From: Marsupella aquatica
Taxonomy: Eukaryota; Plantae; Marchantiophyta
DNA: 64,000 nt
Direction of reading: 5' to 3'
NCBI GenBank assembly: GCA_973895155.1
Contig: OZ316896.1
Coordinates: forward strand, 7,199,078 to 7,263,077
Made by a program: the position numbers and the translations under genes. Numbering within the stretch: position 1 is the stretch's first letter; every line of letters begins with the position of its first letter. The notes beneath the pieces were generated by a model that saw nothing but the letters and a program-made list of their open reading frames with translations, was not told the DNA's origin and searched no databases. Positions 1 through 64,000 of the stretch are shown piece by piece.

Positions 1-1754
1 TACCTCTGACCGATTGACCGTTAGTGGCGGCGGCACTGACCGCGGTGGCAATAGCCAAGTCTACTGACCAAAATCTAGTTTGTTGATGGACTCTATCCTA
101 TGTCAACCGATCCTAACTGATTCTGTCCTAATGCTTCCTATTGTGCCGCTAATCGATGCCTAATGACAACCATTCTGTCGTTAAGCCTAATCAAAAAGAT
201 GTTGTTGACTCAACTACCCCGCGCGGTGCTTGCTCACATCCTCTACTAACCACCCCTTACGTGTGTGCTGTGGTCGGGCCAGGGTTTGTCCCCTTTTCGG
301 GACAAGACCTCGAGCCGCCTTGATCAGAGGCGGGCCCAGGTCTTGCCCGCTGGAGGACGAGCAGAGTAATGCGGTCCTGCAAGGCCTTGTTGTCCCATAC
401 CGCCTCTTTTGCCTTGTTTGCAGCTTCATCGGCCTTGCTTAGGAGCCTTGCTACCTCCAGGTTGAGCTGGCCGATGGAGTCACAATGGGTCTGGTCCTGC
501 GCCAGCAATTTATCTCGCTCGGCGGAGAGACTAGCCACATGCTGAGCTGATTGCAGGAGTTGGTTGTTGAGGTCGGACAGGCTGGTAACCCGAGCCGAGG
601 ATTCTGAGCGCAACTGAAGCACGGTGTTGTCCCGCTTCTTGAGATCTGCTTGCGCCGTGCTCAACTCTTGGCTTAGTCCATCCCGTTGTTCAACAGTGTG
701 GACTAACTCCTCACGACGGGTAGTGGCCTCTTCTTCAAGGTGTTCCACTAGCATTTGGAGGCGCCCGATCTCGTTCCCCTTTGCCATGAGTTCTTCCTCC
801 AAGGGGCTTACGATCCGCGGTTGGTGCTCTAACATGAAGAAGGCTGGTTGGAAGTACGCCATGACTTGTTGTCCGATGTATGTCGCCAGCTCCCCTGACA
901 TAGTCTGGCTAAACTTCTAGACCAGGTCGTAGGCCATGGTCCCTGGGGCTACTTGGTAGTCCTCCATCCTCTCGGGCACCGGTGGTTCCTCGGGCGGGGG
1001 GGGCGAGCTCCTCCGTAGTCTGCAATGGGGAGGGGAAGGTTTCTTTAGGTGGTGGAGGGATTGGGGGTGGTTGTACCGGGGGTAGCGAAGGCTTGACGGA
1101 AGGGGGTGGCGGAATTTCAACAGGAGGAGGTGACGGAGTATTAGTCGGGGCTCGGGGTTTGCCTGAGGCGTGGTAGTTTGCTCGCTCGAGGTAGCCTCCT
1201 CGGGAGCGGGGGTGGCGCTAGTCAGGGCTGAGGTGGCCATGTTCTTTCCCCTTGCCTCCCGCCGCGCTTTGTACTAGGCAAGGATGTTGGCGATGTGACT
1301 TCCTACGTAGGTCCTTCCCCCGATAGCCATACCTCCTTGAGCTTGCTTAAGCTGCCCCGAGAACCTACGGTAAAAGAATTGGGCCTAGTTCCGCCGTTTG
1401 TACTATTCCACCTATACGATTGTATAGAGGGAGATCTTGGATTGTGGCTCAATCATGTGTAGGGTAGTCCGTATGAAGTTAAGCCGCTCCATATAGACCA
1501 AGTTGGTGCAGGACCCTTGCTTGTACCCGTTGTCTGTCTTACCCTCTGGTTTGAAGTGCCGAGGTGTATACTCCTTATCCCAAATTTGGAGTTCAACCAA
1601 AATCGGCCTGGTTGGCAGACAAAAGATCTGTGCCAACCGATGCTCCGTGAGTGATAAGGTATGTCTTGAAACCTTGGTGGTAGATGTGTTAGTGTTGAAG
1701 TTGGATATGAACTCACAAACCTAGCTCCCTTGGTCCGGCTGCATTAGGTCTCCA

Positions 1755-3843
1755 TAGCAAGTGAGCAAACTACTAGATGCTAGTGGCATGCCTTTGCTCC
1801 TTGGGGACACCATTCAGTTTACAGAGAGGGAGGTGAAGGTGCATCTTTCCCACATGCAACATGGGAAAGCTAAAGATCTGTTGGGCCTGAACTTGGAGCT
1901 TCTTTTGTGGGGAGGACCCTCTTTACTAACAAACTTGGTGCATGAGCTGAATCAAGCAATGGCTTTAGGTTTACCTAAAGCTTGGATGACCAGAAGAGTG
2001 GTGCCTATCTTCAAGGCAGGCAACAAGGACGATGTGCACAACTACAAAACCATCATGGTAGGCAATACTTTTGCTAAAGTTTTGGGAGGACTACTTGAAG
2101 CCAGATTAAGCTCTTGGTTGGAGAGTGAGATGAAAAGGGCACCTTCACAAGCAGGTTTTAGGAGAGAATTCAGCACTATGGATCACATTCTCTGCTTGAG
2201 GGTGTTGTGTGAAAAGGCCAAATCTCCACATAAACCATTATTTTGCTTGTTTGTGGACTTCTCCAAGGCCTTTGACAAAGTTTCCCGATCCAAGCTTTGG
2301 GATAGGATGGTGGAGTTGGAAGTGCCTGAAGAGCTCAGGTTGGCTGTTTCTAAATTGTACCAAGAAGTGCGCATCAAACTTTCAAAGGAAACCTCTGAAG
2401 AAATCTGGAGCACTCTTTGGGTGATCCAAGGTTGTCCTCTCTCACCAACTCTCTTTGGCATCTTCATTGATCAGCTACACAACATTTTGGAGGAGCATGG
2501 TGGAGTTGGCACTCAATTGGGTAGGTTTGTCCTCCAACTTCTTATATTTGCAGATGATGTGGTCCTACTTGCTCATGCTCAAGAAGCTTTGCAAAGGCAT
2601 CTCAATGCCTTGGAGGAGTTTTGTCAAGCAACAGGGATGGTAGTCAACCTCAAGAAGACCAAGTGTTTGGGCATTGGCACACGACAAAATCCAGAGCTCT
2701 ACTTCCAAGGGAATCTGGTGGAATTTGTGAGGACCTACAAATACCTTGGGGTGGAGTTCTCTCAAAACTTGAGTTGGGCCTCATGTGTAAAATCTAGGGC
2801 TGCCAATGGGTACAGAGCTTTTTATGCATTCATGAACAAATGCAAAAGAGCTGGTCTACACACTTGGAGGTTAAGGAAACATCTATTTGGAGCTTTGGTG
2901 AAACCAGTCATTCTTTATGGAGCACCAATTTGGGGAGCAGGTGTGTCTAAATCTGGGTGGCAACAGATTGAGGGGCTGCAAAAGCTATTTATTGAGATGG
3001 AGCTTGGGATCAAGTCACAAACCCCATATGCACTTACACTTGCAGAGGCAGGCTTGTTTCCTTTGGAGGTGGAGGCACTCTTCCACACACTCAAATACAT
3101 CATGCGTGTAAGAGAGTTGGAGGAAAACAGATTTCCTTTTCATGCCTTGCGCTCATCTTCAGCTACAGGGTGGTATGCAGATGTGTGCAGGTGGGCCCAT
3201 GCTTGGGATTTTCCTGAACATGAATGGCCAACACACCCAACCAAGCTAGGAGCAAAACTTGAGCAAAAGGCTTTGCACAAACTTTGGCATGAACCTAGCC
3301 CACGGCAGCAATACTACATGAGAGATGTGAACCCCATGAAGAAATATCGAGAACAAGAATACTTATCTAGCACTATCTCAGTACAACTTAGACAACTTAT
3401 TGCTCAGTATAGACTAAGCTCACACCACCTTGAAGTAGAAGAAGGGAGATGGAAGGATATTGACAGGAAAAAGAGGGTTTGTCAACTATGTGATAGCTCT
3501 AGTATAGAGAATGAATATCATGTATTCATTGCTTGCAAGTTTTATGAGGGGGTTAGGATGGCATCTCAAATCTTGGTGAAAGATTTGTATGCATTGTTTG
3601 GTCTGCCCCCTCAGCAACTTGGAAGATATATCTTTGCGGTGGATAGGGAAAGGAGAATAGGTTTGGAAAATCTTTCAGGGCTCTCTAGGTCCATAGTTTC
3701 TTTGAGGACATAGTTGTCCTCTTCTGAGCAATCTCTTTTGGTTGCTCTTTTCTTTGATTGCATTGTACTTTACTTTTTGTGGCAGCTCCTTTGACTTTCA
3801 TGGTCCCGGAGCTTATAATACATTACCATTACCATTACCATTA
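1755..3843 (+). mobile_element. 5'-truncated non-LTR retrotransposon (RTE/RTEX-like LINE), copy 1
   Basis: RT ORF, about 110-bp 3' UTR, (CATTAC)4 tail at 3821-3844, and probable TSD ctcca at 1750-1754 and 3844-3848. Confidence 0.9.
1761..3713 (+). CDS. LINE reverse transcriptase with C-terminal CCHC zinc finger (endonuclease lost by 5' truncation)
   Basis: Motifs QAGFR, FVDFSKAFD, QGCPLSPTLF, FADD, YKYLG, and RLSSHHLEVEEGR..CQLC..ENEYHVFIAC. Confidence 0.92.
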   Translation: MSKLLDASGMPLLLGDTIQFTEREVKVHLSHMQHGKAKDLLGLNLELLLWGGPSLLTNLVHELNQAMALGLPKAWMTRRVVPIFKAGNKDDVHNYKTIMVGNTFAKVLGGLLEARLSSWLESEMKRAPSQAGFRREFSTMDHILCLRVLCEKAKSPHKPLFCLFVDFSKAFDKVSRSKLWDRMVELEVPEELRLAVSKLYQEVRIKLSKETSEEIWSTLWVIQGCPLSPTLFGIFIDQLHNILEEHGGVGTQLGRFVLQLLIFADDVVLLAHAQEALQRHLNALEEFCQATGMVVNLKKTKCLGIGTRQNPELYFQGNLVEFVRTYKYLGVEFSQNLSWASCVKSRAANGYRAFYAFMNKCKRAGLHTWRLRKHLFGALVKPVILYGAPIWGAGVSKSGWQQIEGLQKLFIEMELGIKSQTPYALTLAEAGLFPLEVEALFHTLKYIMRVRELEENRFPFHALRSSSATGWYADVCRWAHAWDFPEHEWPTHPTKLGAKLEQKALHKLWHEPSPRQQYYMRDVNPMKKYREQEYLSSTISVQLRQLIAQYRLSSHHLEVEEGRWKDIDRKKRVCQLCDSSSIENEYHVFIACKFYEGVRMASQILVKDLYALFGLPPQQLGRYIFAVDRERRIGLENLSGLSRSIVSLRT

Positions 3844-3979
3844 CTCCAACTGATGCTCCTTGAGATAGTCCGCGTGGTCTCGTTTCTTGATCGCTAGCAG
3901 AGGAGGGGCCCAAAATCCCAAGGGTCAAGGAGCTATATATCAACGAGGAGGGGTCCAAAATCCCAAGGCTGTAAGGGTC

Positions 3980-6900
3980 AAGGAACAATTCGGGAGAAAT
4001 GTATCCTCGGATTATTCAGAATCCGTCAGTACCTCCTAGGCCGAATGTGCAAAGATTTGCGGCATGTTATAATTGTGGTCAACCTGGCCATTTTGCTAGA
4101 GAATGCCCGAATGCATGCAAACGAGGTGATGGACAACCAGCTCAGCTATGTATGGGATGCCAACAGGAGGGTCACATGCTAGGACAATGTCCTACTTGGT
4201 TGGCAGGACTTGCCGCAAATCATAAGCTCTTACCGGTCAAGGTCTTGCCTCCGGGTACTACCCCAGGAGGAGTTCAAATCAACCACAGAGGATTTGGATC
4301 ATAATTGCTACCGGGTCTCTACTCGATCCACCAGAAGGAAGGAAAGGTGGGATGGGCTGGCCAAAAATAAAGGGAAGGTTAAAGAAGAAAAGATTGACTC
4401 TTTGTCAACATCAACAGAAGGAGAAGGAAGGGCGCCGACAACACAGGTAAGCCATGAGCCCACCAGTGAGCCCAATCCTTCACAGGACAGCGACTTCAAT
4501 CAAGACCACCCTAAGTTGTTTTACCCCTCTATTACGGCTAGTGTTAAGGAACAACTGCGAGAATTGGAAACCCTGGAGAATACCGAAGCCATAGCCAAGG
4601 ATGTGAAACGAGCAAAAGTGTTGTTTGCTTTGGAGGATCCAAGGGCTATGGAAACTAGCGTGAAAAAACAGGCCAAAGCCAATACAAAGACACCGGCAGA
4701 AGAGAAGCCGATAGTCCCCAATGACTTGGCTAAAGATGTACTAGAATCTAGAGTCTCGGCAACAGTAGGTCAACTATTGAAAAATAGCCCGTACTTCCGG
4801 AAGCAGTTAAGGAAAGCCATTCTTGGCAAGCCGAGATTACCCAAGGTAGCAACCAGATCCGACGTGCTGATGATAGAAGAAGATCAAGGAGCCCCAGCAT
4901 TACCATTAATGATTCAAGGAGAAATATTACTAAGGGTACCCATCGATGGAGGATCAGGGGTATGTATTATGATTGATTCAACAGCAAAAGGATGGGGACT
5001 AACGCCGGAGATGACTGGAAGAGTGTTGAACATGGCCAATGGGTATCAGGTCATTCCCACGGGAGTGTTAACCGGCATCAAGACTGAGATAGGAGGGATC
5101 TTCTTTAGCATTAACTATGTAGTAATGAAGCCGGTAAACCCTACGTCATTTCGGCTATTGATTGGCAGGCCATGGCTGTATCTAGCCAAGGTAATAGAAG
5201 ATTCGGGGAAGAAGGAGTTCACTTTTGGAACCCCCGCTATCACGGTATCTTGGGACACCAAGGATGACCGTAGGAGAAGCATCAGGGAGGTAGACGGGTA
5301 TGACAGTGGACTGGAGTCAGTAGATGAGGTACGTTGGCTAGAATGCCTCACTAACCTGACCGAAGAAAGTATCTTTGGACCAGAAGTATCCCCCAGCGGA
5401 CTATGGCAAGAACCTATGGAGAGTGGCTTGGAGGAATGTGAAGACAAAACCGAGGACTGCTTTGCCATAGAGTCCACCTTTTTAGCTTCAATTCCGGAGG
5501 AAGCACAAAAAGTGGACCAATTGGATGAAACGGCTAAGTGGGGAGCAGCAACCGAGCCAGTGGATTTTCCTCAAGCGTTGTGGCAGAGCCGGCAGGATCC
5601 ACAATGCCGTCTATCATCGGCAATAAATTAAATACCAAGGAATCGGCATACAAGCCGATTACGAGGGTAGAACGAATTGAGGCCCTATTAGAAGCCGGAA
5701 GAGCACAGCGACCTGACCCTCAGGAGGTAGGAATGGATGAGATACACAGAAACAAGCCAGAGCCAAGGCCGGAAGGGAAGCCGACCACCAATTCAAAACC
5801 GAATAGTCCGGCAAGGGGACACTCTGCGGATAACCAGGGAGAAACCGACTCGGCTAGTACGGCCGAGATTCCAGTTTATGGAGGTATGAGACTGGAGAGG
5901 CTGGAAGCCGAATTGGACCCAAACTTGAAGAAGCAGATTAATATGATCCAAGCACGGCAATACCGAAAGCTCGACTTAGGAGAAGGAAGGGAACTGAACT
6001 TAGGACAGGACCTAGCACCTGAGCTTGAGAAAGAAATCAGTGAATTACTGTTTGAATTTCAGGATGTGTTCGCATGGAGTCACCAAGACTTGAAGGGAGT
6101 AGACCCAAAATTAGGAGAACATCAAATTGATCTCATGTTAGGGGCCAATCATTTCGACAACCAATTCGAAGGATGAACCCTAAGTATTCCATGGTCAAAA
6201 CTGAAATTGACAAACTAGTGGAAGCCGGATTCATCACTCCAGTCCTACATTCAGACTGGGTGTCTCCAATTGTGATAGTTCCCAAGAAAGCTGGACCCGA
6301 TGGTAAACCCAAGATCCGGGTTTGTCAGGATTACAAGAAGTTGAATGAGGCTACGTTAAAGGACCATTTTCCTTTACCCTTTACTGATATGGTACTAGAC
6401 ATGGTAGCCGATCATGAATTATACTCATTCATGGATGGGTACTCTGGAGGACCAAATCAAGACGGCCTTCATCATGGAATGGGGGATCTATGTCTTCAAT
6501 CGTATGCCGTTTGGACTCTGTAACGCACTAGCTATGTTCCAATGATTATTGGTGAACATTTTCCATGACTACTTGAGAAAGTTCACGGAAATCTTCATCG
6601 ATGACTTTGCAGTATTTGGGAAAGCATCGAAACATGCTAAATACCTAAGGAAGACCTTCATGAGATGCAGAGAGGTAGGTCTCAAGTTACACCCAGATAA
6701 ATGTTTCTTTGGAGTAATAGAGGGTGTACTGCTAGGGCACAAAGTATCGAAGAAGGGCATTGAGATTGACAAGGGTAAGCTAGCAGTATGGCTTGATATC
6801 ATGCAACCTAAAAACATAAAGGATGTGAGATCCTTCTTGGGGTGCATTGGGTATTATCACCGGTTCATCAAGGATTTTTCCAAGCTAGCTTTACCATTAA

Positions 6901-7907
6901 CCAACATGCTCAAGGCAAGCGCAGACTTTGAACCCAGAGCAGAAAGAGTAATAGCTGTGGTGGAATTAAAGCAAAAGTTAGTGGAGGCCCCAGTCATGAT
7001 AGCACCAGACTGGAACAAGGATTTTCATGTCTTCATAGATGTCTCAGGCTTCTGTATCGGCTCAGTACCAAGTCAGCTAGATGAGAAAGGAAGGGACCAT
7101 CCCATATACTTTACAAGCTGCCAGCTTGCCGATGCCGAACGGAACTACTCCACCACAGAAAGAGAAGCTTTAGGAGTCATTTATTCATGTAAAAAGTTTA
7201 GGCATTATTTTCTAGGGTCTGAATGATATAATTAATCGTTTAAATGAGCAGTATTTAGTTAGACATACACCTACTACTCCTTACCACCCAAAGGCAAATG
7301 GGTTGACAGAACAAGCCAATGGGATTATAGGAAAAATATTAAACAAGACTGTAGCTCAGAACAAACTCGATTGGGATGATAAATTGTTTGCTGCTATTTT
7401 TGCTTACAATTTAGCCTATAAATCCACTACCGGTCATACACTCTTTTTCTTAACCTTTGGGCAGGAAGCTCTGGTACCCATGAAACTTGAGATACCTACA
7501 TTTCAAATTACAATTGAGGAAAGAGTCTCTGAGGAGGAAAGCCTAAAGGAGCGAGAATATAGATTAGAAGCTTTAGAAGAAGCAAAAATGATTTCAGCCG
7601 AGAGAGTAGAATATAGACAGAATACCATGAAGCAGCAGTATGATAAAAGATTGAAACCAGTTAGTATCCACACAGGAGACTTGTATTACTTTATGATAGT
7701 AGGTATAGTAGGTTCCCAGGTAAACTTTACACTCGTTGGTTAGGACCCTTCAGGGTAAACATGAAGTTCTCCAATGGCTCCGTGCAATTGGCCAACATTA
7801 CTGGAGAAATATACCCAGTTCGCATTCATTACGACCGTCTCAAGAAATACTATATGGACAAAGATGAAGTTGTTCGCGAGGACGCTTCACAATTAAGTGG
7901 GGAGCTA
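3980..7907 (+). pseudogene. Family B Ty3/Gypsy copy B1: degenerate gag(3')-protease-RT-RNaseH-integrase
   Basis: CCHC knuckles (3999-4304), IDGGSG protease, FIDD RT and RNase H; frameshifted; deletion at ~7218 removes the end of RNase H and the start of integrase compared with copy B2. Confidence 0.92.
7893..7907 (+). other. Polypurine tract of B1
   Basis: ttaagtggggagcta immediately before the LTR start TGTGATGCCTAG. Confidence 0.8.
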
Positions 7908-9092
7908 TGTGATGCCTAGCCAGGAATCATTAGGCCAGTTAAAATAGTAAAATCAGGAGTGTACCCTAGGAAACACCTAAGTAGTATAGTAACAAAAACA
8001 GGGAAATATAAACAATTAAGGGTGACTATGGAACCCGAACCGAGGCCGAAAGTAAGGACGTCGGGGGAGGGAACACGATTAGGGCTAGGGCGCGCTAAGT
8101 ACCGGCGGCTATGGGTAACCAATGGGAAGGAAGACCAGCCAAGGGGGGGTAAGGACCGATCGCAAGGAATGGCGGCTCATTTGCAAGCACGAGCTGTCAC
8201 GTCGTAGGCTTCGGCCTTAACTCAGACTTCAGCTTAGACGGGCACATCCCTCGTAAATCTGAGGGTTTGGGCAGGAAGGGAAGCACGTAATGCACCTTAT
8301 TCTCGTAAACTAGCGCTAAGTGCGCATACTGCTAAATACAGACACCTCCTAGGTATGGTTTGTGTTCCGCCGCCGGAACGTACCTTAGTCGATAGCAAGA
8401 TCGACCCCGGCTTAAGGGCTTCTAAGCCTTCGTGCTGTCCGCCTTCGATCCGGATTCGATGATACAGGTCCTCAACCCGTGCTCGCAACCACTTACCCGC
8501 AGGCTGCACCCTGTGCACGTCTCGGGTAGTGCGTTCGGCCCGGCGCTGCCACCCATATACGAGAAACCCACACACATATGCGCACACATGCATACAATCT
8601 CGATTTACACGAAGGAAAAATGATGGGAAAGGATTTTACTACAAAGGGAACATATGCGTACACTTAGTTGACACGACAGCCCTGGAATGCACAGGTTCAA
8701 GGCCAAGAGTGCACACTACAACGGAGCCCGGCTCCGCACTCGCCCAGCGAGCTTAGTCCTACCCCCTCCCCTTGGTACTCTGTCATTCCCAGAGGTCGGG
8801 ACTCCCCGCATGTCCCGCGGATGTCCGACTCTGAAACTAAAACCCCCCCTTGCCTCTACCGAGGGGTGCACTAAATACTAAGAGCCAAGGAACGGGGCGT
8901 CCTCCTGCCGAAGATCCGCTGACCAAGGTCCTAACTAAGCTGACAGTCAGGCCGGAAAACGGCTGTGTCTTATTAGAAGATCCTAATCTACGCAGGCTGG
9001 ACAGCAGGGCAGCGCTGCTGTACCTAAGGCAGGTGCCTGTCCCAAGAGCCTGACTAAGCCAATCCTAATCCTAATCTATTCCTACTCCGCCG

Positions 9093-11748
9093 CTAATACC
9101 TGGCACGCTTGCCAGAGCCGCCCGAATGGGAACGGCCATCCCGCTGCCTTCGAAGCCTGTCATTGTCCGCTTTGAGGAGCTGGACCTGGTCTAGCAGAGA
9201 TTCGTTCTCTCGCCTCGCCGCGTCCGTCTCCTCTGCTGCCTCCTGACATGCCTCCTCCAGCTGCTGGGCATCGCTCGTCAGTTTACTCGCCAGCTGGTCC
9301 TGCTTCTCGGCCTCGGTTTGGAGCCGCGCCATCTCGGCCTGCAGCGTGGCTATCTCCGTTGCGTCCCGCTGGGCTCGCTCCTCGGCCTCCTCCAGGTCTT
9401 TCTGCCAGGTGACAGCTTGTTTCTTCAAACTGTCAATCTGGTTCCGGAGTCGTGTAATCTCGGCCTCGTTCCCAGCTTTGGCCTGTTCGGCTAGGGCGGT
9501 AAGAGCGTACGCCTTTGCTAACAACTCATCGGCGGCTGCAACCTTGGGTCGTAGTTGCAGAAGCTCAGCCTCTTGAGCCGCCACTTCGTTCTTTAGGTAC
9601 ACGGACTCCACCCGGTACCGCTCTATCCTCTGAAGGGCCTCCGACTGGGCCCGACCTGCCTTTACGGCGGCAACCAACTCCTGATTGAAGAAACAGGCTA
9701 CCTTCCGGGCCATGAACTCCCCGGTATCCCGGGCAATTTGATGAGAGAAATCTCCTAGAAGCCCGTTCAGAAACGTACCCTGTACGAAGAGTTCTGGGTG
9801 GTCCAAGTTGTGCCTGTCCGGATTTGGGCACGGGCAGACATCAACACGCGCAGGGGCCGGGGCAGTGACGTCCAGCCCTGGGGACATAACGTTGGAAGGG
9901 GCTGGAGTGTCCTCCTGCAGCGATGTCCGGTTCTCCGGAATTGCCACCGGCGGGTCCTTGGGAGACCCGGGTTCGGGTAAGACCTCTGCCGTACCAACTT
10001 CTGTACTTAGCCTGGCTAGTTGGGTCGCATCAACGGTTGCGATGACCGACCCCTCCGGCGCCTCCTCGGTTACGATTACAGCTATTTGTGGAGGTGGGGT
10101 GGGTGAAGCTGGCGTGTCCACTGGACTTCGGGCCTCGGGTTGGGGCCGTCTCTCCAATGCCGGAAAAACCCACCTAGCTGGGACCAGCTTTGTAACGTTG
10201 ATGCGGGGAAGGGTTCGTCGATCAAACCGGGCGTACCACTCAAGAATGATTTCGATGTGGCTAGCGAAATACGCTTTCCCGCCAATGTACAGCGTCTTCC
10301 TTCGCCGCTCCATCTCTTCATGGAATTTCTTAGCGAAGTACGACGCCCATTTCCTAGGTCGATAGTTCTCGACCTGGATGACCTGGGCGGCGGAGATCTC
10401 CCCCCGGGGTTCCATCATGTGGAGAGCGTACCTCTGGAACTCCAGCCGCTCAGCTATCTCGGGCATGAGGCAGGTCCTCATCACGAACCCGTTGTCCACT
10501 GATCCCTCTGAGGGAAAACTTGAAGATTGGTACTTGGCCCCCTTGCCCCCGGGAGCCCGTGATTCGACTCGATGGTCACCTTCGGGTAACCCGAAGATCA
10601 TCTTGAGTCGTTCTTCTGTGAGGGACATATTCCTTCCCCGCAGCCGAGTCTGTTGACGTACGTCGTCATAATTCTTGATGAATTCTGTCATGTCCTCCCC
10701 GTAGTACCTGCAAGTGTTCCAGGGGAGAGAGGCGAGGTGCTCAAATCCCTGAGTCTTCAGGTACACCGCATGCTTGGGATGGAGGATGTTGCTGTGAACG
10801 TTTTCCCCCATGCGATGCATCGTTACCTTGGCTACGGCTACCGTGGCCAACGGTAACCCGGATGCACTGGCGGATTCCTTCCTCTTCTTTCCCCGTGACT
10901 GACTCGGGGAAGGTGATACTTCCCCATCCTCCCGATCGGGCCTGGGGAGTGCCACCGCGGTTGGTAACGGGCCCGGGGCGGCCACGGTCACCATGTTGTC
11001 TGCTGGGGCCGCTCCTGGGGTCAGAGCAGGGGGTGGGGACGATATAGTGTCGGCCCCCCGAGCGCTCACTAACCTTATTGGCCTCCCAAGTGTGAGGAAG
11101 GATCTGTGGGGTAGCCTCGTCGTCATCGCTAAGATCCACAGCGTTGATGACGGAGCGTACCTGTGCTGGCTGGGTGATAGGTGGTGGGGTTTGGCTAGGC
11201 CGCGGCTGAGGCTGAAGCTGAAGCTGAGGTTGCATGGGCACGGGTACGGGTACGGGTACGGGTCCGACTGAGTTGGTCATGTTGGTTGATGGCCGAGTTC
11301 CCATGAAGCTCTATAGGTGCTGGTAGAAGTTCTCCGAAGCGAGTGCGGACGCCCTTGTCGAACAGTTGGTACTGGACTCGCCGTTAATGACAGCCCGAAC
11401 CTGGGCAGGGATGTGGTCGAAGTGATGTCGCTGCAGGTCAATTGTACCCGGGATATTGAAGACCTCGTCCGGAAGCCGAAGCAATGCTTCCCAGAACCCG
11501 ATATATTTGTCTCCGTTGAAGAAGTACCCACATACCTCAGCTGGTCGGTAAAGCTCGCTCTGAGACGGGTAGTCAAAGTTAAGGACGTAGTGGTGTCGTC
11601 CTGCTAGGCGGATGGCTCTCTCGTATTCGTGTTCGATCTCGTATTGGCGCGGGTTGGCGTGTTTCAATGAATCGGCCAAGTGCCTTCCGGTAGATAGGAA
11701 CTGCGTCCAGAATTGAATGGCCGAGCTGGAGAGGATCGTGTGCGACAT
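9093..11748 (-). pseudogene. Family C LTR-encoded protein (~880 aa consensus): globular domain plus C-terminal coiled coil
   Basis: ORFs 11311-11748 and 10741-11304 are in frame across one stop (CAG in C2); a frameshift near 11100 leads into 9093-11126. Confidence 0.85.
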
Positions 11749-11848
11749 TCAGAGGAGATAGTAGTGGCGACCTAGAGAGAACGAGAGAGCTGGGGTCGAA
11801 GCTGGCGCGCGGACTGATGGACTGGTGCACTACAAAGGGTTGGCTCCC

Positions 11849-11856
11849 CTTTTATA
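11849..11856 (-). promoter_or_regulatory. Candidate TATA box upstream of the C LTR ORF
   Basis: TATAAAAG about 100 nt upstream of ATG 11748; conserved in C2 at 35779-35785. Confidence 0.5.
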
Positions 11857-14549
11857 TTTTGAGGGCTTGTCGATCCTCGACGTCTCCTCGACGCCCATAG
11901 GTTGAACCGCTCACGCTTGTGGTGTACCGGCCACTCCGCCGGTCTGAGTCAGCGTGTGTCAGTGGCCGCTTCCTTAAGTTCGTTATACGGACCCGAGGGA
12001 GGGGCCCCTCCACGCTCGTAACCCGGGTGTGCGAATAGCGACCCGCCGCCAGCCCGAACCTGAAGTCCCCCTTATTGCCTAATGATGTCCTACCCCTAAT
12101 GATTACCTAAATACTGTCGTTATGCTAATAATAGCGACCTAAGACCCTAAACCCTAATGCGCGTGCCGAGCGCAGTTAGACTGAATCACTCATTAACCGC
12201 CGTACCGGCGGCGTCACACGAGCCAAGCGGACGACTAAGGGAGGCCAACTACTGTCCGTTGCTCAGGCAAGCACTCGGAGTGGAAGCAGATACCGACAAT
12301 CAAATCAAGAAGGGTATGAGCAACGTCAATCAAGCTGCTCATTTTTGGGGATGCTTGTTAGAACGGGCAACTGAGTACATTGGGACCTACAAAGACAAAG
12401 AATTGGAGAGAGCGGCTCGAGAATGGTAGGAGCTCGCTCGACTATGGGAATTGCATAAGTCTGCCTTCTTAGGAGGAGAACTCATTATGGCTGAATTCTT
12501 GTGGACGCCTACTGCCGACAAACTCGCCGATCTTCTGTTTTGTGAGAACATAATAGTTGGCATCCGGGAGGCCATCAACCGCTGCAATGACATACACTGG
12601 GAGTTGAAGGGTAGCACAAAGGGGTGGACAAAGGCAACCGTGCTAGGAGAAACATCCACGGCAGCCGCTATGAAGAGGAAAGGGAATAACAACAAAGAAG
12701 CCACCCCTACGAAAAGAACGAGGTTGGCGGCACCCAGGAAACTAGTAGAGCAGGGAAGCAGGAGGCAGGCGGAAGCCAAAGAGGAGGAGGTCAACCCCAT
12801 CAATGCCGTTCCAACAAGAGATGACACATGGAAAGGCTGGGTGGCGACCCTCCCCGAGGAGGTGCAATTACACTTTGCACGAGAAGAGGATGCATGCTTT
12901 ACGGCTATGCAGACTCGGAAATACCAGGGCTTCATGGCTAGATCCGGCTTGGAAGCCTTCGTAAAGTTACCATGGCTGAAGCCGGAGGTGCCGGATTTGG
13001 ACTTACTAGAATTCGTGGGATCATGGGAGCCCGAGACCAATTCCACAAGGGTGTATGGGAAGGATTTCTATCTCACTCCCCGGGTGATCGCCGAAGTGTT
13101 TGGCTTGCCGATGGGCAATAAGACCAAAGTAGATACCAGGAAGACCTTGCCAGACAAGGAGTTTCGGTTGTTTCTAGGGCCATCAACAAAGAATGGCTTC
13201 TTTCGAAACACCTGCACCAACCGCACATAGGAGAAATGATCGATTTCTTGCGGGTGACCATGCATTGTAACTTGCCGAGGGCAGAGATCGGCAAGGCACA
13301 GGTCTATCTGGCGGAGAGGCCAGACCCAAGCCGAGACTACAACGGGTACCTCCTCACCCAACTAAAGAAGATCTTGAAGAAGGAACAACTGGTGATCGGC
13401 ATGGGAAGCGTGTCCCGGCTTGGTTATCATATGCCACTGTTGTGCCGGTATGCCCGAAGTCAGATATTTGCCTTGATACTGCCCTTGCAGGCAAGAGCAC
13501 CAGAGGAGGTTCCGGAACCGAGGCCGGCAACAGAGAAACCGACCCAGCCCGACAGTCCTACAATCGAGCAGGTGTTTAGGCCGAGGAAGGAGGACTTGCC
13601 GATGCAGCAACCAGGCATGCAAAATCTGCTGAAATTGCTAGCAAATGAAAGGAGAACGGCAACGGCAATGGGACCGGTACAGAATACTGCTCCCAAAGTT
13701 GGCCTTAGCCAACTTACCAGGGAAAACCCCTTTACCGAGATCAAGGAGAGAAGGAGGCCGGAACACGAGCCGGGAGTCTGAATGTATGTAGGAGCTTCAA
13801 GTCCCGAAGCCGAGGAAAAGCAGCCTGAAGCTCCTGGTCACGACAGGGAGAAGATGAGATCAACGTGGAAGCTGAAGGAACCAGGACCCGTGATCTGTGA
13901 GGCCGTGTTCATGGCAAGACCAGGACGGCAGCCGGGGGAGCCGGTAGTCCAAGCCGAGGAGGAGGCGGTAGAAGGCTACGACAATGATGACTCCGTCTAC
14001 GGGTCGGACCATCATTTTCCAGCAATAAGGACCTGTGGCAGGTTCATCCCCACGCTTCCAAGAGTAGTTCGAGGGGACCCGACCCAACAGAGCAACCCCA
14101 AGTCTCCCCCACCAGATGTCGCTCCCCCGAGCTTTGACGGCATAAAATAGACGGCACAGGAGTTTCAAGAATGACTCAGGGAGGAAGAAGAGGCAGCCCC
14201 GGCTAGGGAGAAGGATTTACCAGGAGGAGGATGGCCAGAGGACATCAGGCGGCTTGCAGAAAAATGAAGTAGCCCGCCAGCCACGATAGAAGAAATTTGC
14301 AAGGCGGCTTGGGAACAAAGGCCGCGGTGGATGATGCCGATGACTTGTACTCACTCCGCCTATGCTAAAGAACGAGCCATGGAGTACAAGGAGATGTATG
14401 GGGAACTTGTGCTCGACATCTTTGGGGAGGAGTTAGAGCAGGGACCCTTTTTCCAGAGGGAAATGTTGGAGAAGCGCCGATTAGAAGAAGCGGTGGCTTT
14501 GGAGAGAAGCAAGAAGGACGAGGTCATCCATCGGGGGCAAGGGAAGCTG

Positions 14550-15535
14550 AGGTTTACCTAAAGCTTGGATGACCAGAAGAGTGGTGCCTATCTTCAAGGC
14601 AGGCAACAAGGACGATGTGCACAACTACAAAACCATCATGGTAGGCAATACTTTTGCTAAAGTTTTGGGAGGACTACTTGAAGCCAGATTAAGCTCTTGG
14701 TTGGAGAGTGAGATGAAAAGGGCACCTTCACAAGCAGGTTTTAGGAGAGAATTCAGCACTATGGATCACATTCTCTGCTTGAGGGTGTTGTGTGAAAAGG
14801 CCAAATCTCCACATAAACCATTATTTTGCTTGTTTGTGGACTTCTCCAAGGCCTTTGACAAAGTTTCCCGATCCAAGCTTTGGGATAGGATGGTGGAGTT
14901 GGAAGTGCCTGAAGAGCTCAGGTTGGCTGTTTCTAAATTGTACCAAGAAGTGCGCATCAAACTTTCAAAGGAAACCTCTGAAGAAATCTGGAGCACTCTT
15001 GGGGTGATCCAAGGTTGTCCTCTCTCACCAACTCTCTTTGGCATCTTCATTGATCAGCTACACAACATTTTGGAGGAGCATGGTGGAGTGGGCACTCAAT
15101 TGGGTAGGTTTGTCCTCCAACTTCTTATATTTGCAGATGATGTGGTCCTACTTGCTCATGCTCAAGAAGCTTTGCAAAGACATCTCAATGCCTTGGAGGA
15201 GTTTTGTCAAGCAACAGGGATGGTAGTCAACCTCAAGAAGACCAAGTGTTTGGGCATTGGCACACGACAAAATCCAGAGCTCTACTTCCAAGGGAATCTG
15301 GTGGAATTTGTGAGGACCTACAAATACCTTGGGGTGGAGTTCTCTCAAAACTTGAGTTGGGCCTCATGTGTAAAATCTAGGGCTGCCAATGGGTACAGAG
15401 CTTTTTATGCATTCATGAACAAATGCAAAAGAGCTGGTCTACACACTTGGAGGTTAAGGAAACATCTCTTTGGAGCTTTGGTGAAACCAGTCATTCTTTA
15501 TGGAGCACCAATTTGGGGAGCAGGTGTGTCTAAAT
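14550..15535 (+). mobile_element. LINE copy 2, internal RT fragment
   Basis: Near-identical to 1967-2952; ORF 14569-15540. Confidence 0.93.
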
Positions 15536-16193
15536 GGTAATGGTAATGTATTATAAGCTCCGGGACCATGAAAGTCAAAGGAGCTGCCACAAAAAGTAAA
15601 GTACAATGCAATCAAAGAAAAGAGCAACCAAAAGAGATTGCTCAGAAGAGGACAACTATGTCCTCAAAGAAACTATGGACCTAGAGAGCCCTGAAAGATT
15701 TTCCAAACCTATTCTCCTTTCCCTATCCACCGCAAAGATATATCTTCCAAGTTGCTGAGGGGGCAGACCAAACAATGCATACAAATCTTTCACCAAGATC
15801 TGAGATGCCATCCTAACCCCCTCATAAAACTTGCAAGCAATGAATACATGATATTCATTCTCTATACTAGAGCTATCACATAGTTGACAAACCCTCTTTT
15901 TCCTGTCAATATCCTTCCATCTCCCTTGTTCTACTTCAAGGTGGTGTGAGCTTAGTCTATACTGAGCAATAAGTTGTCTAAGTTGTACTGAGATAGTGCT
16001 AGATAAGTATTCTTGTTCTCGATATTTCTTCATGGGGTTCACATCTCTCATGTAGTATTGCTGCCGTGGGCTAGGTTCATGCCAAAGTTTGTGCAAAGCC
16101 TTTTGCTCAAGTTTTGCTCTTAGCTTGGTTGGGTGTGTTGGCCATTCATGTTCAGGAAAATCCCAAGCATGGGCCCACCTGCACACATCTGCA
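15536..16193 (-). mobile_element. LINE copy 3, 3' end with (GGTAAT)n tail
   Basis: Reverse complement of ~3177-3835; ORF 15656-16210. Confidence 0.93.
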
Positions 16194-18335
16194 AAACTAG
16201 GAGAACCCAAAACTAGGAGAACACCGAATCGATCTCATGTTAGGGGCCAAATCATTTCGACAACCGATTCGAAGGATGAACCCTAAGTATTCTCTGATGG
16301 TCAAGGTTGAAATCGATAAACTAGTGGAAGCCGGATTCATCACTCCAGTCCTGCATTCAGACTGGGTGTTTCCAATTGTGATAGTTCCCAAGAAAGCTGG
16401 ACCCGATGGTAAACCAAAGATCCGGGTTTGTCAGGATTAGAGGAAGTTGAATGAGGCTACGTTAAAAGACCATTTTCCCTTACCCTTTACTGATATGGTA
16501 CTAGACATGGTGGCCAGTCATGAACTATACTCATTCATGGATGGATACTCTGGTTATAACCAAATCAGGATTAGGCAGGAGGATCAAATCAAGACAGCCT
16601 TCATCACGGAATGGGGGATCTATGTCTTCAATCGTATGCCGTTTGGACTCTGTAACGCACCAGCTACGTTCCAACGATTAATGGTGAACATTTTTCATGA
16701 CTACTTGAGAAAATTCATGGAAATCTTCATTGATGACTTTGCAGTATTTGGGAAGACATCGAAACATGCTAAATACCTCAGGAAAACCTTCATGAGATGC
16801 AGAGAGGTAGGCCTCAAGTTACACCCAGATAAATGTTTCTTTGGCGTAACAGAGGGTGTGCTACTAGGTCACAAGGTATCAAAAAAGGGCATTGAAATTG
16901 ATAAGGGTAAACTAGCAGTGTGGCTAGATATCATGCAACCTAAGAACATAAAGGATGTGAGATCCTTCTTGGGTTGCATTGGTTATTATCGCCGGTTCAT
17001 CAAGGATTTTGCCAAGCTAGCTTTACCATTAACCAACATGCTCAAGGCAGGTGCAGACTTTGAACCCACACCAGAACGAGTGACAGCGGTGGTGGAATTG
17101 AAGCAGATGTTAGTAGAGGCCCCAGTCATGATAGCACCAGACTGGAACAAGGATTTTTATGTCTTTGTAGATGTCTCAGGCTTCTGTATCGGCTCAGTAC
17201 TAAGTCAGTTAGATGAGAAAGGAAGGGACCATCCTATATACTTTGCAAGCCGCCAGCTTGCCGATGCCGAACGAAACTACTCCACCACAGAAAAAGAAGC
17301 ATTAGGAGTCATTTATTCATGTAAAAATTTTAGGCATTATCTGCTAGGGTACAAGGTAATCTTTCATACTGATCATGAAAGTTTAAAGTACCTAGTAAAT
17401 AAGCCGGACCTTACAGGCAGGGTAGCAAGATGGATTTTACTATTACAGGAGTTTGACTACGAGCTAAAAATCAAGCCGGGAAAGCTACACGCCAATGCCG
17501 ACTTCTTTTCAAGGATCACAGGTGAACCTGCCACGGATTGCGTCGACGATCGATTTCCCGACGAGGAGCTATTTGTTGTGGAAATAGCTGATACATGGTA
17601 CCCTGAGATTTTACAATTTCTCAGCACTTCCAGATTACAACCCGGGCTAAGCCGAGAGCAAGTCGTAGTCTTTTTGCGGAAGGTCAGACAGTATCAGTGC
17701 ATCAAGGGCGTGCTACACAGGCATGGAATCAGCGGCACAATTCAAAGGTGTTTGGAGGAGGGAGAGGTAAAACGAGTCTTACGAGCTATGCATGGGGAGG
17801 AGGCCGGGGACATTTTGCTCTAGTAACCACTTCTAAAAAGATATTAAATGCCGGTTACTAGTGGCCCACCTTGCACAAAGATGTCTATAAGTTTATCAAA
17901 CAATGCGATCCTTGTCAACGAGCAAGAGGACCAAGGGCGTCCACAAGACATCCACTGCACCCTATTCTACCTCTGGCACCATTTGAGAAGTGGGGTATTG
18001 ATTACATCGGACCCCTGAAACCATTGACCCATCCTCGAAGAAACAAGTACATAATCTTGGCCACGGATTATGCAACTAAGTGGGTAGAGGCCAGGCCGAC
18101 AATGAAGGATGATGCAATTACTATGGCTTGATTAATGTATGAGCAGATCTTCACCAAGTATGGCGCACCCTTAGAATTAGTTAGTGATAGAGGAACCCAT
18201 TTTTTGAATGATATAATTAGTCGTTTAAATGAGCAGTATTTAGTTAGACATAGGCCTACTACTCCCTACCACCCAAAGGCAAACGGATTGACAGAACGAG
18301 CCAATGGAATTATAGGAAAAATATTAAACAAAACT

Positions 18336-18364
18336 GGTAATGGTAATGGTAATGTATTATAAGC
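18336..18364 (-). mobile_element. Ultra-short (~29 bp) LINE 3'-end insertion in the B2 integrase
   Basis: ggtaatggtaatggtaatgtattataagc equals the LINE tail plus the end of the 3' UTR; absent from the matching B1 site at ~7350. Confidence 0.85.
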
Positions 18365-18902
18365 CCAGAACAAACTTGATTGGGATGATAAATTGTTTGC
18401 TGCTGTTTTTGCTTACAATTTAGCCTATAAATCCACTACCGGTCATACACCTTTTTTCTTAACCTTTGGACAGGAAGCTCTGGTACCCATGCAACTTGAG
18501 ATCCCTACATTTCAAGTTACAATTAAGGAGAGAGCCTCAAAGGAGGAAAGCCTAAAGGAGCGAGAATATAGGTTAGAAGCTTTAGAGGAGGCAATAATGA
18601 TTTCAGCCGAGAGAGTAGAATATAGACAGAATACCATGAAGCAGCGGTATGATAAAAGGTTGAAACTAGTTAGTATTCACACAGGAGATCTTGTATTACT
18701 TTATGACAGTAGGTATAGTAGGTTTCCGGGGAAACTTTACACTCGCTGGTTAGGACCTTTCAGGGTATCAATGAAGTTCTCTAATGGCTCTGTGCAGTTG
18801 GCCAACATAACTGGAGAGGTGTACCCAGTTTGCATCCATTACGACCGCCTCAAGAAATACTATATGGACGAAGATGAAGTTGTTCGCGAGGACACTTCAC
18901 AA

Positions 18903-18917
18903 TTAAGTGGGGGGCTA
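18903..18917 (+). other. Polypurine tract of B2
   Basis: ttaagtggggggcta before TGTGATGCC. Confidence 0.85.
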
Positions 18918-19027
18918 TGTGATGCCTAGCCAAGAATCACTAGGCCGGTTTACATGGTAAAAGCAGGAGTGTACCCTGGAAACACCTTAGTATAGTAACA
19001 AGACAAGGAAAATATAAACAATTAAGG

Positions 19028-22000
19028 ATGACTATGGAACCCGGGCCGAGGCCGGAAGTAAGGACGTTGGGGGAGAGAACACGATTAGGGTTAGGGCGCG
19101 CTAAGCGTCGGCGGCTAGGGGTGACCAACGGGAGGGAAGACCAGAGGAGGAGAGGGGTAAGGACCACTCGCGAGGAATGGTGGCTCATTTGCAAGCACGA
19201 ACTGGGCAGACGACTACGGGAGGCCAAATACTGTCAGCTGCTTAGGCAAGCACTCTGGGTGAGAACAGATACCAATGATCGAGTCAAGGAGGGTATGAGC
19301 AACGTCAATCAAGCGGCACATTTTTGGGGATGCCTATTCGAACGGGCAACTGAGTACATTGGGACTTACGAGGACGAAGAATCAGAGAGAGCAGCTCGAG
19401 AACGGCAAGAGCTTGCTCGACTGTGGGAGCTGCAGAAGTCTCCCTTCTTAGGAGGAGAACTCATCAAGGCCGAGTTCTTGTGGACTCCTACTGCCAATCA
19501 GCTCGATGACCTTCTGTTTTGCGAAGACAGAATCGTCGGCATTCGGGAAGCCATCAACCGCTGCAACGACGCGCACTGGGAGTTGAAGGGTAGCACGGAA
19601 GGGTGGACAAAGGCAACTGTGCTAGGAGAAACATCCACAGCAGCCGAGATGAAGAGGAAAGGAAACAACAATGAAGAGGCCACCCCGGCAAAAAGAACGA
19701 GGTTGGCTGCACCAAGGAAACCAGTAGAGCAGCAAAACAGGAGGCAGGGAGAAGCCGAAGAGGAGGAGGTCGATCCCATCAATGCCATTCCAACAAATGA
19801 TGACACGTGGAAAGGCTGGGCGGCGACCCTACCAGAGGAAGTGCAATTACATTTTGCACGGGAGGAGGATGCATGCTTTACGGCCATGCAGACCAAGAAG
19901 TACCAGGGCTTCATGGCCGGATCCGACTTGGAAACCTTTGTAAGATTACCATGGCTGAAGCCGGAGGTGCCGGACTCAGACTTATTAGAATTTGTGGGAT
20001 CATGGGAACCCGAGACCAATTCCACGAGGGTGTATGGGAAGGATTTCTATCTCACTCCCCGGGTGATTGCCGAGGTGTTTGGCTTGCCAATGGGTAATAA
20101 GACCAAGGTTGATACCAGGAAGACCTTACCTGACAAGGAGTTCTGGTCGTTCCCAGGACCATCAACAAAGAATGGCTTCTTCCGGAACACTTGCACCAAC
20201 CCGCACATCGGAGAGATGATTGATTTCTTGCGGGTGACCATGCATTGTAACTTGCCGAGGGCAGAGATCGGCAAGGCTCAGGTCTACCTGGCAGAAAGGC
20301 CAGACCCAAGCCGGGATTACAACGGGTACCTCCTCAACCAACTAAAGAAGATCTTGAAGGAGGAACAGCAGGTGATCGGCGTGGGAAGCGTGTCCCAGCT
20401 TGGCTATCACATGCCGCTGTTGTGCCGGTATGCCAGAAGTCAAATCTTTGCCCCAGTACTTCCCCTATCGGCAAGGGCACCGGAGGAAGTTTCGGAGCAG
20501 AGGCCGGCAACAGAAGAGCCCAACCATCCTGTCAGTCCTACGATCGAGCAGGTGTTTCGGCCAAGGAAAGAAGACTTGCCGATGCAGCAATCAGGCATGC
20601 AAAATCTGCTGAAAATAATGGAGAAGGAGAGAACGGCACCAGCAACGGCAACAACACCGGTACAGGACACTGCCCCAGAGGCCGGCCTAAGCCAACTCAG
20701 GAGGGAAAACCCCTTTACCAGAGCCAAGGAGAGAAGTAGGCCGGAACACAAGTCGGGAGTGCGAATGTATGTGGGAGCCTCAAGCCCCAAATCGGAGGCA
20801 GAGCAGCCTAAGGCTCCTTCTCACAGAGAGCAGAGGGAGAGGATAGCCTGGAACCGAGAGAAGGAACAAGGGCCCGTGATCTGTGAGGCCGTTTTCACGG
20901 CAGGACCAGGGGAACAGAGGGGGAAGTCGGGAGTCCAAGCAGTGGAGGAGGCGATGGAGGACTACAACAATGATAACTCCGGCTATGGGTTGGATCATCA
21001 TGTTCCAGGAGTAAGGACCTGTGGCCGATTTATCCCCACGCTTCCAAGAGTAGTTTGAGGGGACCCCACCCAGCAGAGTAGCCCCGAGTCTCCCCCACCA
21101 GAGGTTGCTCCCCCGAGCTTTGACGGCATAAAGCAGACGGCACAAGAATTTCAGGAGCAACTTAGGGAGGAAGAGAAAGCAGCCCTGGCTAGGGAGAAAG
21201 ATTTACCAGGAGGAGATTGGCCGGAGGACATCAGGCGGCTTGCCAAAAAAAGAAGCAACCCTCTTGCCACCGTAGAAGAAATCCGCAAGGCGGCTTGGGA
21301 ATAGAGGCCGAGGTGGTTGTTGCCGATGACTTCTACTTACTCCACCTATGCTAAAGATAGAGCCATGGAGTACGGGGAGATGTGTGGGGACCTGGCACTC
21401 AGCATCTTTGGGGAGGAGTTGGAGCAGGGACCTTTCTTCCAGAGGGAGAGGTTGGAGAAGCACCGATTAGAAGAAGCGGTGGCTTTGGAGAGAAGCAAGA
21501 AGGACGAGGTCATCCGACGGCTTAGGGAGAAGGAAGCCGAGGTGGAAGTCCTGCAGGCAGCCAAGAAAGCCCAAGATGAGCTGCGGATTAAGCGGCATGA
21601 GCTAAACATCATGCAGGGGTAGTTGGATACCGCTCAGTCTGACAATCATATCAAAGATAAACTGACTCGGACCCAAGGAGAGTTGGCCTGCGCAGTCAAG
21701 GAAAGAGAGAAATGGAAGCGGGAGCTAAGGGACGCAGAGGAGGCCCACTTAACCGCCAACAACCATGCCATGGCGGAGACTCAGAGAAGGGAGAGGGCGT
21801 TGAAAGGAGAGCTCGAAGATATCCACGGAGCCCTTGAGCAGAAGGAAGCAGAGTTAGGGAAATCCTATCAAGGGATTATTGCGCTGCAGCAGGAGCTTGC
21901 GTCCCTGACGGCCAGCTTCAAGGCCGACCTGCGTGAAAAGGACGACCAGCTCGACCAGACTTATGCCAAGATGAATAAGATGGAGTCTGTGGTCGTAGCA

Positions 22001-22717
22001 GAGCTGGACAAGGAGCTAAGAGCAACCCAGGAGGAGAGGGCTACCTTAAAGAAAGAATTGGAGGAAGCCAAAAAGGAGCTGGAGGAGGCGCGCAAGGACC
22101 TGGACAAGACCCAGGAGGAGTTGGAGGAAATTACGAGGAAGATGGAGAACCTACAGCGGCGGGCCGACAACCAAACAGAGCGGCTGAAGAAACAAGCCGC
22201 AATATTTAAATGCTTGGCTTCATCAGGTCCAACTCCAATTGGGGCAACCCAGTTACGAGGGGTAGTATTGGCCAAAGGACAAGCCGAGACACTCACCCCG
22301 GTGCCGGAGGTAAGTGGCAAGGGGAAGGAACTGGCTGTCGAAATAGGGAAGAAGAAGAAGCGGAAACCTTCTAGGTCTGGGAGTTATACGGCTTCTCAAG
22401 CCATTATGACCGAGAAGATAAACCCGGCACCAACCTCCGGCATCGGCACGGCGGTGGATCCACCAGTCCTAGTAAGTGGGGATGGCAAGGCCGAGGCCGG
22501 GACAACCAGTAATGAAGCCGAGGTACCAGATCCTCCACTAGAACATGCCGGGGAGGCCGTGGCCGATGCTCAGGCCGAAGCCGAGGGTGGACCCAGTCAG
22601 GCCAATGAAGAGTTGACTCGGTCCGGGGCAGGTAATCTGTCAGAGGATGGACCAACGACAGTGGTTGCGGAGGAAGCGTTGGGAGTGTCCATTGAGGACC
22701 AGCCACCGGGGTCGTGA
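19028..22717 (+). pseudogene. Family B LTR-encoded protein (~1140 aa from MSNVN at 19295), three in-frame stops
   Basis: ORFs 19028-21058, 21317-21622 and 21623-22717 are all in one frame; heptad coiled coil in the C-terminal half. Confidence 0.88.
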
Positions 22718-23203
22718 CGGTGTAAGGGAGCCGTCCCTTTTAGGGAGGGCGGACGTGGAGGTAGGAGGCGTGAGTGGGCAGGGCGGACGCTAATCTCCAA
22801 GTTTAGACTAAGGATCAGGACCAGGAGACGGCCCTGACACTTAGATTAGTGGGATTGCGGATCCATGAGTGAGGGCAACACTTGTGCTCCTGCCTTGCTG
22901 TACATAGGTAGATTACAGTTAGGTAGATTATAGTAAGTAGATTAGGCTTACGCTGCAAGGAATCAGGCGGATCCACAACCAGGTTAAGTACCTGGGCTAC
23001 GGGGAGTTCAGGGCCTCTTCTTTAAACAAGTTTTTAGTTGCACCAGCAGGGCTGGGATCAAGTAGTAAGAGAAGCTCTCGGTTAGTTATACAGTGACCCT
23101 TGTGTATATTCATGTTTCCTCATGCCTAAGAATTGAATAGAGTTGGCCTCACTGCTTAGTTCGCAAAGCTTGTGTATGGGATGTACTGTTTGTATGGCAA
23201 GTG

Positions 23204-24228
23204 GTAATGGTAATGGTAATGGTAATGTATTATAAGCTTCGGGACCATGAAAGTCAAAGGAGCTGCCACAAAAAGTAAAGTACAATGCAATCAAAGAAAA
23301 GAGCAACCAAAAGAGATTGCTCAGAAGAGGACAACTATGTCCTCAAAGAAACTATGGACCTAGAGAGCAATGAAAGATTTTCCAAACCTATTCTCCTTTC
23401 CCTATCCACCGCAAAGATATATCTTCCAAGTTGCTGAGGGGGCAGACCAAACAATGCATACAAATCTTTCACCAAGATTTGAGATGCCATCCTAACCCCC
23501 TCATAAAACTTGCAAGCAATGAATACATGATATTCATTCTCGATACTAGAGCTATCACATAGTTGACAAACCCTCTTTTTCCTGTCAATATCCTTCCATC
23601 TCCCTTGTTCTACTTCAAGGTGGTGTGAGCTTAGTCTATATTGCAATAAGTTGTCTAAGTTGTACTGAGATAGTGCTAGATAAGTATTCTTGTTATCGAT
23701 ATTTCTTCATGGGGTTCACATCTCTCATGTAGTATTGTTGCCGTGGGCTAGGTTCATGCCAAATTTTGTGCAAAGCCTTTTGCTCAAGTTTTTCTCTTAG
23801 CTTGGTTGAGTGTGTTGGCCATTCATGTTCAGGAAAATCCCAAGCATGGGCCCACCTGCACACATCTGCATACCACCCTTTAGCTGAAGATGAGCGCAAG
23901 GCATGAAAAGGAAATCTGTTTTCCTCCAACTCTCTTACACGCATGATGTATTTGAGTGTGTGGAAGAGTGCCTCCACCTCCAAAGGAAACAAGCCTGCCT
24001 CTGCAAGTGTAAGTGTATATGGGGTTTGTGACTTGATCCCAAACTCCATCTCAAGAAATAGCTTTTGCAGCCCCTCAATCTGTTGCCACCCAGATTTAGA
24101 CACACCTGCTCCCCAAATTGGTGCTCCATAAAGAATGACTGGTTTCACCAAAGCTCCAAAGAGATGTTTCCTTAACCTCCAAGTGTGTAGACCAGCTCTT
24201 TTGCATTTGTTCATGAATGCATAAAAAG
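23204..24228 (-). mobile_element. LINE copy 4, 5'-truncated, inserted in the B2 LTR
   Basis: (GGTAAT)n tail at 23203-23226, TSD aagtg (23199-23203 and 24226-24230), empty site visible in the solo LTR at ~42310. Confidence 0.93.
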
Positions 24229-26983
24229 TGCATGGTATAACTCAGTCAGAAGGAGTCATTTTGCTATTTGTGTGTCGCATTAACTTGTGTGAAGAGTGCC
24301 CACATCAATGAAGGGAAGTAGCAAGGGAGTGAGAGTTGGATGTGTCGAGCTGAGAGAGGTCTTACCGGCTTAACCAAGCCAATTGGGGATCATTCCGGCG
24401 GCAGAATCCAAATATACCTAAAGAAAGCGAGGGGAAGACAAGGGAAGGCCTAGATTGGGCCGGCTACGTATCTCATGGCCTGATGAAGGATCTGTCTAAT
24501 ATATATGTGTAAAATGTTAATAGTAGTAGTAGAGGAGATTAGCAGCGTCCCATGCCGGTAAGCCACGGAAACGGCCTCGCCGAGGACAAAACCTGCGGGA
24601 ATTGGCTTGTGTCGGGGGGTTTCTTGGGTTTGGGGAGCCATGGGACGCACCACAGCTTGAAGGTTGTTTCTTGCGCTACATGCGTTGAGTAACCCGATCA
24701 AAGTAACCGTCGGTGGACGATATGGAGCATCCTGGTTTCAATGTCGATAACGTTGTGTGGCCCCAGAGGGAAGTGCCAGCGTCGGAGGAGCAGACCGATC
24801 AGACGGTCAACTTTAGGTCATCGACATCAATTGCAGACACCGAGAGTCGCCTGACCAAGACTTCCGACATAAGGAATCGTCTCTAACTGCCTGCGGACGA
24901 GGGTATGAGCTCGGGTGAACGAAACATTCCTTGGCTTCCTGATTCTCCTTCGAGGCCATTTCAGGAGAGATTCTCAATTCATTATCCAACTCCCGAACAT
25001 CCTTCATTGAATGTCTTCTGGGATGTGGAAATTCAGTCTGCCAAATTTCTTGGTCGTATCAATTTCTATGATAAAAACCTTCCTGAGTCTTCATTGCGCC
25101 CTTCGCGAAGGCTTCCAAGTGCACGGTATGTTGCAACTCGAACATTTGGCTTTTGACAAAAGCCAAAACACAAGAAGGCAAGGCTCAACGACGAATGTGA
25201 GTCTTCGTTTGATCCGAGATCATCCTAGGATCATTGTGGTCATGATCTTGGGTAGCGCCAGGCGCTGCTCATTTCATGGAGGAGAACCACATCCAGTTCG
25301 TAGTTTGGAATCGGAGGAGGTGCACTTGGTGCTTCGTTTTGGGGTTAGGTTAGGCTTGTGAATGGGTTCTTTCACCGTGGATTACTCCGTTAGAGTGAGG
25401 TTGACTACAGTTCGTAGGGCTCAACGACGGATTTGGGTCTTTCTCTGATCCGGAATTTTTGAATAGAATTGTGGTTAGACTCTTAGGCCTCCCGAAGATA
25501 CTTGTTTCGTTGATGCGATCTGTGATCCGGTGAATAATTTTGAATCGCTGGAGGTGGACTTTAGGCTCCTCATTTTGGAATTTTGTATTGTGCTTCATTA
25601 GTAGAAGCGTGTATACACAATGTTTTCGCTTTAGTAAAAATCATTTTGGCTTGAGTTTTGTTAACTGGTATCATTACATTTTTTCATTTTTGGGTAGCGC
25701 CTGGCACTATGATGTTTCATGGTTGTGTTTCATTACGGTATTCAGTTTTGGGTAGCGCCTGGCACTATGATGTTTTCACGTATGAGTCGATTGCTATGTT
25801 TGGGACCCTGGATGATTAAAAGTGAACATTGCTTTGGATTTAGAGAGTTTTTACCCATTGACTAGCCGGGTTATTCATGGAATATTCTCTTTGCACATGT
25901 TATTTTGGGATATATTGTTGATGTTTTGGTTGAAGTATTTTCCTGTTTCCTTTTTGCTATTTCCTGTTTGGATTTTCCTATTTCCTGGCACGGTGGTGAT
26001 ACCCGTGAAGGCAAGGTGCTAAGCTGGCAACACACACTAAGGACTTAGACTAGTAGAGGGCTGGTCGGGTCATGGGAAAGGGCCGGACACCCAGACATAC
26101 TTTGAGTTCTTAGGGCTTGAGTGAGAGCTTAGCTTGGGCCCAAGGCTAAATAAATGGAGTTTACTTCATGCACAATAGACACTTGGGGCACGAGATACGG
26201 CCCGACCCAAGTTAAAAATTGTTATTACGTAAAAAAAATGCATTTAAGAATTTTCAAACTGCATGGAAATTTGTTTTTTGGCTGATCAAGGGGGCCAAGC
26301 AACGACAGGTTTTGAGGGCCCAGGCGTGAGCACTGGGTCGGCCCAATCACAACGGGCTAAGTCACTCTGCCTACGGACACCTAACTAGAAAGTTATGGGC
26401 ATAGTCAATTATGGACATAGCGGGTTGGGATCCAGGTGGGGGGCCAAAATTTGGGGACCAAAGTAGATCCGAGGGTGGTAGATCTCTAGAAGCATATATG
26501 AGAGGACTGGTGTCTCCCTAGGGACTAGGGGCAAGCCGAAGTTGTGAGCCGCAACAGTCGCGTCAATAACTAAGGGGAAACATCAAATAAAAATGACGAT
26601 AACTTCCCAACGGGAAGTTTGTTGGAAGACTTCTTGGGTGCGTTGGAAAGCTCTCAAGGAGGACTACATCCTCTTGAGCTCAATTGGGTCTAGGGGTGCC
26701 ATAGATTCTTGGGGTTTGCAGGGGCTATCTCGCCCTCTAGCCAAATCTTGCCGAAATAGCAGCCAAGCCGCGTTTGTTTCCCAAGAGAGCTTGCATTGGG
26801 GAGACAAGGCCAAGTAGGCATGGAGGTTAAGTTCTAAGTGTACTTGGCCCTAGGCTATCAACTGAGTCAACATCATGAGTTGGTTGTTAGAGCCGAGATC
26901 CTTTTGGTCCCGACATGCTAGGACAAGCTTGGGACAAGCTTTAGGACAAGCTACGCTATTTGGGGCATGGCAATTGGTTGGTG

Positions 26984-28908
26984 TGTCAAACACTTGTCAA
27001 GGAGCTTAAGCGGCTTTTCTCCCCAAAAGACTACCTAATATCTGCTCCATATCATACCAGGGTCACAAAGGATTGACAAAACTTCTGAAATGTGCCTACA
27101 ATGACTAATCACTCCATACATAAGTAGTTTCAACTCTCCACTTCTAGAGAGGTAGTCCCCTTGACTACTTTTGTACTCACACCCTTCCCCTCTCCTCTAC
27201 TCCAAGGATCAGCAAGGGGGATCTCCGCTCCAAGCTGTCACCTTAGAGTAGATTCTCACACAAACACCCAAGAACCAAAGTACTTTCCTCTTCAAGCTTA
27301 AGTCTCCTCAAGACCCTCAAAGTAGTGTTACCCCTCAACCTTGCCCCCTGGCCTTGGTTTGGGTCCACACATCCCCTTTGAGATCTAGAGAAGGCTCCTC
27401 TATCTAAGGACTCTTCCTCTTGTTCTTACTTCTTGTTAACACCACACACCAAGCAAAGTACTTTCCACCCTCAAGCTATAATCCTTTCTAAGTCTCAAAG
27501 TAGTGCTCTACCTTAACCTTGCCTCCTTGGCCTTGGTTTTGTACTAGCACATCCCCTTTGAGCTTAGACCAAGATTACACCATAGCATGGACTCTTCTCT
27601 TGCTCTCATACACTTCAAATGCACTCACACTTAATGGTCACATGAAGATTGACAAGTCTCCTTTTATTGTATCACCTTTACAATAAAAGTTCACTACACA
27701 TTCTCCACACTAAGCATGGACCACCTCTCCTTTCTCAAGCTTAGCCCTACCTTGGCAAGGTAGAGATTCCACTTAAGAGATGAGACTCCCGGTCCCTAAC
27801 AAATGAAAACTTCCTCCTTATATACTATTCTCCTTCCACACCACACCAAGGTAGCCCACCAAGGACCAAGGACCAAGGACCAAAGTAGAGGACCAAAGTA
27901 GCCCACCAAGGACCAAGGACCAAAGTAGCCCACCAAGGACCAAGGACTAAAGTAGAGGACCAAGGACCAAAGTCCAATCACCAAAGTCCTACTAACTACC
28001 AAAGTCACACTACAACAAAAGTCCAACTAACTACCACTCCCACTCAAGCTCCTTCACCTTGTGATTGCCTGGTCTATTCAACCATCTCCTAGCCGCCCTT
28101 GTGCTTGACTTATTCCTGCCTTGTGGTAGCCTCGTCGAAGCGTTTTTACACTTAGTCGGATTTCGTTATTGGGGAAAAACTATAATTCCCCGGCCCATAT
28201 TGTACCCACCGCCAAAAATCACCCATAAGGCCAAAAGGACTTTTGAGTAGATCCATAGATTTTCTTGACATAGGGCTATGTCCTGGTTTACTAAGATCTA
28301 AACAAAACCCTATAACCAATTTTCTAAAATTAGGTAAAGAGGGTTAATTCTTATGTTTTCCAAAATTCTTCTCAACTTTGAGATGCTCCCAAAAAGTAAC
28401 CAAAGGTAACCAAGTTCTCCCACAAGTTTCCAGGGATAGAGTGGACCATATTTAACCTATTTTGAAACTTGGAACCCCTACATTTTTCCATCAGCTATTT
28501 TTCCCGAGACCCGCTATTTGGTAACTTTAAGTTTTGCCAAAATACTTACAACTCCTAGGTTAAGACCCCACTTGACTTTGTGACTTTTATGTGTGGTCTA
28601 GGGACTACCTAGCACCTATAGGGTGAGTCTTAGCAAAACTTATCACTCAAAAGTATCGGTCATGCCTTCAGCCCGACTTGCCGACTACCGTAACTTTTTT
28701 CCGCCCTTACCAAATAACTTACTCAACTCTTGATACTTCTTAGAGAAACATGTCCTCTCCCTCAATTTATTTCCCTACTCTACTTCCCTAGTTATTAAGT
28801 TATCTTAAACCTAACAACTCCGCTAATCACTAAACTATGTAATTACTACTCCTTGAAAGCAAAAAACTGACGCATTTCTTACTCAAGCCTCCCTTGAGCC
28901 ATTCCACA
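26984..28908 (-). mobile_element. Family D solo LTR, short variant (1925 bp)
   Basis: TGTCAAACAC...ATTCCACA, perfect TSD tggtg, homologous to 54592-57774. Confidence 0.92.
27845..27975. repeat. Short tandem repeat of ccaagga and ccaaagtag units inside the D solo LTR
   Basis: Visible 7-bp and ~28-bp periodicity. Confidence 0.8.
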
Positions 28909-29564
28909 TGGTGATGGATAGGTACAAGGGGGAACCCGGGCTGCACCCAAAGAGGGGCTATTCTGGATGAACTGTGGGTGTCGGCTCTGGTTCTGACTTA
29001 TGGCAACTGGAAGACCTATCGCTGACCTACTTACTAATGTCTGTTGAACTTGAGTTAGGATGCTAGACTTTGGGAGATCTAGTTCCTATTGTGTTACTTA
29101 ACGGAGTACGTGGTTGCTTGTGCAGACAGTGCAGACCATTGAGCGACAATTGTGTTAGGAAGAAAGTGTGGCTTTGTATGGGAGTGGCCGTTGAGGGTGC
29201 AAGGAGCATCAAGTTGCTTGCTCATGGAGTTCCGTGGAGCATTTGGGCACCAAGGGCACTTAGGCATGGGTGTTGGGATTGGTGAGGGCGCTGGGTAGCA
29301 AGGTCCACCACTCACTAGAAAAAATTGTCATGTTTTAAATTATTTTGGAAACTGTGACTTTTAATGACACGTTTTCAGATTGTCTGTTTTGCTAGTAACA
29401 TCAACCCTGGTCTAAGCCTTTGTGTTTTTCCCCGCCCATACAAAGGCAGTAATATTCTTTTGCAAGCTATCTAGTGTCCCAAGCTGCCCAACCCAAACGG
29501 TAACTAAGAGAGAACTACAAAGTGCTCAAAACCAGGTGATTGGCCACTATGACCCGGACGATCA

Positions 29565-29765
29565 CGTGGTGCATCCCATGGCTCTCGAAACCCAAGAACC
29601 TCCCCTGAACAAGCCGATTCCCACTGGTTTTGCTCTTTCCAAGGCCGGTTCCATGGCTTATCGACATGGGACGCTGCTAATTTGCTTTACTAACTTTTTA
29701 CCCACATATACTGGATAGATCCTTCATTGGGTCATGAGATATGTAGCCGGCCTGCTCAATCCCTT
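29565..29765 (-). repeat. Degenerate 3'-end fragment of a family B-like LTR
   Basis: gtggtgcatcccatggctc..aaacccaagaa..aagccgattccc matches 41894-42090. Confidence 0.75.
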
Positions 29766-32145
29766 GACTCTATCTTCGATGTGTTCTTCAAATCAGAGCT
29801 TTAAATCCAACAACGTCCACCATTTTTCTTCTCATTTATTCAAGCTTCTCTTTCAGTCTCTCCTCTATTTTGCGCTACTCCTTTCTTTGAGTCCTCTGCA
29901 CATTCCATCACTCTCCAATAATTTTCTTTCTCGGTCCACTCTTCCTCACATCCACATTTAACACTGCGCAATACATTGCTCCTCTTTTCCCTCTTTCCAA
30001 CCAAGAACCTTTTAAACACCTTTGCCTTTCACACTTTTGCACTCCTGATTGATTCACTTCAACAAAAAATTTCCACACTTCATCAACCTTGACACAGCAA
30101 AAACACCTCAATGCCACTAGGATCCATCCTCGGACCTTTGCCCCATGCTTCCTTTGCCCTGCACAATTCAATTCTCCACATCAAAACGTTCTATCATCTT
30201 CCTTAAAACAACACCCAAAAACTCAGTCTCCCCTCTTCTCTGTAACCTCTGATCTTTTTCCTCACCTTAACCACATCGACCATTTCCTAGGAATTCTCAA
30301 TCCCTCTTTTCAATTCCCCATAGCCCTTCTATATCTCAACACCCAAATTCCTTCATAATTTTCTCAGTTTCTCAACGCCCTACCAATTCTAACTTTCAAA
30401 GCTCTCATTGACATCGAGCTCGCATCCATAGATTTCTTCTCCTCTTAACTCTATCAATGCACCCCATCCACCTGAAACCACCATAGCCTTTTTCTTTTTC
30501 TTTCGCCTGCCTCATCCAAAAAATAAAATTCCCCCAACATTCACCACCAAGACCACATGCCACGTTTGACCATTTGTCTCCCTCAATCTTTATAACGCCC
30601 CGGCCTTCTCTCTTCCATTCCTATTTCTCCAAAATATTTGCTCCACACTCCCATGTGACACTTCACTTTTGCACTTAACTTTTTCCCGGTCATGAGTCTC
30701 CTTCGCCCTACACAGTGGTTATTCTTGCCTCTTCCATAGCACACCAGGAAAAAATCTCTTCACTCACACTTCCACAATGTTTGTCCACTCTACAGAAGCA
30801 CACCAACTTACTCATTTTTAGTTGATTCTTGTTGAAGCACACTCACCTCTGTTCACCGATCTCCCTCACATCACACAAAAAACATTCTCCACCAATTAAC
30901 ATCAGTGGTGGACCTTGCCACCCAGCGCCCTCACCAATCCCAGCACCCACGCCTAAGTGCCCCTGGTGCCCGAACGCCTTCATGAAATACCTCAAGCAAG
31001 CAACCTAGTGCCCCTTGCACCACCAGCGGCCCCTCCCATACAAAGCCACATTTGCTCTCTAATGCGACCGCTACTCAACGATCCTCACTATCTGCACAAG
31101 CAACCAAGCATCTCGGTAAGTAACCCTTCAGGATCTAGATCTCCCGAGTCTAGCATCCTAACTCAAGCTCAACAAACATTGGTAAGTAGGTTAGCAATAG
31201 GTCCTCCCGATGCCATAAGCCGGAACCAAAACCGACGCCCACTATTTGTCTAGAATAGCTCCTTCCTTGGGCGTAGCCCGGGTTCCCCCTCGTACCTATC
31301 CATCACCAACTGACCGCCCTGCCCCCAGGACATGCTCATGGCCCAAATAGCATAGCTTGTCCTAAAGCTTGTCCGGGAGCTTGTCCCAACACGCCGGGAC
31401 CAGAACGGCCCCGACTTTAGCAACTAACTCCCGGTTCTCACCCCACTGATGGCCTAGGGACCAAGTGCCCCCTCTCTAGGGACCAAGCCTGAGACATCTA
31501 CAAAGACATGGAAATCCTTGTTCCAGTCTAGTGCTATCATGACTGGGGCCTCTACTAACATTTGCTTTAATTCCACCACAGCTGTTACTCGTTCTCGTGT
31601 GGGTTCAAAGTCTGCACCTGCCTTGAGCATGTTGGTTAATGGTAAAGCTAGCTTGGCAAAATCCTTGATGAACCGGCAATAATAGCCAATGCACCCCAAG
31701 AAGGATCTCACATCCTTTAAGTTCTTAGGTTGCATAATATCTAGCCATACTGCTAGCTTACCCTTGTCAATCTCAATGCCCTTCTTAGATACCTTGTGAC
31801 CTAGCAGCACACCTTCTGTTACTCCAAAGAAACATTTATCTGGGTGTAACTTGAGACCTACCTCTCTCATCTCATGAAGGTCTTCCTTAGGTATTTAGCA
31901 CGTTTCGATGCCTTCCCAAATACTGCAAAGTCATCAATGAAGATTTCCATGAACTTTCTCAAGTAGTCATGGAAAATGTTCACCATTAGTCGTTGGAACA
32001 TAGCTGGTGCATTACAGAGTCCAAACGGCATACGATTGAAGACATAGATCCCCCATTCCGTGATGAAGGCCGTCTTGATTTGGTCCTCCTATGTGGAATG
32101 GCTCGATATAGGTTTATGTAAGAAACTTGTCATTTTTTTGCTTTT

Positions 32146-35100
32146 TGTCACGTCGTCAGCCTTGGCCTTACTCCGGGCTTCGGCTTAAATAGGCACATCC
32201 TTTGTCAAAATGAGGTTTCGGGCAGGGAGGGAGGCACGGAATGCACCCAACTTACATAAAATAGCGCTAAGTGCGCCTATCGTCATATACGGACACCTCC
32301 TAGGTATGATTTGTGTTCCGCCACTGGAACGTACCTCAATCGATAGCAGGATTGACCCTGGCTTAAGGGCTTCTAAGCCTTCGTATTGTCCGCCTTTGAT
32401 CCGGATTTTGGTGGTATGGGTGCTCAACCCGGGCTCGCAACCACGTACACGCAAGCTGCACCCGTGCGCTACTTGGGTAGTGCGTTCGGCCAAGCGTTGG
32501 CACCTATACACGAGATTCACACACATACATACGCACAAGCATAAAATCTCAAGTTATACAAAGGAAATAACGGGAAGGGATTTTACTCCATAAGAGACAT
32601 ATGCGTACACTTAGTTGACCCGAATGCTCTGGAGTGAACAGGTCCGAGGCCGATGGTGTACACTACAATGGAGCCCGGCTCTGCACTCGCCCAACGAGCT
32701 TAGTCTTACACCCTCCCCTTGGTACTCTTCCACTCCCAGAGGTCGGGACTCCCCGCACATACCGCGAATGTCCGATACTGAGACTAAAAAAACCCCCTGC
32801 CTCTACCGAGGGGTGCACTAAATACTAAGGGCCGAGGAACGGAGTGTCCTCCCACCCGAATATTTGCTAACGTAGGTCCTAACTAATTTGACTGTCAGGC
32901 CAAAAAACGGCTATGTCTTATTAGAAGATCCTAACCTACACAGGCTGGACAGCATGGCGGTGCTGCTCTAACTAGGGCAGGTTCCTGTCCCCATAGCCCG
33001 ATTTAGCTATTCCTAACCCTTTTCTATTCCTACTCCGCCGCTAATGCCTGGCACGCTTGTAAGAGCCGCCTGAGTGGGAGCGGCCATCCCGCTGCTTATG
33101 AAGTCTATCGTTGTCCGCCTTGAGGAGCTGGACCTGGTCCAGCAGAGATTCGTTCTCTCGCTTTGCCGCATCCGTCTCCTCCGCTGCCTCTTGGCATGCC
33201 TCCTCCAGCTGCTGGGCATCGCTCGTCAGCTTGCCCGCCAGCTGGTCCTGCTTCTCGGCTTCGGTTTGGAGCCGCGCCACTTCGGCCTGTAGTGTGGCTA
33301 TCTCCGCAGTGTCTTGATGGGCCCGTTCTTCGGCCTCCTCCAGGTCTTTCTGCCAGATGACAATTTGATTCTTCAAACTGTCAATCTGGTTCCGGAGTCG
33401 TGCAATCTTGGCCTCGTTCCTAGCTTTGGCCTGTTCGGCTAGGGCGGTAAGGGCGTGCGCCTTTGCTAACAACTCATCGGCGGCTGCAACTTTGGGTCGT
33501 AGTTGCAGAAGCTCAGCCTCTTGAGCCGCAACTTTGTTCTTTAAGTATACGGACTCCACCCGGTACCGCTCTATCCTCTGAAGGGCCTCTGACTGGGCCC
33601 GACCTGCCTTTACTGCGGCAACCAACTCCTGATTGAAGAAACAGGCTACCTTCCGGGCCATGAACTCCTCGGTATCCCGGGCAATTTGATGAGAGAAATC
33701 TCCCAGAAGCCCGTTCAGAAATGTACCCGGTACGAAGAGTTCCGGGTGGTCCAGGTTGTGCCTGTCCGGAGTTGGGCACGGGCAGACGTCAACACGCGCG
33801 GGGGCCGGGGCAGTGACATCCAGCCCTGGGGATGTAGTGTTGGAAGGGGTTGGAGTGTCCTCTTGCAGCAATGTCCAGTTCTCCAGAATAGCCACCGGTG
33901 GGTCTTTGGGAGATCCGGGCTCGAGTAAGGCCTCCGCTATACCTACTTCTGTACTTGGCCCGACCTGTTGGATTGCATCTACGGTTGCGATAACCGACCC
34001 ATCCGGTACCTCCTCGGTCACAACTACAGCTACTTGTGGAGGTGGGGTGGGTGAAGTCTGCGTGTCCGCTGGACTTCGGGCCTCGGGTTGGGGCCATCTC
34101 TCCAAGGCCGGGAAAACCCACCTAGCTGGGACCAGCTTCATAACGTTGACACGGGGAAGGGTTCATCGATCAAACCGAGCGTACCACTTGAGAATGATCT
34201 CGATGTGGCTAGCGAAATACGCCTTCCCGCCAATGTATAGCGTCTTTCTTTGCCGCTCCATCTCTTCATGGAATTTTTTAGCAAAGTACGACGCCCACTT
34301 CCTAGGTCGATAGTTCTCGACCTGGATAACCTGGGCAGTGGAGATCTCCCCTCGGGGTTCCATCATGTGGAGGGCGTACCTTTGGAACTCCAATCGCTCA
34401 GCTATCTCGGGGATGAGGCAGGTCCTCATCACGAACCTGTTGTCCACTACTCCCTCTGAGGGAAAACTCGAGGATTGGTACTTGGCTCCCTTGCCCCCGG
34501 GAGCCCGTGATTCAACTCGATGGTCACCTTCGGGTAACCCGAAAATCATCTTGAGCCGTTCTTCTGTGAGGGACATATTCCTTCCCCGCAGCCGAGTATG
34601 TTGATGTGCGTCATCATAATTCTTGACGAATTCCGTCATGTCCTCCCCGTAGTACCTGCAAGTGTTCCAGGGGAGAGAGGCGAGGTGCTCGAATCCCTGA
34701 GTCTTCAGGTACACCGCATATTTGGGATGGAGGATGTTTTTATGCACGTTTTCCCCCATGCGGTGCATTGTCACTTTGGCCGCGGCTACCGTGGCCAATG
34801 GTAACCCGGATGCAGCGGCGGGTTCCTTCCTCTTCTTCCCCCGTGACTGGCTCGGGGAGGGTGACACCTCCCCATCCTCTCGATCGGGCATAGGTAGTGC
34901 TACCGCCGTTAGTATTGGGCCCGGGGCGGCCACAGTCACCGTGTTGTCTGCTGGAGCCGCTCCTTGGGTCCGAGCATGGGGAGGGGACAATGTAGTGTCG
35001 GCCCCCTGAGTGTTTGCTCCTCTGGGCCGCCTGAGCAAGGGTGGGGTAGCCTCGTCGTCGTCGCTAAGGTCCACAACGTTGATGACGGAGCGTACTTGTA

Positions 35101-36144
35101 CTGGCGGGGCGATTGGCGGTGGGGGTTGGCTAGGCTGAGGCTGAGACTGAAGCTGAGCCTGAGTCTGCATTGGTGCGGGTACGGGTATGGGGTTGACTGG
35201 GCCGGCGCCGGCGGTTGAGGGTCTAGTTCCCATGAAGCTCTGCAGGTGCTGGTAGAAGTTCTCTCAAGCAAGTGCAGACGGCCTTGTTGAACGGGTAGTG
35301 CTGGACTCGCTATTGATGATAGCCCGAACCTGAGCAGGGATGTGGTCGAAGTGATGTCGTTGCAAGTCGATCGTACCCGGGATATTGAAGACCTGGTCCG
35401 AAAACCGAAGCAATGCTTCCCAGAAACCGATATATTTGTCTCCATTGAAGAAGTACCCAGATACCTCTGGTGGTCGGTAAAGCTCGCTCTGAGACGGGTA
35501 GTCAAAGTTAAGGATATAGTGGTGTCATCCTGCTAGGCGGATGGCTCTCTCGTACTCGTGTTTGATTTCGTATCAGCGCGGGTTGGCGTGTTTCAATGAG
35601 TCGGCCAAGTGTCTTCCGGTAGATAGGAACTGCGTCTAGAATCGAATGGCCGAACTGGAGAGGATCATGTGCGACATTCAGAGGAGATAGCAGTGGTGAC
35701 TAAGAGCGAACGAGAGAGCTGGGGTCGAAGCTGGCGCGTGGACTGATGGACTGGTGCACTACAAAGGGTCGGCTCCCTTTTTATACTTTGGGGGCTTGTC
35801 GATCACCCGACATCTCCTCGTTGCCTATAGGTTGAACCGTTCATGCTTGTAGTGTACCGGCCACTCCGCCAGTCTGAGTCAGCGCGTGTCAGTGGCCGCT
35901 TCCCTAAGTTCGTTATACGGACCCGAGGGAGGGGCCCCTCCACGTTCGCAACCCGGGCATGCGAATGGCGACACGCCGCCAGTCCGAACATGAATTCCCC
36001 TTATTGACTAATGATTTTCTACTCATAATGGTTAACTAAATACTGTTGTTATGCTAATAACGGCGGCCTAAGATACCCCTAACGCGCATGCTAAGCGCGG
36101 TCTAGACTGAATTACTCATTACTCGCCATACCGGCGGCATCACA
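32146..36144 (-). mobile_element. Family C gene-containing solo LTR, copy C2
   Basis: TGTCACGTCG...CGGCATCACA, TSD ctttt/cgttt (one mismatch), colinear with C1 end to end. Confidence 0.85.
33041..35677 (-). pseudogene. Family C LTR-encoded protein, copy C2 (878 codons, one frame, a few nonsense mutations)
   Basis: 34163-35233 and 33041-34141 are in frame across a CGA>TGA stop; the upstream part matches 11311-11748. Confidence 0.85.
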
Positions 36145-39100
36145 CGTTTTGAACAAGGAATAGTAAGAAAGACGTTTTAAGTGCTATCGGAGTAACTAGG
36201 TTTTAGGAACTTAAGTAGGTAGAATAGGAAAGATAGTGGAATGGAAGGTTACTGAGTTCTAAGCAAGTGACAAGGTACAAGAAAGGTCTTTATGATGGGG
36301 CATACAACGTTCCGTCCTTATTTAGAATAGGCGACTATTCCGAGCCGGAGAAACAACCCGACACTTGAAGTCTTAGTTTTGGTTCAGATTTTTCCCATAG
36401 ATGCTAGGAGGTCCCTAGAGCACCCCTGAAAAGTTAGATGTCAAGTGGGATCTCAACCTAGGGTTTCCTTGTGTTTTGGTGCGACTTAAATTAACAAAAT
36501 AGCGGGTCCCGGGAAAAATAGATGATGAGTAAATTTAGGAGTTCCAAGTTTGGAAGTGGGTTAAATATGGTCCACTCTATCCCTGGAAACTTGTGGTAGA
36601 ACCTGGGTATCTTTGGTTACTTTTTGGGAGCATCTCAAAGTTGAGAAGAATTTTGGAAAACATAATAATTAACCCACTTTACCTAATTTTATAACATCGG
36701 TGATAAGGTTTTGTCTAGATATTAGTAAACCAGGACATAGTCCTATGTCTAGAGAATCTGTAGATCTACTTAGAAGTCATTTTGGACTCATGTGTGATTT
36801 GTGGGGGCATTCCAAAATAGCCATTCGAATCCAACAGAAAATGATGTCTGCTGCCATTCGAATCCAACAGAGAATGATGCACTTTCAGATTGAATTCAAG
36901 AGAGGAAAATGGCTGCAAAAATTGATGTCCTTATCAAATTCTTCATAAGAAACGTGAGTATAATGAAAGTACTCTCCCCTGGTGACACCTGGAATCTCCA
37001 TAAGGGGCATGTAAGGTAAGTGTAATCGGGTCGCCGCTTACACCCGCTTTACACCAAAAACAGGCCTTGGGAGAATGGGCATAACTTTGGCTAGGGGTAT
37101 CCGTTGTGGCCCAAAAAAATTTGTGCTGAGTTAGGGGAAGGTAAGGCACCCCTTGGTGAAGGTGGAAACCCAGAAAAAGAGTCACTCAAATATATTTTTA
37201 GCCGAGGCCATGAGGGGGTCCCGATAGCTTGCAAACCAAAGTCGGCATAGGGGAATGACTACCAAATTTAGGGGCTGACCTTTCTTGCACCCATACTACT
37301 TTAGTTAGGCTCTAGGGAAGGGTAATTACCTTTGTTCAAAGATGTAAGGCCATCATGTTAAGAAAAGTAAGTATAGGGGGTAGTTTAGTTTGGGTAGTTA
37401 GTAAAATAAGGTCATCTTTGACTAGGCACAACTTGAGACTCACTCACTCTTTTTGCGAGATTTCAAGTGGGTTGGGAAGCTGGTGAGGAGGACCATAAGT
37501 GGGAGCAGGTTTGGAGGTCAAATCATGCAACTCATGTGTGGCATATTCCAGGGCTTGGAAGGAGTCCAAACAATAGGTTGTAGGGTGGGCTACGAACTAT
37601 AGAGTTGGACTTTGTGTGTTAGGAGGACTTGGGGGAGGAGTAGTTGGACCCCAGGTCAAGCTTGGTGTGGTGTGGAAGGAGAATAGTATATAAGGAGTAA
37701 GTTTTCATTTGTTAGGGATCGGGAGTCTCATCTCTTAAGTGGAATCTCTACCTTGCCAAGGTAGGGCTAAGCTTGAGAAGGGAGAGGTGGTCCATGCTTA
37801 GTGTGGAGAATGTGTAGTGAACTTTTGTTATAAAGGTGATGCAATAAAAGAAGACTTGTCAATCTTCATTGTGACCATTAAGTGTGAGTGTATTTGAAGT
37901 ATATGAGAGCAAGAGAAGAGTCCATGCTATGATGTAATCTTGGTCTAAGCTTGAAGGGGATGTGCTAGTACAAAACCAAGGCCAAGGAGGCAAGGTTAAG
38001 GTAGAGCACTACTTTGAGACTTAGAAATGATTATAGCTTGAGGGTGGAAAGTATTTTTCTTGGTGTGTGGTGTTAACAAGAAGTAAGAACAAGAGGAAGA
38101 GTCCTTAGATAGAGGAGCCTTCTCTAGAGCTCAAAGGGGATGTGTGGACCCAAACCAAGGCCAGGGGGCAAGGTTGAGGGGTAACACTACTTTGAGGGTC
38201 TTGAGGAGACTTAAGCTTGAAGAGGAAAGTACTTTGGTTCTTGGGTGTTTGTGTGAGAATCTACTCTAAGGTGACAGCTTGGAGCGGAGATCCCCCTTGC
38301 TGATCCTTGGAGTAGAGGAGAGGGGAAGGGTGTGAGTACAAAAGTAGTCAAGGGGACTACCTCTCTAGAAGTGGAGAGTTGAAACTACTTATGTATGGAG
38401 TGATTAGACATTGTAGGCACATTTTAGAAGTTTTGTCAATCCTTTGTGACCCTGGTATGATATGGAGCAGGTATTAGGTAGTCTTTTGGGGAGAAAAGCC
38501 GCTTAAGCTCCTTGACAAGTGTTTGACATCCTGTCTAATCCTGATTTGGTTATAACCAGAGTATCCATCCATGAATGAGTATAGTTCATGACTAGCTACC
38601 ATGTCTAGTACCATATCAGTAAAGGGCAAGGGAAAATGGTCCTTCAACGTGGCCTCATTTAACTTCCTATAATCTTGACAAACCCGAATCTTGGGTTTAC
38701 CATCGGGTCCAGCTTTCTTGGGAACTATCACAATTGGAGACACCCAGTCTGAGTGTAGGACTGGAGTGATGAATCCGGCTTCCACTAGCTTGTTGATTTC
38801 ATCTTTGATCATCAGGGAATACTTAGGGTTCATCCTTCGAATTGGTTGTCGAAATGATTTGGCCCCTAACATGAGATCAATTTGGTGTTCTCCTAATTTT
38901 GGATCTACTCCCTTCAGGTCTTGATAGCTCCATGCAAACACATCCTAAAATTCAATCAGTAATTCACTGATTTCTTTCTCAAGCTCAGGTGCTAGGTCCC
39001 GTCCCAAGTTTAGTTCCCTTCCTTCTCCTAAGTCGAGCTTTCGATATTGCCGTGCTTGGATCATATTAATCTGCTTCTTCAAATTCGGGTCCAGCTCAGT

Positions 39101-41893
39101 TTCCAGCCTCTCTAGTCTCATACCTTCATAAACTGGAATCTTGGTTGCACTAGCCGAGTAGGTTGACTTGATTTCTTCCTTGTTATCCGCAGACTGTTCC
39201 TTTGCCGGTCTATTTGGTTTTGAATTGGTGGTCGGCTTCCCTTCCTGACTCGGCTCTGGGTTGTTTTTGTGCATCTTCTCCATCCTTGCTTCTTGGGTTT
39301 CAGGCCGTTGTGCTCTTCCGGCTTCTAGTAGGGCCTCAATTTGTTCTGCCCTCGTGATCGGCTTGTACGCCGATCCCTTGGTATTTAATTTACTGCCGAT
39401 GGTAGATGGCGTTGTGGATTCTGCCAGCTCTGCCACAACGCCTGAGGAAAATCCATTGTTTTCGGTGCCACTCCCCACTTAGCCGTTTCATCCAACTGGT
39501 CCACCTCTTGTGCTTCCTCTGGAATTGAAGCTAGAAAGGTGTTTCTTCTTCACATTCTTCCAAGTCATCCTCCATAGGTTCTTGCCATAGTCCGCTGGGG
39601 GGTACTTCTGGTCCGAAGACACTTTCTTCGGTTAGGTCAGTGAGGCATTCTAGCCAACGTACCTCATTGGCTGACTCCAATCCACTGTCGTACCCGTCTA
39701 CCTCCCTGATGCTTCTCCTATGGTCATCCTTGGTGTCCCAGGATACCGTGATAGAGGGGGTCCCAAAAGTGAACTCCTTCTTACCCCAATCCTCTATTAC
39801 CTTGGCTAGGTACAGCCATGGCCTGCCAATCAATAGTCGGAACGACGTAGGGTTTACCGGCTTCATCACTACATAGTTAATGCTAAAGAAGATACCTCCT
39901 ATCTCTGTTTTGATGCCGGTTAACACTCCCGTGGGAATGACCTGATACCCATTTGCCATGTTCAACACTCTTCCAGTCATCTCCGGTGTTAGACCCCACC
40001 CTTTTGTTGTGGAATCAATCATAATACATACCCCTCATCCTCCATTGATGGGCACCCATAGTAATATTTCTCCTTGAATCATTAATGGTAATGCTGGGGC
40101 TCCTTGATCTTCTTCTATCATCAACACATTGGATCTGGTTGCTACCTTGGGTAATCTTGGCTTGCCGAGGATGGCCTTCCTTAACTATTTCCGAAAGTAC
40201 GGGCTATTTTTCAACAGTTGACCTACTATTGCCGAGACTCTAGATTCTAGTACATCTTTAGCCACGTCATAGGGGACTATCGGCTTCTCTTCTGGCGGTG
40301 TCTCCATATTGGCTTCGGCCTGTTTTTTCACGCTAATTTCCATAGCCTTTGGATCCTCCTAAGCAAACAATGCTTTTGCTCGTTTCACATCCTTGGCTAT
40401 GGCTTTGGTATTCTCCAGGGTTTCTAATTCTCGCAATTGTTCTTTAACACTAGCCATAATAGAGGGGTAGAACAACTTAGGGTGATCTCGATTGAAGTCG
40501 CTGTCCTATGAAGGATTGGGCTCATTGGTGGGCTCATGGCTTACCTGCATTGCTGGCGCCTTTCCTTCTCCTTCCGTTGATGTTGACGAAGAGTCGATCT
40601 TCTCTTCTTTAACCTTCCCTTTATTTTTGGCCAGCCCATCCCACCTTTCCTTCCTTCTGGTGGATCGAGTAGAGACTTGGTAGCAATTTATGATCCAAAT
40701 CCTCTTCTGAGAATGTTGATAGGGCCTCGGCCTCATCATCAGATGGTCCGTTTGCCATCTGAGTTCAATATGGTTGATTTGAACTCCTCCTGGGGTAGTT
40801 CCTGGCGGCAAGACCTTGACTGGCAAGAGTTTATGATTTGCGGCTAGTCCTGCTAACCAAGTAGGACATTGTCCTAGCATGTGACCCTCCTATCGGCATC
40901 CCATACATAGCTGAGCTGGTTGTCCATCACCTTGTTTGCGGGCATTCGGGCATTCTCTAGCAAAATGGCCAGGTTGACCACAATTATAGCATGCCGCAAA
41001 TCTTTGTACATTCGGCCTAGGAGGTACTGACGGATTCTGAATAATCCGAGGATACATCTCTCCCGGATTGTTCCTTAATCCTGACCAGAGAGATGCAGGT
41101 TGGTTGGATAGGTCTCGTGCTCCAGTCTCACTGATGCCAAAAACACTATCAGCGGCATCCCCTAGAAAGTATTCTACTTCTCCTTGACACGGTCTGATCT
41201 CAGCTATATGCCGAACATGACTAGTAGTGAGTTTAGGACATGCACCTTTATGGTGTCCGGTTTTATAACATAAGGCACACCATACAAAGCTATCTTCCAG
41301 TACTACTTTCTTCTTTGGCTTTACCTCTGCTATTATAGCCTTAAGTTGATCGGTAAGAGCCACAATGTTATCTGGCATTTTAGCCTCTAGCTTGACTTTG
41401 AACTTCCCCCTCCTTCTGCCCTTCTTTTTCCTAGATTTCTCTTCTTTAGAACTAGAAGATGACTCACTCTTGCTACCTCCACTATCCGAGCTTGAGTTAT
41501 CACTTCTTGACTTCTTAGAATGTTTCTTTTTCTTATCTTTTTTCTTATGGGGTGATCCTTCCTCCGATGAGGAACTCTCAGATTTGAGCTATTTCTTTCG
41601 GCTTGTGATATCTGCATTAATATACAATTGAATATCTCTAATTGCCTCGGCTAAAGTCTCTGGGTTCTCCTTCCTAATTGCAAAGCTTATCTTTTGTGGC
41701 AAAGCATTCACCAACCATTGAAGTTGCATACCTTCAGATGCATTGGTCTTTGTACATCTTACCAGCTTTTGGAAGCGTTGCAAGAACTTCCTGAAGGATT
41801 TGTTCTCCTTGAACCAAAGTCGTCCCAACTTTAACACTGCTAGCTCTGAGGTTCCAATGGGTCAAAACTCCTTGACAAATAGTGTTTTGAAGG

Positions 41894-44800
41894 TGTGGTG
41901 CGTCCCATGGCTCCCTAAACCCAAGAAACCCCCCAGCTCAAGCCGATTCCCGCAGGTTTTGCGCTTGGCAAGGCCGTTTCCGCAGCTTAGCGGCATGGGA
42001 CGCTGCTAACCTTCTACTACTACTATTAACACTTTACACACATATACTGGACAGATCCTTCATCGGGTCATGAGATACGTAGCCGGCCTAATCTAGGCCT
42101 TCCCTTGTCTTCCCCTCTGTCTTGTTAGGTATATTTGGATTCCGCCGCCGGAATGATCCCCAATAGGCTTGGTTAAGCCGCTAAGACCTCTCTCAGCTCG
42201 ACACATCCAACTCTCACTTGCTACTTCCCTTCATTGATGTGGGCACTCTTCACACAAGTTAATGCGACACACAAATAGCAAAATGACTCCTCTGACTGAG
42301 TCATACCATGCACTTGCCATACAAACAGTACATCTCATACACAAGCTCTGTGAACTAAGCCGTGAGGCCAACTCTATTCAGCTCTTAGGCATGAGGAAAC
42401 ATGAATATACACAAGGGTCACTGTATGACTAACCGAGAGCTTCTCTTACTACTTGATCCCAGCCCGGCTGGTGCAAACTAAAAACTTGCTAAAGAAGAGG
42501 CCCTGAGCTCCCCGCTGCCCAGGTACTTATCCTGGTAGTGGATCCGCCTAATTCTTTGCAGCGTAAGCCTAATCTACCTAACAGTAATCTACTTGCCCGG
42601 ATCTACCTATGTACAGCAAGGCAGGAGCACAAGTGTTGCTCCTACCAATGGAACCGCAATCCCACTAAGCTAAGTGTCAGGGCCGCTCCTGGTCCTGATC
42701 CTAATCCTAAGCTTGGAGATCAGCGCCCGCCCTGCCCACTCACGCCTCCTCCCTCCACGTTCGCCCTTCCTAAAAGGAACGGCGCCCTTGCACCATCACG
42801 ACACCGGTGGTGGATCCTCAATGGACGCCCCCAACGCTTCCTCCTCAGCCACTGCCGTAGGTCCGTTTTCTGACAGATTACCTGGCCTTGACTGAGTCAA
42901 CTCTCCATCGGCCTGACTGGGTCCACCATCGGTGTCGGCATCGGCTCGGGAATCATTATCGGCTACGGCCTCAGCCTCGGCTACGGTCTCCCCGGCCTGC
43001 TCAAGAGGCGGATCTGGGATACCGGCCTCATTACTGAGTAGTTCTGCTTGGGCCGCACCATCCCCACCTTTGATGATAGCGGGATCTATTGCCGTGTTCA
43101 TGCCGGAGGTTGGTGCTGGGTCTACCTCCTTGGTCACCACGGCCTGTGGAGTCGGATTACTCCTTGACCCTGAAGGTTTCCGCTTCTTCTTCTTTTCTGG
43201 TTCGGCAGCTGGTCCCTTCCCCTTCCCACTTACTTCCGGCACTGGTGCAGGTGGCGCGGCTTTTTCTTCGGCCAGTACCACTCCTGGTAACTTGGTTGCC
43301 CCAATTGGAGTTGGGCCTGATGAAGACAAGCACTTAAATACTGCGGCTTGTTTCTTCAGCCGCTCCGTTTGGTTGTCGGCCCGCCGCTGGAGGTTCTCCA
43401 TCTTCCTCGTGATTTCCTCCAACTCCTCCTGGGTCTCATCCAGGTCCTTGCGCGCCTCCTCTAGTTCCTTCTGGGCTTCCTCCCGTTCTTTCTTCAAGGT
43501 AGCCCTCTCCTCCCGGGTTGCTCTTAGCTCTTTGTCGAGTTCTGCAATGATGACAGACTCCATCTGATTCATCTTGGCATAAGTCTGATCGAGCATCTCG
43601 TCCTTCTCCCTTAGGTCGGCCTTGAAGCTGGCCATCAGGGACGCAAGCTCCTGCTGCAGCGCCATAATCCCTTGATAGGATTTTCCTAACTCGGCCTCCT
43701 TCTGCTCAAGGGCTCCGCGGATTTTCTCGAGCTCCCCTTTCAACGCCCATTCCTTTCTTTGGGTCTCCGCCATGGCCCGGCTATTGGCTGTTATGTGGGC
43801 CTCCTCTGCATTCCTCAGCTCTTGCTTCCACTTCTCCCTCTCTTTGATCGTATCGGCCAACTCTCCCTGCGTCTGAGTCAGTTTATCCTTGATATTCTGA
43901 TTATCAGCCTGCGCGGTGTCCAACTGCCCCTGCATGATGTTCAGCTCATGCCGTTTAATCCGCAGTTCATCTTGGGCTTTCTTGGCCGCCCTTAGATCTT
44001 CAATCTCGGCTTCCATCCTCCTAAGCCGCCGAATGACCTCGTCCTTCTTGCTTCTCTCTAAAGCCACCGCTTCTTCTAATTGGTGCTTCTCCAACTGCTC
44101 CCTATGGAAAAAGGGTCCTACCTCCAACTCCTCTCCAAAGATGCCGAGCGCAAGTTCCCCACACATCTCACCATACTCCATGGCTCTATTCTTAGCGTAG
44201 GTGGAGTAAGTAGAAGTGATCGGCATCGCCCATCGCGGCCTCTGCTCCCAAGCCGTCTTGCGGATCTCTTCAATCATGGCTAGAGGTTTGCTTCCTTTTT
44301 CGGCTAGCCACCTGATGTCCTCCGGCCAATCTCCTCCTGGTAAATCCTTTTCCCTAGCCAGGGCTGCCTCCTCTTTTTGCCTGATTCGCTCCTGAAATTC
44401 CTGCGCCGTCTGTTTTATGCCGTCAAAGCTCGGGGGAGCAACATCTGGTGGGGGAGACTCAGGGCTACTCTGCTGGTTGGGGTCCCCTCGTACTACCCTT
44501 GGAAGTGTGGGGACAAACCGGCCACAGGTCCTTACTCCTGGAACATGATGGTCTGACCCATAGCCGGAGTTATCATGGCTGAAGTCCTCCACTGCCTCCT
44601 CTACTTCTTGGACGTCCGGCTTCTCCCTCTCCTCTTCGTCGGTAGGAGCTTCAGGCAATTCTGCCTCAGATTCAGAGCTTGAGACTCCCACATACATTCG
44701 AACTCCTGGCTTGGATTCCGGCCTGATTCTCTCCTTGTCTCTAGCAAAGGGTTTTTCTCTTGTAAGCCGGTGTAAGCCTACCTCTGGAGTAGTGTCCTGC

Positions 44801-46552
44801 ATTGTTGTCGTTGCCGTTGTCGTTGCCAATGCCGATCTCTTTTCTTTCTCCAGTAGTTTCAGCAGACTCTGCATGCCTGGTTTCTGCATCGGCAAGTCCT
44901 CCTTCCTTGGTCTAAACACCTGCTCGATCGTAGGGCTAACAGGTGGTTGAGGCTTCTCTGCTATCGGCCTCGGTGCTGGAGCTTCCTCGGGTGCCCTTAC
45001 CTGCAAGGGAAGTACTGGGGCAAAAGTCTAACCTCTGGCATACCGGCACAACAGCGGCATGTGATAGCCAAGCCGCGACACGCTCCCCATGCCGATTACT
45101 TGCTGCTCCTCTTTTAAGATCTTCTTCAATTGGTTGAGGAGGTACCCGTTGTAGTCCCGGCTTGGGTCTGGCCTCTCTGCCAGATAGACCTGTGCCTTGC
45201 CGATCTCTGCCCTCGGCAAGTTACAATGCATGGTCACCCTCAAGAAGTCGATCATCTCTCCTATGTGCGGGTTGGTGCAGGTGTTCCGGAAGAAGCCATT
45301 CTTCATTGATGGCCCGGGGAACGACCGGAACTCCTTGTCAGGCAAGGTCTTCCTGGTATCAACTTTGGTCTTATTGCCTATCGGCAAGCCAAACACCTCG
45401 GCAATCACCTTGGGAGTAAGATAGAAATCCTTCCCATATATCCTCGTGCAATTGGTCTCGGGTTCCCATGACCCCACGAATTCTAATAGGTCTGAATCCG
45501 GCACCTTCGGCTTCAGCCATGGTAATCTTACAAAGGCCTCTAAGCCGGATCCGACCATAAAGCCTTGGTACTTCTTGGTCTGCATGGCCGTAAAGCATGC
45601 ATCCTCCTCCCGTGCAAAATGTAGTTGCACCTCTACTGGTAGGGTTGCCGCCCAGCCCTTCCAGGTGTCATCCCTGGTTGGAATGGCCTTGATGGGATCA
45701 ACCTCCTCCTCTTCGGCTTCTCCCTGCCTCCTGCTCTGCTGCTCGGCTGGCTTCTTTGGTGCCGCCGACCTCGTTCTTTTTGCCGGGGTGGCTTCATCGT
45801 TGACGGCTCCCTTCCTCTTCATCTCTGCTGCCGTGGAGGTTTCTCCTAACACCGTTGCCTGGGTCCACCTTTCCGTGCTACCCTTCAATTCCCAGTGTAT
45901 GTCGTTGCAGTTCTTGATGGCCTCTTGGATGCCGACGACGCTGTCTTTGCAAAACAGAAGATCGTCGAGCTGATTGGAAGTAGGAGTCCACAAGAACTCG
46001 TCCTTGATGAGTTCACCTCCTAAGAAAGCCGTCTTCTGCAGCTCCCACAATCGAGCGAGCTCCTGCCGTTCTCGAGCTGCCCTTTCTGATTCCTTGTCCT
46101 CGTAAGTCTTGATGTACTCAGTTGCCCGTTCGAACAGGCATCCCCAGAAATGTGCCGCTTGATTGACGTTGCTCATACCCTCCTTAGGTCGATCGTCGGT
46201 ATCTATTCTCTCCCCGAGTGCTTGCCTAAGCAGCTGATAGTAGTTGGCCTCCCGTAGTTGTCTGCCTAGTTCGTGCTCGCAAATGAGCCACCATCTCCTA
46301 CAAGCGCTCCTTACCCCTCTCCTCTTCCGGTCCTTCCTCCCGTTGATCCTTCCTAGCTGCCGACGCTTAGCGCGCCCTAACCCTAATCGAGTTTTCACCC
46401 CCAGCGTCCTTACCTCCGGCCTCGGCCCGGGTTCCATAGTTGTCCCTAATTGTTTATATTTTCCTTGTTTTGTCCCTATACTAAGGTGTTTCTAGGGTGC
46501 CTTCTTGCTTTACCCACTTAACTGGCCGAGTGATTCCTGTCTAGGCATCACA
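41894..46552 (-). mobile_element. Family B gene-containing solo LTR (4659 bp) inserted in the gag of its own family
   Basis: TG...CA ends, perfect TSD gaagg (41889-41893 and 46553-46557); B3 gag is continuous when it is removed. Confidence 0.95.
42796..46437 (-). pseudogene. Family B LTR-encoded protein, nearly intact (single in-frame TAG at 45030-45028)
   Basis: ORFs 45028-46437 and 42796-45006 are in the same frame. Confidence 0.9.
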
Positions 46553-47046
46553 GAAGGAATGCCAGATGGCTTGATCTTCCACATTCAATGCTCTATACCA
46601 AGGCCTAGCCTCACCCTTGAACAGGTCGGGAAGAATTTTCATCTTAATGGCTGATTCTCCATTTGCTGCAGCGGTTCCTTCAAAGTCATCCAACCATTTG
46701 TCTGGATCCTCATCTCCTCTCCCATGAAATGCCTTGTAATGAATGCGCAACCGTTGGCACAGTCTGGTTCCTGGCCTCTCTTCTGGCCGTGCCTCCGGTT
46801 CCCCCATGTCGGTTGGGGACTCAATTCTCCTTACCGACTCTTCTTCTGGTATTTCTTCTTCGATGCCACTTTTAGTTACGAAGCTACTAGCTCTTTCTGC
46901 CCCTCTCAGTCACTGTGTATTATGCCACCCGGCAAGCTGTTGCAGACGAGCTCTCTCCCGTTGAATCGCTCTTTCCTCCCTTGGCGTAGGTTCAGTCATT
47001 ACCTACGCTTCCTTCCTAACTTCATATCTCATGGCTTAAGAAATGC

Positions 47047-47064
47047 CCCCTCCATCTAGTGCCA
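47047..47064 (-). other. Primer-binding site of B3 (probably tRNA-Asn)
   Basis: TGGCACTAGATGGAGGGG 4 nt after the LTR end; near-complementary to the plant tRNA-Asn(GUU) 3' end as recalled, not checked. Confidence 0.7.
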
Positions 47065-48070
47065 AAAATGTGGTGCGTCCCATGGCTCCCTAAACCCAAG
47101 AAACCCCCTTGCACAAGCCAATTCCCGCAGGTTTTGCGGCTTAGCGGCATGGGACGCTGCTAACCTCCTTCCACTAACATTTTACACACATATACTGGAC
47201 AGATCCTTCATCGAGTCATGAGATACGTAGCCGGCCTCTACTATGTCTTCCCTTGGTCTCCTCTCTTGGTCTTCCTTTAGGTATGTTTGGATTCCGCCAC
47301 TAGAATGATCCCCAACTGGCTTGGGTAAGCCGCTAAGACCTCTCTCAGCTCAACACATCCAACTCTTACTACCTTGCTTACTCCCTTCTCTTGGTTGATG
47401 TAGTTTGTTATGAAGAACCAAAAACACACTTAAAGGTCTTCAAACTCGGTATTCGTTCCCGTAAAGAACAAGATGGGGTTGGTTTGATAGATTTAAACAT
47501 CAATAATAAATTTAAAATGTTTTCCACACATAGTAATCAAATTTGATTACTTTACTAAGGTATTTTGAAGATCGCTCCACAGCGGTGAGTAGTTTTCAAT
47601 GTTAACTCAGCATCATGTAAACATAAATTAATGAAAAGGAAATGATTAAAAAAATACACCAAAAATATCTTAAAGTATGTTAAGGGAGTCTGGAATTGAC
47701 CAAGGTTTCTCCTTAGACATAAGTCAAAATGAAAAGACTTAAAGATTCGAATCCATATTGCTTTTCAAGTCTAAAATGCTTACTAGAGTACTTTTTTAAA
47801 GTGCCGTCAACACGTCTTGTCTTTTCTTTCTAAGTGGTACTCAAACAAGATCTAAAAGGTAGCTACTTCAATATTTAGATGGTACTAAGCAACATGAAAG
47901 AAAATCCATCGATTTCAATGAGACTTAAACTCAATGAGTTAACTCTAAGAACTCAAGAGATTGCAATGAGTCACCAACAAGGAATTTGTCATTACAACTC
48001 AAAAGATTTGCACAAAAGGAATTTTACTTCTTGTGTTATTAATCAGAGATAGAAACACAAGATCCTCATC

Positions 48071-49500
48071 GTCCGGATCCTCATCTCCTCTTCCATGAAA
48101 GGCCTTATAATGAATACGCGACCGTTGGCTCCGTTGGTCCCTGGCCTCTCATCTGGCCGTGCCTCTGGTTCCCCCATGTTGGTTGGGGACTCACTTCTCC
48201 TTACCGACCCTTCTTCTGGTATATCTTCTTCGATGCCACTTTCAGTTACGGAGCTACTAGCTCTTTCTGCCCCTCTCAGTTGCTGTGTATCATGCCACCC
48301 GGCAAGCTGCTGCAGACGAGCTCTCTCCCGTTCAATCGCTCTTTCCTCTCTCGGCGTAGGTTCAGTCATTACCCATGCTTCCTTCCTAACTTCATATCTC
48401 ATGGCTTAAGAAATGCCCCCTCCATCTAGCGCCAAAAATGTGGTGCGTCCCATGGCTCCCCAAACCCAAGAAACCCCCCAGCACAAGCCGATTCCCGCAG
48501 GTTTTGTCCTCGGTGAGGCCATTTCCGCAGCTTAGCGGCATGGGATGCTGCAAATCTCCTCTACTACTACTATTAACATTTTACACACATATACTGGACA
48601 GATCCTTCATCGGGTCATGAGATACTTAGTCGGCCTATTCTAGGCCCTCCCTTGTATTCCTCTCCTGGTCTCCCATTAGGTATGTTTGGATTCTGCCGCC
48701 GGAATGATCCCCAATTGGCTTGGTTAAGCCGCTAAGACCTCTCTCAGCTCAACACATCCATCTCTCACTCCCTTGCTACTTCCCTTCATTGATGTGGGCA
48801 CTCTTCACACAAGTTAATGCGACACACAGATAGCAAAATGACTCCTTCTGACTGAGTTATACCATCACTTGCCATACAAACAGTACATCTCATACACAAG
48901 CTCTACGAACTAAGCCGTGAGGCCAACTCTATTCAGTTCTTAGGCATGAGGAAACATGAATATACACAAGGGTCACTGTATAACTAACCGAGAGCTTCTC
49001 TTACTACTAGATCCCAACCCTGCTGGTGCAACTAAAAACTTGTTTAAAGAAGAGGCCCTGAACTCCCCGCAGCCCAGGTACTTATCCAAGTTGTGGATCC
49101 GCCTGATTCCTTGCAGCGTAAGCCTAATCTACTTACTATAATCTACCTAACTGTAATCTCCCTATGTACAGCGAGGCAGGAGCACAAGTGTCGCCCTCAC
49201 TCGTGGATCCGCAATCCCACTGATCTAAGTGTCAGGGTCATATCCTGGTCCTGATCCTTAGTCTAAACTTGGAGATCAGCGCCCGCCCTGCCCACTCACG
49301 CCTCCTACCTCCACGTCTACCCTCCCTAAAAGGGACGGCTCCCTTACACCGTCACGACCCTGGTGGCTGGTCCTCAATGGACGCCCCCAACGCTTCCTCC
49401 GCAACCACTGTCGTTGGTCCGTCCTCTGACAGATTACCTGCCCCGGACCGAGTTAACTCTTCATTGGCCTGACTGGGTCCACCCTCGGCTTTGGCCTCAG
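48071..49500 (-). mobile_element. Copy B4: truncated 5' LTR (48439-49500), PBS (48417-48434) and start of gag (ATG 48402)
   Basis: PBS TGGCGCTAGATGGAGGGG; this 5' LTR still includes the C-terminal end of the LTR ORF at ~49352-49500. Confidence 0.9.
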
Positions 49501-50199
49501 GGGTATGATAGCCATGACAGAAAACAGAAAATAGAAAACCTGTTACCAGGAAATTTTTTGCTGTTAACAGTCAAATATAACTGTTACCAGTAAGCGATTC
49601 CCTGTTACCAGTTTTGCATCAACCATAGCCCTTTGGTCCGAATGAAAAACTACGCTAATCACAAAAATTTTCTGAAGTGAATTAGGTTTAAAACAAACAA
49701 TTATTGTGTGCCATCCGATGGATGAAGAGTACTAGCAATCCTCCCTTGCAACAACATTTTGGTCTGGAAGATAACTGAACACGGTATGGGGACTATACTC
49801 AATGAAACATTCATTCAAATATTACTATTTGTCCAAGCTAAAAAGTGAACCTTAGGGTGGGACCCACCACAGAACAAGTGAAGAGTAGTGTCCAAATGAA
49901 CTCAATCAAAATGAGTTCACTTAAATGGATCGAGTACCATGACAAACAAATGACAAAACACCTCCTAACGATTTATTTCAGAATAATTGAATAAACGTGG
50001 CTTGAAAGATAAAACAGAATGATATCAACTTACACATTTTAAATAAAACATAGTGTAATGCTTACACTACACGCGTACATAATAAAAGCAGCGCCCGACG
50101 CTAACCAAAAAATACTGAATAAAACAAGTAACATATCCGTTGGGTAAAGACAAAATAGTGACTATCCGTTACATTGAACGACCTATACGGAAGTTTTGG

Positions 50200-50800
50200 C
50201 CCCTATTATAAGCCATTCAAGTTCTGCCTCTCCAAGACAAGCCTGACTTCACCCACAGTCAAAATTGGTTGGCTACAAAGAGTCGACTCCTCAACCTCAA
50301 GTTTGAAAACATTTATGTACACCCAGTATAGATGTTTACAAGGCATGTACGACTTGCCACGCAAATGTCATAGGAAGAAGTCCTCACAAGAGCAAGCAGG
50401 GAAGATACAGATTTGCACGAAGTACGTGCTTGGTGATCGAAGGTTCTCATGGGTTCGAATTCGAAATTGCTTTCCAAAAGCATTTCCAGTCCGAACATTC
50501 CATTCCCCATCCAAACTCATCTCTTCTTGTCGTGCAGACTCCATTCGCTTAGTGTGACCCACAGTGAGATTAGACCGAGGTCTTGAGTTCCTCCCATTCC
50601 GACTACCCAGCCGGACATTTGGCTCCAAAAACCTTATTGTTTTTGGGAACACGTTCTGTGACACCAATGACATGGTCCTGGGTAATTGTAACGTGCGAGC
50701 AAACAGTAGAATTTTTGCTCGCACGGGCAAGATGTCACCTTGTATTGGGGCCCAAAAAAGGTCTGGAATATTCCTCGCTAGCATGGAGACCTTGTTCGAT
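50200..50800 (-). pseudogene. Second, degenerate SWIM zinc-finger ORF
   Basis: YFVQICIFPACSCEDFFL*HLRGKSYMPCKHLYWVY, paralogous to 52487-52996. Confidence 0.75.
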
Positions 50801-51434
50801 CAATAAATATAGACGGCTACCCATGGACGATTCTAGTCCCGTGAACGCAATAGATCAAAATGACATATCTTCAGGCCAGCGAAATCGCTAGTCTAATGAT
50901 GCCAACACATTGAGCCAATCATACGAGGTACGGTCTCCACGTACAGGCTTCCACATGTGAAAATTCCCACCCAAGGAAGAGTAATAACAAAAAAGTACTT
51001 CGCGATTCCCGCGTGGAAAGAATCAACGTGTCATTACTACCGAGGAAAGGAGGATTAAGGCCGTTTGGACACTAATTAAGTCACTTGCAAGTGAACGGGA
51101 CACTTACCGTTCGAACCAGACTCGAATCCAAGGCGTCGAACCGTCCACTTAAACAAATCCGCTAGCCCAAAACCACCAGTCTTCCAAATCATTCGCCCGA
51201 TCACTTCCACCGCGTCCGACTTCATCTCTTTCATTCGGAACTGCTATCAGTGTTCCAAGTTCTCAACACTCTCCAGATCTAGTTCAGGTAAGCGTGGGTC
51301 TATTCTCTGAGCTGTTTTAAGGGAAGAACTCTTCGACAAGGCATGATATTCATCGTATTACATCGTGAATAATGTTTCGATTTGTTGAATCCTGTTCTCT
51401 TTAATCACTGTTTGGGTTTCGTAACTGCAGAGAA

Positions 51435-51863
51435 ATGTCTGGTGTTCCAAGCAATCCTCCTCACGGGAAATGGCGACTTGAGATCCGTCGTTACAACCCG
51501 GCGACAGATGGCCCGCTTGAAGATGACTCTCCTCCAAAGCAGAAACCCGATGCAGAGACTATGAAGGTCTCCTCAGGCAGCAGTGTCCAAACCGAACTTG
51601 GTCAATCCGTTGGATCGTCATCATCATTGAGGAGAACACCTACTCCTCCAAAGTTAATTCCAGCAGCAAAGTCTCCACCGAAGCCAAAGGTGGATACCAC
51701 ACAGTACGAGGTTGTATCGAAGAGGAAGAGGCACGCAGAAGAGGATCAGTATTGGATTGACAGGGAGATCTATGACTACTGGACTGAGGAATGCCTCGCC
51801 TCTTCGGATTACGATTCTGAGTCAGACACTGACTCCGATGCATGGAAGGCGTCCAGCCCCTGA
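51435..51863 (+). CDS. Unknown 142-aa accessory ORF with a probable 5'-UTR intron (51288-51430)
   Basis: CAG|GTAAGC donor and TGCAG acceptor 4 nt before the ATG; NLS-like KRKRH; acidic tail. Confidence 0.5.
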   Translation: MSGVPSNPPHGKWRLEIRRYNPATDGPLEDDSPPKQKPDAETMKVSSGSSVQTELGQSVGSSSSLRRTPTPPKLIPAAKSPPKPKVDTTQYEVVSKRKRHAEEDQYWIDREIYDYWTEECLASSDYDSESDTDSDAWKASSP

Positions 51864-52486
51864 GAGTAGAGTCAGGTTGTGGATTTACTGAAATTTTTGT
51901 AGTTACAAGCGAACCGCATGTCCTCATGTACTTTCAATATGTATGAGAAGTAAAGTTTGGGTGGTCCTTTCATTTCTATGTGTTTCTCTGGAATGCCATT
52001 TCGCACATAGTACTTTTATTTTGAAGTCACTGTTGGACCTTTCCCAGACTAGCGATATCGCTAGTATAGAACTGTGTTCATCTTTGAAAATCAATTCGAT
52101 CGAGTATTACCACAACAACTTCAGGGGAAACTTCCCTCCCTAAACCCTAAACATCCTGTCACATCCTGTCCTAAATTCCGTTGATCAGACTAGCGATCTC
52201 GCTAGCCAAAAACTGGCATCATTTTAATGATCAAACCGTGAACTCTATAGAAACTTGTCGATAGGTTAACACGTCTGAAAGTAGGATGTTTCTGTCAGGA
52301 TGCAGCAGACTTCCTAAGACTAGAGAGATCGCTAAACGTAAACAGAAAACTCAAACACCATAAAAGTTACCATTATGGACCTCGCTAACATTATGATTCA
52401 CTCGGTGAAAACAAATTGATATTTGTGAAACCACAAACTCGAGTAATCCATCCCACCACCCTATAATTAGCATCTCCAATAAACGA

Positions 52487-54591
52487 CTAGTCCCTTATCT
52501 GTAACGGAATTAAACTCCTCACTTCCCCAACAGTCAAAATTGGCTGTTTGACAAGGTCGTCCTTCTCTAGGTTGAGTGAAAACTTGTTTAAATACACCCA
52601 CAGCAGATGTTTACAAGACATGTATGGTTTCCCTCGTGTATGCCTCTTATAAAAGTCTTCACAAGAACACGAAGGGAAACAACAGATTTGCACCCAATAT
52701 GTGTGCGGAACTTGTGAATCAGTCTCGTGAGTGGCGATCAAGTATCTCCAACCCCATCCATTTCCGGTAGTTACCTTCTCATTTCCGACAACTCTCATGT
52801 ATTCTTGTGTAGCGGAAACGATGCGCTTGAGCAACTCTGGAGTATTGCTGAAACGCTGTCTTGCACCCTTACCATTTTGGGTTTTCAACCGACGGTCCAC
52901 ATTAGTTAGATCAATTCGTTCGGGGAATGAGTTAACATCAATTCGTAGGTTGACCCGATTGGGGGACGGGAACTCTCCAACTTGATTTGCATCCACATAG
53001 GAGAGTCCACTGATCTAGAATCCTAATCCCAGCAGAAACTCTATCTCGGGATGGGAGAGGCAAGTCCCACGCTGAACCTTGAGCAACTCGGGTGGGGGGG
53101 GTAGTTGAGCTAGAGTTCTGCGTCCTCGGCTCTTCTGACACTTATTATTAGGACATAAGTACAACAACTGGCGATGTGGAGACGATAATCGCAACCCGTG
53201 AATGGTGACTCCAACAATTCCCCCTTGCGCGGACTTACATCTAGTCTCCTTGATGAGATTTCTACATTCATCTCTTCCAAAAATGCTTCGGTCAACCGAC
53301 CCGTTGCAAACAGGTCCAGCACCTCTACCGCTCCGCCTGAGATGCCAGGTCCCATAAGGAACATCAACCTCTCGGATGGAAGGGATCCTTTGGGGGGCAT
53401 CCCGATGGTCATCCCCGACATCACACTGAGGTTGAGTCCCCATCTTCACGGTATCATTGACATTACGACTTGCATCATCACCATCATCATCTGAAATATG
53501 GATAACTCCAGCAGAACTACCTCCGACAGGTGTTGCCGAAGTTGTATTATTTGCTACTTCTGGGTCCGCAGAAGTCTGTGAAACATTGATGAAGCGAAAT
53601 TCAGGATAGAGATTACGCCTTTTTAGTCCTGAAGGAGAAGCTGTTGTGCGTGACACCTTGTCATGTCTGTGGGAGTCATTCTCGTGGATTACAGCTGAAG
53701 CTTTCCCTTTCCTCTTCGTGGATGTTGTTCGGAGATCGCCATGTAATGGAACTGTTCTATAGAATTCATACTTAGCTGAAGACTCAAGCAAAAGATTTGC
53801 TGCCTTTTCGTAAGCATCCATGGATCCCATAGCATCGGCGTTCCTATATGCTAATTCAAAAATGATCGGCCCCTGGCCTCTGTGAACACCTTCACTGTAG
53901 GCAGTAAAAGCAGCAATTTGCCCCGCAGCACGATTCTGGTCCACCTCACATGCTTCAATCAATCCCACTAGTTTCTTCATTTGGCAGGATCTCATGGATG
54001 CATGGACTGATTCCGCTCCAGTACAATTTGGCATCAAGGCTGACTCCATTGCGGTTTGCGTCTGCGAAAAAGTAGTCCCCAGTCAGACCTGATATGCTAG
54101 CGAGGTCGCTAGCAAAAACAATGACGTCAAAGATAAATGAAATTGGACACTTACAACGCGGATGAAGTTCCCCCACTGCCTCCACCTCACGACCCACCAA
54201 GATAACCATCCTTGGAGAGACTTCAATTTCCCAGCATAGCAATATCCTTCCTTCCACCAACGATGGATTTCGTCAGCAACACGGTAGGCCTGAACATATG
54301 TTGGTGCTGTTCTCAGCCTTTCCCACAATTTATAGTGCTCTCGATGGCGATCTTCCCGAATACCCTCCAATGTGTGACGACGAAGAGATTGAGCAAAGTG
54401 AAAGGCGTCACTGTGCTCCTTCTGTGGGTGACGGACACCTCCAAAAAAAACATTTCGAATGGCGATCCATCCAGCCTCGGCATTATCGGCAATAAATCCT
54501 CCAATGAGTGGGTCATGCACACCATGATCAGAGGCAACTTCAATCATATATCTCCATGCGATTTCAAGAGATAAGGAGTCCTCCGCACGGA
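52487..54591 (-). pseudogene. MULE-type DDE transposase C-terminal part with SWIM finger; intron ~54062-54154, in-frame stop at 53017
   Basis: FIADNAEAGWIAIRNVF..H..AFHFAQ (MULE core), AESVHASMR (catalytic E region), and CSC..CKH SWIM; GT-AG splice sites. Confidence 0.75.
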
Positions 54592-57500
54592 TGTCAAACA
54601 CTTGCCAAGGAGCTTAAGCGGCTTTTCTCCCCAAAAGACTACCTAATACCTGCTCCATGTCATACCAGGGTCACAAAGGATTGACAAAACTTCTGAAGTG
54701 TGCTTACAATGTCCAATCACTCCATACATAAGTAGTTTCAACTCTCCACTTCTAGAGAGGTAGTCCCCTTGACTACTTTTGTACTCACCCCTTCCCCTCT
54801 CCTCTACTCCAAGGATCAGCAAGGGGGATCTCCGCTCCAAGCTGTCACCTTAGAGTAGATTCTCACACAAACACCCAAGAACCCAAAGTACTTTCCTCTT
54901 CAAGCTTAAGTCTCCTCAAGACCCTCAAAGTAGTGTTACCCCTCAACCTTGCCCCCCTGGCCTTGGTTTGGGTCCACACATCCCCTTTGAGCCCTAGAGA
55001 AGGCTCCTCTATCTAAGGACTCTTCCTCTTGTTCTTACTTCTTGTTAACACCACACACCAAGCAAAGTACTTTCCACCCTCAAGCTATAATCCTCTCTAA
55101 GTCTCAAAGTAATGCTATACCTTAACCTTGCCTCCTTGGCCTTGGTTTTGTACTAGCACATCCCCTTCAAGCTTAGACCAAGATTATACCATAGCATGGA
55201 CTCTTCTCTTGCTCTCATATACTTCAAATGCACTCACACTTAATGGTCACAATGAAGATTGGTAAGTCTCCTTTTATTGCATCACCTTTACAACAAAAGT
55301 TCACTACACATTCTCCACACTAAGCATGGACCACCTCTCCTTTCTCAAGCTTAGCCCTACCTTGGCAAGGTAGAGATTTCACTTAAGAGATGAGACTCCC
55401 GGTCCCTAACAAATGAAAACTTCCTCCTTATATACTATCTCCTTCCACATCACACCAAGCTTGACCTGGGGTCCAACTATACCTCCCCCAAGTCCTCCTA
55501 ACACACAAAGTCCAACTCTATAGTTCATAGCCCACCCTACTACTTGCTATTTTGCCTCCTTCCAAGCCCTGGAATATGCCACACATGAGTGGTATGCTTT
55601 GACTTCCAAACCTACTCCCACTTATGGTCCTCCTCACCAGCTTACCAACCCACTTGAAATCTCGCAAAAAGAGTGAGTGAGTCTCAAGTTGTGCCTAGTC
55701 AAAGTTGGCCTTATTTTACTTGTAACCCCTTTACTACCCTAAGTAAACTACCCCCTATATTTACTTTTCTTAACTTGATGGCCTTACACCTTTGGCCAAA
55801 GGTAAGTACCCTTCTCTAGAGCCTAACTCAAGTGGTATGGGTGCAAGAAAGGTCAGCCCCTAAATCTGGTATTCATTCCCCTATGCCGACTTTGGTTTGC
55901 AAGTTGTCGGGACTCCCTCGTGGCCTCGGTTAAAAATATATTTGAGTGATTACTTTTCTGGGGTTCCACCTTCACCAGGGGGTGCCTTATCTTCCCCTAA
56001 CTCAGCACAAAAAAATTTGGGCCCCAACGGATACCTCTAGCCAAAGTTATGCCCATTCTCCCAAGGCCTGTTTTTGGTGTAAAGCGGGTGTAAGCGGCGG
56101 CCCGATTACACTTACCTTACATGCCCCTTATGGGGATTCCACGTGTCATGAGGGGAGAGCACTCTCATTATACTCATGTTTCTTATGAAGAAATTGTAAG
56201 GACAGCAATGTTTGCAGCCATTTCTCTCTCGTGAATTCAATCTAAAACCACAGCATTCTCTATTGGATTCTTTCTTGTGCAGCAGTCCAGCTGATCAGCC
56301 GCCAGCCCCTCAATTTCACAGCCACCATAGCTCACAGCCAGCCTAGTCAATTTCGCAGCTAGCCCACCTCTTCAATTTTGCCGCTAGCAACACAGTCAAT
56401 TTCGCAGCTAGCAGCACAGTCACATCAGCGCATTTACAGCACAACAACAGCAGATTTGAAGCACAGCAGCAGCAACCATAGCTTGATTCCTTCTCAGTCA
56501 AGCAGGTCTCTCTTCTCAATTTCGTAGCTGCCCACCTTTGCAATTTCGCAGCTAGCAGCAGCATCATTCAATTCAGCAGCATCAAGGCAGCAGCCAGCCA
56601 ATTCTCATGAGCATCTCGTGCCTGATTAGTAGGAGCACCTCTAATCTAGTGTGCAGCTGTCATAGCAGCAAGCAGCCTTCCCAATTCAAAGCCAGCAGCG
56701 ATCCTAATTTGCAGCCATAGCTCTTTTCCTTCTCAGCAGCCATAGCTTCTTCAATCAGCAACAGCCCTTGCTTCTTCAATCAGCAGCAGCCATTTCAATT
56801 CAGCCGCCCTTCCTTCAATTCAGCCGCCCTTCCTTCAATTCAGCCGCCCTTGTGCTCAATTGATTCCTCAAGTAATCATGCAGCACCTTTGGACAGCCTC
56901 CCGGTGCTTGACGTCCTCACCAGCCTCGTGCTTGCTCCTCCTTGCCTCGTGCTCGCTCCTCCTTGCCTCGTGCTCGCCGCGTGATCGTCGCCCACGCGGT
57001 TTACACTTAGAAAAAAATACATTTTTTTTTGGAAAAACAGCATTTTGGGGCGATTTTGGACCCCCCTCCAAAACTCACACATAAGTCCAAAAGGACTTCT
57101 GAGTAGCTCCACTGATTCTATGGACATAGGACTATGTCCGGGTTTACTAAGATATAAACAAAACCCTATAACAACTTTTCTAAAATTAGGCAAAGAGGGT
57201 CAAGTCTTTATGTCTTCCAAAATTCTTCTCAACTTTGAGATGCTCCCAAAAAGTAACCAAGTGTGACAAAGTTGTCCCACAAGTTTCTAGGGATAGAGGG
57301 GACCATACTTAACCCACTTCCAAACTTGGAACCCCTACATTTACCCATCAGCTATTTTTCCCGGGACCCGCTATTTGGTAACTTTGATTTTTGCCAAAAT
57401 ACTTATAACTCCTAGGTTAAGACCCCACTTGACTTCATACTTTTTCAGGGTTCCCTAGGGACCTCCCAGCACCCATGGGAGAAATATCAGCCAAAAATAA

Positions 57501-57774
57501 GATGTCCGGTGTCGGGTCATTTTTCGGTCCCGACTTAGTCGCCTATTATAACTAAGGACGGACTAGTTTCCTGCCCCTCCTATAGTAACTTGCTTACCCC
57601 TAGATAACTTTGCATAACTAAATTCCCTCTTACCTCTACTAAGCTTCCCTTCTTACTTAAGTGCCCTAAACCTAGCTACTCTGATAGCACTAAAACTTTT
57701 TCCCTAACTATTTCCTCTTCTAAACGAAAGAATGTCATGTTTCTCTACACTAGCTGACACTGAGCCATCCCACA
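54592..57774 (-). repeat. Family D 3' LTR (3183 bp, no long ORF)
   Basis: TG...CA ends shared with both D solo LTRs. Confidence 0.92.
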
Positions 57775-57789
57775 TAGCCCCCTACTTAA
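57775..57789 (-). other. Polypurine tract of D
   Basis: ttaagtagggggcta on the minus strand directly before the LTR TGTGGG. Confidence 0.85.
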
Positions 57790-57814
57790 GTGTGCAGCGT
57801 CCCCGCAAACACAC

Positions 57815-60800
57815 TTATTCCTGATTAAAGTACCTTTTCAACCTATCATGATGCACTCTAGTAGGGAACACCTCTCCTTCAAGAGTAGCAAGCTGAATTG
57901 ACCCATTAGCATAAACCTGGTGAACAACATAAGGACCCAACCACCGAGTATGCAACTTGCCTGGAAAATGAGCATACCTACTGTCATAGAGTAATACCAG
58001 TTGTCCAGCAAGTAAAGAAGTTGGCTTCTTCAACTTCTTGTCATGATGTTGCTTCACTTGAGCTTGCTTCTTCTTCACTTGCTTGCTTGCCTCTTCCCGG
58101 ATTTCCTCCAACTCCTCCAGCTGGTAAGCTCTCTCCATTAAACTCTGGTCAGCCTCCATTCTCTCCTCCACACTTACCCTCAAAGTAGGCACTTCAAACT
58201 CAACAGGTACAAGGGAGTGTTGTCCAAATACTAGGTAGAAAGGACTATGGCCGGTTGTGGTCTTGAAAGCAAGGTTGTAGGAGTACACAGCTGAGTATAA
58301 TTTGTCATCCCAATCAGTCTTGTGTGCCGCCACGGTTTTGTTCAAGATCTTGCCAATGATGCCATTAGCTCTCTCCGTTAATCCATTGGCCTTGGGGTGA
58401 TAGGGGGTGGTCTTCCTATGCTTAATCAAGTAATGGTTAGTGAGCTCCTCCACAACTTCATTCAAGAAGTGAGTCCCCCTATCACTAACCAGCTCTAGAG
58501 GTGGCCCAAATCTGGTAAAAATCTGTTGATACATGAACCTTGCTACTGTGAGAGCATTATCCTTGCTGGTTGGTCTTGCCTCTACCCACTTAGTAGCATA
58601 ATCAGTTGCAAGAAGGATGTATCGATTCCTTCTAGACCTGGTCACAGGAGTGATGGGACCTATGAAATCTATACCCCACTTCTCAAAAGGTGCAAGAGGT
58701 AAGATGGTGGTAAGAGGGTGATGCCTTGAGTGAGCTGGCTTACCTGTCCTTTGGCAAGGGTCACATCCCCTCACAAAAAGACTTACATCCTTATGAAGTG
58801 TTGGCCACCAATACCCTGCATCAAGAATTTTCCTTGCTGTTGTTGCACTTGCATAATGGCCACCAGCCTCCTCCTCATGCATAGCTCTCATCACAATGGA
58901 GATTTCCTTCTTCTCCAAACACCTCCTTAGTCTCCCATCAACTCCTTCCTTGTGAAGGACACCCTTCACCAATAAGTAAGGTCTGATTTTTCTCAGGAAA
59001 ACAGCAGCCTCCTCTTGGTTCAAATCTCTTGGTAGCCGGGTTGTGAGAAGAAATTGGATGATATCCAAATACCATGTATCTCCTCCACTTCCCACATGAA
59101 AGAGGTCTTCATCTGGAAACTGATCATCCACCTCCTTCAAGTCCTCTTCTCCTTCAATCCTTGAGAAGAAGTCTGCATTCCCATGCTTCTTACCAGGCCT
59201 GACCCTCACCTCATAATCAAACTCTTGGAGCAACAAGATCCACCTTGCCACTCTACCAGTTACATCAGGTTTATTCACCATATACTTGAGAGCATTGTGA
59301 TCAGTATGAAAGACCACCTTATAGCCCAACAAGTAGTGCCTAAACTTCTTACAAGAGTAGATGATTCCTAGAGCTTCTCTATCGGTTGGTGAGTAATTCT
59401 TTTCAGCTGGTGCCAATAGTCTACTTGCAAAGTAGATAGGGTGATCCCTATTCTGGTCATCAAGTTGACTAAGCACCACACCAATACAAAAGCCAGACAC
59501 ATCCACATACACATGAAATTCTCTACTCCAATCTGGTGCTATCAAGATAGGGGCTTCAACCAACCTGTTCTTCAACTCCTGAAAACTTGCTAGCCTCTCA
59601 ACTGAGGGTTCAACCTCAGCCCCCTTCTTAAGCATGCTGGTTAGGGGTAAAGCTACTTTAGCAAAGTCCTTAATGAACCTTCTATAGTAGTTTAAACATC
59701 CCAAGAATCCCCTCAACTCTGTCACTGAAGTTGGAAACTTGACAGCCATCCAAACAGCAACCTTCTCTTGGTCCACTTCTATGCCCTTCTTGGATACCTT
59801 GTGGCCAAGTAGTATCCCTTCTTCCACACCAAAGAAGCACTTCCCTGGGTGAAGCTTCAAACCAACTTCCCTACATCTTTGGAAGGTCATCCTCAAATGT
59901 TCAACATGGTCCTTCCCCCTTCCAAAAACAGCAAAGTCATCTATGAATACTTCCAAGAACTTTCTCAAGTAGTCATGAAAGATATTCATCATCAACCTTT
60001 GGAACATACCAGGGGCATTACAAAGACCAAAAGGCATCCTCCGAAAGGCATAAATCCCCCACTCAGTAGTAAAGGCTGTCTTCAACTGGTCCTCCTTCCT
60101 TATCCAAATCTGGTTGTAACCTGAGTACCCATCTAGGAAGCTATACACTTCCCAACCAGCTACTAAATCAAGTACCATATCAGTAAATGGAATGGGATAG
60201 TGGTCCTTCTTAGTGGCCTCATTGAGTTTCCTAAAGTCTTGGCAAACTCGGATCTTAGGCTTACCATCCAAGCCTGGTTTCTTTGGTACTATGACAATTG
60301 GAGAAACCCACTCACTATTCAACACAGGATAGATGAAACCTGCTTCCAGCAATTTGTCTATCTCTTCCTTCACCATCAAGGAGTACTTGGGATTCATCCG
60401 ATATTGCCTTTGTCTCACAGGTGAAGCTCCTAGCATCAAGTCGATTCTATGCTCACCAAGTTCAGGGTTTACACCAGTAAGATCCAAGTGACTCCAAGCA
60501 AACACATCCACATATTCACCTAGCAAATCTTGGATAGTTTTCTCTTCACCTGATCCCAGGGCATTTCCCAAGTTGAAGGTCTTGTCTTGCTGGACAGAGA
60601 TGGTTCTGTACTGCTCAGCTCGAATCACCTCCATCTTGTTCCTCATTGTGGAGTCAAAAGTGCCCTCAAGTTGTGCCAACCTCATGCCTCCATAGACGGG
60701 TGCATTTTCAGCACTTAACTCCTCCTTCTCCTTGCTTGAATGCTGGTCTTCCTGAGTCTCATCCTCCTCTGAGTTTGCAGCCTTCAATTGGTCCTCTAGC

Positions 60801-63800
60801 TCCTTTATCTTGAGCTTTAACAAGGCTAAGTGCTTAGCCTTTAACCTCTGGTCATTACTCCTTGTCTTGATCTCAACTTGGGCAGCACCCTTGCTGGTCT
60901 GATCAACCTCCTGAGCCATTGTGATAGTGTCTTCTTGGTTGCTCTCCTTGGCTGAGGTCTCAGCCTGCTTCACCTCCTCGAGACTGGTCACTTCACTGAG
61001 ACTGGGCAGAGGTGAATGGCTGGTAAGAGCCTCCTGCTCTTGCTCCTCTCCAAACACTTCTTCTTCAGTCCATTGGCTCACCATGTTCAACATGTATACC
61101 TCATCCTCATCAGATTCAGATTTGGTACTCAACTCATCGGAAAGTTCAGAATCATATTCATCCAACTCATCAGTAGTCTCTCCTTGATGCTTGTCATGAC
61201 CCCATGAAACTGAAGTGGCTGGTTTGCCAAACCTAAACTCCTTCTTGCCCCAATCAGACACTACTTTGGCTCCATATAGCCAAGGCCTCCCAATCAAGAT
61301 TGGGTAAGTAGATGGCCTTGCTGGTCTCATCACCAAGTAATTCAACAAGAACTCCTGCCCCCCAATGAGAGTAGGTACTTGAGTAAGTGTCCCCACCGGT
61401 AGCACTCTTGCTCCATTTGCTAGCCTCATTGTCCTTGCTGTTGGCTGAAGTTTCTTGAAACCTAGTTGTTGGGCAGTAGCCTCAATCATGATATTCACAC
61501 CTGAGCCTCCATCAACTGGTACATACGAGAGTACACACCCATTTACTTGAACATCAATCTCAGGTGCTCCAAGGTCTTCACAAACCATCATCACATCAGC
61601 TGGGGTACCAACCTTTGGAAGCTTCCTTCTTCTCCTTCCTACCAACATCTCCTTCAGTTGCCTCCTATACAAAGGGTTGTCTTTGATCAGCTGCCCCACT
61701 GTAGCAGTAACCAAACAATCTTTCACATCCTTCTTGATGTCATAAGAGGGTACCTTGCTGGTCTCTTTCTTCTCTTCCACCTCAGCTTTTTCCTTCAAAG
61801 CTTTAGCAACCTTCAGGTCTTTGTTGATGGCCTCTTGATGCTCCTTAGCCTCCATCTCCTCTAGTTGCCTCTTGACTTCCTCATTCACCTTGGGATAGAA
61901 GAGCTTCGGATGGTCTCTCTTGTAGTCACTATCTTCAGCTGGTGGGACTTGAACTTCTGCTCCAACTTCAACTTCGATTGGTGACTCCGTTGAGTGCTCC
62001 TTTCTCTCCTTCCTCTTCTTCCTCTCTTCCACTCTTTCCTTCTTTCTTGTGGACCTGGTAGACACCTTGTAACACACAGCTTCCTCCTCAGGTGTCTCCA
62101 TTCCTGGTAGATCTGGCTGGTTCTCCCCACCAGCAACTTGTGTCACTCCATCTTTGGCCTCCTCTTGCCACTCCATACTCAAGAAGTTCACTGTGGCTTC
62201 ACCGGGAGCCTTGGCAACCGCTGGTGGTGGTGCTTCTATCCTTCCTATCATCATCTTGGCAGCAGATCCAATAGGACAGTTGGCTGTGGTATGACCCTCC
62301 CTTTTGCACACAGCACAAAGAGGATAGGGAGCTCCTTGTCCCTGCCTCCTTGGTTCGGGGCAACTGTTGGAATAGTGCCCTGGTTTTTGACAGTTCCAGC
62401 AGATCACCACGGTAGTTCTTGCCACTCCCCCAGGTCCTTGAGGTCCCATTTGATCCACCATCCTTGGTTGAAGACCAGGCATCAGTTGAGGTGCCATGGG
62501 TGGAGCTGGTCTTCCTTGCAAAGTTCTTGGGCCTCCTGAAATCTGGTACACCATCTCCGGGGCTTCTTCATAGAAGTAGTCCACCACTTCACTTGCTTGA
62601 TAAACATCGTTGGACTCTTCATTGACATACTGAACTTGATTCCTCCAACCTTGACACTCTTGAGGTGTATGGCCAAAACTCTTGCACTTGACACACCATA
62701 CATGGGCTCTATTCACCGGCACTTTTCTCCTATCAGGTTGCACACCAGCAAAGTGAACTGATAGGGCCTTGAGTTGGTTGGTGATCTCACTCATCTTGTT
62801 ATCCATCACCTTCTTCTCCTTGGTTGCTGGTGTAGAACCTTCCACCAAGTTGAAGGTTGCAGATTTGTGGTGCTTACCACCTGGCTTCTTCTTGCTGGCT
62901 CTCCTCTTCTGGTCGCTTTTTCTCTTTGCCTTCTTCTTCTTCTTCTTCTTCTTCTTCTCGGAGTCCTCCTCAGAATCAGATTCTGAATCAGAACTGGAAC
63001 TACTCTCCTCAGATTCCGACTCAGAAGTATCCTCAACTGAACTACTTGATTCACTTGAGCTAGAAGAAGAATCACTATAAGCAAATCGCTTCTTCTTTCT
63101 CCTACTCTTGGAACTAGAGATCTCAGCACTCCTATAAGACTGAGCCGCCTCAATGGCCTCATCCAACGTATTAGGGTGAGATTGCCTTACTGAGACACCC
63201 ATCTTCTTGGGTAGGCTTGCCACAAACCAAGCCAACAACATGGAGTCTACTGGTCTGGGGTCAAGCTTGGTAGCTAACCTTTGAAACCTTTGCAGAAACC
63301 TCCTTACTGACTCCTTGGATCCCATTCTGATCTCTCCCATCTTGATCAGAGCTTCCGATTCTTCTCCCACCTTCCTAAACTCCTGCAAGAATGCTAGCTT
63401 GAAGGCATCCCAATCATTCTTGATGGCATTTGATAGGCTATTGAACCAAGGTCTTGCTTCTCCTCTCAAGACCCCCGCCAAAGTGGTCAACTTAATATCA
63501 AACTCTCCATTGGCTTGGGCTGTCCCAATGAAGTCCTCCAACCAAGCATCAGGATCCTCCTTGGGCTTGCCATGGAATGTCTTGTACTGAAATCTTGCTC
63601 TTTGAGTCACCACCATGGCTGCTTCTTGATCTTCACTTGTGTTGGTAGTGGAAGAAGATGTATCACTCCACCCTACACCAGGTTCCGCTTCAGCTTGCAA
63701 ATGAATGTCCACCCAATCTGGTTGCTCCAACTGGTCACCAAAGTTGAAACTAAGAGAGGCTTCTTTTAGTGCTTGACTCCTTGTAGTGGGCATGCCACTC

Positions 63801-63883
63801 ACAATCACCTTCTTATCTCCCTTCTTCTCTTGAACAGCAAACCTGCAAACACACCTCCAAGTCTTGTGGCTCCACTCCAACAA
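57815..63883 (-). CDS. Intact single-ORF Gag-Pol polyprotein (likely ATG at 63793)
   Basis: Gag, three CCHC knuckles, VDGGSG protease, FIDD RT, RNase H and HHCC/DDE/GPY integrase in Gypsy order; no chromodomain and no second RNase H seen. Confidence 0.97.
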   Translation of the reverse strand: MLEWSHKTWRCVCRFAVQEKKGDKKVIVSGMPTTRSQALKEASLSFNFGDQLEQPDWVDIHLQAEAEPGVGWSDTSSSTTNTSEDQEAAMVVTQRARFQYKTFHGKPKEDPDAWLEDFIGTAQANGEFDIKLTTLAGVLRGEARPWFNSLSNAIKNDWDAFKLAFLQEFRKVGEESEALIKMGEIRMGSKESVRRFLQRFQRLATKLDPRPVDSMLLAWFVASLPKKMGVSVRQSHPNTLDEAIEAAQSYRSAEISSSKSRRKKKRFAYSDSSSSSSESSSSVEDTSESESEESSSSSDSESDSEEDSEKKKKKKKKKAKRKSDQKRRASKKKPGGKHHKSATFNLVEGSTPATKEKKVMDNKMSEITNQLKALSVHFAGVQPDRRKVPVNRAHVWCVKCKSFGHTPQECQGWRNQVQYVNEESNDVYQASEVVDYFYEEAPEMVYQISGGPRTLQGRPAPPMAPQLMPGLQPRMVDQMGPQGPGGVARTTVVICWNCQKPGHYSNSCPEPRRQGQGAPYPLCAVCKREGHTTANCPIGSAAKMMIGRIEAPPPAVAKAPGEATVNFLSMEWQEEAKDGVTQVAGGENQPDLPGMETPEEEAVCYKVSTRSTRKKERVEERKKRKERKEHSTESPIEVEVGAEVQVPPAEDSDYKRDHPKLFYPKVNEEVKRQLEEMEAKEHQEAINKDLKVAKALKEKAEVEEKKETSKVPSYDIKKDVKDCLVTATVGQLIKDNPLYRRQLKEMLVGRRRRKLPKVGTPADVMMVCEDLGAPEIDVQVNGCVLSYVPVDGGSGVNIMIEATAQQLGFKKLQPTARTMRLANGARVLPVGTLTQVPTLIGGQEFLLNYLVMRPARPSTYPILIGRPWLYGAKVVSDWGKKEFRFGKPATSVSWGHDKHQGETTDELDEYDSELSDELSTKSESDEDEVYMLNMVSQWTEEEVFGEEQEQEALTSHSPLPSLSEVTSLEEVKQAETSAKESNQEDTITMAQEVDQTSKGAAQVEIKTRSNDQRLKAKHLALLKLKIKELEDQLKAANSEEDETQEDQHSSKEKEELSAENAPVYGGMRLAQLEGTFDSTMRNKMEVIRAEQYRTISVQQDKTFNLGNALGSGEEKTIQDLLGEYVDVFAWSHLDLTGVNPELGEHRIDLMLGASPVRQRQYRMNPKYSLMVKEEIDKLLEAGFIYPVLNSEWVSPIVIVPKKPGLDGKPKIRVCQDFRKLNEATKKDHYPIPFTDMVLDLVAGWEVYSFLDGYSGYNQIWIRKEDQLKTAFTTEWGIYAFRRMPFGLCNAPGMFQRLMMNIFHDYLRKFLEVFIDDFAVFGRGKDHVEHLRMTFQRCREVGLKLHPGKCFFGVEEGILLGHKVSKKGIEVDQEKVAVWMAVKFPTSVTELRGFLGCLNYYRRFIKDFAKVALPLTSMLKKGAEVEPSVERLASFQELKNRLVEAPILIAPDWSREFHVYVDVSGFCIGVVLSQLDDQNRDHPIYFASRLLAPAEKNYSPTDREALGIIYSCKKFRHYLLGYKVVFHTDHNALKYMVNKPDVTGRVARWILLLQEFDYEVRVRPGKKHGNADFFSRIEGEEDLKEVDDQFPDEDLFHVGSGGDTWYLDIIQFLLTTRLPRDLNQEEAAVFLRKIRPYLLVKGVLHKEGVDGRLRRCLEKKEISIVMRAMHEEEAGGHYASATTARKILDAGYWWPTLHKDVSLFVRGCDPCQRTGKPAHSRHHPLTTILPLAPFEKWGIDFIGPITPVTRSRRNRYILLATDYATKWVEARPTSKDNALTVARFMYQQIFTRFGPPLELVSDRGTHFLNEVVEELTNHYLIKHRKTTPYHPKANGLTERANGIIGKILNKTVAAHKTDWDDKLYSAVYSYNLAFKTTTGHSPFYLVFGQHSLVPVEFEVPTLRVSVEERMEADQSLMERAYQLEELEEIREEASKQVKKKQAQVKQHHDKKLKKPTSLLAGQLVLLYDSRYAHFPGKLHTRWLGPYVVHQVYANGSIQLATLEGEVFPTRVHHDRLKRYFNQE

Positions 63884-63899
63884 AAACTGTAAAGAGTTG

Positions 63900-63917
63900 T
63901 CCCCGGCAGCGGCGCCA
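63900..63917 (-). other. Primer-binding site of D (tRNA-Asp type, as in Athila)
   Basis: TGGCGCCGCTGCCGGGGA. Confidence 0.8.
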
Positions 63918-64000
63918 AAAACAAGGGTGGGACTCTATGTCAAACACTTGCCAAGGAGCTTAAGCGGCTTTTCTCCCCAAAAGACTACCTAATACCTGCT

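Follow-up and report, generated by a model that had tools for sequence, protein, structure and literature searches.

A selected protein-coding gene inside the 4.7-kb LTR of a liverwort Ty3/gypsy family

The organization of a repeated unit was analyzed in the window, i.e. the whole 64-kb stretch of DNA presented above. The unit is almost certainly an LTR, of a gypsy family hereafter called B, and holds a real gene under selection. Its features are as follows:

41894..46552, minus strand: solo LTR of family B, 4,659 bp, TG...CA (termini, junctions, empty site)
41889..41893, plus strand: target-site duplication GAAGG, left copy
46553..46557, plus strand: target-site duplication GAAGG, right copy
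46453..46458, minus strand: TATA box at LTR position 95, candidate promoter of the LTR gene, in like place and context in 3/3 B copies
42796..46176, minus strand: LTR-borne gene, 1,126 codons, with one internal stop here (ORF, selection, profile)
45028..45030, minus strand: the single internal stop of the gene, a position that B1 and B2 read through
41894..42795, minus strand: non-coding final 902 bp of the LTR, with 91-92% identity among copies; R, U5 and the genomic promoter putatively lie here

Other copies of family B, and members of two further families (A and C), are present in the window, whose elements are densely nested:

7908..14550, plus strand: 3' LTR of B1, split by unit A1 and truncated by a LINE
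18903..18917, plus strand: PPT of B2; the pol frame crosses it and ends 12 nt into the LTR, as in B1
18918..24654, plus strand: complete 3' LTR of B2 with the gene, and a 1-kb LINE piece at about 23204-24225
47047..47064, minus strand: PBS of B3
48417..48434, minus strand: PBS of B4
48439..49500, minus strand: 5' LTR of B4, final 1,062 bp, with the last 48 codons of the gene; other DNA cuts it at 49500
8195..12218, minus strand: family A unit A1, 4,024 bp, TG...CA, solo-LTR-like, target-site duplication 5/5
32146..36144, minus strand: family A unit A2, 3,999 bp, target-site duplication 4/5, with a homologous gene bearing several stops
54592..57774, minus strand: 3' LTR of sister family C, 3.2 kb, with a PPT at the equal position; internal control

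An earlier note on this DNA had taken the unit for the LTR itself, pointing to its TG...CA ends, to a perfect GAAGG duplication and to junctions with the PPT in B1 and B2 and with the PBS in B3 and B4. All of these observations were recovered. Read on the minus strand, the unit starts TGTGATGCC and finishes CACCACA, and the duplication on its flanks matches at 5/5 positions (chance about 0.001). The insertion point lies in gag, whose homology ends at 46553 and restarts at 41891, and the empty site is found as unbroken gag in contigs of runs X3 and X4. The 5' end of the LTR directly follows the PPT in B1 (7908) and B2 (18918), and its 3' end directly precedes the PBS in B3 (47069) and B4 (48439), a PBS which we take to match tRNA-Arg. 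One contig joins the 5' end to unrelated DNA, and ends of this LTR occur nested within other LTRs. The note had considered that terminal repeats, a PBS and a PPT internal to the unit would speak against an LTR; a search of the unit found none of them, nor any gag/pol. A TRIM/LARD or an independent element was rejected, since the unit is without terminal repeats, PBS and PPT of its own.

From 46491 to 42796 one sense frame is interrupted solely by the stop at 45028-45030; for 1,126 codons to hold no more than one stop by chance has a probability of about 3e-22. The single stop agrees with the earlier note, whose figure of about 78% of the LTR was counted from the first ATG (46437) and does not hold. 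Codons 19-105 of the open frame are neutral (dN/dS 0.89 and 0.78) and the N-terminal profile of the homologues begins exactly at the second ATG (46176); a start at the first ATG was therefore rejected, and the gene comprises 1,126 codons, or 72.6% of the LTR. Purifying selection acts on this gene: dN/dS is 0.26 and 0.23 over the gene and 0.10 in its core, versus 0.85-1.41 in the shifted sense frames, the pol control giving 0.15-0.17, and every long aligned block stays in one frame. The C-terminus that the note had seen in the 5' LTR of B4 is indeed there, free of stops. From the way LTRs are made, an element should have two copies of the gene. It is plausible, judging from the sequence, that a solo LTR may retain a working gene; the copy in the solo LTR studied here bears its internal stop, and all five LTR copies holding a large part of the gene are broken.

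The depth of contigs was then compared between ORF and gag-pol in the four deep runs (X1-X4) out of eight; X5, X6, X8 and X12 are outside the ratios, being thin or made up largely of other pol families. The ORF/gag-pol ratio was 3.6, 2.8, 4.2 and 5.3 in X1-X4, depth being here a sum over contigs and not a copy number. The ORF exceeded the highest internal bin in 37 of its 40 bins, and there is a step in depth at the LTR borders, as an LTR would show. In runs X5 and X6, the depth of the LTR did not exceed that of pol; X8 and X12 were too thin for a comparison.

A second family repeats this layout. In family A a homologous gene lies inside the LTR-like unit (dN/dS 0.26); in A1 it runs from 11748 to 9093 and is broken. 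The 3.2-kb LTR of sister family C is in contrast non-coding, with no ORF over 112 codons. The pol of family C shows the order RT-RH-INT without chromodomain (Pfam); in family B, RT-RH was identified by Pfam and the integrase end by reading the pol frame, again without chromodomain. By this domain content, family B is a Ty3/gypsy non-chromovirus. No Pfam match to the additional RNase H (aRH) of Tat elements was obtained in pol, where about 100 residues separate RH from INT in C, colinear in B. In an RT-RH tree of 28 rows, the proteins of B, C and Calypogeia group in a separate clade (100/99), and nesting in a seed-plant clade (Athila-like, unlabelled) was rejected on this basis.

To the gene product the following regions were assigned:

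45859..46176, minus strand: N-terminal domain of about 105 residues, common to family A and four homologues
45031..45693, minus strand: core domain of 221 residues, with a predicted PMD/DUF1985/VANC-like fold
43342..44094, minus strand: coiled-coil-like region (dN/dS 0.15), then a basic cluster and a variable tail (from sequence)

The model of the core domain reached a pLDDT of 92. In a structural search of 48,161 chains, VANC21 was the only one with a Z of at least 2: Z 8.0, a value at the caution line of the tool, over 199 aligned residues with an rmsd of 4.1 and 10% identity. DUF1985 is reported in VANC (PMC5735166), and VANC is described as similar to the PMD protein MAIN (PMC13547354). 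Language-model leads to DUF1985 and PMD for families A and B scored 0.88-0.89, below 0.9. Pfam assigned the core to no family; it found neither PMD (PF10536) nor DUF1985 (PF09331) in 57 members (0/57), and Transposase_32 in 3 of the 57, under the cut-off; coiled-coil matches in the LTR gene were also weak and under the cut-off. Two Foldseek searches of the PDB with the core gave no match, and the best match in a viral structure library (E 0.011) is an unnamed entry. Sequence searches of the PDB with the gene product returned coiled-coil noise or nothing, with no match to a solved structure; word-based searches limited to long proteins gave no relatives. The single-sequence model of the N-terminal 382 residues (pLDDT 36) was unusable. 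We have moderate confidence in the predicted sharing of the PMD/DUF1985/VANC fold by the core. The product contains basic clusters and no membrane helix (top 19-residue hydropathy 0.82), and an ENV-like role was rejected.

How the gene is placed with respect to U3, R and U5 was considered from promoter signals. A TATA box lies upstream of the ORF in 3/3 B and 2/2 A copies, for a chance expectation of 0.77 per 4.7-kb LTR, and it is the sole TATAWA in each of these five copies. No canonical TATA box was found in the last 900 bp of the family B LTR, so that a short U3 fits too. In sister family C the TATA box is 843 nt from the LTR end, which indicates a long U3. We somewhat favor, from these sequence signals, a gene in U3 and two promoters per LTR. 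If instead the gene lay in R/U5, one promoter at LTR position 95 would give an RNA with the gene then gag-pol, like the 5' ORF of Ogre but upstream of the PBS. The sole TATAWA upstream of the ORF and the constraint on the first 376 bp agree with such an arrangement, as does the 5' sense PMD-coiled-coil ORF described in Tat lineage IV (PMC4408406). It is nevertheless unlikely: it requires a minus-strand strong-stop DNA of 4.5 kb and translation of gag-pol behind a 3.4-kb ORF, splicing should yield many LTRs lacking the ORF whereas the depth is only about 400 among the listed joints inside the LTR, and the LTR of sister C has a long U3. Another possibility is that the 4.7-kb unit is a separate gene-carrying element, or a rare product of an upstream PPT, the usual LTR being the last 0.3-0.9 kb. 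No element of family B with two complete matching LTRs was found in the window, the metagenome or the viral contigs; the similarity of the B3 5' LTR and of a fragment at 29566 is confined to the final 200-330 bp of the LTR; and in one contig search the depth of the non-coding 3' end surpassed that of most of the ORF. This is very improbable, however, as the 5' LTR of B4 extends into the ORF, and contigs of run X4 continue both B3-type and B4-type ends into the long LTR, which rules out a short LTR for B3. The non-coding end showed 0.84 and 0.97 of ORF depth in the other contig search, inner repeats, PBS and PPT are all absent from the unit, and A1 and A2 share the layout, each with its own target-site duplication.

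Returning to an LTR with the gene in U3, the genomic RNA would be initiated within the final 900 bp of the 5' LTR and extend across gag-pol, the PPT and the entire gene. Primed at the PPT beside pol, plus-strand synthesis would then copy the gene into both LTRs. Recombination between LTRs would leave a solo LTR keeping the TATA box, the ORF and the 3' region, and solo LTRs with an intact ORF would supply protein to the rest of the family. Since the predicted fold resembles that of a transposon anti-silencing factor, a leftover LTR may retain a gene which guards its family against silencing. We give about even chances to the model in which the gene encodes a nuclear PMD/VANC-like DNA-binding factor, likely shielding the family from silencing, and probably lies in U3, where it would have a promoter of its own close to the LTR 5' end. 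That the protein oligomerises by its coiled coil, binds short element motifs and lowers silencing marks in trans, by analogy with VANC, is slightly less probable than that. The complete scenario is put forward tentatively: a liverwort gypsy family would carry a VANC-like gene in its LTR, and solo formation, the main deletion route of the host, would seed cassettes keeping the family unmethylated in trans.

The CpG content bears on this scenario. In RT-RH, family B has 39 CpG in 460 codons and sister C only 3 in 457, a 13-fold gap between close relatives over homologous codons; the LINE of the window has 9 in 651 codons, and the contrast is one with a single sister family and a single LINE. A DNA-transposon-like stretch at 50-54 kb is likewise CpG-rich (0.64-0.89), and no homologue of the LTR gene was found in it. 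It is quite possible, if short of probable, that the PMD-like gene has another job (nuclear import, packaging, integration targeting or transcriptional activation) and that the CpG contrast has a separate cause. A common fold does not show function, the functions of the Gypsy PMD and TRP28 ORFs are given as not known in the sources cited (PMC4408406, PMC11963269), the CpG-rich stretch is a second such element in the window, and the dense nesting is as targeting would produce. Against another job, the characterised relatives of the fold are reported to act on chromatin silencing via DNA motifs (PMC5735166; bioRxiv 2024.09.27.615353), and the 13-fold gap separates close relatives. The anti-silencing idea is directly testable, because two gene-bearing families stand beside a gene-less close sister with this gap. 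No tandem target array of the VANC type was found in the family B LTR; a post hoc count showed an excess of TTAGG in 5 of 7 non-coding parts, an unbiased test of the top 6-mer was not significant, and TTAGG is kept as a lead for the target motif.

The family B gene was compared with known systems as described in the sources cited. The PMD-coiled-coil ORFs of Tat/Ogre elements are, like it, selected gypsy accessory genes with a PMD-like domain then a coiled coil (PMC4408406, PMC6317226, PMC7264820, PMC5418596) and no membrane helix. They are however internal, lying before gag or in the interval from pol to the 3' LTR, while the internal region of family B is gag-pol only; the B gene also differs by its liverwort host and by its lack of a Pfam PMD match. 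The same sources report Gypsy PMD clades from angiosperms, extra ORFs being absent from the earliest Tat lineages in the older survey. VANC21 of the VANDAL21 Mutator-like transposons (PDB 9lnk; PMC5735166, PMC13547354) resembles the B core in predicted fold and is likewise a transposon-encoded accessory protein with a coiled coil; it is carried by a DNA transposon, whereas the B gene lies on a retrotransposon LTR and has an extra N-terminal domain. The sag/naf gene of MMTV (PMC9412291) is also a whole ORF in the LTR, present twice per element. It has its own U3 promoter, where the U3 position and promoter of the B gene are putative, and MMTV is an animal retrovirus whose sag/naf protein is unrelated to the B protein. 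Ogre (LTR 1.9-6.5 kb) and Retrosat2 (>3.2 kb) share with family B very long LTRs, frequent solos and an extra ORF (PMC6431247, PMC3485330); their extra ORFs are outside the LTR, while the family B LTR is 73% coding. The Phygy/Selgy non-chromoviruses have, like family B, a polyprotein nearly filling the internal region, and likewise lack an extra RNase H and a chromodomain, but are short, and extra ORFs are not among the features described for them (PMC6317226). Our search of the literature found no plant case of an LTR-borne gene.

A gene in the LTR is at odds with the working assumption that LTRs, and with them solo LTRs, do not code for protein, and solo-LTR counts are taken as element removal. 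The function of PMD-type extra ORFs in plant gypsy elements is a long-standing question, and the finding bears on the origin of PMD/VANC proteins beyond flowering plants. If true, the anti-silencing scenario would be the first retrotransposon system of this type with a VANC fold, and its plant lineage is distant from the VANC-bearing eudicots. LTR-borne ORFs may also get annotated as host genes: several homologues of the LTR gene are unnamed Calypogeia fissa proteins. Protein searches revealed no related loci in metagenome or viral contigs. The PPT motif occurs there at 11 loci, none with a homologue of pol or of the gene (tblastn), and one of the 11 matches the family C PPT.

The following elements of the 64-kb window were considered, the LTR-borne gene of Ty3/gypsy family B being a real feature.

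Gene-carrying units and related elements (positions within the window)
41894-46552, minus strand: solo LTR of family B, starts TGTGATGCC, ends CACCACA
46176-42796, minus strand: LTR-borne gene, 1,126 codons, 72.6% of the LTR
8195-12218: family A unit A1, putative solo LTR, 4.0 kb, TG...CA ends, TSD 5/5
32146-36144: family A unit A2, putative solo LTR, 4.0 kb, TG...CA ends, TSD 4/5
257-1729, minus strand: family D, third homologue of the gene at 1729-311, broken, cut by a LINE and the window edge
54592-63934, minus strand: family C, sister of B, with an intact, stop-free gag-pol frame of 2,039 codons

The earlier note took the 4.7-kb unit for the LTR itself, from its TG...CA ends, its GAAGG duplication and its place after the PPT and before the PBS, and this reading holds. 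GAAGG flanks the unit on both sides. It sits in the gag of another family B copy, B3, whose match to the family C polyprotein it splits into residues 90-178 on one side and 178-964 on the other; the two gag sides are joined directly in contigs of runs X3 and X4. The 5' end adjoins the PPT in copies B1 (7908) and B2 (18918), the 3' end stands ahead of the PBS in B3 (47069) and B4 (48439), and the whole unit is present 3' of pol in B2, with about 85% identity over most of its length. The same note asked whether the unit had terminal repeats and a PPT of its own; neither long inner repeats nor a second PPT motif were found within 41894-46552. Because the pol (integrase) frame of B1 and B2 crosses the PPT (7893-7919 and 18903-18929) and ends 12 nt into the 3' LTR, an extra ORF does not fit into the internal region of about 6.2 kb. 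The gene is very probably LTR-borne in family B, and from the mechanism of reverse transcription we infer two gene copies per element.

The dose of the ORF was estimated by contig depth along the LTR and gag-pol in 8 public runs (two batches), summed contig depth not being equivalent to copy number. In the four deep runs (X1-X4) the median ORF depth was 3.6, 2.8, 4.2 and 5.3 times that of gag-pol, with 11/11, 8/11, 9/9 and 9/9 ORF bins above the highest internal bin. Runs X5 and X6 showed no such step, and X8 and X12 are thin in depth. In the first batch, depth at the non-coding LTR end was 0.84 and 0.97 times the ORF median; in the second, most of the ORF had less depth than the LTR 3' end. 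Contig joints place both LTR ends nested inside other LTRs, and one X8 contig passes from the LTR 5' end into unrelated DNA.

A single sense frame is open over 1,231 codons of the solo LTR with one stop, whose position is read through in B1 and B2. Its dN/dS is 0.26 in the comparison with B2 over 1,202 codons and 0.23 in that with B1 over 804; the controls gave 0.85-1.41 for shifted sense frames and 0.15-0.17 for pol. Codons 19-105 are neutral (0.89 and 0.78); the values are 0.17 and 0.12 for codons 106-225, and 0.10 and 0.09 for the core, a central domain of about 220 residues. We set the gene at 46176-42796 because codons 19-105 are neutral and the profile of five homologous N-termini begins exactly at the second ATG. 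The single sense ORF with one stop thus stands as first described, and its extent is reduced from about 1200 codons and 78% of the LTR to 1,126 codons and 72.6%. The B4 remnant (dN/dS 0.75) has 48 codons, too few to show selection. The protein comprises an N-terminal domain, a bipartite basic cluster, the 220-residue core, a coiled-coil-like region and a variable tail; no membrane helix was found from its sequence. A 22-codon upstream ORF (46226-46294, minus strand) lies between the TATA box and the gene start; the solo LTR and B2 share it unchanged, and B1 too has its ATG.

A TATA box was present upstream of the gene in 3/3 B and 2/2 A copies, and none was found downstream of it in the LTR. 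One TATA box per LTR is within chance; its place and context are conserved. In family B it lies 21 nt ahead of the first ATG, which would narrowly precede the start site, as fits the neutral codons. A gene placed in R/U5 instead of U3 is a less probable alternative. A promoter is needed for gag-pol as well; the last 900 bp of the LTR are 91-92% conserved, and in family C the distance to the LTR end is 843 nt for the TATA box and 687 nt for the AATAAA. By analogy with MMTV, whose U3 has two promoters (PMC9412291, in part), we somewhat favour for family B a gene in U3 with two promoters.

No Pfam family was found for the protein. A core model from 57 sequences was confident (pLDDT 92), and among 48,161 solved chains only DNA-bound VANC21, the anti-silencing protein of VANDAL21 transposons, gave a Z of at least 2 (Z 8.0, 199 residues, rmsd 4.1), Z 8 being the caution line of the comparison tool. 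VANC21 was not recovered by Foldseek and sequence searches of solved structures. The modelled match is nevertheless the sole one and spans the domain; the predicted fold would be common to both proteins at 10% identity. In the protein atlas, the named leads were DUF1985 and PMD clusters for B and A alike, at 0.88-0.89, below the line of 0.9. In the source passages, VANC contains DUF1985, binds a short motif and strips methylation from cognate elements (PMC5735166), the PMD protein MAIN is structurally similar to VANC (PMC13547354), and MAIN-family proteins counter Polycomb silencing at DNA motifs (bioRxiv 2024.09.27.615353). We give an anti-silencing role of the LTR gene slightly less than an even chance.

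CpG content was considered as an indirect sign of function. RT-RH holds 39 CpG in 460 codons in B vs 3 in 457 in C at equal GC content (Fisher p 4e-9, codons being non-independent trials), a contrast resting on a single sister family. The LINE has 9 in 651 codons; the family A gene stands at 0.83 of expectation, and family A has the highest CpG content among the window's retroelements. The contrast fits prolonged low CG methylation of the families that carry the gene. CpG loss in family C is extreme. No tandem target array was found in the family B LTR. In the non-coding parts of the units, repeated sense-strand TTAGG/ATTAGG flanks the gene at either end in B and A1 and follows the stop in D, and is not clear in B4 or A2; as a target motif it is a post hoc lead only. 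An unrelated element (49501-54613), possibly a DNA transposon that cuts the B4 LTR, is also CpG-rich; it has a SWIM-like Cys/His motif in the frame at 52487-53014.

A1 and A2 hold a homologous gene in the same orientation (core 24-27% identical to B, dN/dS 0.26), followed, as in B, by about 900 bp 3' of the stop. They are LTRs by analogy only, since family A pol is absent from the window. An intact 906-residue relative exists (P0191). Family C is 74% identical to B in RT-RH, and has the same PPT directly 3' of pol; its 3.2-kb LTR has no ORF above 112 codons. Short repeat arrays lie in this LTR, whose end stands about 20 nt from the PBS.

Among named RT relatives, the closest (65%) belong to the liverwort Calypogeia fissa. 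In a 28-row RT-RH tree (B, C and 26 hand-picked among 120 RT matches) these form one clade with B and C, separate from seed-plant relatives. A profile search gave 69 core homologues; the ten looked up were four Calypogeia fissa proteins, five unnamed and one "hypothetical" cluster. Plant extra ORFs are placed internally, in line with the earlier note on Athila, Ogre and Retand, in the passages covered of reviews and surveys (PMC7264820, PMC6317226, PMC4408406, PMC11963269, PMC3485330, PMC6431247, PMC5418596). The gene-in-LTR layout is not mentioned in the sections covered of liverwort-element papers (PMC12885004, PMC10508981), a centromere atlas and PMC12844716. Full-text literature searches, covering search listings and the papers cited here, returned no LTR-borne gene for a plant retrotransposon; Repbase, GyDB, the REXdb supplements and subscription papers such as Steinbauerova 2011 could contain an earlier case.

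The window consists of insertions stacked one inside another: a C-like solo LTR (32092-38528, TSD 4/5) sits in B3 pol and contains A2. The PPT/LTR-start motif also occurs in 11 metagenome contigs (L001-L011), with pol absent nearby; they are mostly one other repeat family.
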